Positions 1-64,000 of a stretch of DNA of 64,000 nt are shown here, one piece after another (the stretch's first letter is position 1; every line of letters begins with the position of its first letter). Origin of the DNA: Tubulanus polymorphus (taxonomy: Eukaryota; Animalia; Nemertea); assembly GCF_964204645.1 (NCBI RefSeq), contig NC_134028.1, forward strand, positions 13,459,553 through 13,523,552, read 5' to 3'. The position numbers and the translations under genes are program-made. The notes under the pieces are model-generated. The model saw only the letters and a list, made by a program, of their open reading frames with translations. It ran no database searches and was not told where the DNA came from.

Positions 1-214
1 TATTATCATGACCAATAACTTTTATATCAGCTGATAAATAAATACTATTTGGAACATAAAAAGTATTTTGTGTTAATCTAGGAATTCTAACATATAAAGT
101 TTCATCGGGATTAATATTTGAAGGATTATGAGTAATTATATGATGTGATCTTTCTGCTTTAATAGCATTAGATATTCTAGAAATCTTAGAAGGACTTATA
201 TAACTCCCACTCAT
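1..214 (-). CDS. Major capsid protein, 5' part (runs off window)
   Basis: MSGSYISPSK...ERSHHIITHNPSNINPDETLYVRIPR, near-identical to the 20059 and 50056 starts; start context TAAATG. Confidence 0.85.
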   Translation of the reverse strand, partial: MSGSYISPSKISRISNAIKAERSHHIITHNPSNINPDETLYVRIPRLTQNTFYVPNSIYLSADIKVIGHDN

Positions 215-234
215 TTATTTAACAAAAAAATTAA

Positions 235-1664
235 TTATTTATTTTTAATCATATTCACTAACCCAAAAATAATAGCACTTACAACTGTAATTAAAAATAA
301 AATAATATGTTCAGCAGCAAAGTTAAGAATATTCCCAGCAGATTTCAATATAAAACCAACAATTGATGCAATAACTCCGGGTAAAGCTGCAGCAGATTTT
401 TTAGATAGTTCCCATAAATATTTTGCTAATTTCTTTAAACCATCTTTAACTTTATCTTGTATAGAATTATCATTCGGGGGTTTATCCGGTTTATTGGGAG
501 TAGGAGTAGATTTTAAAGCATTTGATAATGCTAAACCAATTGTTGTAAATAACATAGTTACAGCTGTTAGAATTGAAAGAATTGTTATTCCTTCTAATTT
601 AAATAATAACTTTATTCTATCTTTCAATGATATTTCAGAATTTGGTTTTATCAACAAATCTTTAAAAATAACTTTTAATCTATTTATATTATAATCGTAT
701 GATTTTAACAATAATTTAATTTCTTCTTTTTGTAATTCTATGTTATATTCTAAATCATCAATTTCCTTTTCTAAATATGCATTTCTTTTTTTAAATTCAA
801 TTTCTTCAATAACTTTATTATCTCTATCTAATTTTAATTGTTCTATTTCTTTATTTTTATCAGTTAATTCTTTTTCTAAAGTTCTAATTTTTAAATCTCT
901 TATACTTTTATCATGCGCAATTTTATCAGCTTCATTTCTTATACTAATCATTTCTCTTATTGCTTTATCAGAAAATATATTATTTAAATCTTCTAATTCT
1001 TGATCTGTTGCATCAATTAATCCATTCGGTAAAAGTTTTTCAGTTTGAACTTCACTTGAATTAGGTTTACTAGTTTTGGAATTATCAGCTTCTTTAGTAA
1101 TTGTTTCTGGTTCTAAATTTTCATTAATTATCTTAAAAAAATAATCATTTCTTTTTTTAAATTCTCTTATATTAACATCTCTTTCTTCTTGTGTAACATC
1201 AGTTATAACATCATTAATGATTTTCTTAATTCTATCTGGTTTTAATAAATTAAAAGTTGATTGTGTTATTATTTTATCGAGACTTTTATTAGAAGAAATC
1301 TTAAAATAATAATCATCTTTCAAATGCCAATAATAATCACCATTTGAATATTTTAAATCTTCTACTAAATAATCCATACCTTTATTTGTTATATTGAAAC
1401 CAGATTTTCTTAATATTGGTTTAAAATCACTAGCAATTTCATTATATTTAAATTTTTTTCTATTAATTCTGTTACTTCATTTTCAATACTTATCTTTGAA
1501 CGTGTTTTATCAATAAATTCAGGTGTAGTTAAATTAGAATTACTTCCTGGCTCATTACCGTCATTAAAACTTGTTTCACTAAAATCAGGTTGTTGTTCAT
1601 CAGTTATGCCAGGTTCATCAAAATTATCCATTCCAATATCTTCTCCACCTCCTTCTACATCCAT
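235..1664 (-). pseudogene. Acidic N-terminus, coiled-coil and C-terminal transmembrane protein (frameshifted: ORFs 1410-1664 and 235-1377)
   Basis: Heptad-rich E/K region followed by hydrophobic segments ITILSILTAVTMLFTTIGLAL and IILFLITVVSAIIFGLV; homologous to 20079-21511. Confidence 0.75.
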
Positions 1665-1680
1665 TTATATATTAAAGAAA

Positions 1681-3055
1681 TTAAAATTTAAAATATAATG
1701 TTCCTCCTATAACAATTCCTATACAAGTTAAAGCTAATTAAGTATTTTCATGGAATTTATTATCATTATCAGTTTTAATTATATCATGTTGAATATTATC
1801 AGTTTTAATATTTTCTGTAGTATTTTAATCTTTTATTTTAGAATCATTATTTAATTTAATATTCTTAGTTTTAGTTTCTGTTGATTGAATATGTTTTTTA
1901 TTTTTTTCACCTTCCATTAATTTTGGAGCAGTGATAATCTTTTTATTTATATCATTTAATCCAAATGAATTATTTATTGTTGCAGTTTTAATTAGATTAT
2001 TGTAACCAATTATGTTTCCCATCTTTAGTACTAAATCATTAGAAATAATTAATAGATTAGGTCCTATACAATAATTTAATCTAATATGTGCTTTTGATAT
2101 CTTACAATGTTTTCTGGAATCGATCTATTTTTATCATTATGAATGGAATCTTCAAATTAAACTTTGAATTGTTTCTGCGCATCGAATGAAGTGTTATCAT
2201 TTCCAATTATTGGGGATCTTGTTTCAACTTGCGCACCTAAAATACATATCAAATAAGTTCTAATAGATTGATTTATTCTTTGTATACCTGATTTTGTAAA
2301 ACCTTCATTATTTTCTAAAATGAAATAAACCCAACCATTATTGTTTTCTTGTTTTAAATTATCATAAAATGTCGGTAATTTATTGAAATTTAATGTTTCA
2401 AAATCCTTAGTTTCTATTTTACCATAACCTAATTTATTACTATAGATATTATACAAACTATTAGATGGTATGGGAAGTGCACAATATTCTGCAATCTTTT
2501 TAGGGCAAGGAAGTGATCTTATTGTTCCCTTTTTGTTCTAAAATCAGAATTATTTATATCTATATTAAATTCATTACAAATGTTATAAAACTTTGATAAA
2601 TTAATTTTATTATCTAATTCTTTAAAATACCTAGATCCTGGTAAAGCGCACTCTAATTCATTTAATATTATTCTGATTTGAAAGTATGTATGAAATCTAA
2701 ATAAACTTTGAATTAATTTATATTTAGAATTATTCAAATGATCATTCCAACTAATTCCACATCCTGTTGTTGCACAATAAACAGCAAAATTTAATTGGTT
2801 CTGCCAATACTTCATATTAGATTTTAATAACCATTGTTTTTCATCTTTCAATTTTTTAAAATTAATTAAATATACATGAAATATATTTTCCATCTTTGCA
2901 TTAAAATTATTAGTTTCAGTAACATAAATTTCTAAATTAGTTAATGAATCTAAAACTTCATTTCTATATGTAATATCTTTATTAAAATATATTGCTGGAA
3001 TATTATATTTAATTGATTTATTATATTGGAAAGCTTTTGGAAAACCATCTACCAT
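1681..3055 (-). pseudogene. Conserved viral protein of unknown function with C-terminal TM anchor (fragmented)
   Basis: ORFs 2519-3055, 2157-2456 and 1825-2022 are collinear with 21533-22828; motif WQNQLNFAVYCATTGCGISW...FRFH. Confidence 0.75.
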
Positions 3056-3083
3056 TTATTTAATTAAAAAATTAATAATTTAT

Positions 3084-3506
3084 TTATTCTTTTAATAATT
3101 TATCTTGTTCTTCAACTGTGATATGACCATTTAAACTTATTATATAATCTAATGTATTCTTTAATTTATTAATTTCTTTAATATTAGTTTTAATTTTTTC
3201 TTGATTACTTTTTATATTTAATTTTGAACTTATACCAGTTAAAACACTTGAACTTAATCCTAATACACCAATTGATATAGCTAAAGGTGTTAATGGACTG
3301 AATATTGCTAGAAATGTTATTACAGAACTAATTGTAACCGAACCACTGATAATAAGATAATATATAATTTTACTTTTTAAATATTTTTTCTTTTTCATCT
3401 TTAAGTCACTTTCAAATTCTAATATTTGTTTTTCTAAATATATTTTTAATTTAGTTTTATTTATATCATGAGGAATAATATCAATACTATCAACTTTATC
3501 TTCCAT
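3084..3506 (-). CDS. Small two-TM membrane protein
   Basis: Two hydrophobic helices flanked by basic coiled-coil; near-identical to 22845-23279. Confidence 0.75.
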   Translation of the reverse strand: MEDKVDSIDIIPHDINKTKLKIYLEKQILEFESDLKMKKKKYLKSKIIYYLIISGSVTISSVITFLAIFSPLTPLAISIGVLGLSSSVLTGISSKLNIKSNQEKIKTNIKEINKLKNTLDYIISLNGHITVEEQDKLLKE

Positions 3507-3526
3507 TTATTTAGAAAAAAAAATTA

Positions 3527-3989
3527 CTAGTTAGTAAATTTATATGCTACAAATATAACAATAACAGTTCCACCTAAAATCCAAATTATTTCATATTTCT
3601 GTTGTTCTTTACTTGGGGTATAATAATCTGATAATTTAGGTTTGTATAGATGTAATTTTTCTTTCTTGGTTACCGCGTTATATAAACTCATTGCATCATC
3701 AACTGATTGAAAATCTCTATGTGAAATCTTCTGATCATATAATTCCTTGTTAATATAATCCATATAGTTTTGTCGTTTTTCTCTGTATTCTTCTGCTGTT
3801 TATTATATTTCTCTTATGCATAGTTTTATCCGATATATTATAACAAGAATTACATAAACTTATATTTACTAATTTTAAATCAACACAATTCTTAAATTCT
3901 CTATCTAATTGAACTAGTAAATTATGTGATTTATAATTTGTAAGTTTTCTAGAATCAACAAATATTCTGTATTCTTTTAGTTCTACCAT
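3527..3989 (-). pseudogene. Deletion fusion of penton 5' end and the 3' part of the 140-aa membrane gene
   Basis: The 5' part matches the 25095 start (MxELKEYRIFVDSRK) and the 3' part matches 23300-23600; about 1.3 kb present in copy B is missing at about 3822. Confidence 0.8.
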
Positions 3990-4057
3990 TATTTATAACA
4001 TAAAAAAATTACCGCTCATCACTAAAAATTAATTTTAATAAAATTTGTCCTTAATAA

Positions 4058-5374
4058 ATGGATGAGAAGATACCATGCGAAATTTGTGGTGAACTTCTAA
4101 GAAAAAGTAATATGGCTCGACATATGAAAAAACATGATGAAAATTATAAACCCCCTAAACTAAACTGTCCAAAATGTAATAAATTATTCTCAAGAAATTA
4201 TGTTAAAAAACATTCAGAGAAGTGTAAAATTAATGGTGCAACGGCTAATGTTGATAGTAATGAAAGTAATAGTAATTCTGCTGAAGTTGTACCTGAAATT
4301 ATTTGGAAAAGACCTTTCTTATTCTATGATAAGGATAATATAAAAGATCATTTCTGCGAGCCTTGTCGAGTAAAATATAGCCCTGAAATATAGAAGATTG
4401 GGAGAATCATCAATTTCGTAAAGTACATATAGATAAAATTTCTTATAAATTTGAAACTGAATTCAATGAAAGAAAAATAGTTTATTAGAAAAAATTAAAT
4501 ATGAGAAAACGTTAACAGTTGAAAAGTTAGAAAAACAATATAATGAATTAACAAGAAAAACATATTATTGTAAATATTGTAAATTGATTATTACAACAAG
4601 TAATTCAAATCTACATAATAGAACAATAAAGCATAAAGAAAACGTAAGAAAATACCAAGAGCTTAATGAAGATCTATTACCAATAAATTATAAACGAAAA
4701 TGCCCACAATGTAATTACGCGACCTTAAGACAAGAAGGTACTGTGTTATTTTGTGTTGATTGTGGATGGCAAAGGAATTTATGGGGTGAAGAAAAAACTA
4801 GAAATTTTCTCATAGAACCAAAATTAAATTATCTAGATGAAATTTTTAAAATATTTTCTATAGAAGATCATACACCGGAATATATGCAATGGCTTGAAAA
4901 AATGAAAATAATAGAAAATAAAAATGGTGAAATAACTAAAAAAGATATTATAAAAACAATTATTCCGTCAACATTTAACACAAAACAAAAGAAAATGTAT
5001 TTATATTTATTATTTAACGATTATTATGATAAAACCTAAATTAACAGAAGAAGATATGGAAAATATAAAAAAAAATATTCAAACAAATATTAATGTATCA
5101 TTTGGAAAATAGAATAACAGATTCAATTAATTATGAATTCTTTTTAAATAAGATTGTAAATTATTTAAACATAGATATTATAATTCCATTTGACGAATTA
5201 ACAAACAAAAAGAAACAAAGAGAGCGAGATGAAATGTGGAACATGATAGAACTTTATTTAAATGAGAAAAATGAAATGGAAGAAGAACCTAAACAAATTA
5301 TACAAGAACAATTATATGAAAATGAAGAAGCCAATAGTGATTTCGAGTATGATGATATTGATTTTATGTTTTAA
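4058..5374 (+). pseudogene. C2H2 zinc-finger region plus poxvirus late transcription factor VLTF-3 (A2L)-like domain, fragmented
   Basis: CEICG..HMKKH finger; Zn ribbon CPQC-x13-CVDCG; KLNYLDEIF; ENRITDSINYEFFLNKIV...DEMWNMI resembles vaccinia A2L ENTPSKTINYSFFLDKIF...LVWENF (recalled from memory). Confidence 0.65.
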
Positions 5375-8300
5375 TGGCCATAAGGTAATGTTTTTATACC
5401 ATCATCTAAAATATGCCTTTTATCATCAAATGGATTCAAACTAGTTTTTTCAACTTCATTAATGTACATCTCGTGATCTTCTGATCTTAAACAATTCATT
5501 TTGTGTTTCATTACAATTGATTTATATAAACACTTTATATAATCTTGAAATTCTATATGTTTATCAACCACATGTTTTGTTATTCCTTTTAACTTTTTAG
5601 CTTCATGATCTTTTGTTCTGTAACTATACATTTTACTTCTTATCCCAACAAATTCAATCATTTCATCACCCCCTAATTCATCTTTAAACTTACCAGGAAT
5701 CTGTTTATTATCATTGCTAAATAGTTCATGATCTTTGGGATAATTGTTAAAATCAAAATGATGTTTTGATGTTTTTAAGTCTTTTGTTATGTCATTTGTC
5801 TTGATTTTTAGTATGTAGGCGTCAGTATTTTTGGCTATTAATGGAAATCCACAGTTAAATGTACCATCTTCAGTTGATAAATCATAAACATAATCTGTTG
5901 GGTTATATATTTCAAATAAATCTTTAACTTCATCTGTTACCTCATTTTCTACATGGCTTAAATTAAAGCAATTTGGTTTAGATTTAATCAATCCAATATT
6001 CATATCAAAACCTAATGAATTGCATAATATATTCAATCCTGATATAGCAACTTTTCCTTTTTGAGCTAAAGATATTGTTTTGCGATTTTTGAAACTTTTA
6101 GTACCATCTGCTGCGTAGAATCCAATGAAGAACCATTTTCTTAAATTATTTTTTACATTTAATACATAATCTGGAACTATCTTTTCTTTAGTTGAAGTAT
6201 TACTTTTCACTATTGCATGAATATAGAATTCGTCATTATATTTTATAGCAAAATCTTTAGGATTATTCACATGTATTCTATAACATTGCGATGATTTCAT
6301 AACATCTATGATTTTGAATGTTTTATGTGAATAAACTTCTTCACAGAATTTCTTTATTCTTTCTAATAATTTCAAATCTTGATTGCATAAATACCAGCAA
6401 TATTGAGTGCGATTAACATAATTATACAAACCTGCTGAACCATCACCCATGAAAAATCCTTTGATAAAATATTCTTTTTCTTCTAATGTTTCGGGTTCTA
6501 TATTATAAATATTATCAATAATTTCATCAAATGACATATGATTCATTCTTTGGAAAAATCTTTTATGTAATAATTCATCTCCAATTTTTATATCAGTTGG
6601 TTTTATTTCATCACCATTTCGTTTAATCAAACTATGATCTTCTGTAACGTCTACAAACCTTAATTTAGTTCTAACTCTATAGATTTTCTTATTTGTTTTA
6701 TGCTTAATAATATTCTTTAATTTTTTCCATCCATTTCTTGTCCAAACATCCATTAATCCATTTATTTGTATTAATTCTTTTTCACCATATGAAATATAAC
6801 ATTAATTTTGTTTTGGAATTATTTCTGAAATTCTTCTTATCAATATTTTATCATTACATTTTAATAATATTGGGGTGTCAGCTGTTACAGAATCAAAATA
6901 TAATATTTCAATATGATTTTCCCCAAAAAGTGGTTGTAAAACCTTAATAATTTTAATACTTCTAAAACAGTTGAACCAATGAATATAGGTTTATTAAATT
7001 TCATTGACGTTCTTTTTAATTTAACTGCTGTTAAATAATCTTCAAATCTTTTATTTCCTAAATGTCTAGGACTTGATTGTAAATGTCTTAATCGTTCAGA
7101 ATTATTTACTAATTCAATATTATTTCTATTTCTAATATTTTCACATGTTTTACCATAAAAACTATTATTCATTAATTTGAAGAAATCTTTTTCAAAATCT
7201 GTTTTTGATATTGTTCTCTGTTGAGTATTGAAATCTATATATTTTTCTAACCACTTCGATTGATTAAATTCAATATATCTATGTACTTTCTTTAATTTCA
7301 TTCCTTGTTTTAGATAAAATTTTAACATTTTATAATGAACAATATAATTGTATTTATTATTTTGAGTAAGTATTAATTTTTCTGTAAAAACATGATCTTT
7401 CGGTTTTATTTTCTTCTGGTATTCACTTAAATAACTATCATCTACAGTTAAATGTTCTGGGCAATAAGGTAAGTTTCTTGTTTTAAACTTTATATTTTCA
7501 GGATATTCTAAATCAACTACAAAGAAATAACCAATTGGTGCTTCATCTTTTAAACTCGCAATTGCGCTTTCCCAATTAGTTTTATCATCATTTTCAACGT
7601 CTGTTAATATAAAATTTTTATATGGTTGAGGTTGCATCATTGCCCAACCATATAAATTATTGGCGTCAATATATAATAATTTATATTCATCATTTGCTTT
7701 AAAATACCTATCTCCCATAACACCACTAATTCCTCCTCTAATTGATTTTTCAAATAATAAAACCATATCTGGTTCTTTTAATAAATCTAATTCTACATTT
7801 GTATATTTTAAACCACATTGCCAGGTTAAACCAGGACTAGAGTAGCAATAACAAGGATCAACATGAAAATGATTCAAATTAACTTCTCTAAATTTTTCAA
7901 ATATGTCAGCCAATATCATAACATCTGATTTTAAATACAAATCAACTAATTCACCATGATTTTTCATCTTAAAATGGTTCCAAATATTTAATGTTCTATT
8001 AAACACTTCGTCTTTCACATACTCCTCTTTCAATTGATCATAAAATGGATCTTTTAATAATTCTGTTACATTAAAATCATTGTGTGTTTTATAAAATGAA
8101 TAAGGAATTGCGCCTTTATATCTCAATAATTTAAAATCTTGTTCATTTGGATAATAATATCGAGTTATAACAAAATCATTATCAACTAAACTTTTTGATA
8201 AATTATCTAATGAACTTGCTAGAAATCTATAAGAATTTAAAAATCTAATGCAACCAAATTGAAATGAAATATAATTTTCAGATGTTTTAGCTAATAGTTT

Positions 8301-9446
8301 AAAATCATATTTTCTTACATTTACACCATTAATAGCATTATATTCTTCTAATTCTTGATTAATTGCGCCCAATTTCTTTGATAATTGTTTTATAAATAGA
8401 TGGGTATCATAGCCTGATAAATTATGAAATAATATTGGTACGAAATTAACTTTCTTAGCTTGTAAATTACAATCTTCATGAGCAGCTCAACGATATTTTG
8501 AATTTAAATGATCATGATCTCTAACTTTTTTATCAAATGAATAAAAACGTTTTTCACAATAACAACAATGAGTTGCATAATTAAAATCAATTTCATCTTC
8601 TTTTGTCATAACTATTCTTTTATTTTTGTTTAATAATTTTGCAAAATCACTTTCTAATTCAATCATTTTGTTACAAAAATCATTAACTACATCTTCACCT
8701 CTAAAAGAAATATATTGACTTTCATATAATTCAGGATAATTTGATTTTATATAAATTCCATAAGCAGCAGCTCTTTGATGAACTTTTTTAATTGTATTTA
8801 TAATTGGCGGGTCTTGTGTTGTGTCTTCATTTAATTCATTTCCTTTATCCATTGATTTTAATAATTGCTTTTTGTTATATATTTCTTTTCTATCTTGATC
8901 AGTTAATTCTTTATTCAACGATTCAAAATCCCCATAAATTACAAATGGAACAATATTCTTAAATTTATTTTTAGTAAATTTCAATTTATAATCTTTTTCT
9001 GTTGGCATTATTAATTTACAAAAATCTTTATTATCACATAATTCTTTATGTTTTAATAATGTATTCTTAGTCATAAATTTAGATAAACATTTTCTACATA
9101 GATAAATTTTATGATGATGATCACTTTCTGTTCTAAAGAATAAATCAATTTTTTATCATCAAAATAATCTTTTCCTAAAACATTATTACTCAAATTTTGA
9201 TGGTGTTTTTGTGATTCGAGATGTCTATTATAATTCCTTTTTACTATAAATTCATTACAAACTTCACATTTTATTTCATCCACATTCATATTTTCTAATC
9301 TTTCTTTTCTTTCATTGGAATTTTCTGGAGTTTCAAAATCTATTACATTTTTTATATGATTTGCAGTTTTTTCATGTCGTGTTTTATGAGATGTATTGAT
9401 TTATTTTTTTTATAATATGTGCAATAATATTGATTTTTATAAACAT
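5371..9446 (-). pseudogene. polB: Protein-primed family B DNA polymerase (pPolB), frameshifted, intein-containing
   Basis: YGDFES (ExoI), DHDHL, YLKSDV, YIDANNLYGWAM (motif A), KLMNNSFYGK (motif B), YFD|TD (motif C), KMY, KGI, FDDKR; N-terminal zinc fingers. Confidence 0.92.
5827..6891 (-). mobile_element. Intein with LAGLIDADG homing endonuclease in pPolB motif C (355 codons, one internal TAA at 6802-6804)
   Basis: YFD|SVTADTPILL (block A); VDVTEDHSL (block B TxxH); FIKGFFMGDGS and FFIGFYAADGT (two LAGLIDADG motifs); YVYDLSTEDGTF (block F); LIAKN|TDAY (terminal Asn, +1 Thr). Copy C reads YFDTDSY without an insert. Confidence 0.93.
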
Positions 9447-9614
9447 TATTATTTTCTGGCTGGTGTTCATTCTCCCCCATTTATTGGGAAAAAAAATTAC
9501 TTGTGGTGATGAGTGGTGTTTCGCCCGCTCCCCGCTGATCTGAAAGCCCACTTTCCCAATTACTACTAATCTATAAAATGAAACCTGATTTAACACAACT
9601 TATTTCCTGAACAG

Positions 9615-12464
9615 TTACTGCACATAGTCATTGTAACGCGATGGTGGTCTCACCACTCTACCCGATCGAGTGGTAGTTAGTTCAGTTTGTGCATCATCCG
9701 AAGCCGTAGTCATTGACTCTGGAACTGACAAGTCATCGATGGTTGCCGGAAAGTGTTCCTCCTGTGTTCTGCTCAACTGACGCCTATTTCTGCGATAATA
9801 TTGTCCTGATTCAGCGACAACATTGTACGAACGCGGTTGTGGTGGAGAGCTAACCACGCGAGCTGGTTTCCATCGCTTATTATCACGAATTCGAACGCCA
9901 ATCGTTAGAGGTTGCGCTCGCTCCACGATCGTAGTATCTCTTTTGCCGCCAGCGTTTCTCCTCTATGTTACGACGCGTTGTAGTTGGATCGCTGACTCTC
10001 GGACACAACATGTTTTCAGTTGCAGGTATGATTGAGTTTAATCTGCGATTCATCAATACCTGACTCGGTCACGATCGATTGGAGTATTTCGGTACCCCAG
10101 AAGCGCTAGGTACGGATCGTTTCCGCTTTCCTTACACTTTGTGAGTATGGTTGAATCCCCATTCTCATGAGAATCGCTTAAACTCCTGTGAGCTGTACTG
10201 TGGACCGTTGTCACTTACAACCTCCTTAGGAATTCCATGTCTCGCGAAGAGAGATTTCATATGTGTAATCACGGTAAGCGATGTTTTATTTGACAGTTTC
10301 GCTATTTCTGGATAACGTGAGAAATAATCCACCACGCGAACGTAATCGCCACCGTCCCATTCAAACAAATCCGACGCGACCACTTCCCATGGTCTTGCCG
10401 GAACGACGTGTGACATCATCGGCTCTTTTACATTCGCGTTTTGATGTTCTAGACATATTTACTGAGACACCATATCTTTGACCTGGGCCGTCATGCCTGG
10501 CCAAAATAACAGATCGCACGCACGCTTGATGCTCTTTTTCTACGCCAAAATGACCAACGTGTATTCGCTAAAGCATTTCTTTGCGTAACGCTTTGGGAGC
10601 TAGGATTCGATTTCCTTTCAGAATCAGTCCGTCTACTACAGTTAACTCGTTTCGCACACTGTAGTACGTGTTCAATTCCAACGGTAATTTCTCTCGCTTT
10701 GTCGCCCAACCGGTTGCTATCTCATGTGTTAATTGACACATGGACTGGTCTCTACCCAATTCCGACTTAAGCTCCTGTAGCTTTTCATGTGACATACGTT
10801 CGTTCGCTACGACCATGTTGACATATTCTTCGACTTCATTGTCCATGTTTCCCGATGTGTCTGGCAGTGGTGCCCGGGATAACATGTCCGCTATTAATAG
10901 TAGCTTTCCGGGTTTATATCGCACTACAAACGAGTATCGCTGAATACGTAATAACATTCTCTGTAGACGCGGGGGTGCTGCTGCTAGAGGCTGTTTTAGT
11001 ATTGCCTCTAGAGGCTTATGACCCGTTTCGATGTCAACCGTTTGACCGCAAGTGTATTGGTTGAATCGTTCCAACCCAAACACGATGGCTAACAGTTCTT
11101 TCTCAATCTGCTTATAGTTCATCTCCGCTTTTGTCAACGAACAAGATGCGTATGCAACAGGACGATTTTCCTGTAGCAGAACTGAGCCCGGACGAAACTG
11201 AGAAGCATCACCACTCACAGTGACCGGTTTCGTCACATCGAAGTACGTCAAGACTGGTCCCGGCTCACGCGTTAACACATCCTTCAGTACTTTGAATGCT
11301 TCGATCTGAGGTTTTTGCCACGCAAATTCCACATCATCGTGTAGTAACTCTCAAATCGGTGCTGTAATTTTCGACATATTTGGCACGAACTTAGCCAAAT
11401 AGTTAACAGTGCCCAACAGACGTTGCACTCCCTGCTTATCGGTGGGTGCCGGCATCTCGCTGATTGCCGTGATTTTCGCTTGCTGCGGTCTTACACCGTT
11501 AGCGGTAAACGTGTGACCAATGTAATCGATCTCTGGAACCGAGAACTCACACTTCGGTAGATTAAGTGTCAGTCCTATTTCTTTACGACGTTGCAATACC
11601 GCATGTAACCGCTGGTCGTGTTGCTGTTGATTTACGCCCCACACGATCATGTCGTCTATGTCCGTTTCGACACCCTCGATATCGTCGAAAAGTTTTGCTA
11701 TACGCTTTTGGAACAATTCCTGCGCCGATTTGATCCCGAATGGCATGCGACGAAACGCATATCGCCCGAACGCGCAATTAAAAGTGGTTAGTAGCTGCGA
11801 ACCTTCATCTAACGGTATCTGCCAGTATCCCGAGTTCGCGTCGAGTTTTGAGAATACTTTAGCTCCTGACATCCGCGATGCAATTTCCTCGACCGTGGTT
11901 AACTGGTAATGATCCCGTTTTATTGCGTTGTTGAGGTCTCTGCTGTCTAAACATGCGTAAATCTCCCGATTTTTTAGCTACTATAACAATATTGCTCACC
12001 CAATCTGTGGGTTCCTCGACTTAACGGATTACTCCGTCGCTTTCCATTTTGCCTAATGTCACTTTTAATTTATCTCGTAACGCAATCGGTTCTTTTCTGG
12101 GTGGCCTGATCACCGGTTCGATCGACTCATCCACTGTGATCTTGTATGGCTCTTCCAAACAACCCAAGCCCGTGAATACCAACTTGTTTTCTTCAACTAT
12201 GTTGTTTGTACTAATGTTCATTACGACGTTTATCAGCTCCAAATCCCGCGACGCACAAAATTCGAGGACTGGAGTCTGATCTGTTTCTACCACATAAAAC
12301 TTTAAGAACTTTCCTCCGCATCTAATCACGCACGTACCCGTTACCGGTATGTTATTGCCGCTAGTCAACTTGGTTTTTGCCGCTGTCAGTTTGGGAGCCC
12401 GTTTATTGCACTGTAGTTGTCTAAAGTTCTTAGCTGGAAGTATGTTTACCTGAGACCCTGTGTC
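9615..12464 (-). pseudogene. pol: Gypsy pol: protease C-half, reverse transcriptase, RNase H, integrase
   Basis: DTGSQVNILP; LDANSGYWQ, MPFG, DIDDMIV (RT); DASQ, YKQIEKELLAI (RNase H); ASDLF, VDYFS, SDNGPQY (integrase); several stops and frameshifts. Confidence 0.92.
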
Positions 12465-12470
12465 AATATA

Positions 12471-12817
12471 AGTAATAGGGGTAATGGGCTTTCAGGCCAA
12501 AGGTCGAACGGTCGAGCTCATTAAAAAACAAAACATTAAAAGTAATTTAAAACTATAATATATTTTCATAACCGTGTGTATTTCATAACCGTTGGTCGCT
12601 CCACTTCGCTGCCGCTCCGCTCCGCGACCAATTGATTTATTTGCAATACACAAATTCATATAATCAAATATATTCAAATAATAATACTTATTCTATTATT
12701 CAACTGAAATACACACGGTTATGAAAATATATTATAGTTTTAAATTACTTTTAATATTTGTTTTTAATGAACTCGACCATTCAACCTTTAACCTGAAAGC
12801 CCATTACCCCTATTACT
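12471..12817. repeat. Left TIR of copy B, itself a fold-back palindrome
   Basis: 12471-~12585 is repeated in inverted form at ~12705-12817; central GC hairpin TTGGTCGC...GCGACCAA. Confidence 0.85.
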
Positions 12818-12907
12818 CTTAAAATATTCATGTAAATGAATAACATTTAAATTCACAGATTATTCAATATAAAAGTGTAAGCTCTTATAGAATAGATATA
12901 TAGATAG

Positions 12908-13519
12908 TTATTTTATAAATTTATATTCATATGGAAATTGTAGTCTCAGTAATAATTTTGAACCTTTATTATTCTTTAATTTATTCATATATTCATCATG
13001 TAATTCAGTTGGTATAATTTGATTTTCTTCCAATGATTGTTGCATAGATTTTTTATCTTTGTTATAAAATAAAACTAGGAATCTTATATTCTCCCTAAAG
13101 TCTTTAACAATTGAATTATATTTTTGATTTAAAACCCATGTTGTTATCCCAAAATGTCTCCCAGAGAAAGCTTAATAACATAACTCACTTTCTCTCACTT
13201 TTGAATCATGTAAATTTGCGCAATCATCTATAATGAATAATGTATTTGATCCTTAATAAGTATCAATTGCTATTTTAATACAATTATCTAAATTTTCTTT
13301 TACTGTTTTAGGATTTAATATAATAAACTTTTTTATCTTAACTATATCTCTATTATATGTTTTATTCATTTCATAAGTAGGACAGAATAATATTATATTA
13401 TCAAAATGATTCTTATAAATAGTTTCTAACAAATCTAATATGAAATGTGTTTTACCACAATTGGTTACACCAGTAACTAACATATTATGCGGTTCGAATA
13501 TGAATAAATCTTTATTCAT
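12908..13519 (-). pseudogene. A32/FtsK-like DNA packaging ATPase
   Basis: Walker A GVTNCGKT, Walker B FIIDD, SGRHFGIT; internal stops. Confidence 0.88.
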
Positions 13520-14624
13520 TTATTCTTTTAATTTTACTAGATAAAATCCATTCATTGAATTTATCATCATATCCTTTATATTTCACCAAATAATACTTTT
13601 TTCCTTTAAGAGTTTTTGTTTTCAATACTTTTTCTATTTAATATTCTATTTCTTCTGGATTTGGCACAAGTGATAATTCTTGTTCATAGAAATAACCTAA
13701 TATTTCTTCATCTTTTAGATCTTCTAATTTATAAACAAAAGGTTTAGTTAATATTATCTTTTTAATCTTGAATATTTCTTCAGTAAAATTTGGGGTATAA
13801 CCTTTATAAAATGTTTTTCGATATTTAGATATTCTTACGTGTTGTCCTATTTTAAATTTAGGTTCTCCGAAATCATGCGTAACAAACGCACCATATAAAT
13901 TATTCCAAACTATTTCCGAATTATCTTCTTTTCTAGCTTGTATAGGTTTCATATTTATAGAACTATGTTTAGAATTATTATAACCTTTCACTAAATCATC
14001 TAATACATCGATATATTTATATGTTTCATTAGCAGTAAAATATTTCCACATTCTAGTTTTCAATGTTTTATTAAATCTTTCTATAATAGATGCTTTTTTA
14101 TCTGAGTGTGTTGAAAAATAATCTACATCGTTATCAGATAATAGTTTTTTAAAATGTTTGTTATAGAATTCCTTACCTTCATCAAATTGTATCTTATCTG
14201 GAATAGCTTCTTTAAATATATTCTTAAAAGCATTTGTTACTTCTATGCCAGTTTTATTTTTGATTGGAATTGACCATGCGTATCTACTGAATATGTCTAT
14301 AACATTTAATATCCAGAAATATCCTTTGTTGTATTCTTCTAAGTTCTTCATGTCAATTAAATCTGCTTGCCATTGTTGATCAATATATGAAACCATAACT
14401 TTTCTTGTTAAATAAGTTTTATCCATTTTCTTGTGGATTTGATATGTTGGTTGATTTTGTAACCATGATTTTAATTCACTATATTTTATATCACCATGTG
14501 GGTGCCGTATGGCACCATTTTCATTATCAGATTTAATTTTACCCCATAATTCTGTAACGTTAGAATATGATACTTCACTTTCTGGGTTATAATATAAATC
14601 TCTTAAATATTGTTCTTTTTCCAT
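13512..14624 (-). pseudogene. int: rve retroviral-type integrase with C-terminal chromodomain (premature stop at 13638)
   Basis: WQADLIDM, IDIFSRY, QFDEGKEF, IERFNKTLK; after the stop, IEKVLKTK...YLVKYKGYDDKFNEWI (chromodomain). Confidence 0.92.
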
Positions 14625-14630
14625 CTTATT

Positions 14631-14999
14631 CTAATCCATTAATAATAATTTAGATTTAGTTTCAATAGCTTTATGATTTGACTTATTTTCTGGTATAATA
14701 GGTTTATTATCATTGGAATCATCTTTATCATCAGATTTGAATTTTGATTTATATATTACACCGGATAATATAATAATTGTGATTAACCCAATTGTAATAT
14801 ATAAGTAATTATTTCTTCCACTATTAGAAGAATCAGATGGATTATTACTTGAATCAATATCAGATAAAGTCTGTGATTCATTTATATCAGTTGATTTCTT
14901 TTTCTTAGCTTTTTTTAACTCTGAAGATCTTTTACCTAATTCTCTTGCCCATTTAATTTGTTTTTCAGATCTAGCCTTTTTCTTAACGCTATCACTCAT
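14631..14999 (-). CDS. Basic N-terminal, single-TM viral protein
   Basis: ORF with YLYITIGLITIIILSGVIY hydrophobic segment; TAAATG start. Confidence 0.6.
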   Translation of the reverse strand: MSDSVKKKARSEKQIKWARELGKRSSELKKAKKKKSTDINESQTLSDIDSSNNPSDSSNSGRNNYLYITIGLITIIILSGVIYKSKFKSDDKDDSNDNKPIIPENKSNHKAIETKSKLLLMD

Positions 15000-15008
15000 T
15001 TATTTTAG

Positions 15009-15598
15009 TTAATTTTTGTTCTGATTCATTTTCTGTTTCGACGTTTGGTTGTAGTACAGCGTCATCTGTTTCGTTCTTACCTGATTTATATTCCATAGGT
15101 TTGATGTTCGAAAATGTTATGACGCCAGTAGAAATTAATGTCATAACCGATCCTAATTGAAATGAAGCATAGCCGACCCACTTTGTAATTCAGTCATAAC
15201 TAAATAGTCATTTTCAAATCACTATATAATTTATTTTCATCATTAATTGTCATTAACCGGTTACATAATTTTGAATAACATTTTATAATACTATCTGAAA
15301 TAGAATCATTTATTCGAGCCAATCTAGCTCCTTCATAAATCTTAAAATATTTTATTACTTTATCTGGTTTCATAGCATCTAATTCTTGAAAAGTAATTAT
15401 TTTCCCGATAAACTGATTACATTTCCCACCAGCAATTAATAATTCTAGATGGTGTTTACAATATAAATAGTATTCATAATCAATATCACAATTAATATTA
15501 TTTTCAATTTTGATTGGAATATCCTTATTATCACTAATGCATAAATCATCTAATGTTTTTTCAATGTTGGTATTATTCTTATTAGATTTCTTTGACAT
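15009..15598 (-). pseudogene. Hypothetical viral protein (frameshifted near 15200)
   Basis: ORF 15200-15598 with TAAATG start; coding-like sequence continues to about 15009. Confidence 0.5.
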
Positions 15599-16739
15599 TT
15601 ATATTAGAGAAAAAAGCAAGAAAAATATTATAAATATTCTTCAAATGATACTAGCTAGTTAAAGCTAAAGAATTTCTATTTGAATCTATTCAAAATATAA
15701 AGTATTCTCTTTTGAAAAGAAAGTTTTAAAAATATAATAGAATTCACTAGCTAGTTGAAGTTAGTTTTTTAAATACTTTTTATTTAAATTAGGATTTAGA
15801 TTATCTCACTACTATTGTTTATCTATTAGGAGCAGTAATTATAACTGTCCAGATAAGTCATTTCGGATTCTCGATAAATAAATCCTAAAACTGAAAATAA
15901 ATTCAAAGAAACGACTGGTGGAAATACTATTTCATAAACACACATATATTTTATTCTACAATCATTATCGATTTCCACATTCCAAGCCGCTCAACTCAGG
16001 CCCGGTAAGTTATGCGTGGAATGCAGGAATCAATAAAATACAATACAACATCTGTCACTGTGTGTCATTAACAACAGCTTAATGACGCAATTGAAATTCC
16101 GACAAACGTAATGCATTGAAAGCCTATACAGTATGGCTAAACTGCTACAGTCTCATGAGTTGAAATATCCATTATTTCTGATTCCACGTCCATATATCTT
16201 CACTTTCTTGATTCAATGGTCTTCATTTTGTTATCTAAAAGATAAATATCTAGCGTAGAATAAAACTAACTTGAAGTTGTAGTTGTAAAATATTAATTAC
16301 AGCACTTAAACATAGCCATTCGTGGCGCATCTTTGTCCGATAAGTTTTACATGTTTAGCGTTTCCCAACGCCTTAATAACAACAAAAACAGTACTTACAT
16401 TTATAACTGTAAAATTGTGTTTATAGAGAGAATATCCTATACGTTCCTATGCTTATGTGCTGCGCGCTTATAACTGCCAGTTATTCACTAGCTAAACACT
16501 GTCTGATACAACATATGTTCCTTCCTTTGTAATATAATTGATTAATCCTTTTCAACTGCAATAGAACATTCGATCGATATTCAAATGAGATACACCCTAT
16601 TCAACTGAATATAACGTGCGACAGATGCTTTTGTAAACAACCTAATACAATTACATACAGGCGGTTTGACATAGATCGAGAGTAACCGGTTTTCTAAGCG
16701 GTTAACATTCAACGTATTTTTCATTATGTGTTGAATTCC

Positions 16740-17325
16740 ATCATTCAACAAATGTCTTTGCTTTATCCAGTTGATCTAAATATAATTTCATATCTAGTTT
16801 ATTAGATTTAAAGGTCTTAAATTTTTCCAGCTCCATATTAGCTTCTTATTATAATCATCATTCATGTTAAATTTAGAAATCGGCAACACATGATCAATAT
16901 GAAAGTATTCACCATAATTATCTATATTCATTTTATCATCGAATTGATATATTATCCATGATATGAAAAATTCATCTGAACAGATTAGATAGTGTTTCTG
17001 AATGTGTTTCTTTGTTGAATAATTGTGTTAATCTAGATCTTAAGCATTGTTTCAATCTAAAATTAAGATCTGTTTGATATCTTTCTCTCATATATTCTGC
17101 CATATAATAATTATAATGTTCTATATTATCTTCTCGATATCGTTTGGTATATAGTTTAAAAGAAGTTTTACAGCAATATTGAAAACCATCTTTGCTAATC
17201 TTACGCTTACTAAATTCTGTTAAAGCTAATTTATCTAATTCAAATTTAGAACACTTCTTGTAGTATATATTTATGACACCAGTGTTATTTGTAATATTGA
17301 TAGTTTGTGGTTGTTCTGGTTCCAT
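16740..17325 (-). pseudogene. HNH-type endonuclease resembling those of NCLDVs
   Basis: CSK..LTEFSKRK..KDG..CK; YQTDLNFRLKQCLRSRL; after a frameshift, MNIDNYGEYFHIDHVLPISKF...WKNLRPL. Confidence 0.7.
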
Positions 17326-17495
17326 TTATTATACATTTATTATTTTTTTACTAAATTGATTTTAGAAGTTATTCATTTATATGTTATTCATGAATATATA
17401 TGAATTATTTCAATAAAACTTTACTAACACTTTTAATGTTTAAAAATCTAACTCATACAAATATAAATATTGAAATATGTTTAAAATATACCTAT

Positions 17496-17810
17496 GTATT
17501 AGATACCCTATTAGATACCATATTAGATACCCTAATACCTGATACCCTATTAGATACCTTAATTACTTAAAATCCCCTTTTTAAAAATAAATATTATTTA
17601 TACAATTTTCAACCAATTTATTTTTATTTTTTAACTAATATATGAATTAGTTTGAAAATAATAAAGGTTATTTATTATTACTGAGGTTTCAATATAATTT
17701 AAGTTATTTTCAAATAATATGTATTAAATACGTATTAGATATGTATTAAATACGTATTAGATATGTATTAGATACGTATTAGATATGTATTTGATACCTT
17801 AATACTTAAA
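17496..17810. repeat. Two clusters of 11-bp GTATTAGATAC-like palindromic tandem repeats
   Basis: gtattaaatac/gtattagatat/gtattagatac units at 17721-17797 and variants at 17496-17560; conserved in copy D at 47695-47965. Confidence 0.75.
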
Positions 17811-17870
17811 ACCCCCTTTTTTATTTACTATTATTTTATACAATTTTCAACCTTTATTACTTTTTGAGTG

Positions 17871-18779
17871 TTAGATAATCACTTTCTGAATCACTTTCAT
17901 CATCACTCTCCTCCAATTCATCATCACACACTTATTCTTCACCCTTTTTACCGTATCTTCATAAATAATTGGTTTATTGATATACTTATTAGTCATCTCA
18001 ACTATATCTTTATTTTCTGATTTAAGTTTCATAGAATCTTTATTATCAATGCGCTTTCCTGTAACTATATCACCATGTGGGTGCCATACAGCACCATTTT
18101 CATTATTATCTTTATTAGTGTTTGCTCCTAATATTTCATTTACAGTGTTTGATTCTAATATTTTATTAGCATCGGTTAAATCTAATTCATCTTTATTAGG
18201 TGTTGCTAATAATAAATCTTTATATAATTCTTTACCATTTACTTTTTGATTTGAAACAAACTTTGTAACATATCTAAATGGGTGTTCTATAAATTCTTTT
18301 AAACCAACACGTTTTATAACATTAGTAATATGTGAATTTGTATTCATATGATTATTCCAATTTGATGGAGCGTTTGAAAATTCGCCTTTACAATAATCAC
18401 AATAATTTCTATTTTCACTAACATTTAATATTATTTCATTATTAGATGTAGAAGGTATTACATTATTAGATGTAGAAGGTATTACATTATTAGATGTAGA
18501 AGGTATTACATTATTAGATGTAGAAGGTATTACATTATTAGATGTAGAAGGTATTACATTATTAGATGTAGAAGGTATTACATTATTATCAATTACATTA
18601 CTTAAATTATCAACAACACCACTTTTATTATTATCGATTTCTATTAGTTTAGTTTTATAAATTTTGAAAATAGGATCAAATATCAAAGCTATATTACAAG
18701 GTATTACATAATATAAACCATCATTATTTTCATGTGTATCGATGTATGGAATATGTTTATATACTTTACCTCCTTCCAT
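17871..18779 (-). CDS. Hypothetical protein with 24-nt tandem repeat (NNVIPSTS x6) and a zinc finger
   Basis: Repeat at about 18437-18587; CDYC...HMNTNSH; homologue at 48035-48758. Confidence 0.7.
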   Translation of the reverse strand: MEGGKVYKHIPYIDTHENNDGLYYVIPCNIALIFDPIFKIYKTKLIEIDNNKSGVVDNLSNVIDNNVIPSTSNNVIPSTSNNVIPSTSNNVIPSTSNNVIPSTSNNVIPSTSNNEIILNVSENRNYCDYCKGEFSNAPSNWNNHMNTNSHITNVIKRVGLKEFIEHPFRYVTKFVSNQKVNGKELYKDLLLATPNKDELDLTDANKILESNTVNEILGANTNKDNNENGAVWHPHGDIVTGKRIDNKDSMKLKSENKDIVEMTNKYINKPIIYEDTVKRVKNKCVMMNWRRVMMKVIQKVII

Positions 18780-18811
18780 TTATTATATAAATTTTTATTA
18801 AAGTTAAAATT

Positions 18812-20059
18812 TTAATACATAACACTATTCAATTGAGAATTTACAATATTTAATTGCGCGTCAGATATAATATAAATATGCATTTTGAAATTTAGGCTTC
18901 CTTTTTTCTTTGTCATGAATAATTGTATTCCATCTTTAGTGTTCTGTAGTTTTTTTCCAGAACCATGTAATGAATTATCCTCTGTTGTTCTAAAATCTAA
19001 CCATAATGCATATTTATTGCCGGTATAATAATCAATTTGATTAATATTACAATTTTCAAATGATTTTACTTTTTCATTCATAAAATGTTTTCTAATTTCT
19101 GGCCACTGATCTATCAATCTCATTCCTTGACAAAATATTTTATTTGCTATTCCTTCGATAGTTATTTCTACTTTTGTTATTTCAGGATTATAATAATTAT
19201 CAACCTTTATTGCGCCATTAGAATATGTTGCAATGGTAAAAAATATTAATGTACCTTTAATAGATCTTCTTGGGAAGTTAATATTCTCATTAATAATTTC
19301 ATCATTTGCATTAATAGTTACAGTTTTAAATTTATCAATATAATCATATAATAATGAAAATCCTTGATTGTATTGAGTTTGAATTATACTTGAAATATTT
19401 TCATCAGTTACTGTGTCATATTCTAAACATATATTCGATAATTTATAACTCATATCTTTATCAACGCTAGATATTACAATTTCATTTACAGGAGCAAATG
19501 TTATTTCGAATATAACGTCTTCTTAAATTACGTATTTATATAAAGGTGCATTGTTATTTATCAATTCAAAGTCTAATGGAATTTTATATTTGATTCCATA
19601 TATACTTTTTATCAATTTATCTACAGCATTAGTTAATATTGCGCTATTAGCTTCTGATCTTAATTTATTTTGGTTTTCTGATTGGATTCCTTGAAATATC
19701 ATATTATTTCTATTTTCTTTAGTTAACCATAAATTTTTATAATGCATAAATAAATTATAATCATCTAATGAGAAAACAGTTTCTGGACCAATCTTTATAG
19801 TTAATTTTTTAATCAAATATCTCCCAACATTATCAACAACATAATTATTATTATTACCGGTTACTTTTATATCGACTGATAAATAAATACTATTTGGAAC
19901 ATAAAAAGTATTTTGTGTAAATCGAGGAATTCTAACATATAAAGTTTCATCGGGATTAATATTAGAAGGGTTATGAGTAATTATATGATGTGATCTTTCT
20001 GCTTTAATAGCATTAGATATTCTATGATTTTTCGAAGGATTGATATAACTCCCACTCAT
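18812..20059 (-). pseudogene. Double-jelly-roll major capsid protein (one in-frame stop at 19523)
   Basis: About 415 codons. Beta-rich motifs NPSNINPDETLYVRIP, KIPLDFEL, YKLSNICLEYD, INFPRRSIKG, ALWLDFRT, IISDAQLNI, typical of Polinton-like MCPs; position inside the element. Confidence 0.8.
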
Positions 20060-20078
20060 TTATTTAACAAAAAAATTA

Positions 20079-21511
20079 ATTATTTATTTTTTATCATGTT
20101 TACTAATCCAAAAATAATAGCACTTACAACTGTAATTAAAAATAAAATAATATGTTCAGCAGCAAAGTTAATAATGTTTCCTGCAGATTTCAATATAAAC
20201 CAACAATTGATGCAATAATTCCTGGTAATGCTGCAGCAGATTTTTTAGATAGTTCCCATAAATATTTTGCTAATTTCTTTAAACCATCCTTAACTTTATC
20301 TTGTATAGAATTATTATCTGGGGGTTTATCTGGTTTATTTCGAGTAGGAGTAGATTTTAAAGCATTTGATATTGCTAAACCAATTGTTGTAAATAGCATA
20401 GTTACAGCTGTTAGAATTGAAAGAATTGTTATTCCTTCTAATTTAAATAATAACTTTATTCTATCTTTTAATGATTTTTTAGAATCTGGTTTAATCAACA
20501 AATCTTTAAAAACAACTTTTAATCTATTAATATTATAATCATATGATTTTAATAATAATTTAATTTCTTCTTTTTGTAATTCTATGTTATATTCTAAATC
20601 ATCTTTTTCTTTTTCTAAATACGCATTTCTTTTTTTAAATTCGATTTCTTCAATAACTTTATTATCTCTATCTAATTTTAAAGTTCTAATTTTTAAATCT
20701 CTTATACTTTTATCATGCGCAATTTTATCAGCTTCATTTCTTATACTAATAATTTCTCTAATTGCTTTATCGGAAAGTATATTATTTAAATCTTCTAATT
20801 GTTGATCTGTTGCATCAAGTAATCCATTTGGTAAAAGTTTTTCAATTGGAACTTTATTTGATTTCAGTTTACTAGCTTTGGAAGTTATATTCTGTTCAGA
20901 GTTTCTTTCTGGTTCTAAATTATTATCGATTGTTTCAAATAATTTATTAATTCTTTGTTTAAATACTCTTTCATTTTTAATAATTTCTTCTTGTGTTACA
21001 TCTTCTGGTTCATTACTATTTCTTATTCTTTTAATTCTAGATAGGTCTAACTTAAGCAAAGTTGATTCTGCTAATATTTTTTCTTGTTTTTTATAAGAGA
21101 TATCAATATAATAATCATCTTTCGAACGATAATAATATTCACCATCTAAAAACTTTAATTCTTGTACTAAAAGTCTAGCGCCTCTGTCATTTATATTATA
21201 TCCAGATTTTTCAAATATAGGTTTGAAAATTATAAATTTTTAGGTTTTAAATTATAAATATATTCATTATATTCTAAATTTTGTTTTACTAAATCTGGAT
21301 TTTCATTTTCAGGAGGTATTCTCGACCTAGTTCTTCTATCAAATTCATCTGTTGATGGGGCTTTAGAACCACTATCTGCTAAATTAGAATTATATGCTGA
21401 TTCATTACCATCATCAATATTAGTTTCTGCATCATTATAATCATCATCAATATATCCTTCATTATTATTTCCCATGCCTTCCATTTCATAATCTTCTCCA
21501 CCTTCTGCCAT
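20079..21511 (-). pseudogene. Coiled-coil and TM protein, copy B
   Basis: ORFs 21230-21511 and 20190-21059; C-terminal half near-identical to 235-1040. Confidence 0.75.
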
Positions 21512-21532
21512 TTACTTAATAAAAAATTAAAA

Positions 21533-22828
21533 TTAAAAATATAATATTCCTCCGATTACAATTCCTATACAAGTTAAAGCTAATTTAGTATTTTCATGGG
21601 ATTTATTATCATCATTTAGTTTAATTATATCATGTTGAATATTATCAGTTTTAATATTTTCTGATGTATTGTAATCTTTTATTTTAGAATCATTATTTAA
21701 TTTAATATTATTAGTTTTAGTTTCAGTTGATTGAATGTGTTTTTTATTTTTTTCACCTTCCATTAATTTTGGAGCAGTGATAATCTTTTTATTTATATCA
21801 TTCAATCCAAATGAATTATTTATTGTTGCAGTTTTAATTAGATTATTATAACCAATTATATTTCCCATCTTTAATACTAAATCATTAGAAATAATAAATA
21901 GATTAGGGCCTATACAATAATTTAATGTAATATGTGATTTATCTAAATAATTTTGATATCTTACAATGTTTTCTGGAATCGATCTATTTTTATCATTATG
22001 AATTAAATCTTCAAATAATACTTTAAATTGTTTCTGCGCATCGAATGAAGTGTTATCATTTCCAATTATTGGTGATCTTGTTTCAACTTGCGCACCTAGA
22101 ATACATATCAAATAACTTCTAATAGATTGATTTATTCTTTGTATACCTGATTTTGTAAAACCTTCACCATTTTCTAAAATGAAATTAACCCAACCATTAT
22201 TATTATCAATTTTATAATTATGATAAGCTCCAATTCTATGAATATAATCAATTCTTTTTATTTCATACTCTTCACCAACACCTTGCAATTTACCATGCGC
22301 TCTAAAATCGGAATTAATATTTATATTAAATTCATTACATATTTTATAAAACTTAGATAGATTAATATTATTATCCAATTCTTTAAAATATTTAGACCCG
22401 GGTGAAGGACATTCTAATTAATTTAATATTATTCTGATTTGAAAATATGTGTGAAATCTAAATATTGTGTGAATTAATTTTAAATCAGAATACTTCAAAT
22501 TTTTATCTAAGTTATTTAAATGATCATTCCAACTAATTCCACATCCTGTTGTTGCACAATAAACAGCAAAATTTCATTGATTCTGCCAATATTTCATATT
22601 AGATTTTACTTTATATATATGGTATTCATCTCGAGTAAAAGTAACTTCATATGTATTAAATATATTTTCCATTTTAGAAATAAAAAACTGTGATTCAGTA
22701 ACATAAATTTCTAAATTAGTTAATGAATTTAAAACTACATTTCTATATGTAATATTTTTCTTAAAATCTATTGTAGGAATATTATATTTAATTGATTTAT
22801 TATATTGGAAAGCTTTTGGAAACCCCAT
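21533..22828 (-). pseudogene. Conserved viral protein with C-terminal TM, copy B
   Basis: ORFs 22574-22828 and 21533-22378; homologous to 1681-3055. Confidence 0.75.
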
Positions 22829-22844
22829 TTATATAATTAAAAAA

Positions 22845-23279
22845 TTAATAATTAACTAATTCTTTTAATAATTTATCTTGTTCTTCAACTGTTATATGAC
22901 CATTTAAACTTATTATATAATCTAGTGTATTCTTCAATTTATTAATTTCTTTTATATTAGTTTTAATTTTTTCTTTATTACTTTTTATATTTAATTTTGA
23001 ACTTATACCAGTTAAAACACTTGAACTTAATCCTAATACACCAATTGATATAGCTAAAGGTGTTAATGGACTGAATATTGCTAGAAATGTTATTACAGAA
23101 CTAATTGTAACCGAACCACTTATAATCAAATAATATATAATTTTAGATTTTAAATATTTTTTCTTTTTAACTTTTAAGTCACTTTCAAATTCTAATATTT
23201 GTTTTTCTAAATATGTTTTTAATTTAGTTTTATTTATATCATGAGGAATAATATCAATATTATCAACTTTATCTTCCAT
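22845..23279 (-). CDS. Two-TM membrane protein
   Basis: Intact 144-aa ORF, TAAATG start, homologue of 3084-3506. Confidence 0.75.
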   Translation of the reverse strand: MEDKVDNIDIIPHDINKTKLKTYLEKQILEFESDLKVKKKKYLKSKIIYYLIISGSVTISSVITFLAIFSPLTPLAISIGVLGLSSSVLTGISSKLNIKSNKEKIKTNIKEINKLKNTLDYIISLNGHITVEEQDKLLKELVNY

Positions 23280-23299
23280 TTATTTAGCAAAAAAAATTA

Positions 23300-23722
23300 C
23301 TAATTAGTAAATTTATATGCTACAAATATTACAATAACAGTTCCACCTAAAATCCATATTATTTCATATTTCTGTTGTTCTTTACTCGGGGTATAATGAT
23401 CTGATATTGTAGGTTTATGTAGATGTAATTTTTCTTTATTTGTTACCGCGTTATATAAACTCATTGCATCATCAACTGATTGAAAATCTCTATGTGAAAT
23501 CTTCTGATCATTTAATTCTTTATTGATGTAATCCATATAGTTTTGTCGTTTTTCTCTATATTCTTCCGCTGCTTTATTATATTTCTCTAATGCTAAGTTA
23601 TGTCTTTTTTGTTCTGTTAATGAACCATTTTTATCAATATGCTTGAATAAATAACCACCACCAGTAAATGCTAAAGCGTTAACAATTGCCGATCCTATAA
23701 TAGTTATAATTGCAGAAGCCAT
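23300..23722 (-). CDS. Membrane protein with N- and C-terminal hydrophobic segments
   Basis: MASAIITIIGSAIVNALAFTGGG...IIWILGGTVIVIFVAY. Confidence 0.75.
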   Translation of the reverse strand: MASAIITIIGSAIVNALAFTGGGYLFKHIDKNGSLTEQKRHNLALEKYNKAAEEYREKRQNYMDYINKELNDQKISHRDFQSVDDAMSLYNAVTNKEKLHLHKPTISDHYTPSKEQQKYEIIWILGGTVIVIFVAYKFTN

Positions 23723-23746
23723 TTATTTAGCAAAATAATTACGCAT

Positions 23747-23968
23747 TTATATGGGAGGAATATATTTTTGTTTTTCCAAATAATCAATAGTTAAATTAGA
23801 TAAAGTAACTGCTAACGTTAATTTTAAAATATCATTGATATCAAATCTATCAACATTAACACTTCCCATTTTAAATACTTTTTTTAATACCATTGAATAA
23901 CCAACAGTTCCAACTGATAGTAATGCGCCATTATATAATCCAGTTATTATCCACTTATTATCACTCAT
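23747..23968 (-). CDS. Small hydrophobic protein (73 aa)
   Basis: Intact ORF, two moderately hydrophobic stretches, T7-6nt-TAAATG start. Confidence 0.65.
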   Translation of the reverse strand: MSDNKWIITGLYNGALLSVGTVGYSMVLKKVFKMGSVNVDRFDINDILKLTLAVTLSNLTIDYLEKQKYIPPI

Positions 23969-24325
23969 TTATTTATCAAAAAAATTACTATCATCAAAAT
24001 ATTTAGTTATCTTATTTATGATTAATTCAACATTTATTTCATTACTAGTTTCATTTGTATATATTTCAATTATTATTTTTTTAATATCATCGATGATAAA
24101 ATCTTCATCTAATTCATAAAATCTTAAAGATTCTCTAATTAAATTAGTAATCTTTTCTACATTTAAAGTTTCTTTATCTATTGTTGTTTCATACTCAAAT
24201 GTTGTTTCATTAGAAAATGTAATATTTTTGATATGTGTAATTACATCAGTAATGTTAAATTTCATTTCTTTCTCATGTTTAAAATCAAACCCAAAACATA
24301 TACTCGGCCCAACAGTTATATTCAT
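23969..24325 (-). CDS. Hypothetical acidic protein
   Basis: 118-aa ORF with TAAATG start; its stop codon forms the TAA of the next gene's TAAATG. Confidence 0.55.
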   Translation of the reverse strand: MNITVGPSICFGFDFKHEKEMKFNITDVITHIKNITFSNETTFEYETTIDKETLNVEKITNLIRESLRFYELDEDFIIDDIKKIIIEIYTNETSNEINVELIINKITKYFDDSNFFDK

Positions 24326-24340
24326 TTATATAGTGAAAAA

Positions 24341-25095
24341 TTACTCTTTACATCTTATAACTAATTCATATATCACAGGAAAGTTATTCAAATCAATTAA
24401 ATAACCATTATGATTTCTTATTTCTAATTTAAAATTATTGAAATGTGGAATACAAGGTTTGAAATCACATTCTGTTAAATTATAATTTATTTGAGTTCCA
24501 AATTGTTTAACATTTTTTAACGGTAAAATATTTAGTATACTAGAACTACAAATTGTTTCTTTAGTTGCTTCGAAAGTTTTTGTAGGCTCGATTAAATTGC
24601 AATAAATATAAAAGTGTGTAAAAGGTAATATATTTGGCGTAGTATCAACATTTGAATAAATTCATTTGGATTAACTCCTAGCATTTTAGCTAATGGTTTT
24701 CTTACTATGAATTTATATTGTTCATTAGTTAACTTTATTCTTATTTTATTAGTACTATTGATTTTATTAAATTTAATGTTAAACCCAACAGATTCACCCA
24801 CTTTTAACCGAGCTCTTCTATTAATTTCTTGTGCTAATGTATCTAAATTGTATAATCCTGGTCTTAGAAATAGATGATATTATTTATCCATATTTCTATC
24901 ATGAATCATAAACAATCTATGATCAAAACTTTTATCCGATATATTATAAAAAGAATTACATAAACTTATATTAACTAATTTTAAATCTACACAATTCTTA
25001 AATTCTCTATCTAATTGTACAAGTAAATTATGAGATTTATAACTAGTAAGTTTTCTTGAATCAACAAATATTCTGTATTCCTTTAATTCCGCCAT
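24341..25095 (-). pseudogene. Minor capsid protein (penton), disrupted
   Basis: IFVDSR..., NSFYNIS, PGLYNLDTL, and C-terminal LEIRNHNGYLIDLNNFPVIYEL typical of single-jelly-roll pentons. Confidence 0.72.
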
Positions 25096-25112
25096 TTATT
25101 TTACATATTTTC

Positions 25113-25466
25113 TTATTCGAAATCTATTTCATGGTGCCCCTTTTCATTCTTACCTTTGTATACGAAATAGAAATCTCCAGAACATAATTCTTCTAAGTCT
25201 TCACTTGATAATCTATGAAATCTATCCGGTAAATATGTTCTGAATTTATACGTATTTCCTTTTAATCCTTCATATTCTAAGTGTATAACTAATCTATCTC
25301 CATATTTGTTAGTAACTCTATCAATATTTGTAATTAGACATTTCTTATAGATTATTAATTCTTTTAACTTCTTAAATTTATAATCTACTGATTTGACATT
25401 TGAAATATCTTTTATTCTATCTAGAAATGATTTGTTGTTCTCACTGTGCGCTTGTTTACTCTCCAT
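25113..25466 (-). CDS. Small protein downstream of pPolB, possibly an OB-fold ssDNA-binding protein
   Basis: TNKYGDRLVIHL...YLPDRF...FVYKGK; second copy at 27577-27780. The fold is inferred only. Confidence 0.45.
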   Translation of the reverse strand: MESKQAHSENNKSFLDRIKDISNVKSVDYKFKKLKELIIYKKCLITNIDRVTNKYGDRLVIHLEYEGLKGNTYKFRTYLPDRFHRLSSEDLEELCSGDFYFVYKGKNEKGHHEIDFE

Positions 25467-25495
25467 TTTAATAACATATTTTTATTAAAATTTGA

Positions 25496-25790
25496 TTAAC
25501 ACGTTAGAATTCTTTTCATTATCTCGTTCTCTTTTGTTTCTTCTCTTTTAAATTTTAAGTATTCATCTAAATTACAACCATAAGCAACTGTATGAATTCC
25601 ATCATCTAAAATATATCTTTTATCATCCAATGGGTTTAGACTTATCTTTTCAATTTCTTCAATAAATATTTCATGATCTTCAGATCTTAAACATCTCATC
25701 TTATGTTTTCTAACTTCTTCATTGAATATACAATTGATGTAATCTTTGAAATGAATATTCTTTTCTACTACACTTTTGGTTATTCCTTTG
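25496..25790 (-). pseudogene. polB: pPolB C-terminal remnant abutting the right TIR
   Basis: KGITKSVV...LRSEDHE...LNPLDDKRYILDDGI matches the copy A C-terminus; the upstream part is deleted. Confidence 0.85.
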
Positions 25791-25801
25791 ATGAAATCTT
25801 C

Positions 25802-26135
25802 AAAACTATAATATATTTTCATAACCGTGTGTATTTCAGTTGAATAATAGAATAATTATTATTATTTGAATATATTTGATTATATGAATTTGTGTATTGT
25901 AAATAAATCAATTGGTCGCGGAGCGGAGCGGTAGCGAAGTGGAGCGACCAATTGATTTAATACAATATGCTTTTAAAATTTAAATTATTAATATCTTAGA
26001 ATAAATATTTAGTTATAATATGAAATACACACGGTTATGAAAATATATTATAGTTTTAAATTACTCTTAATGTTTTGTTTTTTAATGAGCTCGACCGTTC
26101 GACCTTTGGCCTGAAAGCCCATTACCCCTATTACT
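25802..26135. repeat. Right TIR of copy B (fold-back)
   Basis: Reverse complement of 12471-~12741 with about 65 extra AT-rich bp; central CAATTGGTCGC...GCGACCAATTG hairpin. Confidence 0.85.
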
Positions 26136-26141
26136 AATATT

Positions 26142-27370
26142 GAATCTGATCTTTGTACCATTACAGTACAATGTTACGTAGCACTGTTCATTTGCTACCT
26201 CGGTGCTATTCACTGAACCGACAAAGAGTTCATCTTCCGATGCATTACTATTTTCCTCAGTCTCAACTCTCTGTACTTCCCTTCTGCGACATACTTTACG
26301 AAAATGTCCTATCCCCTTGCATTTAAGACATTCTTTGCCATATGCTGGACACTGGCGTTTCCCGTGACGTGTCCCGCATTTTCCGCAGTTGAAAATGTCA
26401 GATCTCGTTTGCTGCTTCGCCGACGCCAGCTTATGCGTACCTGAACGCCGCTCTCGTGTCTTCGGTTTTTCCCTTGTTGACTGCTTGAACCTCTGACAAT
26501 GTTCCGCCTGCCTCGAAAGAAATATCTTTTACTTGTTTCAATGGCAGTTCATTTGCTCGGCATATTGTGACTGCCTTTCCGAGAGTTAGATCTACTTCTC
26601 GCAACAGTCTCTCTTTTACTCTTTCGTTATCATATCCGCATACTATTCTGTCGCGCACAAGTTCATAGTAAAATGCACCAAAATCACAGTTCTTGGCTAT
26701 CAAAAGTAGCTCGGTGACATACTGATCAATCATCCTCCCCCGGCAGGGATTCGAACCTGATGGCATCGAGATTGCCACGGCACGAAACCCTGCCATAATC
26801 GACCGTGTGCGCAGATACATGCGCGGTTCAAATCCCGGGTATTCCCATTTATAGGTCTTCCTGGAAATTTGCCTCAACGATTATACAACGAGCAATCTGA
26901 TTGGTGCTGCCAGTTTTCGTTCGGAAAGCTGCGCATGTACCTGCGCGCCCGGTCTACTGATGCAGGGGTTCGTGCCGTGGCTGAGTGTAACGATGCCATC
27001 AGGTTCGAGTCCCTGCAGAAGAAGGATGACTTTCGTCTGATTTCTTCTTGCGAGTGTTGAATTTATACTTCTCCACTGTAACGTTTTTACGTGGTTCGCA
27101 ATAGTCATCGAAAGCTTTCAGCACTGCGACTATTCTGTTGCTATCCGCTACCGACAATTGCAACGTATTGTATATGTCCCTACCTTCTTGACCTATGATA
27201 TACAGGAATGCTGAACATTTCTCTGCATCTGTCTTGTCTTTCATCACTAGGTCTAGGTATAGTCTCATGGACTGCTTCCACTTTTTCCATCTCTCCGAGA
27301 GGTTTTCATCGGAGAAATTTAGTTCACACGGCGGTTTTAAATGTTCCTTTCTACTGACTTTTATAGTCTT
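26142..27370 (-). pseudogene. gag: Gypsy gag and protease N-half
   Basis: LSERWKKWKQ..., IGQEGRDIYNT, VRDRIVCG, LTLGKAVTICR, two CCHC knuckles CGKCGTRH...C and CLKCKGIGHF..VC. Confidence 0.88.
26730..27029. mobile_element. About 300-bp fold-back insertion with tRNA B-box-like motifs inside gag
   Basis: Arms CATCCTC...GGGATTCGAACCTGATGGCATCG and CGATGCCATCAGGTTCGAGTCCC...GGATGA; removing it rejoins KKSDES/IDQYVTEL. Confidence 0.7.
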
Positions 27371-27423
27371 CCAAACATCTATTTACCCCGTACCGGCCTT
27401 GTCTGGTATTTACAGGTTCGGTA

Positions 27424-27434
27424 CGCTGCCACCA
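27424..27434 (-). promoter_or_regulatory. Primer-binding site (tRNA-Leu-like)
   Basis: TGGTGGCAGCG immediately 3' of the LTR on the - strand, complementary to a tRNA 3' end ...CGCUGCCACCA. Confidence 0.75.
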
Positions 27435-27576
27435 TGTAACATAACGAACAAGTAACACACCATTAACTTGATTCTAGTTTTTTATTTCACTTCTTACTAC
27501 AGTCTACGTGGCAGCCATTATCTTACACCACTAGATGGCAGCACTAGCTGGTTATATTCGATCATCTACTGTTACA
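27435..27576 (-). repeat. Gypsy 5' LTR (142 bp)
   Basis: TGTAACA...TGTTACA 7-bp inverted ends, AATAAA on the - strand, adjacent PBS; its outer edge falls inside a viral gene. Confidence 0.85.
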
Positions 27577-30500
27577 GTTACTAACAAATATGGAGATAAA
27601 TTAGTTATCCACTTACAATATGAAGGATTAAAAGGAAATAAATGTAAATTCAGAACATATTTACCAGATAGATTTCATAGATTATCAAGTGAAGATTTAG
27701 AAGAATTATGTTCTGGTGATTTCTATTTCATATATGAGGGTAAGAATGAAAAAGGGCACCATGAAATAGATTTCGAATAAAATATGTAAAATCAATTTTA
27801 ATAAAAAAATGGATATTAAAATGGAAGCAAATAAGTACTACTGTTCAACATGTAAAATTGATATAGATAAATCTCAAAAAGCAAGACATAATAAAACTAA
27901 AACACATTTAGAGAATAAATTGAAATTAGAATATAAAGATGATATATTAGAAACTAAATTAGATGGAACATACAAATGTGACACATGTAATCAATCATTC
28001 AGTGAAAAATGATATTATGAATAACATTTAAAATCTAAAAGTCATATTAGAAATATGAATAATGATATTTTAGGTGAACATTATTTTGATAATAATAATA
28101 ATAAACCGAAGACAATTAAAAGAATAAAAGATACTCTAAATAATGAGAAATCATATATGGAAAATGTTAGAAATTATATTAATTCATTAGATAATAAAAA
28201 GGAAATAGAAATAACCGAAGCATTCAAAAGTGATATTGGTCCAGCAGTTATCGAGTTTAAATTTCATAAAGGAAAAACATTAGAAGAAAATAAAAAACAT
28301 TTAGAAAATATGAAAAATATTATAAAAATAATAAAAGATGTTGAAAACCTTAAAATTAGTATATCTTCTAAAGTTAAATTTATAAAATCTGAAGATAAAC
28401 CAATATATAATATAAATTCTCATTCACAAAATATTATTTCAAAACAACATATAGATGATAAATTAGATAAATGTTATAATGAAGTAAAAACTAAAATAGA
28501 AGAGAAAGATTTTGAAGGATCTGGTTTAATATTTGATGAAATAATATTAATGACTTTACATGTTTATACCACAAAATATAATAAGTTAACTAAATCAAAA
28601 CCAATTGATGAAAATAATTTATCATATTATGAAGATGATAGTATAAATGGATCAAGTTATATCAAACTACCATTTAAAACAAATGCTGTTATAAATGTAC
28701 AAAATTTTGATGATAAATGTTTTCTATGGACAATTATAAGTTGCTTACATCCAACAAAAGATATTACACATACTTTTAGATTAACCAATTATAAACCATT
28801 TGACAATAATTATAAGATAGATAATTACCTTTATACCTATCAAAATATTATGATTCAAATGATGTAATAGATATATCATATTATGAGAATCATTATATGT
28901 GGATTAAACAAATCGATTTATTTTTTAGAAGAGAAAATAACCACAATAAAATATATCTACGTAGAAAATGTTTACATATATTCAGTAATGAAAGTACATT
29001 ATTAAATAATAAACAATTATGTGAAAATCATGATTATTGTAAAATAGTTTTACCAAATGAAAAGGATAAAATATTAGAATTCAAAAAATATGATTACAAG
29101 AATAAAGTACCATTTGTTATATATAGAGATTTTGAATCATTAAATAAAGAATTAACTAATCAAGATGGAACAGAAATTTATCATAAAAGAAAGAAATTAA
29201 ATTCTAATAAAAATGATATAATTGATTATTCAAAATCCTCTAATAACAAATACTATTAAAAAGATTCATCAATCAGCTGCAGCTTTTGGATTATATATTA
29301 AATCTGATTATCCAGAACTAATCAAAAGTGAGTATAATTATTACAGAAATGAAAATGTTATCAATCATTTTTGTGACTTATTAATTGAGTATGAAATAAA
29401 ATTTAGTAAACTATTAGATACAAATATAGAAATTATAATGAGAGAAGAAGATAAAGAAGCATTTGAGTTTGCAGATAAATGTTATTATTGTGAAAAGATA
29501 TTTAATCTAAAAGACAAAAAAGTAAGAGACCATGATCATTTGAATGGAAAGTTTAGAGGTGCAGCGCATGAGAATTGTAACTTACAAGCTAAGAAAATTA
29601 ACTTTGTTCCAGTAATATTTAATAATTTATCAGGATATGACGCACATTTATTTATCAAACAGCTATGTCATAAAATAGAAAGATTAAATTCAAATAGATT
29701 AAAAAATAAAATACCAACTTATAAATTTAAAATGTTAGCTAAAACATCTGAGAATTATATATCATTCCAATTTGGGTGTCTAAGATTTATAGATTCATAT
29801 AGATTTTTAGGTAGTTCATTAGATAACTTATCAAAATCATTAGTTGATGATGAATTAAGAATATTAAAACAACACTATCCAAATAATGATGATTTTCAAT
29901 TAATGAGATATAAAGGCGCAATACCATATTCATTTTATAAATCACATAATGATTTCAACATTACTGAATTATTAAAAGAACAATTCTATGATGAATTAAA
30001 AAATGAATATGTTAAAGATGAAGTATATAATAGAACATTGAATATTTGGAATCATTTTGGAATGAAAAATCATGGACAATTAGTAGATTTATATTTAAAA
30101 TCAGATGTATTATTATTATCGGATATATTCGAAAGGTTTAGAGATGTAAATTGTAGCATGATAGCAACAGAATAGTCGCAGTGCTAATTGTAAGATGTTA
30201 TTCATCACCAGGATTAACTTGGGATTGTGGTTTAAAATTTACAGATATAAAAATGGATTTGTTTACAAATATAGATCAAGTATTATTATTTGAAAAATCT
30301 ATAAGAGGAGGAGTTTCAGGTGTATTAGGTGATATATATTTCAATGTAAATGATAATCCTGGATATAAGTTATTATATATAGATGCAAATAATCTATATG
30401 GTTGGGCAATGATGGAACCACAACCTTATGGATTATTTGAAATAAGTGAAGTTTTACAACATGAAAATAATGATAAATTCGATTGGAAGAAAAGAATCCT

Positions 30501-31234
30501 AGATATTGCAGATGATTCAGATACTGGTTACTCCTTTGTTGTAGACTTGGAATATCCTGAACATATCAAATTTAAATCTAGAAATCTAGCATACTGTCCA
30601 GAACATAAAACTGTGACACATAATGAATTATCAAATTATCAAAAAAGAATTAAACCCGAAAATCATATTCATACAGAAAAGTTAATGCTAACTCAGGAAG
30701 ATAAATATAATTATGTAGTACATTATAGAATGTTAAAGTTTTATCTAAAACAAGGAATGATCCTTAAAAAAAGTACATAGATATATTTCATTTAGTCAAT
30801 CTAAATGGTTAGAAAAATATATAGATTTCAACACCAAATAGAGAACTAAAGCTAAAACTGATTTCGAAAAAGATTTCTTCAAGTTAATGAATAATGCATT
30901 CTATGGAAAAACTTGTGAAAATATAAGAAATAGAAATGATATTGAGTTAGTCAGTAATGGTAAAAGAATTATACATTTACAAACATATCCTAAATTTATG
31001 GGTAACAGAATATCTGATGAAAATTTAGCTGCAGTTAAAAGGAGGAGAACTTCTATGAAATTTAATAAACCAATTTATGTTGGAGCTACAGTTTTAGAAT
31101 TATCAAAGTTATTAATGTATGAATTCTATTATAACATATTACAACCTCATTTTGGAGAAAAACATATAGAAATCTTATATTTTGATACTGACAGTTACAT
31201 ATTAAAGATAATAAAGTGATTACACCCTATTACA
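27577..31234 (+). mobile_element. Polinton-like copy C fragment
   Basis: 3' part of the 117-aa gene (27577-27780) followed by pPolB; ends in TIR-like ATTACACCCTATTAC at about 31220-31234. Confidence 0.8.
27809..31219 (+). pseudogene. polB: pPolB, intein-free allele, 3' truncated
   Basis: N-terminal zinc fingers; GSSYIKLP..INVQNFDDKCFLW; DHDHLNGKFRGAAHENCN; YIDANNLYGWAM; MNNAFYGK; YFDTDSY. Confidence 0.9.
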
Positions 31235-32699
31235 ATGATTAGAGAACACAAAAGGCAACGCAGAAGAGTAATTATTAGGCCAGCCGTAGGCTGAGCCTAT
31301 TACTATACAAATGGAGCGAATTTAAATGACATGGTTTCCACACAAAAGGCTCTTTTGCTTGCCAAGTGAGGGCATATTCGAACAAATCACGTATTTAAGC
31401 GTAATCCATTCTCGGAATCGTAGCGAGCAGAATTTTGAAATAGGGTCTCATAAAAATGTTTTCTGCATTTTTCACGAAAGTTAAATCGGGAAAATTTCAA
31501 TTTTTATCAGCCAATCAGGAAGTTGTGTCTTCCCTGTGATTGGTTTATCTGAAAATATCAGCAGCTGTTCACGTGAATAATCGCGATTTCATTACTGGCG
31601 CTTTTGCGCATGACGTCATGTATCAACACGCGACAATACTTCCGCGTTCGCTACGTGTTCGCTGATTGGCCCATTTACTGGGAAATTCCACAGAAGCCTA
31701 ATGTGGTTTGTTACAAGCGCTGTGATTGGCCCGACCCGATTCTGGCATGGCTTTAGCTTAGTGGGTTCGAATCCCTTGACGGGTGAAGATGATGGATCCT
31801 ATCAATATCTATTGAAACAAATAAGTTTCCCGGTTGGGCAGCCGCGGATATCTACCGGAAGTGTTCCGGTTCGATATTTCGAGGTTTCTTTGAATTTTGG
31901 AGTGATATTGAAGTCCGGTAAATACCAGCGGTAGATTGTGAAAACCCATTGCATGATATTTGTATTACTTAATCAACGAAAAGCGTCGGGGCCGCGCCAG
32001 GAGTTTTCGTGATTCAAGTAGCGCAATAGCCTACTTCTTCGTGTTCGTCCACCTCAATTTTCACTCCGCCGATCTCTGACACGGCTCTGTCCCCGTCGGC
32101 GCTGTGATTGCACTTTCGTACCACCAAAATTTTTTATTTCTATATCAGGGAGGTTTGGAGAATAAAAAAGTCAAAATTTGGATATCACATAGACCTGATT
32201 TCATCGAATAAGTCGACCATGGTCGTTATGTTTCCGTACTTATTACCACCTAAAACCGTCTGAACAATTTTGTCACAACCAACATTTCGTTTACAGAAAT
32301 CAGGTGTTCACGTGAATCCGCGGTATCGTCTACTGTTTTACTTCCGGGTTTTATTTTAAGATTTAAAATTGTATTTCAAGAACGATTTCAATGAAGCCTT
32401 TAGTTGATTTGGTGTTTGGGAGGAATTTTTATTTGCTCTACAGAAAATTCATCCTTGACAATTGCGCAAGGTTCGCGAAAAAAAGGTTTTACCAAATCGG
32501 GTGTATGACCTTGATATGCTAATTAGCCATGTGCCCGAATTGCAAATTCAATCAAATTTTATTCTGCCAAAAAATGTTAAATACAATTCGCTTTCCGAGA
32601 GTTAATGGTATGCTGCATGGAACAAAGTTGTTTTGAGATGGGTCTTGAAGCTATTGAGGTCGAGAGATAACCATCTAGATAGTTCGTGAGAGTTCCAAA

Positions 32700-33511
32700 G
32701 TTTTGAAGACGCTTCAAGGTAATGTCTTGATATTTGTTTTATACGTGTATCTACCCTAGACACATCTTCAGGCCAAAAACTGGCCCTGTCAGATTCAAGA
32801 TGGCCGACTGGCAGCCATTGTTGTTCGCCAAAATCAGCACTTTTCACACATTTTTGAAGTTTTCGAGGGAAATTTTGAAGACACTTTTATCAATAACCTT
32901 GATCATTCGTATATATTTGTATCCCCCGAGGGCCCATCGGCATGAGAAAAATTAAGTCGATCGGACTCAAGATGGCCGTACTGTGACCTTTTTTGTTCCC
33001 AAAAATGTCAATTTTGGCCTGAATTCTGAGTACTGTAGCTTTCTAATGGTGCGCCATGTTTCATTGCAATTTGTAATGGGTATTCTTTGGAAAGGGATCT
33101 TTTATATCCGAGAGGGTATTTTTGACCAGGCAATTATGACGCACTTGGCAGCCATCTTGGGGTCATCAGTACTCATTCGTAGGTGGAAAAAAAGTTTTTC
33201 CACATCATAATTGATACTTAAGCATATTTTGCTACTATAATCAATTGGAAAGTTGTAGCTCATGAACATGTTCTATGATCGAGGTGAGTTTCAAGCTCAT
33301 TGGTTTTTTTATGGCCACCAGGGGGCGTTGAACAATACAATAACTTAATATTTCTATATTACATTCGTTCCTGCTGTCTGTGTTAACACACGATTTTACT
33401 ATGTAAATGATATTGAGCAGGGAGTGTATATTGATAAATATAACCCACAGATTACATCATTTATAAAAAGCAAATCTGACAGGCTGGCCATTGTGCCCCT
33501 TGGGGCTCTTG
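32700..33511 (-). mobile_element. Non-autonomous interspersed repeat (Helentron/HINE-like)
   Basis: 32895-33355 is an inverted copy of 35095-35560; it begins ACAAGAG on the - strand. The class is tentative. Confidence 0.5.
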
Positions 33512-33796
33512 TAGTACATTAATATTGAGACAAGAGGGGGCGCTTATAGTGGAATTTGAAAGATTGAACAGAGGATTTATTCCTTATATCAAGTGGAATA
33601 TTGTTCCGAGTTTTTGGACCTAGGATACTAATAGAGAACGATCGCTTAGTAGTACGAGAAAATGGAACACTCAAATCGTTACGGTTCCTTAATACTCTAG
33701 CTTGGTTTGAGAACCTGAAGTTACAAATATAATTAAAAATATAGCTGCAAAGCAGCGATAACGGGTTTTCTGCACAGTCTTAGAATCCTGTTCAAC

Positions 33797-34030
33797 GGTG
33801 GATTTCAACAAAGCATTTGATAAGGCTCAACATCGGCATTACTAAAGAGGCTATTAGGAAACAGTATCAATGATAGGTCGTTTAAATGGCTCAGCAGTTA
33901 TCTCTGAACGGAAACTTGTAACCGAAATCAACGGAACGCCTCATCTTGGAATGAGACGGTCTAACTAGTGGAGTCACGCAAGGTAGTATCCTAAGTCGTC
34001 TTCTGTTTAATGTCCTGACAAATGACATAC
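33797..34030 (+). pseudogene. Short LINE RT fragment
   Basis: VDFNKAFDK...SGVTQGSILSRLLFNVLTND. Confidence 0.7.
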
Positions 34031-34114
34031 ACAGTAATCCAAAATAAACCAGACCGAGTAAATTTCCAAAACAACCTTAACACACTGTTCGACCAAAAAC
34101 TTAATGTTCCGACA

Positions 34115-37100
34115 AAACCACGGGCGACAAAACCAAAATTATGAATTGTCGCGGGTGACAAAACCAAAATATTGAATTGTCACGGGCGACAAAACAAAAA
34201 TAATGAATTGTCGCGGGCGATAAAACCAAAATAATGAATTGTCGCGGGCGATAAAACCACAATAATGAATTGTCGCGGGCGTTAAAACCACAATATTGAA
34301 TTGTTGCGGGCGATAAAACCAAAATAATGAATTGTCGCGGACGACAAAAACAAACTATTGAATTGTTGCGTGCGACAAAACCAAAATAATGAATTGTCGC
34401 GGGCGACAAAACAAAACTAGGGGTCCAGGGACACCATGCTCACTTGGGCAGTGGTTTCAAATGCTCAACAATCTAACAATTTCAATACATAACGCCCTCT
34501 AGTGACCATATACAAAAAACCAATGACCTTGAATCATAGAACATGTGACCTCAATCATAGAACATGTGAGCAGCTATGATTTTGTAATTGATTGTGATAA
34601 CAAAATATGCCTCGTTACCAATTTAATATGGAAATACTAAATTATTCTACTATTCAACGCCCCCAGGTGACCATATGCAAAACCCAATGACCTTAAAACT
34701 CACCACAATCGTAGTACATGTCATGAAATACAACTTTGCAATTGATCATAGTAACAAAATATGCCTAGGTACCAATCTAATAAGGAAATACTAAGCCATT
34801 CTACTATTCAGCGCCCCCTGGTGACTATATGGAATAACTAATGTCCTTAAAAACTCACCACAATCATAGACGATGTCATGAACTACAACTTTGCAATGGA
34901 TCATGGTAATAAACTATGCCTAGTTACCAATCTAATAAGGAAAAACTAAGCTTTTCTACTATTAATCGCCCCCTGGTGACTATATGGAATAACTAATGTC
35001 CTTAAAAACTCACCACAATCATAGACGATGTCATGAACTACAACTTTGCCATTGATCATGGTAACAAAATATGCCTTGGTACAAATATAATATAGCGATA
35101 CTAAGTTATTGTATTATTCAACGCCCCCTGATGGCCACATACAAAAACCAATGACCTTGAAACTCACCAAAATCATAGAACACGTTATGGGCTACAACTT
35201 TCCAATTGAATATAGTAACACAATTTGCTTAGGTATCAATAATTTGTGGAAAAACTTTTTCCCACCTACGAATGAGTACTGATGACACCAAGATGGCCGC
35301 CAATTGCGTCATAATTGGCTGATCAAAAATACCTGTCCCAGGTATAAAACATCCCTCTCTAAAGAATATCCATCAGCAATTGCAATGAGAAATGGCAAAC
35401 CAGTAGGAAGCTACAGGACCTAGAATTCTGGCCAAAATTGACATTTTAGGGCACTAAAAAGGTCATAGGACGGCCATCTTGAGTCAGATCGACCCAATTT
35501 TCTTATGCTGATGGGCCTTTGATAGATTCATATATAAACGAAAGATCAAGGTAATTGATCAAAGCGTCTTAAAGCGTCTTTCTTCGGGCGACAAAACCAA
35601 AATAATGAATTGTCGCGGGTGCCCAAAAACAAAATATAAAACCAAAATAATGAATTGTCGCGGGCGTCGAAACCAAAAGAAGAATTGTCGCGGGCGACAA
35701 AACCAAAATAATGAATTGTCGCTGGAGATAAAACCAAAGTAATGAATTGTCGTGGGCGATAAAACCAAAATATTGAATTGTCGCGGGCGACAAAACCTAA
35801 CTAATGAATTGTCGCGGGCGACAATGCCAAAAAAAGACTTGTGGGGGCAACAAAACCAAAATAATGAGTTGTCGCGGGCGACAAAACCAAAATGGTGAAT
35901 TATCCAGGCGACAAAACCAAAATAATGAATTGTCGCGTGCGACAAAACCAAAAAGAAGAATTGTAGCGGGCGACAAAACCAAAATAATGAATTGTCGCTG
36001 GAGATAAAACCAAAGTAATGAATTGTCGCAGGCGACAAAACCAAAATATTGAATTGTCACGGGCTACAAAACCAAAATATGGAATTGTCGCGGGCGACAA
36101 AACCAAACTAATGAATTGTAGTGGGCGACAAAACCAAAAAAAGAATTGTCGGGGCGACAAAACCAAAATAATGAATTGTCGCGGGCGATAAAACCAAAAA
36201 AATGAATTGTCGCGGATGACGAAACCAAAATGGTGAATTGTCGCGGGCGACAAAACCAAAATGGTGAATTGTCGCGGGCGACAAAACCAAAATAATGAAT
36301 TGTCGCGGGCGACAAAACCAAAAAGAAGAATTGTCGCGGGCGACAAAACCAAAGTAGTGAATTGTCGCGGGCGATAAAACCAAAAAATTGAATTTTCGTG
36401 GGCGACAAAACCAAAATAATGAATTGTCGCGGGCGACAATACCAAAATAATGAATTGTCGCGGGCGACAAAACCAAAAAAAGAATTGTGGGGGCGACAAA
36501 ACCAAAATAATGAATTGTCGCGGGCGACAAAACCAAAATGGTGAATTGTCCAGGCGACAAAAACAAAATGGTGAATTGTGAAACCAAAATAATGAATTGT
36601 CGCGGGCGATAATACCAAAATATTGAATTGTCGCGGGCGATTAAACCAAAATAATGAATTGTCGTGGGCGACAAAACCAAAATATTGAATTGTCGCAGGC
36701 GACAAAACCAAAAAAAAAATTGTCGCAGGCGACTAAAACAAAATATAAAACCAAAAAAATTAATTGTCGCGGGCGAAAAAACCAAAACGAAGAATTGTCG
36801 CGGGCGACAAAACCAAAATAATGAATTGTCGCTGGCGATAAAACCAAAATATTGAATTGTCGCAGGCGACAAAACGAAAATATTGAATTGTCGCGGGCGA
36901 CAAAACCAAACTAATAAATTGTCGCGGGCGACAAAACCAAAAAAAGAATTGTCGCGGGCGACAAAACCAAAATAATGAATTGTCGCTGGAGATAAAACCA
37001 AAATATAGAATTGTCGCAGGCGACAAAACGAAAATATTGAATTGTCGCGGGCGACAAAACCAAACTAATAAATTGTCGCGGGCGACAAAACCAAAAAAAG

Positions 37101-40100
37101 AATTGTCGGGGCGACAAAACCAAAATAATGAATTGTCGCGGGCGATAAAACCAAAATAATGAATTGTCGCGGGCGATAAAACCAAAATAATGAATTGTCG
37201 CGGGTGACAAAACCAAAATATTGAATTGTCGCTGGCGATAAAAGCAAAGTAGTGAATTGTCGTGGGGGATAAAACAAAAATATTGAATTTTCGCGGGCGA
37301 CAAAACCAAAATATTGAATTGTCGCAGGCGACAAAACCAAAATAATGAATTGTCGCAAGCGACAAAACCAAACTTATGAATTGTCGCAAGCGACAAAACC
37401 AAAAAAAGAATTGTGGGGGCGACAAAACCAAAATAATGAATTGTCGCTGGCGATAAAAGCAAAGTAGTGAATTGTCGTGGGGGATAAAACAAAAATATTG
37501 AATTTTCGCGGGCGACAAAACCAAAATATTGAATTGTCGCAGGCGACAAAACCAAAATAATGAATTGTCGCAAGCGACAAAACCAAACTTATGAATTGTC
37601 GCAAGCGACAAAACCAAAAAAAGAATTGTGGGGGCGACAAAACCAAAATAATGAATTGTCGCGGGCGACAAAACCAAAATGGTGAATTGTCCAGGCAACA
37701 AAACCAAAATGGTGAATTGTCGCGGGCGACAAAACCAAAATAATGAATTGTCGCGGGTGATAAAACCAAAAAGATGAATTGTCTCGGGCAACAAAACCAA
37801 AATTATGAATTGTCGCGGGCGATAAAACCAAAATAATGAATTATCGCCGGCGCTAAAACCAAAATATTGAATTGTCGCGGGCGATTAAACCAAAATAATG
37901 AATTGTCGCGGGCGACAAAACCAAAATATTGAATAGTCGCGGGCGACAAAACCAAAAAAAATATTGTCGCGGGCGACTAAAACCAAATATAAAATCAAAA
38001 TAATGAATTGTCGCGGGCTACAAAACCAAAAAGAAGAATTGTGGCGGGCGACAAAACCAAAATAATGAATTGTCGCTGGAGATAAAACCAAAGTAATGAA
38101 TTGTCGTGGGCGATTAAACCAAAATATTGAATTGTCGCGGGCGCAAAACCAAAATAATGAATTGTCGCGGGCGACAATACCAAAATAATGAATTGTCGCG
38201 GGCGACAAAACCAAAAAAAGAATTGTGGGGGCGACAAAACCAAAATAATGAATTGTCGCGGGCGACAAAACCAAAATGGTGAATTGTCCAGGCGACAAAT
38301 ACAAAATGGTGAATTGTCGCGGGCGACAAAACCAAAATAATGAATTGTCGCGGGCGATAATACCAAAATATTGAATTGTCGCGGGCGATTAAACCAAAAT
38401 ATTGAATTGTCGCAGGCGACAAAACCAAAAAGAAGAATTGTGGCGGGCGACAAAACCAAAATAATGAATTGTCGCTGGAGATAAAACCAAAGTAATGAAT
38501 TGTCGTGGGCGATTAAACCAAAATATTGAATTGTCGCGGGCGACAAAACCAAAAAGAAGAATTGTCTCGGGCAACAAAACCAAAATTATGAATTGTCGCG
38601 GGCGATAAAACCAAAATAATGAATTATCGCCGGCGCTAAAACCAAAATATTGAATTGTCGCGGGCGATTAAACCAAAATAATGAATTGTTGCGGGCGACA
38701 AAACCAAAATATTGAATAGTCGCGGGCGACAAAACCAAAAAAAATATTGTCGCGGGCGACTAAAACAAAATATAAAACCAAAATAATGAATTGTCGCGGG
38801 CTACAAAACCACAAAGAAGAATTGTGGCGGGCGACAAAACCAAAATAATGAATTGTCGCTGGAGATAAAACCAAAGTAATGAATTGTCGTGGGCGATTAA
38901 ACCAAAATATTGAATTGTCGCGGGCGACAAAACCAAAATAATGAATTGTCGCGGGCGACAATACCAAAATAATGAATTGTCGCGGGCGACAAAACCAAAA
39001 AAAGAATTGTGGGGGCGACAAAACCAAAATAATGAATTGTCGCGGGCGACAAAACCAAAATGGTGAATTGTCCAGGCGACAAATACAAAATGGTGAATTG
39101 TCGCGGGCGACAAAACCAAAATAATGAATTGTCGCGAACGATAATACCAAAATATTGAATTGTCGCGGGCGATTAAACCAAAATAATGAATTGTCGCGGG
39201 CGACAAAACCAAAATATTGAATTGTCGCAGGTGACAAAACCAAAAAAAAAATTGTCGCAGGCGACTAAAACAAAATATAAAACCAAAAAATTAATTGTCG
39301 CGGGCGAAAAAACCAAAACGAAGAATTGTCGCGGGCAACAAAACCAAAATAATAAATTGTCGCTGGAGATAAAACCAAAATATTGAATTGTCGCAGGCGA
39401 CAAAACCAAAAAGAAGAATTGTGGCGGGCGACAAAACCAAAATAATGAATTGTCGCTGGAGATAAAACCAAAGTAATGAATTGTCGTGGGCGATTAAACC
39501 AAAATATTGAATTGTCGCGGGCGACAAAACCAAAAAGAAGAATTGTCGCGGGCGACAAAACCAAAGTAGTGAATTGTCGCGGGCGATAAAACCAAAATAT
39601 TGAATTTTCGCGGGCGACAAAACCAAAATAATGAATTGTCGCGGGCGACAATACCAAAATAATGAATTGTCGCGGGCGACAAAACCAAAAAAAGAATTGT
39701 GGGGGCGACAAAACCAAAATAATGAATTGTCGCTGGAGATAAAACCAAAGTAATGAATTGTCGTGGGCGATTAAACCAAAATATTGAATTGTCGCGGGCG
39801 ACAAAACCAAAAAGAATTGTCGCGGGCGACAAAACCAAAGTAGTGAATTGTCGCGGGCGATAAAACCAAAATATTGAATTTTCGCGGGCGACAAAACCAA
39901 AATAATGAATTGTCGCGGGCGACAATACCAAAATAATGAATTGTCGCGGGCGACAAAACCAAAAAAAGAATTGTGGGGGCGACAAAACCAAAATAATGAA
40001 TTGTCGCGGGCGACAAAACCAAAATGGTGAATTGTCCAGGCGACAAAAACAAAATGGTGAATTGTCGCGGGCGACAAAACCATAATAATGAATTGTCGCG

Positions 40101-40805
40101 GGCGATAATACCAAAATATTGAATTGTCGCGGGCGATAATACCAAAATATTGAATTGTCGCGGGCGATTAAACCAAAATATTGAATTGTCGCAGGCGACA
40201 AAACCAAAAAAAAAATTGTCGCAGGCGACTAAAACAAAATATAAAACCAAAAAAATTAATTGTCGCGGGCGAAAAAACCAAAACGAAGAATTGTCGCGGG
40301 CGACAAAACCAAAATAATGAATTGTCGCTGGAGATAAAACCAAAATATTGAATTGTCGCAGGCGACAAAACGAAAATATTGAATTGTCGCGGGCGATAAA
40401 ACCAAACTAATAAATTGTCGCCGGCGACAAAACCAAAAAAAGAATTGTCGCGGGCGACAAAACCAAAATAATGAATTGTCGCTGGAGATAAAACCAAAAT
40501 ATTGAATTGTCGCAGGCGACAAAACGAAAATATTGAATTGTCGCGGGCGACAAAACCAAACTAATAAATTGTCGCGGGCGACAAAACCAAAAAAAGAATT
40601 GTCGGGGCGACAAAACCAAAATAATGAATTGTCGCGGGCGATAAAACCAAAATAATGAATTGTCGCGGGCGATAAAACCAAAATAATGAATTGTCGCGGG
40701 TGACAAAACCAAAATGGTGAATTGTCGCGGGCGACAAAACCAAAATAATGAATTGTCGCTGGCGATAAAACCAAAATAATGAATTGTCGCGGGCGACAAA
40801 ATCAA
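34115..40805. repeat. 31-bp satellite (GAATTGTCGCGGGCGACAAAACCAAAATAAT)n, interrupted at 34416-35580
   Basis: Well over 150 head-to-tail units; internal palindrome TTGTCGC-GG-GCGACAA; recurring blocks of variant units. Confidence 0.95.
34416..35560 (+). mobile_element. HINE-like element with about 155-bp internal tandem subrepeats, inserted in the satellite
   Basis: Units anchored on CGCCCCCTGGTGAC at about 34490, 34660, 34812, 34968 and 35122; related to 32700-33511. Confidence 0.55.
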
Positions 40806-41839
40806 AATCATCGTTTTCTCGCGTTATTTTAGTTTTATCGTTTCGTCGTAATGTCGCCCTCATTTGCATATTCGTGTTTTTTTATCTTATCAGCCACCAT
40901 ACTAAAGCCTTAAGGTCGCGTAAAACTCGATAAACACTTCAAGCGACACAGCGAACGATCTCCTTTTCCCTGCAGCGAACGCTTACTCCGAATGTCAAGT
41001 GTGAGTCCAGCATACGGATAGGAGTGTGTTATATACTTGTATTTAGTAAATACCTTGTGCATTTGACAATGATCGGTATGTACTGTAGGAAATATAGAGT
41101 ATTGATAAATGGTTGAAGCCCGCGGCCGAATAAAGTAATATATTCTTTTATTTTGATACCTCGTCGACATGACAGCTTTTCTCCGCCATATCTCTTCGGC
41201 CTGTTTAGTTTAGGCCTACGATTCCCCGGTACACTAAAGATTTATCTTAGTAAATACACGGTTAATTCGGTAAAGAAAAATAGGTATTGTTAAACTAACT
41301 CCTTGAAACCCGCAGCCAAATCACTGGTAGTAATAAATTAATTTGTACTCGATTTGATTCTCATGATGAGGAGAAACTCGCAGCTGATCCCCGGAACGAC
41401 GATGTAGTAACACACGTCGATTCGTCGATGTTTACGGCTCGACAGTGCTTTTAAAATCTAAAGTAGTAAATTTCCAGTGTATCGGTAATATGATTTGATG
41501 AGGAAAATGGGCTATTGTTAAAATCACTGCTTGAAGACCGCGACTGAATGTGAAGTCTGCGGCAATAAATTAGTTCATTTATACTTGAATTGATAATCGA
41601 AGTGACAGTTGGCCTGCGGGTTGATTTCGGGATGACGACTCGAAAAACATGTCGCCCCATTGAATGGGGCTAAATTTTCGATGTTTACAGCCCGACAGCG
41701 CTTTTGTAACGATGATTCGTGAAAAAACACGCGGGCTATTTGTAGATCTCAGTGAGCTGAACGATATTATATGGATTGTATATGAAACAGCGGTAAGGTA
41801 ACAAAGCCTATGTTCTTTTGTTAAAAAAAGTGTGGAAGA

Positions 41840-44314
41840 AAATAATAATAATAATAATCACGCGGATATCAATAGGGTTTTCTGTGAAATAACAGAAAAC
41901 CCTAATTATTTGGTAAATGATTATTAACGAGTTTATACATAAAGATAGCTATCTGTAATTTGTTCATATCAATTAAATTAAATATTTTACCTTTTTTAAG
42001 TAAAGGGGCAGTGTGAGCAAGATACGGAGCATTAAAAATAAGACGAACTGTCCGCTTAAGCAAAGTACTTAGATGATGTAGCCGTATAGAATAGTTGGCA
42101 CCCCATACAATATTAGCATATTGCATGTAAGGTAAAAGTAGAGAATTGAAAATGGTAGGGAGAATATAAGCTGGTAAGGATTTACGTACTTTATATAAGA
42201 TGCCAATAGCATGCGATACTTTGTTGGACGTCATTTTAATATGGGGAGCCCAAGTAAGATTGTCATCCTCTATAACACCAAGAAACTTGGATTCTTGACA
42301 CCTTACAATGGTGACATTATCAATTTTGATACGAAAATCATGAGGAACACGGATATTGCCGAAAATTACATAATTAGTTTTACTTATATTAAGAGATAAC
42401 TTGTTAGCTCTAAACCACATGACTAGGTTTTTCAATTCGGAATTAATGATGGCATTTAATCTAAGTGGCTCCTTATCACCAAAAAAGATAGTTGTGTCGT
42501 CTGCAAATAGAATAAAGTTGAGTAGATGAGATGTACGGATAATGTCATTAATGTAAAGTATGAACAGTAGCGGACCAAGAATAGAACCTTGAGGCACACC
42601 GCAATTTATTGGAAGTGTTATTGAAGAACACCTTTCACAAGAGACAAACTGATATCGATTAGATAGATAATTACTAAACCAGGCCAACGCAATCCCGCGT
42701 ATACCGTATCGTAGCAGCTTATCTAAAAGTATGGAGTGGTCAATAGTGTCAAAGGCCTTTGACAAATCTATGAAAATACTCACTGTTAGATGACCGTCTT
42801 CTGTAAGTTTCGAAATGCGATCAGCGAAATCGAGTAATGCCATTTCTGTGGAACGGTTCTTACGAAAGCCATATTCGTTTGGACAAAGAATTCTATTTTT
42901 ATCAATATGCGAGATAAGACGGCAATGGGTTAGGCGTTCAAGAATTTCAGAGAAACATGGCAGAACAGAAATTGGTCGGTAATTAGTAATATTATCAGTA
43001 GCTCCGGACTTAAATAAAGGCGTAACCCTGGCTATCTTAAGCGCATCTGGAACTATACCTGTAATATAAGACCTAATAAATATATGCAGTAGTGGAGACA
43101 GGATTTCATTAATTGAGCATTTAATAATTGTAGGTTTTATATCATCAGGGCCAGCTCCTTTGTTAGCATCTACAGAGTTTACAATAGCAAAAATGTCTTC
43201 TTGAATAATCGGCCTGAAAAATAAACTATCGGGACTATCGGTTGGTAGATACTGAGTTGGTAAGACATCAGCCCTGGGAATGTTTGATGCAAGCCTTCTC
43301 TCAATATCAATAAAAAAGAAATTAAATTTATCAGCAATTTCTTGTGAGCTTAATTTTCGCCCATTGTCAGTCTTGAACTCAGGAAGTATGAGGTTTTGCT
43401 TAGCAGTACCAATGACACTTCTTAGGACATCCCATGTTTTTTTCAAATTATGTTTCACATTAAATAAGGATTCCGCATAATAACGCTTTTCAGCAACTCT
43501 AAGCAATCTGTGTAACTTATTACGGTATACCCTATATTGTTCGAAATGACAGGGTCGCTTTGTTCTTTTATATTTTCGGTAGTATTTACTCTTAGTTCTG
43601 ATAGACCGAAGAAGACGTGTTAGCCAATGTTAGCCATGGCTTGCGGGTATTTCGTTTGATAGTTTTAGCACAAACCGGAAATACTTGGTCATATAATAAT
43701 TTATATTTATTTAAAAATAGGTTGTACGATTTATCCGGATTGGCCTCATTATAAACTTCCGTCCAGTCTACACGACTTAGCAGATTATTAAAATTATCTA
43801 TTGAGTGCTCATTAAATGACCTATAACGTATACTATGCGCAGTATTGACTTTAAAATATTGGTTATGGATCGTAAAGGTAGAAAAGTGGTCCGAGATATC
43901 TGTCCTTAGAATTCCGAGGTTAGACAGCCGTTCAGCGTTAATATTCGTGTACATATGATCAATACAGGTAGCAGAGTGTTCCGTGATCCGTGTCGGTTTA
44001 GTTATTAAGGGCTGAAGCGATAAAGATACCATGTTATGCAAAAAGTCTTCAGTATGATGGTCCGTGTTGTGTTTAAGTAAATCAATATTAAAATCACCCA
44101 TAATAAATGCATTGTCTCTCGGCAATTTTTCTAAAGAGACACTTAACCCAGTAACGAAATCTTCAATAGAATGACCGCTTTGCCTGTAGGGAACACCTAC
44201 AAAAATGCGTTCGTTTTTAGATAGGAAAAGCTCGCATATAAGTAATTCAAATGTGTCACTCTCAATTGACAGGTCGTCGCGGAATTTAAAATTAATCCGA
44301 TCATCCACATAAAG
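41840..44314 (-). mobile_element. Non-LTR retrotransposon (CR1/L2 group), APE-RT ORF2, 5' truncated
   Basis: MGDFNIDL, TRITEHSATCIDH, ISDH (APE); NYRPIS, DLSKAFDT, GVPQGSILGPLLF, FADDT (RT). Confidence 0.92.
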
Positions 44315-46980
44315 CGGTTCCTGAACTTCGCTGAAAAAGCTGAAACACTGAAAAGCTGAACCGCTGAAATAAAAACGTTGAAATTTCAGGGAATTTCCTA
44401 AAAAAGCCGAAATTTCAGGGAATTCCCGAAAAACGCTGAAATCGTGCTAGGTACCGACAATACACGTTTTGAAATGTTTTCCGGGCCGGTGTCCGCTGAC
44501 GAGTCCTGAACGAGTTTTATGCTCTAGCTTCGGTTACAGAGACATGCCTTAAGGTCGTCGTCATGATCGACTTGATCGATTGCGGATTGCGTGGATTGTT
44601 AGATGTGTTTTTTGCCATAGTTTTATGTGCATATACCGGTACGATCTAACAATGAAGTTATCACTTCATTTGAATAAATTCTTAATTACAGTAATATTAA
44701 TTCACAATATTTTTTCTTATGTTTGGTGATTTCTTGCAACTTATCATTGCCAAGTCTCATACAAGTAGTAGCTGAATGAAAGTACAGTTAGGCTGAACCT
44801 GATAACCCAAATTAAGTGCTAGCATGGAACTAAAGATTATTTGATTCTATTTTCGGTGTCATTGAAATTCGTTAATAAAGGTTCAACCGTCATAGTATAC
44901 TGTACTTAGCATTGCTACGATTGGGTGCCATATTTCTACAATTTCTACAAGGAGGAAGGAGTCTTTAAGTGTCTTTGTTCCCTGGTAGGGTACGGGGTAA
45001 AACCTGGTTTACTTTCTCTTTCGACTTGCCGGAGACTACTATCTGCAATGTATTGCATGCTTTGATTTGTCTGGCCTATAGGAGTCGAACGATATTTTCC
45101 CATACACAGGCTTGGCTTTAGTGTAGATGAAGGCTAGGCACTGCACATTGTGGATTGACTGGAACTCTTAACTCACAAAATTAAACTAGTCAACAAGAAA
45201 GATCCAATAATTGGACGTTCGTCTAACTATATTATTTAACAGCTTGAAATAATACATAACACATTCTGCAAGAGTACACAAAGGAAATCAGTTCTTACAT
45301 TATATCAGAATCAATAGTTCGCTTAACTCTGGCTAGAATTCTGGTTCCATTGCTTCATATTCTAATGAAATCCACTAGCATACCTTAGAATATCGCTTAG
45401 CTTAAGACTAAAAATTTGGTACCAGGAAACAGGGAAGAAAAGTGGGTGTACTGTACATCCGGAATTTACTTATTTCTCTCTGGTTGAATCAAGTTATTAT
45501 TGAAATAGCATTCGAATAGCCATTTTATTTTTAAAAATTGTGTCGTTCAGCTATCCTGCTGCAAATTTCGCAGTTGAAGTTTACTGGTGCCAGTTGATTT
45601 CTCAGGATCTCAAAAAATTTGCACATTCTAAAGCCTAGCGCACATCGACACTGCGATTGGAGACAACTAGTTGCAAGGCAGTTTTCGGCGCATGAGAGGA
45701 ACTGGCTGGATACGATCAGTTGCTTGAATGTGTCGATGTGAGCGAGCTTACGATTGGTAAGCGTCGATCTATCTCCAGTTCCAGCCAGTTGCCCATGTTC
45801 TACTTTTGAGCAACTGGTTGTACACAATCGCAGTCATATCCGTCGATGTGCGCGCTCTGGATCTCGACGATCGACATGCGCCATGCAGTTGCTGCAACTG
45901 ACCGGTTGTAACTAGATTTCGATGTGCGCGGGGTAATCGTTCGGTACCAACTAGTTGTCTCCAATCGCAGTGTCGATGTGCGCTAGGCTTAAGCCTGAAT
46001 CTAAAAATAGAAAAAGGTGCATTTTAGTAGGATATAAAAGAATAGTGGCTTATACACCCTGGACTATATAGCCTATGGGTTGGGCCTATTTTGAAAGCAC
46101 TGAGGTCCGAGGGAACAGCACTTAGTAAATAAACACTGAAATTAAACTTACAAAACACCCAGTACTTGAGATGATGTACTTGACAAGAAGTGTCTCCAGC
46201 TAAGCAAATCAACTTTGTCTATGACTCCTCCTTTTATAGATTCAGTAGTAGTCTAAAAATAAGAATCGGTACATTTTTCTAACAGTTGGTATGTCATTTC
46301 TTCAGAAAAAAACTAATTATTATCACGCCACAGCAAATAAATTATTCACAGTTGTTGAATGGTTTGCCCGATTTAGATTAATTGGTTGACGCTAATCAGT
46401 ATGACCCATACGTAGGGGCCTACTGCATGCCATTGGCGTCAATTCCATTCCATTCAATTCCACAGTGAATTAAAAAGAAATTAAGTTAGATCCCCTTTGT
46501 CCAAAAGCTGCATCATTTATAAAACTAGCTGTCAAATTTAATTTACCTCCTTCAGAGAATACCATGACATAGTCCGTCGCCCATCAACGTGTTGACAAAA
46601 GAAAAGTTGCTCCATGTTTTATACACGAACGTTCAAATAAGATATTTTGCGTCTTGCAGGGAATATTGAGCATAGTGTTTAAGTTGGCTTGCACGGTTTG
46701 TGAATGGGTTTTCCTCATTATGCTGCCTGTATGCATTAAAAATCCGGATTTCAAGCGAATTAATTTGTCCAACAAGTGGCGCAATTTAGGTAATGTTGAA
46801 ATCATCCACAAAAACAAAATGGCGGCATATCGACCAAATATAAGTGATCTGTGCAGGATCCCATTTAACACAATTACTAAATTGCCGCACCAAATTAGAA
46901 AATGTTCCCGATTAAAGTGTATATGCATATAACAATTCCTTAAAAACAAGCTCAGTTTCCTTAACTTATTTTGTGCCTCC
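44315..46980 (-). mobile_element. Non-autonomous long-TIR DNA transposon (MULE-like), truncated copy
   Basis: Begins CGGTTCCTGAACTTCGCTGAAAA; the body is an inverted copy of 54760-57113. Confidence 0.75.
45632..45989. mobile_element. PIF/Harbinger-type MITE
   Basis: About 40-bp TIRs AGCCTAGCGCACATCGAC...; TAA TSD; absent from the sister copy at about 55555. Confidence 0.85.
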
Positions 46981-47091
46981 AAAATAGAAAGAATTAGAGA
47001 CTACATGATAAGATAAAAACATAACATAAATATAAAGGGTATGATGATAAATTTAATGAATGGATTTTATCTAGTAAAATAAAAAGAATAA

Positions 47092-47662
47092 ATGAATAAA
47101 GATTTATTTATATTTGAACCACATAATATGTTAGTTACTGGAGTAACCAACTGTGGTAAAACACATTTTATATTAGATTTATTAGAAACTGTTTATAAGA
47201 ATCATTTTGATAATATAATATTATTCTGTCCTACTTATGAAATGAATAAAACATATAATAGGGATTTAGTTAAGATAAAAAAGTTTATTATATTAGATCC
47301 TAAAACAGTAAAAGAAAATTTAGATAATTGTATTAAAATAGCAATCGATATTTATAAAGGATCTAATACATTATTCATTATAGATGATTGTGCTAATTTA
47401 CATGATTTAAAAGTTAGAGAAAGTGAGTTATGCTATTTAGCTTCCTCTGGGAGACATTTTGGAATAACAACTTGGGTTTTAAATCAAAAATATTATTCGA
47501 TTGTTTAAGATAAACTAATTAGAATTTTAGTTTTATTCTATGCAACAATCTCTGGAAGAAAATAAAATTTTACCTGCTTAATTACATGAGGAATATATGA
47601 ATAAATTAAAAAGTAATAAAGGTTCCAAATTATTACTGAGGCTTCAATTTACATATGAATAA
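47092..47662 (+). pseudogene. A32/FtsK-like packaging ATPase
   Basis: GVTNCGKT, FIIDD, SGRHFG; near-identical to copy B. Confidence 0.88.
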
Positions 47663-48034
47663 AAATTTATAAAATTAGATATTTTAAGTATTTATGTATT
47701 AGATATGTATTAGATACGTATTAGATACATAAATACTTAAAACCCATGTATTTAATACGCATTAAATACGTATTAGATACATAAATACTTAAAAACCCTT
47801 TTTTTAAATAAATTTTATCTACAAAATTTATTTTACATTTTCAACTAATATTTTTTTAAAAATTTTTCAACTAATATATGAATAAGTTTGAAAATAACCT
47901 CACTAAAAGGTATTTCAAATAATATGTATTAAATGCGTATTAAATACGTTGTAGATACATGAATACTTAAAACCCACTTTTTTAATCACTTTTATTTTAT
48001 ACAATTTTCAACCAACATATTATTTGAGATAATT

Positions 48035-48758
48035 TTAATTACTATCTGAATCACTTTCATTATCAGACGCTAAAGCTTCATTTAACCAATTTAAAGTATC
48101 ACTAATAGATTCTGATTTATTAATATTACTATTGGTAAATGTATCTTCTATTTTCGATTTCTTAGTACCTTCATTATCATTATCAATTTGCTTACCTGTA
48201 ACTATATTCTCCTTACCCCTCTTCTTAGTGTTTGGTCCTAATATTTTATTAGCATCAGTTAAATCTAATTCATCTTTACTAGGTTCCGTTAATAAAATAT
48301 CACGTAATAAATCTTTATATAAATCTTTACCATTTGTTTTTTTATTTGAAACAAACTTTGTTACATATCTAAATGGGTGTTCTATAAATTCTCTTATCCC
48401 AACACGTTTTATAACATTTTTAATATGTACAACTGTATTCATATGATTATTCCAATTTGTTGGAGCGTTTGAAAATTCACCTTTACAATAACCACAATAA
48501 TTTCTATTTTCACTATAATTTAATATTATTTCATTATTAGAAGTAGAAGGAATAACATTATTAGACGTAGAAGGTAAAACATTATTAGATGTAGAAGGTA
48601 AAACATTATTATCAATTTCATTACAGTTTAGTTTTATAATTTTTAAAAATAGGATCAAATATCAAAGATATATTACAAGGTATTACATAATATAGGCCAT
48701 CATTATTTTCATGTTTATCAATGTATGGAATATGTTTATATACTTTACCTTCATCCAT
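48035..48758 (-). pseudogene. Homologue of 17871-18779 with three NNVxPSTS repeats
   Basis: Shared zinc finger and EHPFRYVTKFVS; TAAATG start at 48758. Confidence 0.75.
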
Positions 48759-48790
48759 TTATTATAAAAATGTTTCATTAAAATTAAAAT

Positions 48791-50056
48791 TCTAATATAT
48801 AACACTGTGTAATTGAGAATTTGTAATATTTGATTGCGCATCAGATATAATATAATTGTGCATTTTGAAATCTTTGCTTCCTTTTTTCTTTTTCATGAAT
48901 AATTGTATCCAATCTTTTGTATTTTGTAATTTTTTCCCCAGAACCATGTAATAAATTATCTTCAGTGGTTCGAAAATCTAACCATAATGCATATTTATTA
49001 CCAGTATAGTAATCAATTTATTAATAGTAATAGAGTAATATTACAATTTTCAGATGATTTTACTTTTTCATTCATAAAATGTTTTCAAAAATTCTGGCCA
49101 CTGATCTATCATTCTCATTCCTTGGCAAAATATTTTATTTGCTATACCTTCAAATGTTATTTCTACTTTTGATATTTCAGGATTATAATAATTATCAACA
49201 TTTATTGCGCCATTAGAATATGTTGCAATTGTAAAAAATATTATTATACCTTAAAAATAGATCTTCTTGAAAAGTTAATATTTTCATTAATTATTTCATC
49301 ATTTGCATTAGTAGTTACAGTTTTAAATTTATCAATATAATCATATAATAATGAAAATCCTTGATTATATTGAGTTTGAATTATGCTAGCAATATTTTCA
49401 TCAGTTACTGTATCATATTCTAAACATATATTCGATAATTTATAACCCATATCTTTAACAACGCTAGATAATACAATTTCATTAACAGGGGCAAATGTTA
49501 TTTCGAATATAATATCTTCTTGAATTGCATATTTATATAATGGTGCATTGTTACTTATCAATTCAAAATCTAATGGAATTTTATATTTGCTACCATGAAT
49601 CCTTTTAATCAAATTATCTATGCCATTAGTTATTATTGCATTATTAGCTTCTCACCTTAATTTATTTTGGTTTTCTGATTGGACGCCTTGAAATATCATA
49701 TTATTTCTATTTTCTTTTGTTAACCATAAATCTTTATAAGGCATAAATAAATTATAATCATCCAATGAAAAAACTGTTTCTGGACCAATCTTTATAGTTA
49801 ACTTCTTAATTAAGTATCTTCCAACATTATCGATAACATAATTATTATTATTGCCAGTTACTTTTATATCGGCTGATAAATAAATACTATTCGGAACATA
49901 AAAAGTATTTTGTGTTAATCGAGGAATTCTAACATATAAAGTTTCATCAGGATTAATATAAGAAGGATTATGAGTAATTATATGATGAGATCTTTCTGCT
50001 TCAATAGCATTAGATATTCTTGAATTCTTAGAAGGATTTATATAACTCCCGCTCAT
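48791..50056 (-). pseudogene. Major capsid protein, copy D (stops and frameshifts)
   Basis: Collinear with 18812-20059. Confidence 0.82.
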
Positions 50057-50744
50057 TTATTTAAGAGAAAAATTTATTATTTATTTTTTATCATATCAAC
50101 TAATCCAAAAATAATTGCACTTACAACTGTAATTAAAAATGAAATTATATGTTCAGCAGCAAAGTTATGAATATTTCCAGCAGATGTTAAAACAAAACCA
50201 ACAATTGATGCAATACACCCTTCTCGTAAAGATGGCAGCAGCGGTCGATAATTTACTTGTCACGTCATCTGGTGAGCGATCAATTCCGGGTTGATGGGCG
50301 GTTGATGGCGGTTCGTGGGATTTTTTTATGCAGAACTTACACGATGGATGCAAGTTAGTAGTCTATTGTATTCTTTGTTCCATTTAAGTGGGGATATATG
50401 AATAGAGGTCAACGTGTGCATAGAACGATAATTCAGCTGTTAACAAAAAACGGCCTGTTTGTCGCAGCACAAAGGGAAAATGGCCACTTCCACTGTCTGA
50501 TAATAATAGGCCTACGTTAAATCGAGTCAAGCTCGAGTCTCCCCTGCGGTGTTTCTTTTATTGAACAAGTGAATCTATAGGCTTATAATAGTGTGTAGTA
50601 ATCATTACGAGACTATAGAATGTGAAGCAACAAAAAAAGAAAGTGACTAGTCTAGTGTATGAAAAAGAACCATAGTCTGACTTGCAAATTTATTTCTGGC
50701 TATTTTAGTATTTACATCAAATAATTATTTCACGCTTTTTAGGA

Positions 50745-51055
50745 CAAGGCAGTAGTTCGTCCGGAATTAGTCGTCAACCATTAGTTTTCACATCAGGCAG
50801 TAGTTCGTCCGGGATTAGTCGTAAACCAGTAGTTTCCACATCAGGCAGTTGTTCGTCCGGGATTAGTCATCAACCAGTAGTTTCCACATCAGGCAGTAGT
50901 TCGTCCGTGATTAGTCATCAACCAGTAATTTCCACATCAGGCAGTAGTTCGTCCGTGATTAGTCAGCAACCAGTAGTTTCCACATCAGGCAGTAGTTCGT
51001 CCGGGATAAGTCGTCAGCCAGTAGTTTTCACGTCGGGCAGTAGTTCGTCCGGTTT
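50745..51055 (+). repeat. 51-bp tandem repeat (about 6 units, GSSSSGISRQPVVSTS), probable exon of the SWIM-YqaJ gene
   Basis: Repeated CAGGCAGTAGTTCGTCCG...; preceded by a TTTTTAG acceptor and followed by a GTGAG donor at about 51096. Confidence 0.7.
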
Positions 51056-51739
51056 TACTGCTAGTTCTACCGTTTGCCTTTGTACTTGCATTGAGGTGAG
51101 TTATTTAACCTTTTAACTCTATTCTTTCTTAATTTCAAAAGACAGTGACTACAGGTATGACAGTTCGCTAATTGATTATTTCGTGAACTATTTCAGCTGT
51201 GTGTTGGTGATACCCGGAGCTGATCTTAAAAAGCCAGTAAGAGACACAAAAAAGTGAACTACAGTTATGGCTTAAATGTCGTGGTCTCAAGTACAAGTCG
51301 GCTGACACAAGAGATGTTTTAATTAATAGGTAGGCCTACTTAGATTTAGTTTCATTTAAATTTCAAAAAGTAACAAATCATTTTTCAGGATAATTGATAG
51401 GGGGGCGTACTCATCACTTCGACGGTCCATTTCTTCGATGGTTAACTATGACTAATCTTAATCGTCCTCCAAGTCGTCGGAGTATTGGACTGCCGGAGTA
51501 ACTGCATGAATTATAAGAAATTTCTTTATTATTATTTTTGTATCTTTTCATTTTTAGGGTAAAAGAAAACATGAGAAACGTTCACAAAATAGTTGATCCC
51601 GACCCATCCATGTCATACACCAAGATGAAGGAATCAAAATGCAAATTGTGCAGCAATAAACAGAAAAAGGCACAACCCATATCTGAGACATTACCGTTAA
51701 TCAGTACTGATAAATTGGAGTGGAGAATTTCGGCGAACA

Positions 51740-53240
51740 TTGACATATCTTTCTATTAGAACTCACGTACAATCGTCAGGCCGTAAGATAAATGAAGGGA
51801 CTTATATTGAAAAAACTCTAGCTAAAGGTTATAAATTTATTATGAGAACTACATTCATAATGTTTCCTCCGCGTATGATGAAAAAAGAAGATATGTTTCC
51901 TAAAATGTTTGTGCTTCAAGTTGCAGAAAAAGAGGCGCCTCATAGTTCATCCTGTACTATAAATGAAGATGGCATTATCGTCAATGCTAAATGTTCGTTT
52001 AAGGCTGGGCAGAGTGGTCATTGTAACCATGTTATAGGGTTGCTTTTTTATTATGTCATTGTAATAACATGGGGCTTAAGGAGTTTCCAAAATCTGGCAC
52101 CTGTGCGGAAAACCCACAAAAATGGCATAGGCCCAGAACAGCAGGCTTGGCAGGCGAACCGATCATGGGATACTGTGTAATGAAGCCGCAGTATGAAAAG
52201 GGATTACGAAACACCTTGTTTGAGGCAAGGGGCCCAGCAGTACGAGATATCACTGGTGCCGATCTACTTTTCGAAGAATTGAAAGGTATAAACCAAAATT
52301 TTGGTCTTTGTAAAAACCTTAACTTGGATTTTAAGGAAGTCGTAGAAACTAAAATGGGATTCGAATGTCCAATTGGTTCGACATTATGTCATCAATTGGC
52401 TGTAATTGAAGGAAACGTGACTGTTTCGTGTTGTTTAGATGCATTGCCAGTAGAGAAAAGAATTCCCACCTCGTCTCTTATTTTCCCAGATTTACCTCTC
52501 TCAACTGACAATGTTGAACCAGATAGAAAATTCAAGTTACCGACTGGAACGCTTGTTCCCGACATGTGTAAAAGTCTATCAGATTGTGTGGCCATAGAAA
52601 ACTGTTGGTCAAAATTCCAACACAAAATGGTTTGAGGCTCGAAAAAATGTGATAACGAGCAGCAATTTTGGTAATATTTTGAAACGAAAATCCCCTCAGT
52701 GGACTTTGCCAAACCCTTGCAGGTTTCTAAAGACCTTTCCCATGTGCCAGCGATTAAATATGGCAGGGAATATGAGTCAATAGCAGTTGATCGGTATATA
52801 GAGTACATGTGTAAAAGTGGCAACCCTGTTAGCTGTTTCGAGTCAGGTTTGATTATTCATCCAGATTTGTCTTGGTTAGGTTGTTCACCAGACCGAAAAG
52901 TTATAGATAAGAAGGCTGGAATAGGTATTTTAGAAGTAAAATGCCCATACAAGTTTAGGGATGTCAAGCCACAAGCAGCAATTTCAGACCCATCATTTTG
53001 TTGTAAATATAGCAATGGAAAATATTTTTTTTAAAGGAAACACATGACTATTACGCTCAAATACAAGGCCAAATGGCACTCACAGGCATATCTTGGTGTG
53101 ACTTCCTTGTATTTACTCAAAAGGGCATGCTTATCATACGAATAAATTACGACTCTGATTTTTGGATGAAAACTGCAGTTAAACTTTTTTAAGTTAAATT
53201 TTTATTGTAAATATTTTAAACCTGCCCTCGAGTCCCAGCT
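51740..53240 (+). pseudogene. SWIM zinc finger plus YqaJ (lambda-exonuclease-like) protein
   Basis: AKCSxKAGQSGHCNHV; YGREYE; GCSPD; LEVKCPY; YYAQIQGQMALTGISWCDF. Confidence 0.82.
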
Positions 53241-53489
53241 GCAAACTGCGCTTGACTAATCCTTTTTAGCCAACTGAAGCCACATCCCGAGTGGGCATGG
53301 TGTCCAAGTGAGAAACAAGGTATGAGAAGAAAAAATTAATAACGAAATTATTTTAATAATATATACATATGAATTCTATTTTTCTGTGTTATATTACATT
53401 ATTTCTACAATCTCGTTAAAAATGCAAAAATCCTGATTATTGGATGCTTCCTGTAGAAAGGCCCATTGTGATATGATTTTTAATCTGAG

Positions 53490-54118
53490 ACAGATATGAT
53501 GGGATTTTGAAATAAGGTTAATAGGGCACATGCTGTTCAGATTTGATTGATCGAACCACTTAAGCTCAATGGTATAACTTGATCGAAAATGTGGAAACTT
53601 TTCACCTTATTAAATACCCTTTCGACATGAATGCGTTCAGCCGCAACCGACTGCGTTTTTGCAACATCTTTGGAAGACATTTGGTCTTGCATTTGCAGGA
53701 ACGGTGGAATATTGAGATGAAACCCCATAGGGTCCAACAGATCGTGAATATCAAAACCTTTATCTGCCATTATATCGTCACCTTTATTTAAGGGTAATCT
53801 TAAAATTCCACTTTTTATTGTTATTACCCGGTCAGAAATGTTACCTGTATATGATTGCTATACAAAACTTAAGTGACCAGAAGGGGCTATACCTATCAGT
53901 CCCTTCAAGGTATTACTGCTTTTATAATTTGAATACGACTTGGATTTTAATACTAACGACGAAGGCATCTCACACTTCGGTTTAAAGCTGGACGGCATCG
54001 AAGTAACAATTTGATCTTCTGTAGGCCATATCGGTAGCATGCCAAGCCTCAAATAAATAAAATTAGCCCATGTAATTATTATTCGGCAAGCTGTTGCTAC
54101 AGACACATTAAATCTATT
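53490..54118 (-). pseudogene. Harbinger/IS5-family DDE transposase fragment
   Basis: YSNYKSSNTLKGLIGIAPSG; MADKGF; LNIPPF; RIHVER. Confidence 0.85.
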
Positions 54119-54501
54119 CGGTTCCTGAACTTCGCTGAAAAAGCTGAAACGCTGAAATTAAAACGCTGAAATTTCAGGGAATTTTCGATAAATGCCGAAA
54201 TTTCAGGGAATTCCCGAAAAACCCTGAAATCGTGCTAGGTGCCGACAATACACGTTTTGAAATATTTTCCGAACCGTGTTTTAGTCTCGACTTTCGGTTA
54301 CAGAGACATGACATCTGACCGTTCATGTATAAAACATGATTACGTCACGAGCAACTTTTCTTTTGTCAACACGTTGATGGGCGACGGACTATGGTATTCT
54401 CTGAAGGAGGTTAATTAAATTTGACAGCTAGTTATATAAATGATTCAGCTTTTGGACAAAAGGGATCTAATTGCATTTCTTGGTATGACTGCAGTTTAGG
54501 T

Positions 54502-57113
54502 CGGTTCCTGAACTTCGCTGAAAAGGCTGAATCACTGAAACGCTGAAACGCTGAAATAAAAGCGCTGAAATTTCAGGGAATTTCCGAAAAACGCCGAAAT
54601 TTCAGGGAATTCCCGAAAAACGCTGAAATCGTGCTAGGTACCAATAATACACGTTTTGAAATATTTTCCGGGCCGGTGTCCGCTGCCGAGTCCTGAACCG
54701 TGTTTTAGTCTCTACCTTCGGTTACAGAGACATGCATGGACAGTATGTGTGGAGTATACTTCTAAAGGGCCACTTGTTGGACTAATTAAATCGCTTGAAA
54801 TCCGGATTTTTAATGCATACAGGCAGCATAATGAGGAAAACCCATTCACAAACCGTGCAAGCCAACTTAAACACTATGAGTATGCTCAATATTCCCTGCA
54901 AGACGCAAAATATCTTATTTGAACGTTCATGTATAAAACATGGAGCAACTTTTCTTTTGTCAACATGTTGATGGGCGACGGACTATGTCACTGTGGTATT
55001 CTCTGAAGGAGGTAAATTAAATTTGACAGCTAGTTATATAAATGATGCAGCTTTTGGACAAAAGGGATCTAACTAAATTTCTTTATAATTCACTGTGAAA
55101 TGGAATGGAATGGATTGACGCCAATGGCATGCAGTAGGCCCCTACGTATGGGTCATACTAATTAGCGTCAACCAATTAATCTAAATCGGGCAAACCATTC
55201 AACAACTGTGAATAATTAATTTGCTGTGGCGTGATAATAATTAGTTTTTTTGAAGAAATGACATACCAACTGTTAGAAAAATATACCGATTCTTATTTTA
55301 GACTACTACTGAATCTATAAAAGGAGGAGTCATAGACAAAGTTGATTTGCTTAGCTGGAGACACTTCTTGTCAAGTACATCATCTCAAGTACTGGGTGTT
55401 TTGTAAGTTTCAATATTTATTTACTAAGTGCTGTTTTCTCGGACCTCAGTGCTTTCAAACTAGGCCCACCCCATAGGCTATATAGTCCAGGGTGTATTAG
55501 CCACTATTCTTTTATATCCTACTAAAATGCACCTTTTTCTATCTTTAGATTCAGGCTTAGAACGTGCAAATTTTTTGAGATACTGAGAAATCAGATGGCA
55601 CCAGTAAACTTCAACTGCGAAATTTGCAGTAGGATAGCTGAACGACACAATTTTTAAAAATAAAATGGCTATTCGAATGCTATTTCAATAATAACTTGAT
55701 TCAACCAGAGAGAAATAAGTAAATTCCGGATGTACAGTACACCCACTTTTCTTCCCTGTTTCCTGGTACCAAATTTTTAGTCTTAAGCTAAGCGATATTC
55801 TAAGGTATGCTAGTGGATTTCATTAGAATATGAAGCAATGGAACCAGAATTCTAGCCAGAGTTAAGCGAACTATTGATTCTGATATAATGTAAGTACTGA
55901 TTTCCTTTGTGTACTCTTGCAGAATGTGTTATGTATTATTTCAAGCTGTTAAATAATATAGTTAGACAAACGTCCAATTATTGGATCTTTCTTGTTGACT
56001 CGTTTAATTTTGTGAGTTAGGAGTTCCAGTCAATCCACAATGTGCAGTGCCTAGCCTTCATCTACACTAAAGCCAAGCCTGTGTATGGGAAAATATCGTT
56101 CGACTCCTATAGGCCAGACAAATCAAAGCATGCAATACATTGCAGATAGTAGTCTCCGGCAAGTCGAAAGAGAAAGTAAACCAGGTTCCGGGAACAAAGA
56201 CACTTAAATACTCCTTCCTCCTTGTAGAAATTGTAGAAATATGGCACCCAATCGTAGCAATGCTAAGTACAGTATACTATGACGGTTGAACCTTTATTAA
56301 CGAATTTCAATGACACCGAAAATAGAATCAAAATAATCATTAGTTCCATGCTAGCACTTAATTTGGGTTATCAGGTTCAGCCTAACTGTACTTTCATTCA
56401 GCTACTACTTGTATGAGACTTGGCAATGATAAGTTGCAAGAAATCACCAAACATAAGAAAAAATATTGTGAATTAATATTACTGTAATTAAGAATTTTTC
56501 AAATGAAGTGATAACTTCATTAATAGATCGTGCCGGTATATGCACATAAAACTATGGCAAAAAAACATCTAACAATCACAGGCACTCGCCGATGGGCTTG
56601 GGATACAGTTGCTGGGGTTTTTGATAGTGTATTTGTGTTTTGAGTGGTTATTCTGCAATAAATCCGAGAAAAAACGTCTTGGTACTGATACGTTTATAAA
56701 GATAATGGCCGCTGGCTCCACACACGGCGACCTCACAAAATACTGAACAAACTTCGTTTTTCAATCTAAAATCAAAACTTTTATTTTATATGACACTTAC
56801 TAGTGATATGACCCCAGCAACTGTATCCCAAGCCCATCGGCGAGTGCCTGTGTAACAATCCACGCAATATCCGCAATCGATCAATTCGATCATGACGACG
56901 ACCTTAAGGCATGTCTCTGTAACCGAAGGTAGAGCATAAAACACGGTTCAGGACTCGTCAGCGGACACCGGCCCGGAAAACATTTCAAAACGTGTATTGT
57001 CGGTACCTAGCACGATTTCAGCGTTTTTCGGGAATTCCCTGAAATTTCGGCGTTTTTATTTCAGCGTTTCAGCTTTTCAGTGTTTCAGCTTTTTCAGCGA
57101 AGTTCAGGAACCG
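54502..57113 (+). mobile_element. Complete non-autonomous long-TIR DNA transposon with 9-bp TSD (MULE-like)
   Basis: CGGTTCCTGAACTTCG...CGAAGTTCAGGAACCG with roughly 200-bp TIRs; TSD AGTTTAGGT at 54493-54501 and 57114-57122. Confidence 0.88.
56577..56852. mobile_element. 276-bp MITE with 7-bp TSD
   Basis: About 40-bp TIRs CACAGGCACTCGCCGATGGG...; TSD TAACAAT; empty site in the sister copy at about 44596. Confidence 0.85.
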
Positions 57114-58760
57114 AGTTTAGGTGTCCCTAATGGTTATGTACCTAACCTTACCATTACACTATTCTTTAATGACACTAACGCCACCCAGTGGATAGGTGAC
57201 CCAAATTACAGTTAGACCCATACGAATTAGCGTTAACCAATTAATCTAAATCGGGCAAACCATTCAACAACTGTGAATAATTTATTTGCTGTGGTGTGAT
57301 AATAATTAGTTTTTTTTTTAAAGAAATGACATACCAACTGTTAGAAAAATGTACCGATTCTTATTTTAAGACTACTACTGTATCTATAAAAGGAAGAATC
57401 ATAGACAAAGTTGATTTGCTTAGCTGGACCCACTTCTTGTCAAGTACATCATCTCAAGTACTGGATGTAAGTTTAATTTCAGTATTTATTTACAAAGTGC
57501 TGTGCCCTCGGACCTCAGTGCTTTCAAACTAGGCCCACCCACCCCATAGGCTATATAGTCCAGGGTGTATTAGCCACTATTCTTTTGTTTCCTACTTAAA
57601 TGCACCTTTTTCTATTTTTAGACTCGGGGTAAGAATGTGCAAATTCTTTGAGATACTGAGAAATCAGATGGCACCAGTAAACTTCAGCTGCGAAATTTGT
57701 AGCAGGATAGCTGAACGACACAATTTTTAAAAATAAAATGGCTATTCGAATGCTATTTCAGTAATAACTTGGTTCAACCGGAGAGAAATAAGTCAATTGC
57801 GGATGTACAGTACACCCACTTTTCTTCCCCCTTTTCCTGGTACCAAATTCTTAGTCTTAACCTAAGCGATATTCTAAGGTATGCTACTGGATTTCATTAG
57901 AATATGAAGCAATGTAACCAGAATTCAAGCCTGAGTTAAGCGAACTATTGATTCCGATATAATGTAAGAACTAATTTCCTTTGTGTACTCTTGCAGAATG
58001 TGTTATGTATTATTTTAAACTGTTAAATAATATAGTTAGACAAACGTTCAATTATTGGATCTTTCTTGTTGACTCGTTTAATTTTGTCTAGAGTTCCAGT
58101 CAATCCACAATGTGCAGTGCCTAGCCTTCTACACTTCTACACATCATCTATACTAAAATCAAGCCTGTGTATGGGAAAATGTCGTTCGACTCTTATAAGC
58201 CAGACAAATCAAAGCATGCAATACATTGCAAATAGTGGTCTCCAGCAAGTTAAAAGATAAAAATAAACCAGGATTTACCCCGTACTCTACCTGGGAATGA
58301 AAGACACTTCAAGACTCCTTCCTCCTTGTAGAAATATGGCACCCAATCGTAGCAATGCTAAGTACAGTATACTATGACGGTTGAACCTTTATTAACGAAT
58401 TTCAACCGAAAATAGAATCAAAATAATCGTAAGTTCCATGCTAGCACTTAATTTGGGTTATCGGGTTCAGCCTATCTGTACTTCACATTCAGCAACTACT
58501 TGTATGATAAGTTGCAAGAAATCACCAAACATAAGAAAAAATATTGAGAATTGATATTAAACGCAGTCTCAAATGTTTTGTGACTTTCTCAAAATGTATC
58601 AAAAATTTAACTAATTTTTAGTTCATAAGTCCTCAAATATTCATAAATGAACAGTTAAAAATTGTTGAAACATGTCGACTCTGCCGTAAAATCAACCTAT
58701 TAACAGTCCGGAATTTGGGATAATATTGGGCTTTAGAGAACATAATGCCCCCGAGGTCTT

Positions 58761-61700
58761 CACATTTACAGAAAAGATTACGTAAGTGATTCACACGCAG
58801 CGCGCGATAGGCGCACAATAGAAATCTGAGCCGCGCGTTCTTTGAGTGTCACCAATTAAGAGGACCGCTATTGTGAAAATTGACTGCGGGAGGAATATTC
58901 CTCCCAATGTCAATCGATGGAAACTTGACCATGGGGCCCGATATTTTAACAATTGACTTTGGGAGGAATATTCCTCCCAAGGTCAAACGAAGAGAATTTG
59001 ACCTTCAGGTCTGATATTCAAAGTATCGACGTCGGGAGGAATGTTCCTCCCTATGTCAAACCATCGACGTATAATCTAGTTTATACGTCCATGGTCAAAC
59101 GAAGGAAAATGGACCTGGTCTGATATTCGAAATATTGTCATTTGTCAACTGAAGGAAAATGAACCCGAGTCTTAGATTCAAAGTATATTGATTTAGGGAG
59201 GAATTTTTCCTCCCACCATTAAACGCTATAACCTGAAATTTTAGAAAGATAGTTGTTTTGGGTGTAATTAGTTTTTTTAAAGCCATAAAGCCGGTAGATT
59301 TATGAATTTCGAGTGATACGATACACAGTGTTCGAGGTAATGAGACGGTATGAGACATAGGCCTACATACAATTTTAGAAAACTAAATAGATTTTGTATT
59401 TTCTTTGTCTAACAGTAAATTGCTATAACTTTGTTGACAATCAATTGTAATCAGATTGTAATCAGGCCCTTCCCGATAAACATGTAGAGGGGAAATCGTA
59501 ATTAAAACACGTGCATAACATAGAAATTAAGTTTTGATTATACATGGAATATATTAGGACTGCTTACAAATTTTCACTAGACTGCGATAAATCTAAATAG
59601 CTTAACGGCATGAGTTTAGCTAATTTACGGGTTTAAAGGTTCATTTTCAGAGTCAATGGACGTAATTTGATAAATGCATTCTTTAAATGGAAATTCTATA
59701 GTAATCGATACAAATCATTTATATTAAGTGTTTTGTGTTAATTAAGAATGGTCATTCAAGGATTAAAGATCATTATGAAGCTGATACATTTCATTCGTGT
59801 GGATTCTTCTCTCATCACTAGTGTTAATAGGAGATTCGCGTGTCACGCATGATAAAAAAAGATTATTCGAGTCGTATTTCTTTCATTTACGGTCGCAAAT
59901 TAGGCATTGTCCTAGTGAGCATTATTCTCATTTATACGTAAAAGTGTATTCGGTATGAGGGTTTGTTTCTTTCTTCACTCCTTTATATACAATTCAGAAA
60001 TAGGAGTTGATAAGGAGGTTTTTACTCCTAACCGAACTCAGTTCCCATTCAGTTCAGTTCAAGTGTATATGCATGGAGATCTATGAAATAAGGGAAAATA
60101 CAATCCAGCCTACTAGCCACTGAACGTTAGCACCCAGAAAACATCAGGAATTTGCAGAGAGAAAACATTATGTTACAAAAATATCGGATAAAATTCATTC
60201 TAAACACGCGTTACTAAGCCCAGAACTCCAGATATCGGGATGTTATGTCTAAGGCAGATTTCTCCCTTTGTGACACAACCATTTAATTACTCATGTGACC
60301 ATCATGTTTAAACACCTCTCACAATCAAGCTTTAGATTAAGTGGCCTGTGGTATGAATGCTTTAGTATTGATTCATATAGGAAGCATTATAGTCTTTACA
60401 TTGAAATTAGTTGATAGAATGCATCTTACTTTTTCTCGACTTAAAAATTATTATTTGACTGACATACCACGGATTCGGGAACTAGTTGATTAAAAGCACA
60501 AACGCATGACGATGATCCCTAGGGTGAGATCGAAACGTCGTATCTTTTAAATATTTTAGATTTAATAAATAGATTCTGGTTTTTAAATTCTTTTAATCTG
60601 TATATAGTCGGATTTTATCTTATTATCCGTTCACCACGTTTGAGTGTGGTCATCGTTCTAAAACGCATATAGTCGCTATCCTGGTAATTAAATCGACTTA
60701 AAAATCGATTGATTGTTATTGAAATGATGAAAGTTTGAAAAAGACAATCAACGTTTTTATGAGATATATGTTTCGTTGTTCGTGATATTCAGCATACACC
60801 AATGTCCAGTAAAATTTAACAATTCAAAGTTATTACAAAACTTGCAAATTCTAATGTTTATTTAGCGGCAATTTTCCCCTTGCCATTTTTCCAACGTTTA
60901 TCCAAAGATTGAAATACTTCATTAATACTAAACTAATACTAAAAGTTATCGCACTGGTTTCAATAGTATTTCAAAGATATTTCAAATAAAAAGTTTCAAT
61001 AATTTATCGCATCGCACAGCAAAATCCGTGAAATACATTTTTGATTTACGGGTGCCAATCTTAAGGTCAATTAATTCGTATTATTAATACGTATATCCAA
61101 TTTATTCATATTTTACTGTCGAACACCGTAAGGATATCAATATGCCCATACAAACTATGCTATTTAAATTAAAACATACTACAAATTAACGTTTCATTGA
61201 TACTAAATTAGTATATATACATGTAGTTATTGCACAGCTTAGTGAAGGGGTTCATCGCACATTTCAAATATATTACACTAGCTTGAATCTAAAATATTTA
61301 ATATCAAAAGTACGTTATTTCTAATAATTCATGGCATCGCACAGCTGAAATTCAAAAATATTCCAGTTCGAATCTTAAGATATTACAAATAAAAGTTTAA
61401 TACTCTTATTAATTCTTACAATTTATTTTATCCGTAAGAATTTATCGCAACGAAAGATTTCATTTAAAAGTTCAAACATATTTCAGTCTCATTGCAAATT
61501 CGAGAAACATCGTGCTTTGACATGTTCTTGACAATCACCAAGTATGAATATTTGGGGGATTTTTACCCAGGGTATGTTAACCTAGGGTTTAGATTTTTTA
61601 GATTACAGGAAATCTTTACCAGGTGATCTTTTTTGAACGGATGAAGATATTTTGAAGGAGATATTCTGGGGGATTTTTAATTGTCATATCTAGCTACAGT

Positions 61701-64000
61701 AGATACTTTGATTATTCGCTACGATACTTATTACATATCACACAAATCTGCGTATACGCTAGAATCAATAATGTTAGCAAAAATCACTAAGAATCGCAAT
61801 TTGCTCATTTTGTAATATTTTTGAAATCATCCAATTTTATTGCAGAGATTCCCCGATATATCACGAGTAATGAAACAGATATCACGTTTAAACGTAGATT
61901 TTTCTTTTATTTTGAAATCCATAGAGCAAACATTGGAACCTAATGTTATTGAACATAAAGCTCCCAACCCTCCCTGCATTTATACATCGAGAAATCCAAC
62001 TCGACTATAATAGGCTTTTTATCATGGTGTAATATAGCTTGTGCAACAGGACGTCACTGAGTCATTACGTTAATTGTGAGGTGTTTATACATAATAGTTT
62101 CGTGAGCAATTCATATGGTGGGATCATAATCGGGAAAGATCTGCAATAAACACTTTATCGCCTTAGGGAGTTTGAGCTTCTCGATAAAATTCCCCAAAAA
62201 TAATTCAAAATCGCCTTATCCAATATCTAAAGGCCAATCAAAGCAATATATTTTGTCAATTCATTTTGAATTTATTCATAATCAATAACATATTCTTAAT
62301 AGTAATGATTTTATTATTAGGAATCTGATCTAATATATTTCTAGTTGTAAGACGTAGCTGTCGGATTTACGAGCAATTATCACATTAATGAGATGATCGC
62401 TCGTAGGTCGGATGGATGGACATATTAGTGTGTACCGGTCTACAGTGTCTTTAATCAAATATTCCATTTGATATCTGTCGTATTTCTATGAAAGAGTACA
62501 AACAGAAATATAAACCCTCTACAGGGTACAAATCAGAAGTTAAAACTAGGAAAATGGCTAATTTGCAAACATAAAGGGACAGATTTCTCCCAACAATCAT
62601 GACCCACATAAGCCACGATCACACGGAGACGATTTGGCCCGGGCCAAATTAGCACCGATCAGGCTCGGGCCAGATTTGGTAATTAGAGAGCGCGTTCACA
62701 CGCGAACCATTCACTCGATACAAAACAATGCTCAAACAAAGCGAAGTGGATCATTTACGGTGCTAGTTGCAATTCAAACGCAGTCATTTGTCTGGTGCTC
62801 GGGCCTGGTCCGACGTTTTTGGTCGGGCCAAATTTGGCCCTGGCCAAAAATACACGTGTGATCGCAGCTATAGAGACGATTTGTCGGGGCTAAATTGGCT
62901 CGAATCAGGTCCGACTTAAATTTTACGCATGGCTTACCAAAGAGCGCGTAGATTTTCATGTTCAAATTCATTTCACATTCAAATTCAAACCCATTCATTC
63001 GTTACTAAACAATGCTTAAACCATGGAATCTAAAACGAGTCCATACTTAAACCAAGCGAAGTGACTGACTTCCAGAACCAGTTTTAATCAACACGCTTAA
63101 TTTGACTCAGGTCTGGTCTGTCGTTTTTGGTCGGGTGATTAGGCACGGGTCCATTTTGCGCCCATTACTGTTTTTTTTTTCGCCAGATCTCTCCGTCCCT
63201 ACACCTTTTAACTTGATTTTTATCATCCACGTATTTAAATTTCGATTCATTCAGCTTGTGTTAATTTTATACTCATGCAAAGCACACTGATTACAATTTG
63301 TAGCAGTGCGCTATATAATGAAATAAGTAATATTGATTATAGTTAATTATAGTCAAAGACTCAAGATCAAGTAAAGAAAAAGGAAGATGCATTCTAACAA
63401 CTGATTGCGATGTGAAGACTATATTAGGCTTATTATTAGAACCTGCACTACAGCTATTCAACTTTCTATAAATCATTCGTCGCAGACCCTCAAATACCGT
63501 GTACATTATCACTCAAATTGCCTAAATATGTCTGGTGTCGTCGCTATAGTATACTACTTATTAAAACAATTATTACACCAATATAATTAATATATATACC
63601 CATCATTCTAAAAGCTCAGGTTTAAGCGTTTAGTGGTTTGGAAGAACATTCATCCCAAAGTCTATATTTCGAATAACAGACCAGGTCCAGTTTCCTTCGT
63701 TTGACATTCGGAGGAACATTCCTCCCGAAGTCGATACTTTGAATATCAGACCTGAAGGTTAAATTCTCTTCGTTTGACCTTGGGAGGAATATTCCTCCCA
63801 AAGTCAATTGTTAAAATATCGGGCCCCATGGTCAAGTTTCCATCGATTGACATTGGGAGGAATATTCCTCCCGCAGTCAATTTTTCACAATAGCGGTCCT
63901 CTTAATTGGTGACACTCAAAGAACGCGCGGCTCAGATTTCTATTGTGCGCCTATCGCGCGCTGCGCGTGAATCACTTACGTAATCTTTTCTGTAAATGTG
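58761..64000. repeat. Long inverted repeat pair (58761-~59060 and ~63700-64000), probable TIR element running off the window
   Basis: Near-perfect reverse complements containing GGGAGGAATATTCCTCCC palindromic subrepeats. Confidence 0.75.
60500..60660 (+). repeat. Possible Penelope-like pseudo-LTR remnant
   Basis: TGACGATGATCCC...GATCGAAACGTCG followed by AATAAA; degenerate hammerhead-like core. Confidence 0.35.

Follow-up and report, generated by a model that had tools for sequence, protein, structure and literature searches.

The gene for a protein-primed PolB (pPolB) in a 64-kb stretch of DNA (hereafter, the window) is interrupted by a genuine intein, more than a chance resemblance, that is inserted precisely and in frame, with an empty allele of the site nearby. 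This is probably a homing, pol-c-type LAGLIDADG intein that derives from giant viruses and resides in the pPolB of a Polinton in an animal host, the copy in the window (copy A) being dead.

The intein of copy A and the polymerase it interrupts

Translated on the minus strand, positions 5827-6891 read from SVTADT to IAKN, with ILYFD before and TDAY after, and contain a single in-frame stop, at codon 30. The features of the intein and of the two pPolB copies are as follows.

5827..6891, minus strand: intein, Hint splicing domain and two-motif LAGLIDADG endonuclease, 1065 nt, 355 codons
6874..6891, minus strand: block A, with the Ser1 nucleophile
6802..6804, minus strand: in-frame stop, codon 30
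6631..6648, minus strand: block B, TxxH (TEDH), Thr83 and His86
6436..6468, minus strand: LAGLIDADG motif 1, Asp150
6172..6189, minus strand: endonuclease motif with the conserved Lys237
6100..6132, minus strand: LAGLIDADG motif 2, Asp262
5872..5889, minus strand: block F, Asp337
5827..5838, minus strand: block G, ending in Lys-Asn and followed by the +1 Thr
6892..9400, minus strand: N-extein, pPolB copy A (PF03175), with a frameshift at about 6943, a stop at about 8485 and a large deletion at about 9151
5371..5826, minus strand: C-extein, final 151 residues of pPolB copy A, 78% to residues 1162-1312 of the pPolB P0222
27827..31210, plus strand: pPolB copy B, degraded; the insertion site is empty and falls between 31186 and 31187; DNA 73% identical to copy A

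All the elements that the original prediction had read from the letters were found again, namely, the coordinates, the 355 codons, Ser1, TEDH, the two LAGLIDADG motifs, the Lys-Asn end, the +1 Thr and the single TAA at 6802-6804, which is codon 30. We take the motif at 6172..6189 to be the one named block D. In the Hint and LAGLIDADG profile searches that had been proposed as a check, TIGR01445 (intein_Nterm; 32.7 bits, cut-off 24.5) and Pfam LAGLIDADG_3 (29.5 bits, cut-off 22.5) match the window intein above their cut-offs, and Pfam Intein_splicing matches it below (29.6 bits, E 7e-7, cut-off 35.8); this last cut-off is passed by the stop-free relatives P0033, P0047 and P0450.

An AlphaFold2 model of the window intein, built from a 96-sequence alignment with X placed at the stop, has a pLDDT of 91.6 and a pTM of 0.92; a model from a shallower alignment of 6 sequences (pLDDT 38.9) was not usable. 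The top PDB matches in Foldseek are solved endonuclease-bearing inteins, PI-PkoII (E 3e-17), the VMA inteins TliVMA and PhoVMA (2e-16 to VMA inteins), PI-PfuI and PI-SceI, and the top viral structural matches are the PolBs of a phycodnavirus, a pandoravirus, a marseillevirus and a megavirus. In the predicted fold, the two Hint halves are separated by a full endonuclease.

The ORF upstream of the intein matches PF03175 (protein-primed PolB; E 1e-18), and the flanks match P0222, an intact, intein-free pPolB, at 68% (upstream) and 78% (downstream). Alignment to P0222 puts the insert between the Asp and the Thr of YFD/TDS (the slash marks the insertion point), which is polymerase motif C. The original prediction had equated this site with pol-c, and this is borne out, the position being the same as that of the mimivirus intein at YGD/TDS. 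Copy B reads LYFD/TDSY without an insert, differs from copy A at 4 of 30 flanking bases, and encodes a polymerase with a PF02945 endonuclease domain. In copy A, a frameshift lies about 17-20 codons upstream of the intein, so that the ILYFD quoted above is out of frame with the main polymerase ORF, an extra stop closes the 8487-9152 frame, and there is a large internal deletion near 9151. Because of the stop, the frameshift and the deletion, copy A is a dead relic.

In intact copies, self-excision is predicted to restore motif C. Splicing would follow the class 1 chemistry (PMC7765530, PMC5874633), with an acyl shift at Ser1, attack by the +1 Thr, and cyclisation of the terminal Asn that would proceed without the usual His. 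Since the polymerase would need splicing to regain motif C, the intein would be protected from imprecise loss.

Related inteins in Polintons and giant viruses

The window intein is no one-off and belongs to an old, diversified family present in several Polinton lineages. Among 29 matches of nearly the same length, 22 are the same intein, at 43-75% identity and with pPolB-type flanks wherever flanks are included, and intein clusters of 41, 55 and 22 members are on long contigs. At least six full-length, stop-free pPolBs carry the intein at motif C among the 120 listed of 154 long matches (P0450, P0451, P0452, P0453, P0454 and P0459); the cluster of P0450 has 136 members, and the P0451 intein is 61% identical to that of the window. 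All 13 full-length Polinton inteins have Ser1, the Thr and the His of block B, the Asp of each LAGLIDADG motif, the endonuclease Lys, the block F Asp, the terminal Asn and the +1 Thr; at the penultimate position, 10 have His, 2 have Lys and 1 has Ser.

This family bears on a reading that we consider very improbable, under which the insert either is a relic that no longer splices or has been domesticated as a Hint protein, Hedgehog-like or BIL-like, and intein-bearing Polintons need intein-free helpers. The window copy taken by itself would fit such a remnant, being broken, devoid of the penultimate His and under the Intein_splicing cut-off. However, the six or more open precursors, one representing a cluster of 136, the splice residues conserved at 40-60% overall identity and the full endonuclease between the Hint halves all argue against it.

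Two members of the family stand apart. P0459 is a full-length pPolB with the intein at a YLD/TDS site; the intein is 47% identical to that of the window and sister to its subclade (support 92), and BLAST of the polymerase against the window's class found nothing significant (best E 0.2). The presence of the intein in a non-aligning polymerase class points to lateral homing. One stretch of P0459 resembles the VSR-type nuclease described for some pPolBs and may correspond to it. The P0454 intein ends like the viral inteins and groups with them (80-91), a possible second, independent gain.

Outside Polintons, pattern scans of metagenome and viral contigs yielded 160 loci (the best 80 of 130 and the best 80 of 386), and a further scan added 6; a single-sequence scan of viral contigs gave 22 pattern matches and no relative. 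The outside rows were picked by likeness to the query, with near-duplicates (above 65% identity) and some partial rows excluded. Of the 166 loci among the matches listed, 132 ORFs could be parsed at both junctions: 120 have the intein at YGD/TDS, 7 have DQD/TDG or DAD/TDG flanks, and none has Polinton-type flanks. Many of the top viral contigs listed are labelled GVMAG, and the window intein is 35-40% identical to the best giant-virus contigs among them. Among the matches listed, 224 giant-virus-type inteins were parsed, of which 123 are below 65% identity. Within the same scope, the nearest outside relatives are, by similarity, the inteins of giant-virus RNA-primed PolBs at YGD/TDS.

These relatives also account for the penultimate residue of the window intein, a Lys in place of the usual class 1 His, which the original prediction had singled out as odd. 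The Lys is there, and class 1 inteins without the penultimate His are known exceptions (PMC5874633). Among the matches listed, 68 of the 224 outside inteins end in Lys-Asn, and these score best against the window intein. We therefore rejected decay as the origin of Lys354, and its oddity does not hold.

Several other loci were noted in these scans. The DQD/TDG and DAD/TDG flanks (L045, L048, L049, L053, L055, L062 and L071, which carry the same intein group) are read as those of viral topoisomerase II, and P0455 combines topoisomerase domains with two inteins of this group, which suggests that the group can colonise non-allelic DxD-like sites. Giant-virus-like PolB inteins also occur on contigs labelled Promethearchaeota and uncultured archaeon (L167, L168); L169-L171, with bacterial labels, may be mis-binned viral DNA. 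P0025-P0030 are giant-virus-type PolB fragments with a short intein at YGD/TDS that is devoid of most of the endonuclease.

Separate trees of intein and extein, as the original prediction had advised, were made. The Polinton inteins, apart from that of P0454, group together (support 96-100) among the Lys-Asn inteins in four intein trees, of which three had archaeal pol-c inteins as the root. In one of these, with an archaeal outgroup, the clade comprises 11 Polinton inteins (SH-aLRT 100) and is nested within the giant-virus-type inteins, with enclosing branches of 92, 95 and 96; a quick version of a mixture-model tree agrees. The AU test rejects neither the joining of all giant-virus-type inteins into a single clade (p 0.363 and 0.322) nor that of all 12 Polinton inteins (p 0.406). 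Hence transfer from giant virus to Polinton is the best reading and, with non-significant AU tests, is not proven. The intein likely came from giant viruses, and its source would be the Lys-Asn-ending giant-virus PolB inteins, acquired long ago in a shared host cell. The earlier proposal of an origin from an NCLDV-type PolB agrees with the nearest relatives and with nesting in the best trees; the direction of transfer (AU p 0.32-0.41) and co-infection as the route are the parts that did not become firm.

For the window's polymerase class, the intein tree has largely the same topology as the polymerase tree, and the identities are similar (46-50% vs 48-50%); P0459 conflicts. The agreement within the class means that an old gain followed by repeated precise loss fits equally well. 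Intein presence is scattered over the polymerase tree, which covers 26 rows (the intein present in 9 and absent from 17): it requires 7 changes, compared with a mean of 7.6 for shuffled states, and at least 5 of the changes are forced by well-supported branches. Close relatives that are empty exist for the lineages of the window, of P0450/P0033, of P0451 and of P0452/P0453. A higher identity of inteins than of exteins was discarded as proof of homing, being true for 90% of 141 giant-virus-type pairs. Between the empty Polinton site and 128 viral sites, a median of 7 of 18 bases differ (4 in the best case); therefore, the first jump would need a relaxed nuclease or recombination. Once in Polintons, the intein likely spreads by cleavage of alleles that lack it, and repair of the break would then copy it in. 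The many Polinton copies of one nucleus would offer targets without mating or co-infection, and homing among them would be accompanied by precise losses.

We regard as unlikely a different history, in which a real intein entered an ancestral pPolB once, from another source or with flow in the reverse direction, and was then inherited and often lost with little homing. This single entry is compatible with the non-significant AU tests and with the agreement of trees and identities within the window's class. It is at odds with the same intein clade in the non-aligning polymerase of P0459, with the nuclease residues kept in all 13 inteins, and with the far greater number and diversity of giant-virus-type inteins among the matches listed; the grouping of the P0454 intein with the viral ones also counts against it, although a single clade has a p of 0.41. 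Derivation from giant viruses followed by homing remains our preferred reading. Its extended form, a still-mobile family in animal chromosomes that originated from giant viruses, possibly twice, homes, and has crossed two diverged pPolB classes, seems to us about evenly balanced between right and wrong.

Copies, surroundings and host

Organism A is represented by reads from two studies under one species label; 4 of 10 listed runs contain the stretch, all from one study, and run X5 consists of raw genomic reads of the second study, of which about 12% were sampled. In X5, depth at 88% likeness is 130-252 over the intein and about 250-416 over the flanking polymerase; in low-copy bins, at 97% likeness, it is 4-17. 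These depths correspond to about 10-60 intein copies, a range that combines different likeness thresholds and low-copy bins that may not be single-copy. At the position of the stop codon, 185 of 215 X5 reads have no stop, so the lesion at codon 30 belongs to few copies, and 2 X5 reads join both flanks, as expected of an empty allele close to copy A. The stop-free alleles that the original prediction had suggested looking for thus exist as reads at codon 30 and as the six or more open public pPolBs; no listed read or contig of organism A spans a whole intein-bearing polymerase copy.

The interrupted element (element A) is, by its predicted genes, of the Polinton/Maverick type, and a second Polinton lies next to it. 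The other elements in the window are as follows.

1..5039: more genes of element A, running off the left window edge
12463..26143: neighbouring Polinton, lying within a Gypsy-type retrotransposon; its terminal inverted repeats are 98% identical over 125 bp
12910-13583: A32-like ATPase region of the neighbouring Polinton
13638-14630: rve integrase of the neighbouring Polinton
18812-20059: capsid gene of the neighbouring Polinton
51701..54157: YqaJ ORF facing a DDE_Tnp_4/HTH_Tnp_4 transposase, in the ISL2EU layout, degraded, low copy in organism A

Positions 1-2367 and 2537-3825 match the neighbouring Polinton at 83-89%, including the start of the capsid gene, which is all that element A's own part in the window has of the integrase, capsid and ATPase set. 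Inverted repeats are seen on the neighbouring Polinton (12463-26143). Related Polinton fragments with an A32-type ATPase are at 47000-50300, and no scanned ORF of the window has a Pfam match to an adenain-type protease. The neighbouring Polinton has a near 6-bp target duplication, its pPolB is reduced to the C-terminal 90 codons or so, and a small ORF in it (16972-17325, minus strand) matches endonuclease VII families (PHROGs E 4e-5).

The window also has an endonuclease-RT LINE. A 31-bp satellite (34121-34416 and 35638-40808; about 166 plus 10 copies) adjoins a 155-bp tandem repeat. High-copy non-coding repeats are at 58761-64000, 44585-46780 and 54769-58559; one of these has 300-bp inverted ends (98%), and another is about 2 kb long, in several copies. 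Rfam and tRNA searches of the 64-kb window gave no match, and no host gene was found in it; a candidate Tcf25 host exon at 32605-32886 (E 6e-4) was rejected, being below the cut-off and within repeat-like DNA.

With no host gene in the window, we infer an animal host, which we hold to be very probable, from the ISL2EU-type transposon and the other repeats. The repeat content (LINE, Gypsy, satellite) is in keeping with an invertebrate. The intein and the ISL2EU-type element are both present in both studies, and one contig matches 50974-54144 with zero differences. The alternative, that the element resides in a eukaryote outside the animals or in a symbiont that was co-sequenced and that the intein extends the cases known from protists, has in its favour a window devoid of host genes, tRNAs and Rfam matches, and the precedent of algal nuclear scaffolds with inteins in viral-type polymerases (PMC10710043). 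However, the occurrence of intein and ISL2EU-type element in two studies of one species label speaks against it, as does the element itself: a survey of 836 genomes reports 25 ISL2EU families in 14 species, all animals (PMC4482050). We judge a non-animal host improbable.

Comparison with known systems

The pol-c intein family in Polinton pPolBs would be a previously undescribed variant of a known element, no earlier report having been found. In the open full-text literature searched (PMC12220804, PMC5718144, PMC8502044, PMC3671162 and PMC11296320 among it), no account of a pPolB with a Hint-LAGLIDADG intein turned up; the word "intein" is absent from the text of PMC13215967 and PMC11131425 and has 0 occurrences for the preprint 10.64898/2026.10.13.758929. 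The novelty proposed by the original prediction, which an existing catalogue of pPolB inteins in animal Polintons would remove, therefore stands within this literature. Its comparison with metazoan nuclear genes has to be narrowed: the interrupted gene is not a host gene, being viral-type and part of a Polinton. The surveys in PMC5784728 and PMC7765530 give fungi, protists, plastids and large DNA viruses as the sources of eukaryotic inteins; neither animal genomes nor protein-primed polymerases are among them.

The family extends full-size inteins to a protein class new to them, and probably to the germline DNA of an animal. Its relationships are evidence, at the level of sequence, that genes have passed between Polintons and giant viruses, which is relevant to the question of whether animal Polintons encounter such viruses or rely on them. 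If the family is indeed still mobile, it documents in molecular form that Polintons and giant viruses have shared cells. One genome has tens of alleles, full and empty, so that the homing cycle could be tested within a single species, and the endonuclease would be a naturally selected nuclease with a predicted target in an essential motif of a transposon family.

The closest known systems are the pol-c inteins of mimivirus, other Nucleocytoviricota and archaeal PolBs, which occupy the same xxD/TD site in motif C (PMC549080, PMC5784728), the mimivirus and archaeal ones being described at the YGD/TDS position in PMC549080. They share with the Polinton intein Ser1, TxxH, LAGLIDADG, the terminal Asn, the +1 Thr and a length of about 350 aa. 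In contrast, the carrier of the Polinton intein is the protein-primed PolB of a small integrating element with tens of chromosomal copies, and the flanks are YFD/TDA, HYMD/TDS, ASD/TDS and YLD/TDS instead of YGD/TDS.

The HNH, VSR and GIY-YIG insertions of Polinton pPolBs and PLV helicases also bring endonuclease domains into Polinton polymerases (PMC10748475), and PMC11161782 raises the possibility that endonuclease insertions in Polinton pPolBs stem from intein invasions. Unlike the window intein, those insertions, as described, have no Hint domain and no splice junctions and lie outside the catalytic motif; the main text of PMC10748475, which describes the HNH and VSR domains, contains neither "intein" nor "LAGLIDADG". 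The inteins of algal and labyrinthulomycete viral-type polymerases and the nuclear inteins of Anaeramoeba (PMC10710043) are likewise virus-derived and chromosomal. Those cases concern viral-like polymerases on algal and protist scaffolds, in a main text without "polinton", "animal" or "metazoa". Inteins do occur in animal viruses, namely, in Iridoviridae such as Chilo iridescent virus (14 in PMC5784728), but these are large, non-integrating viruses, and the Chilo intein is of the glutamine-ending type. Finally, Hedgehog and BIL Hint domains have no endonuclease and interrupt no conserved protein, whereas the window intein has the one and interrupts the other.
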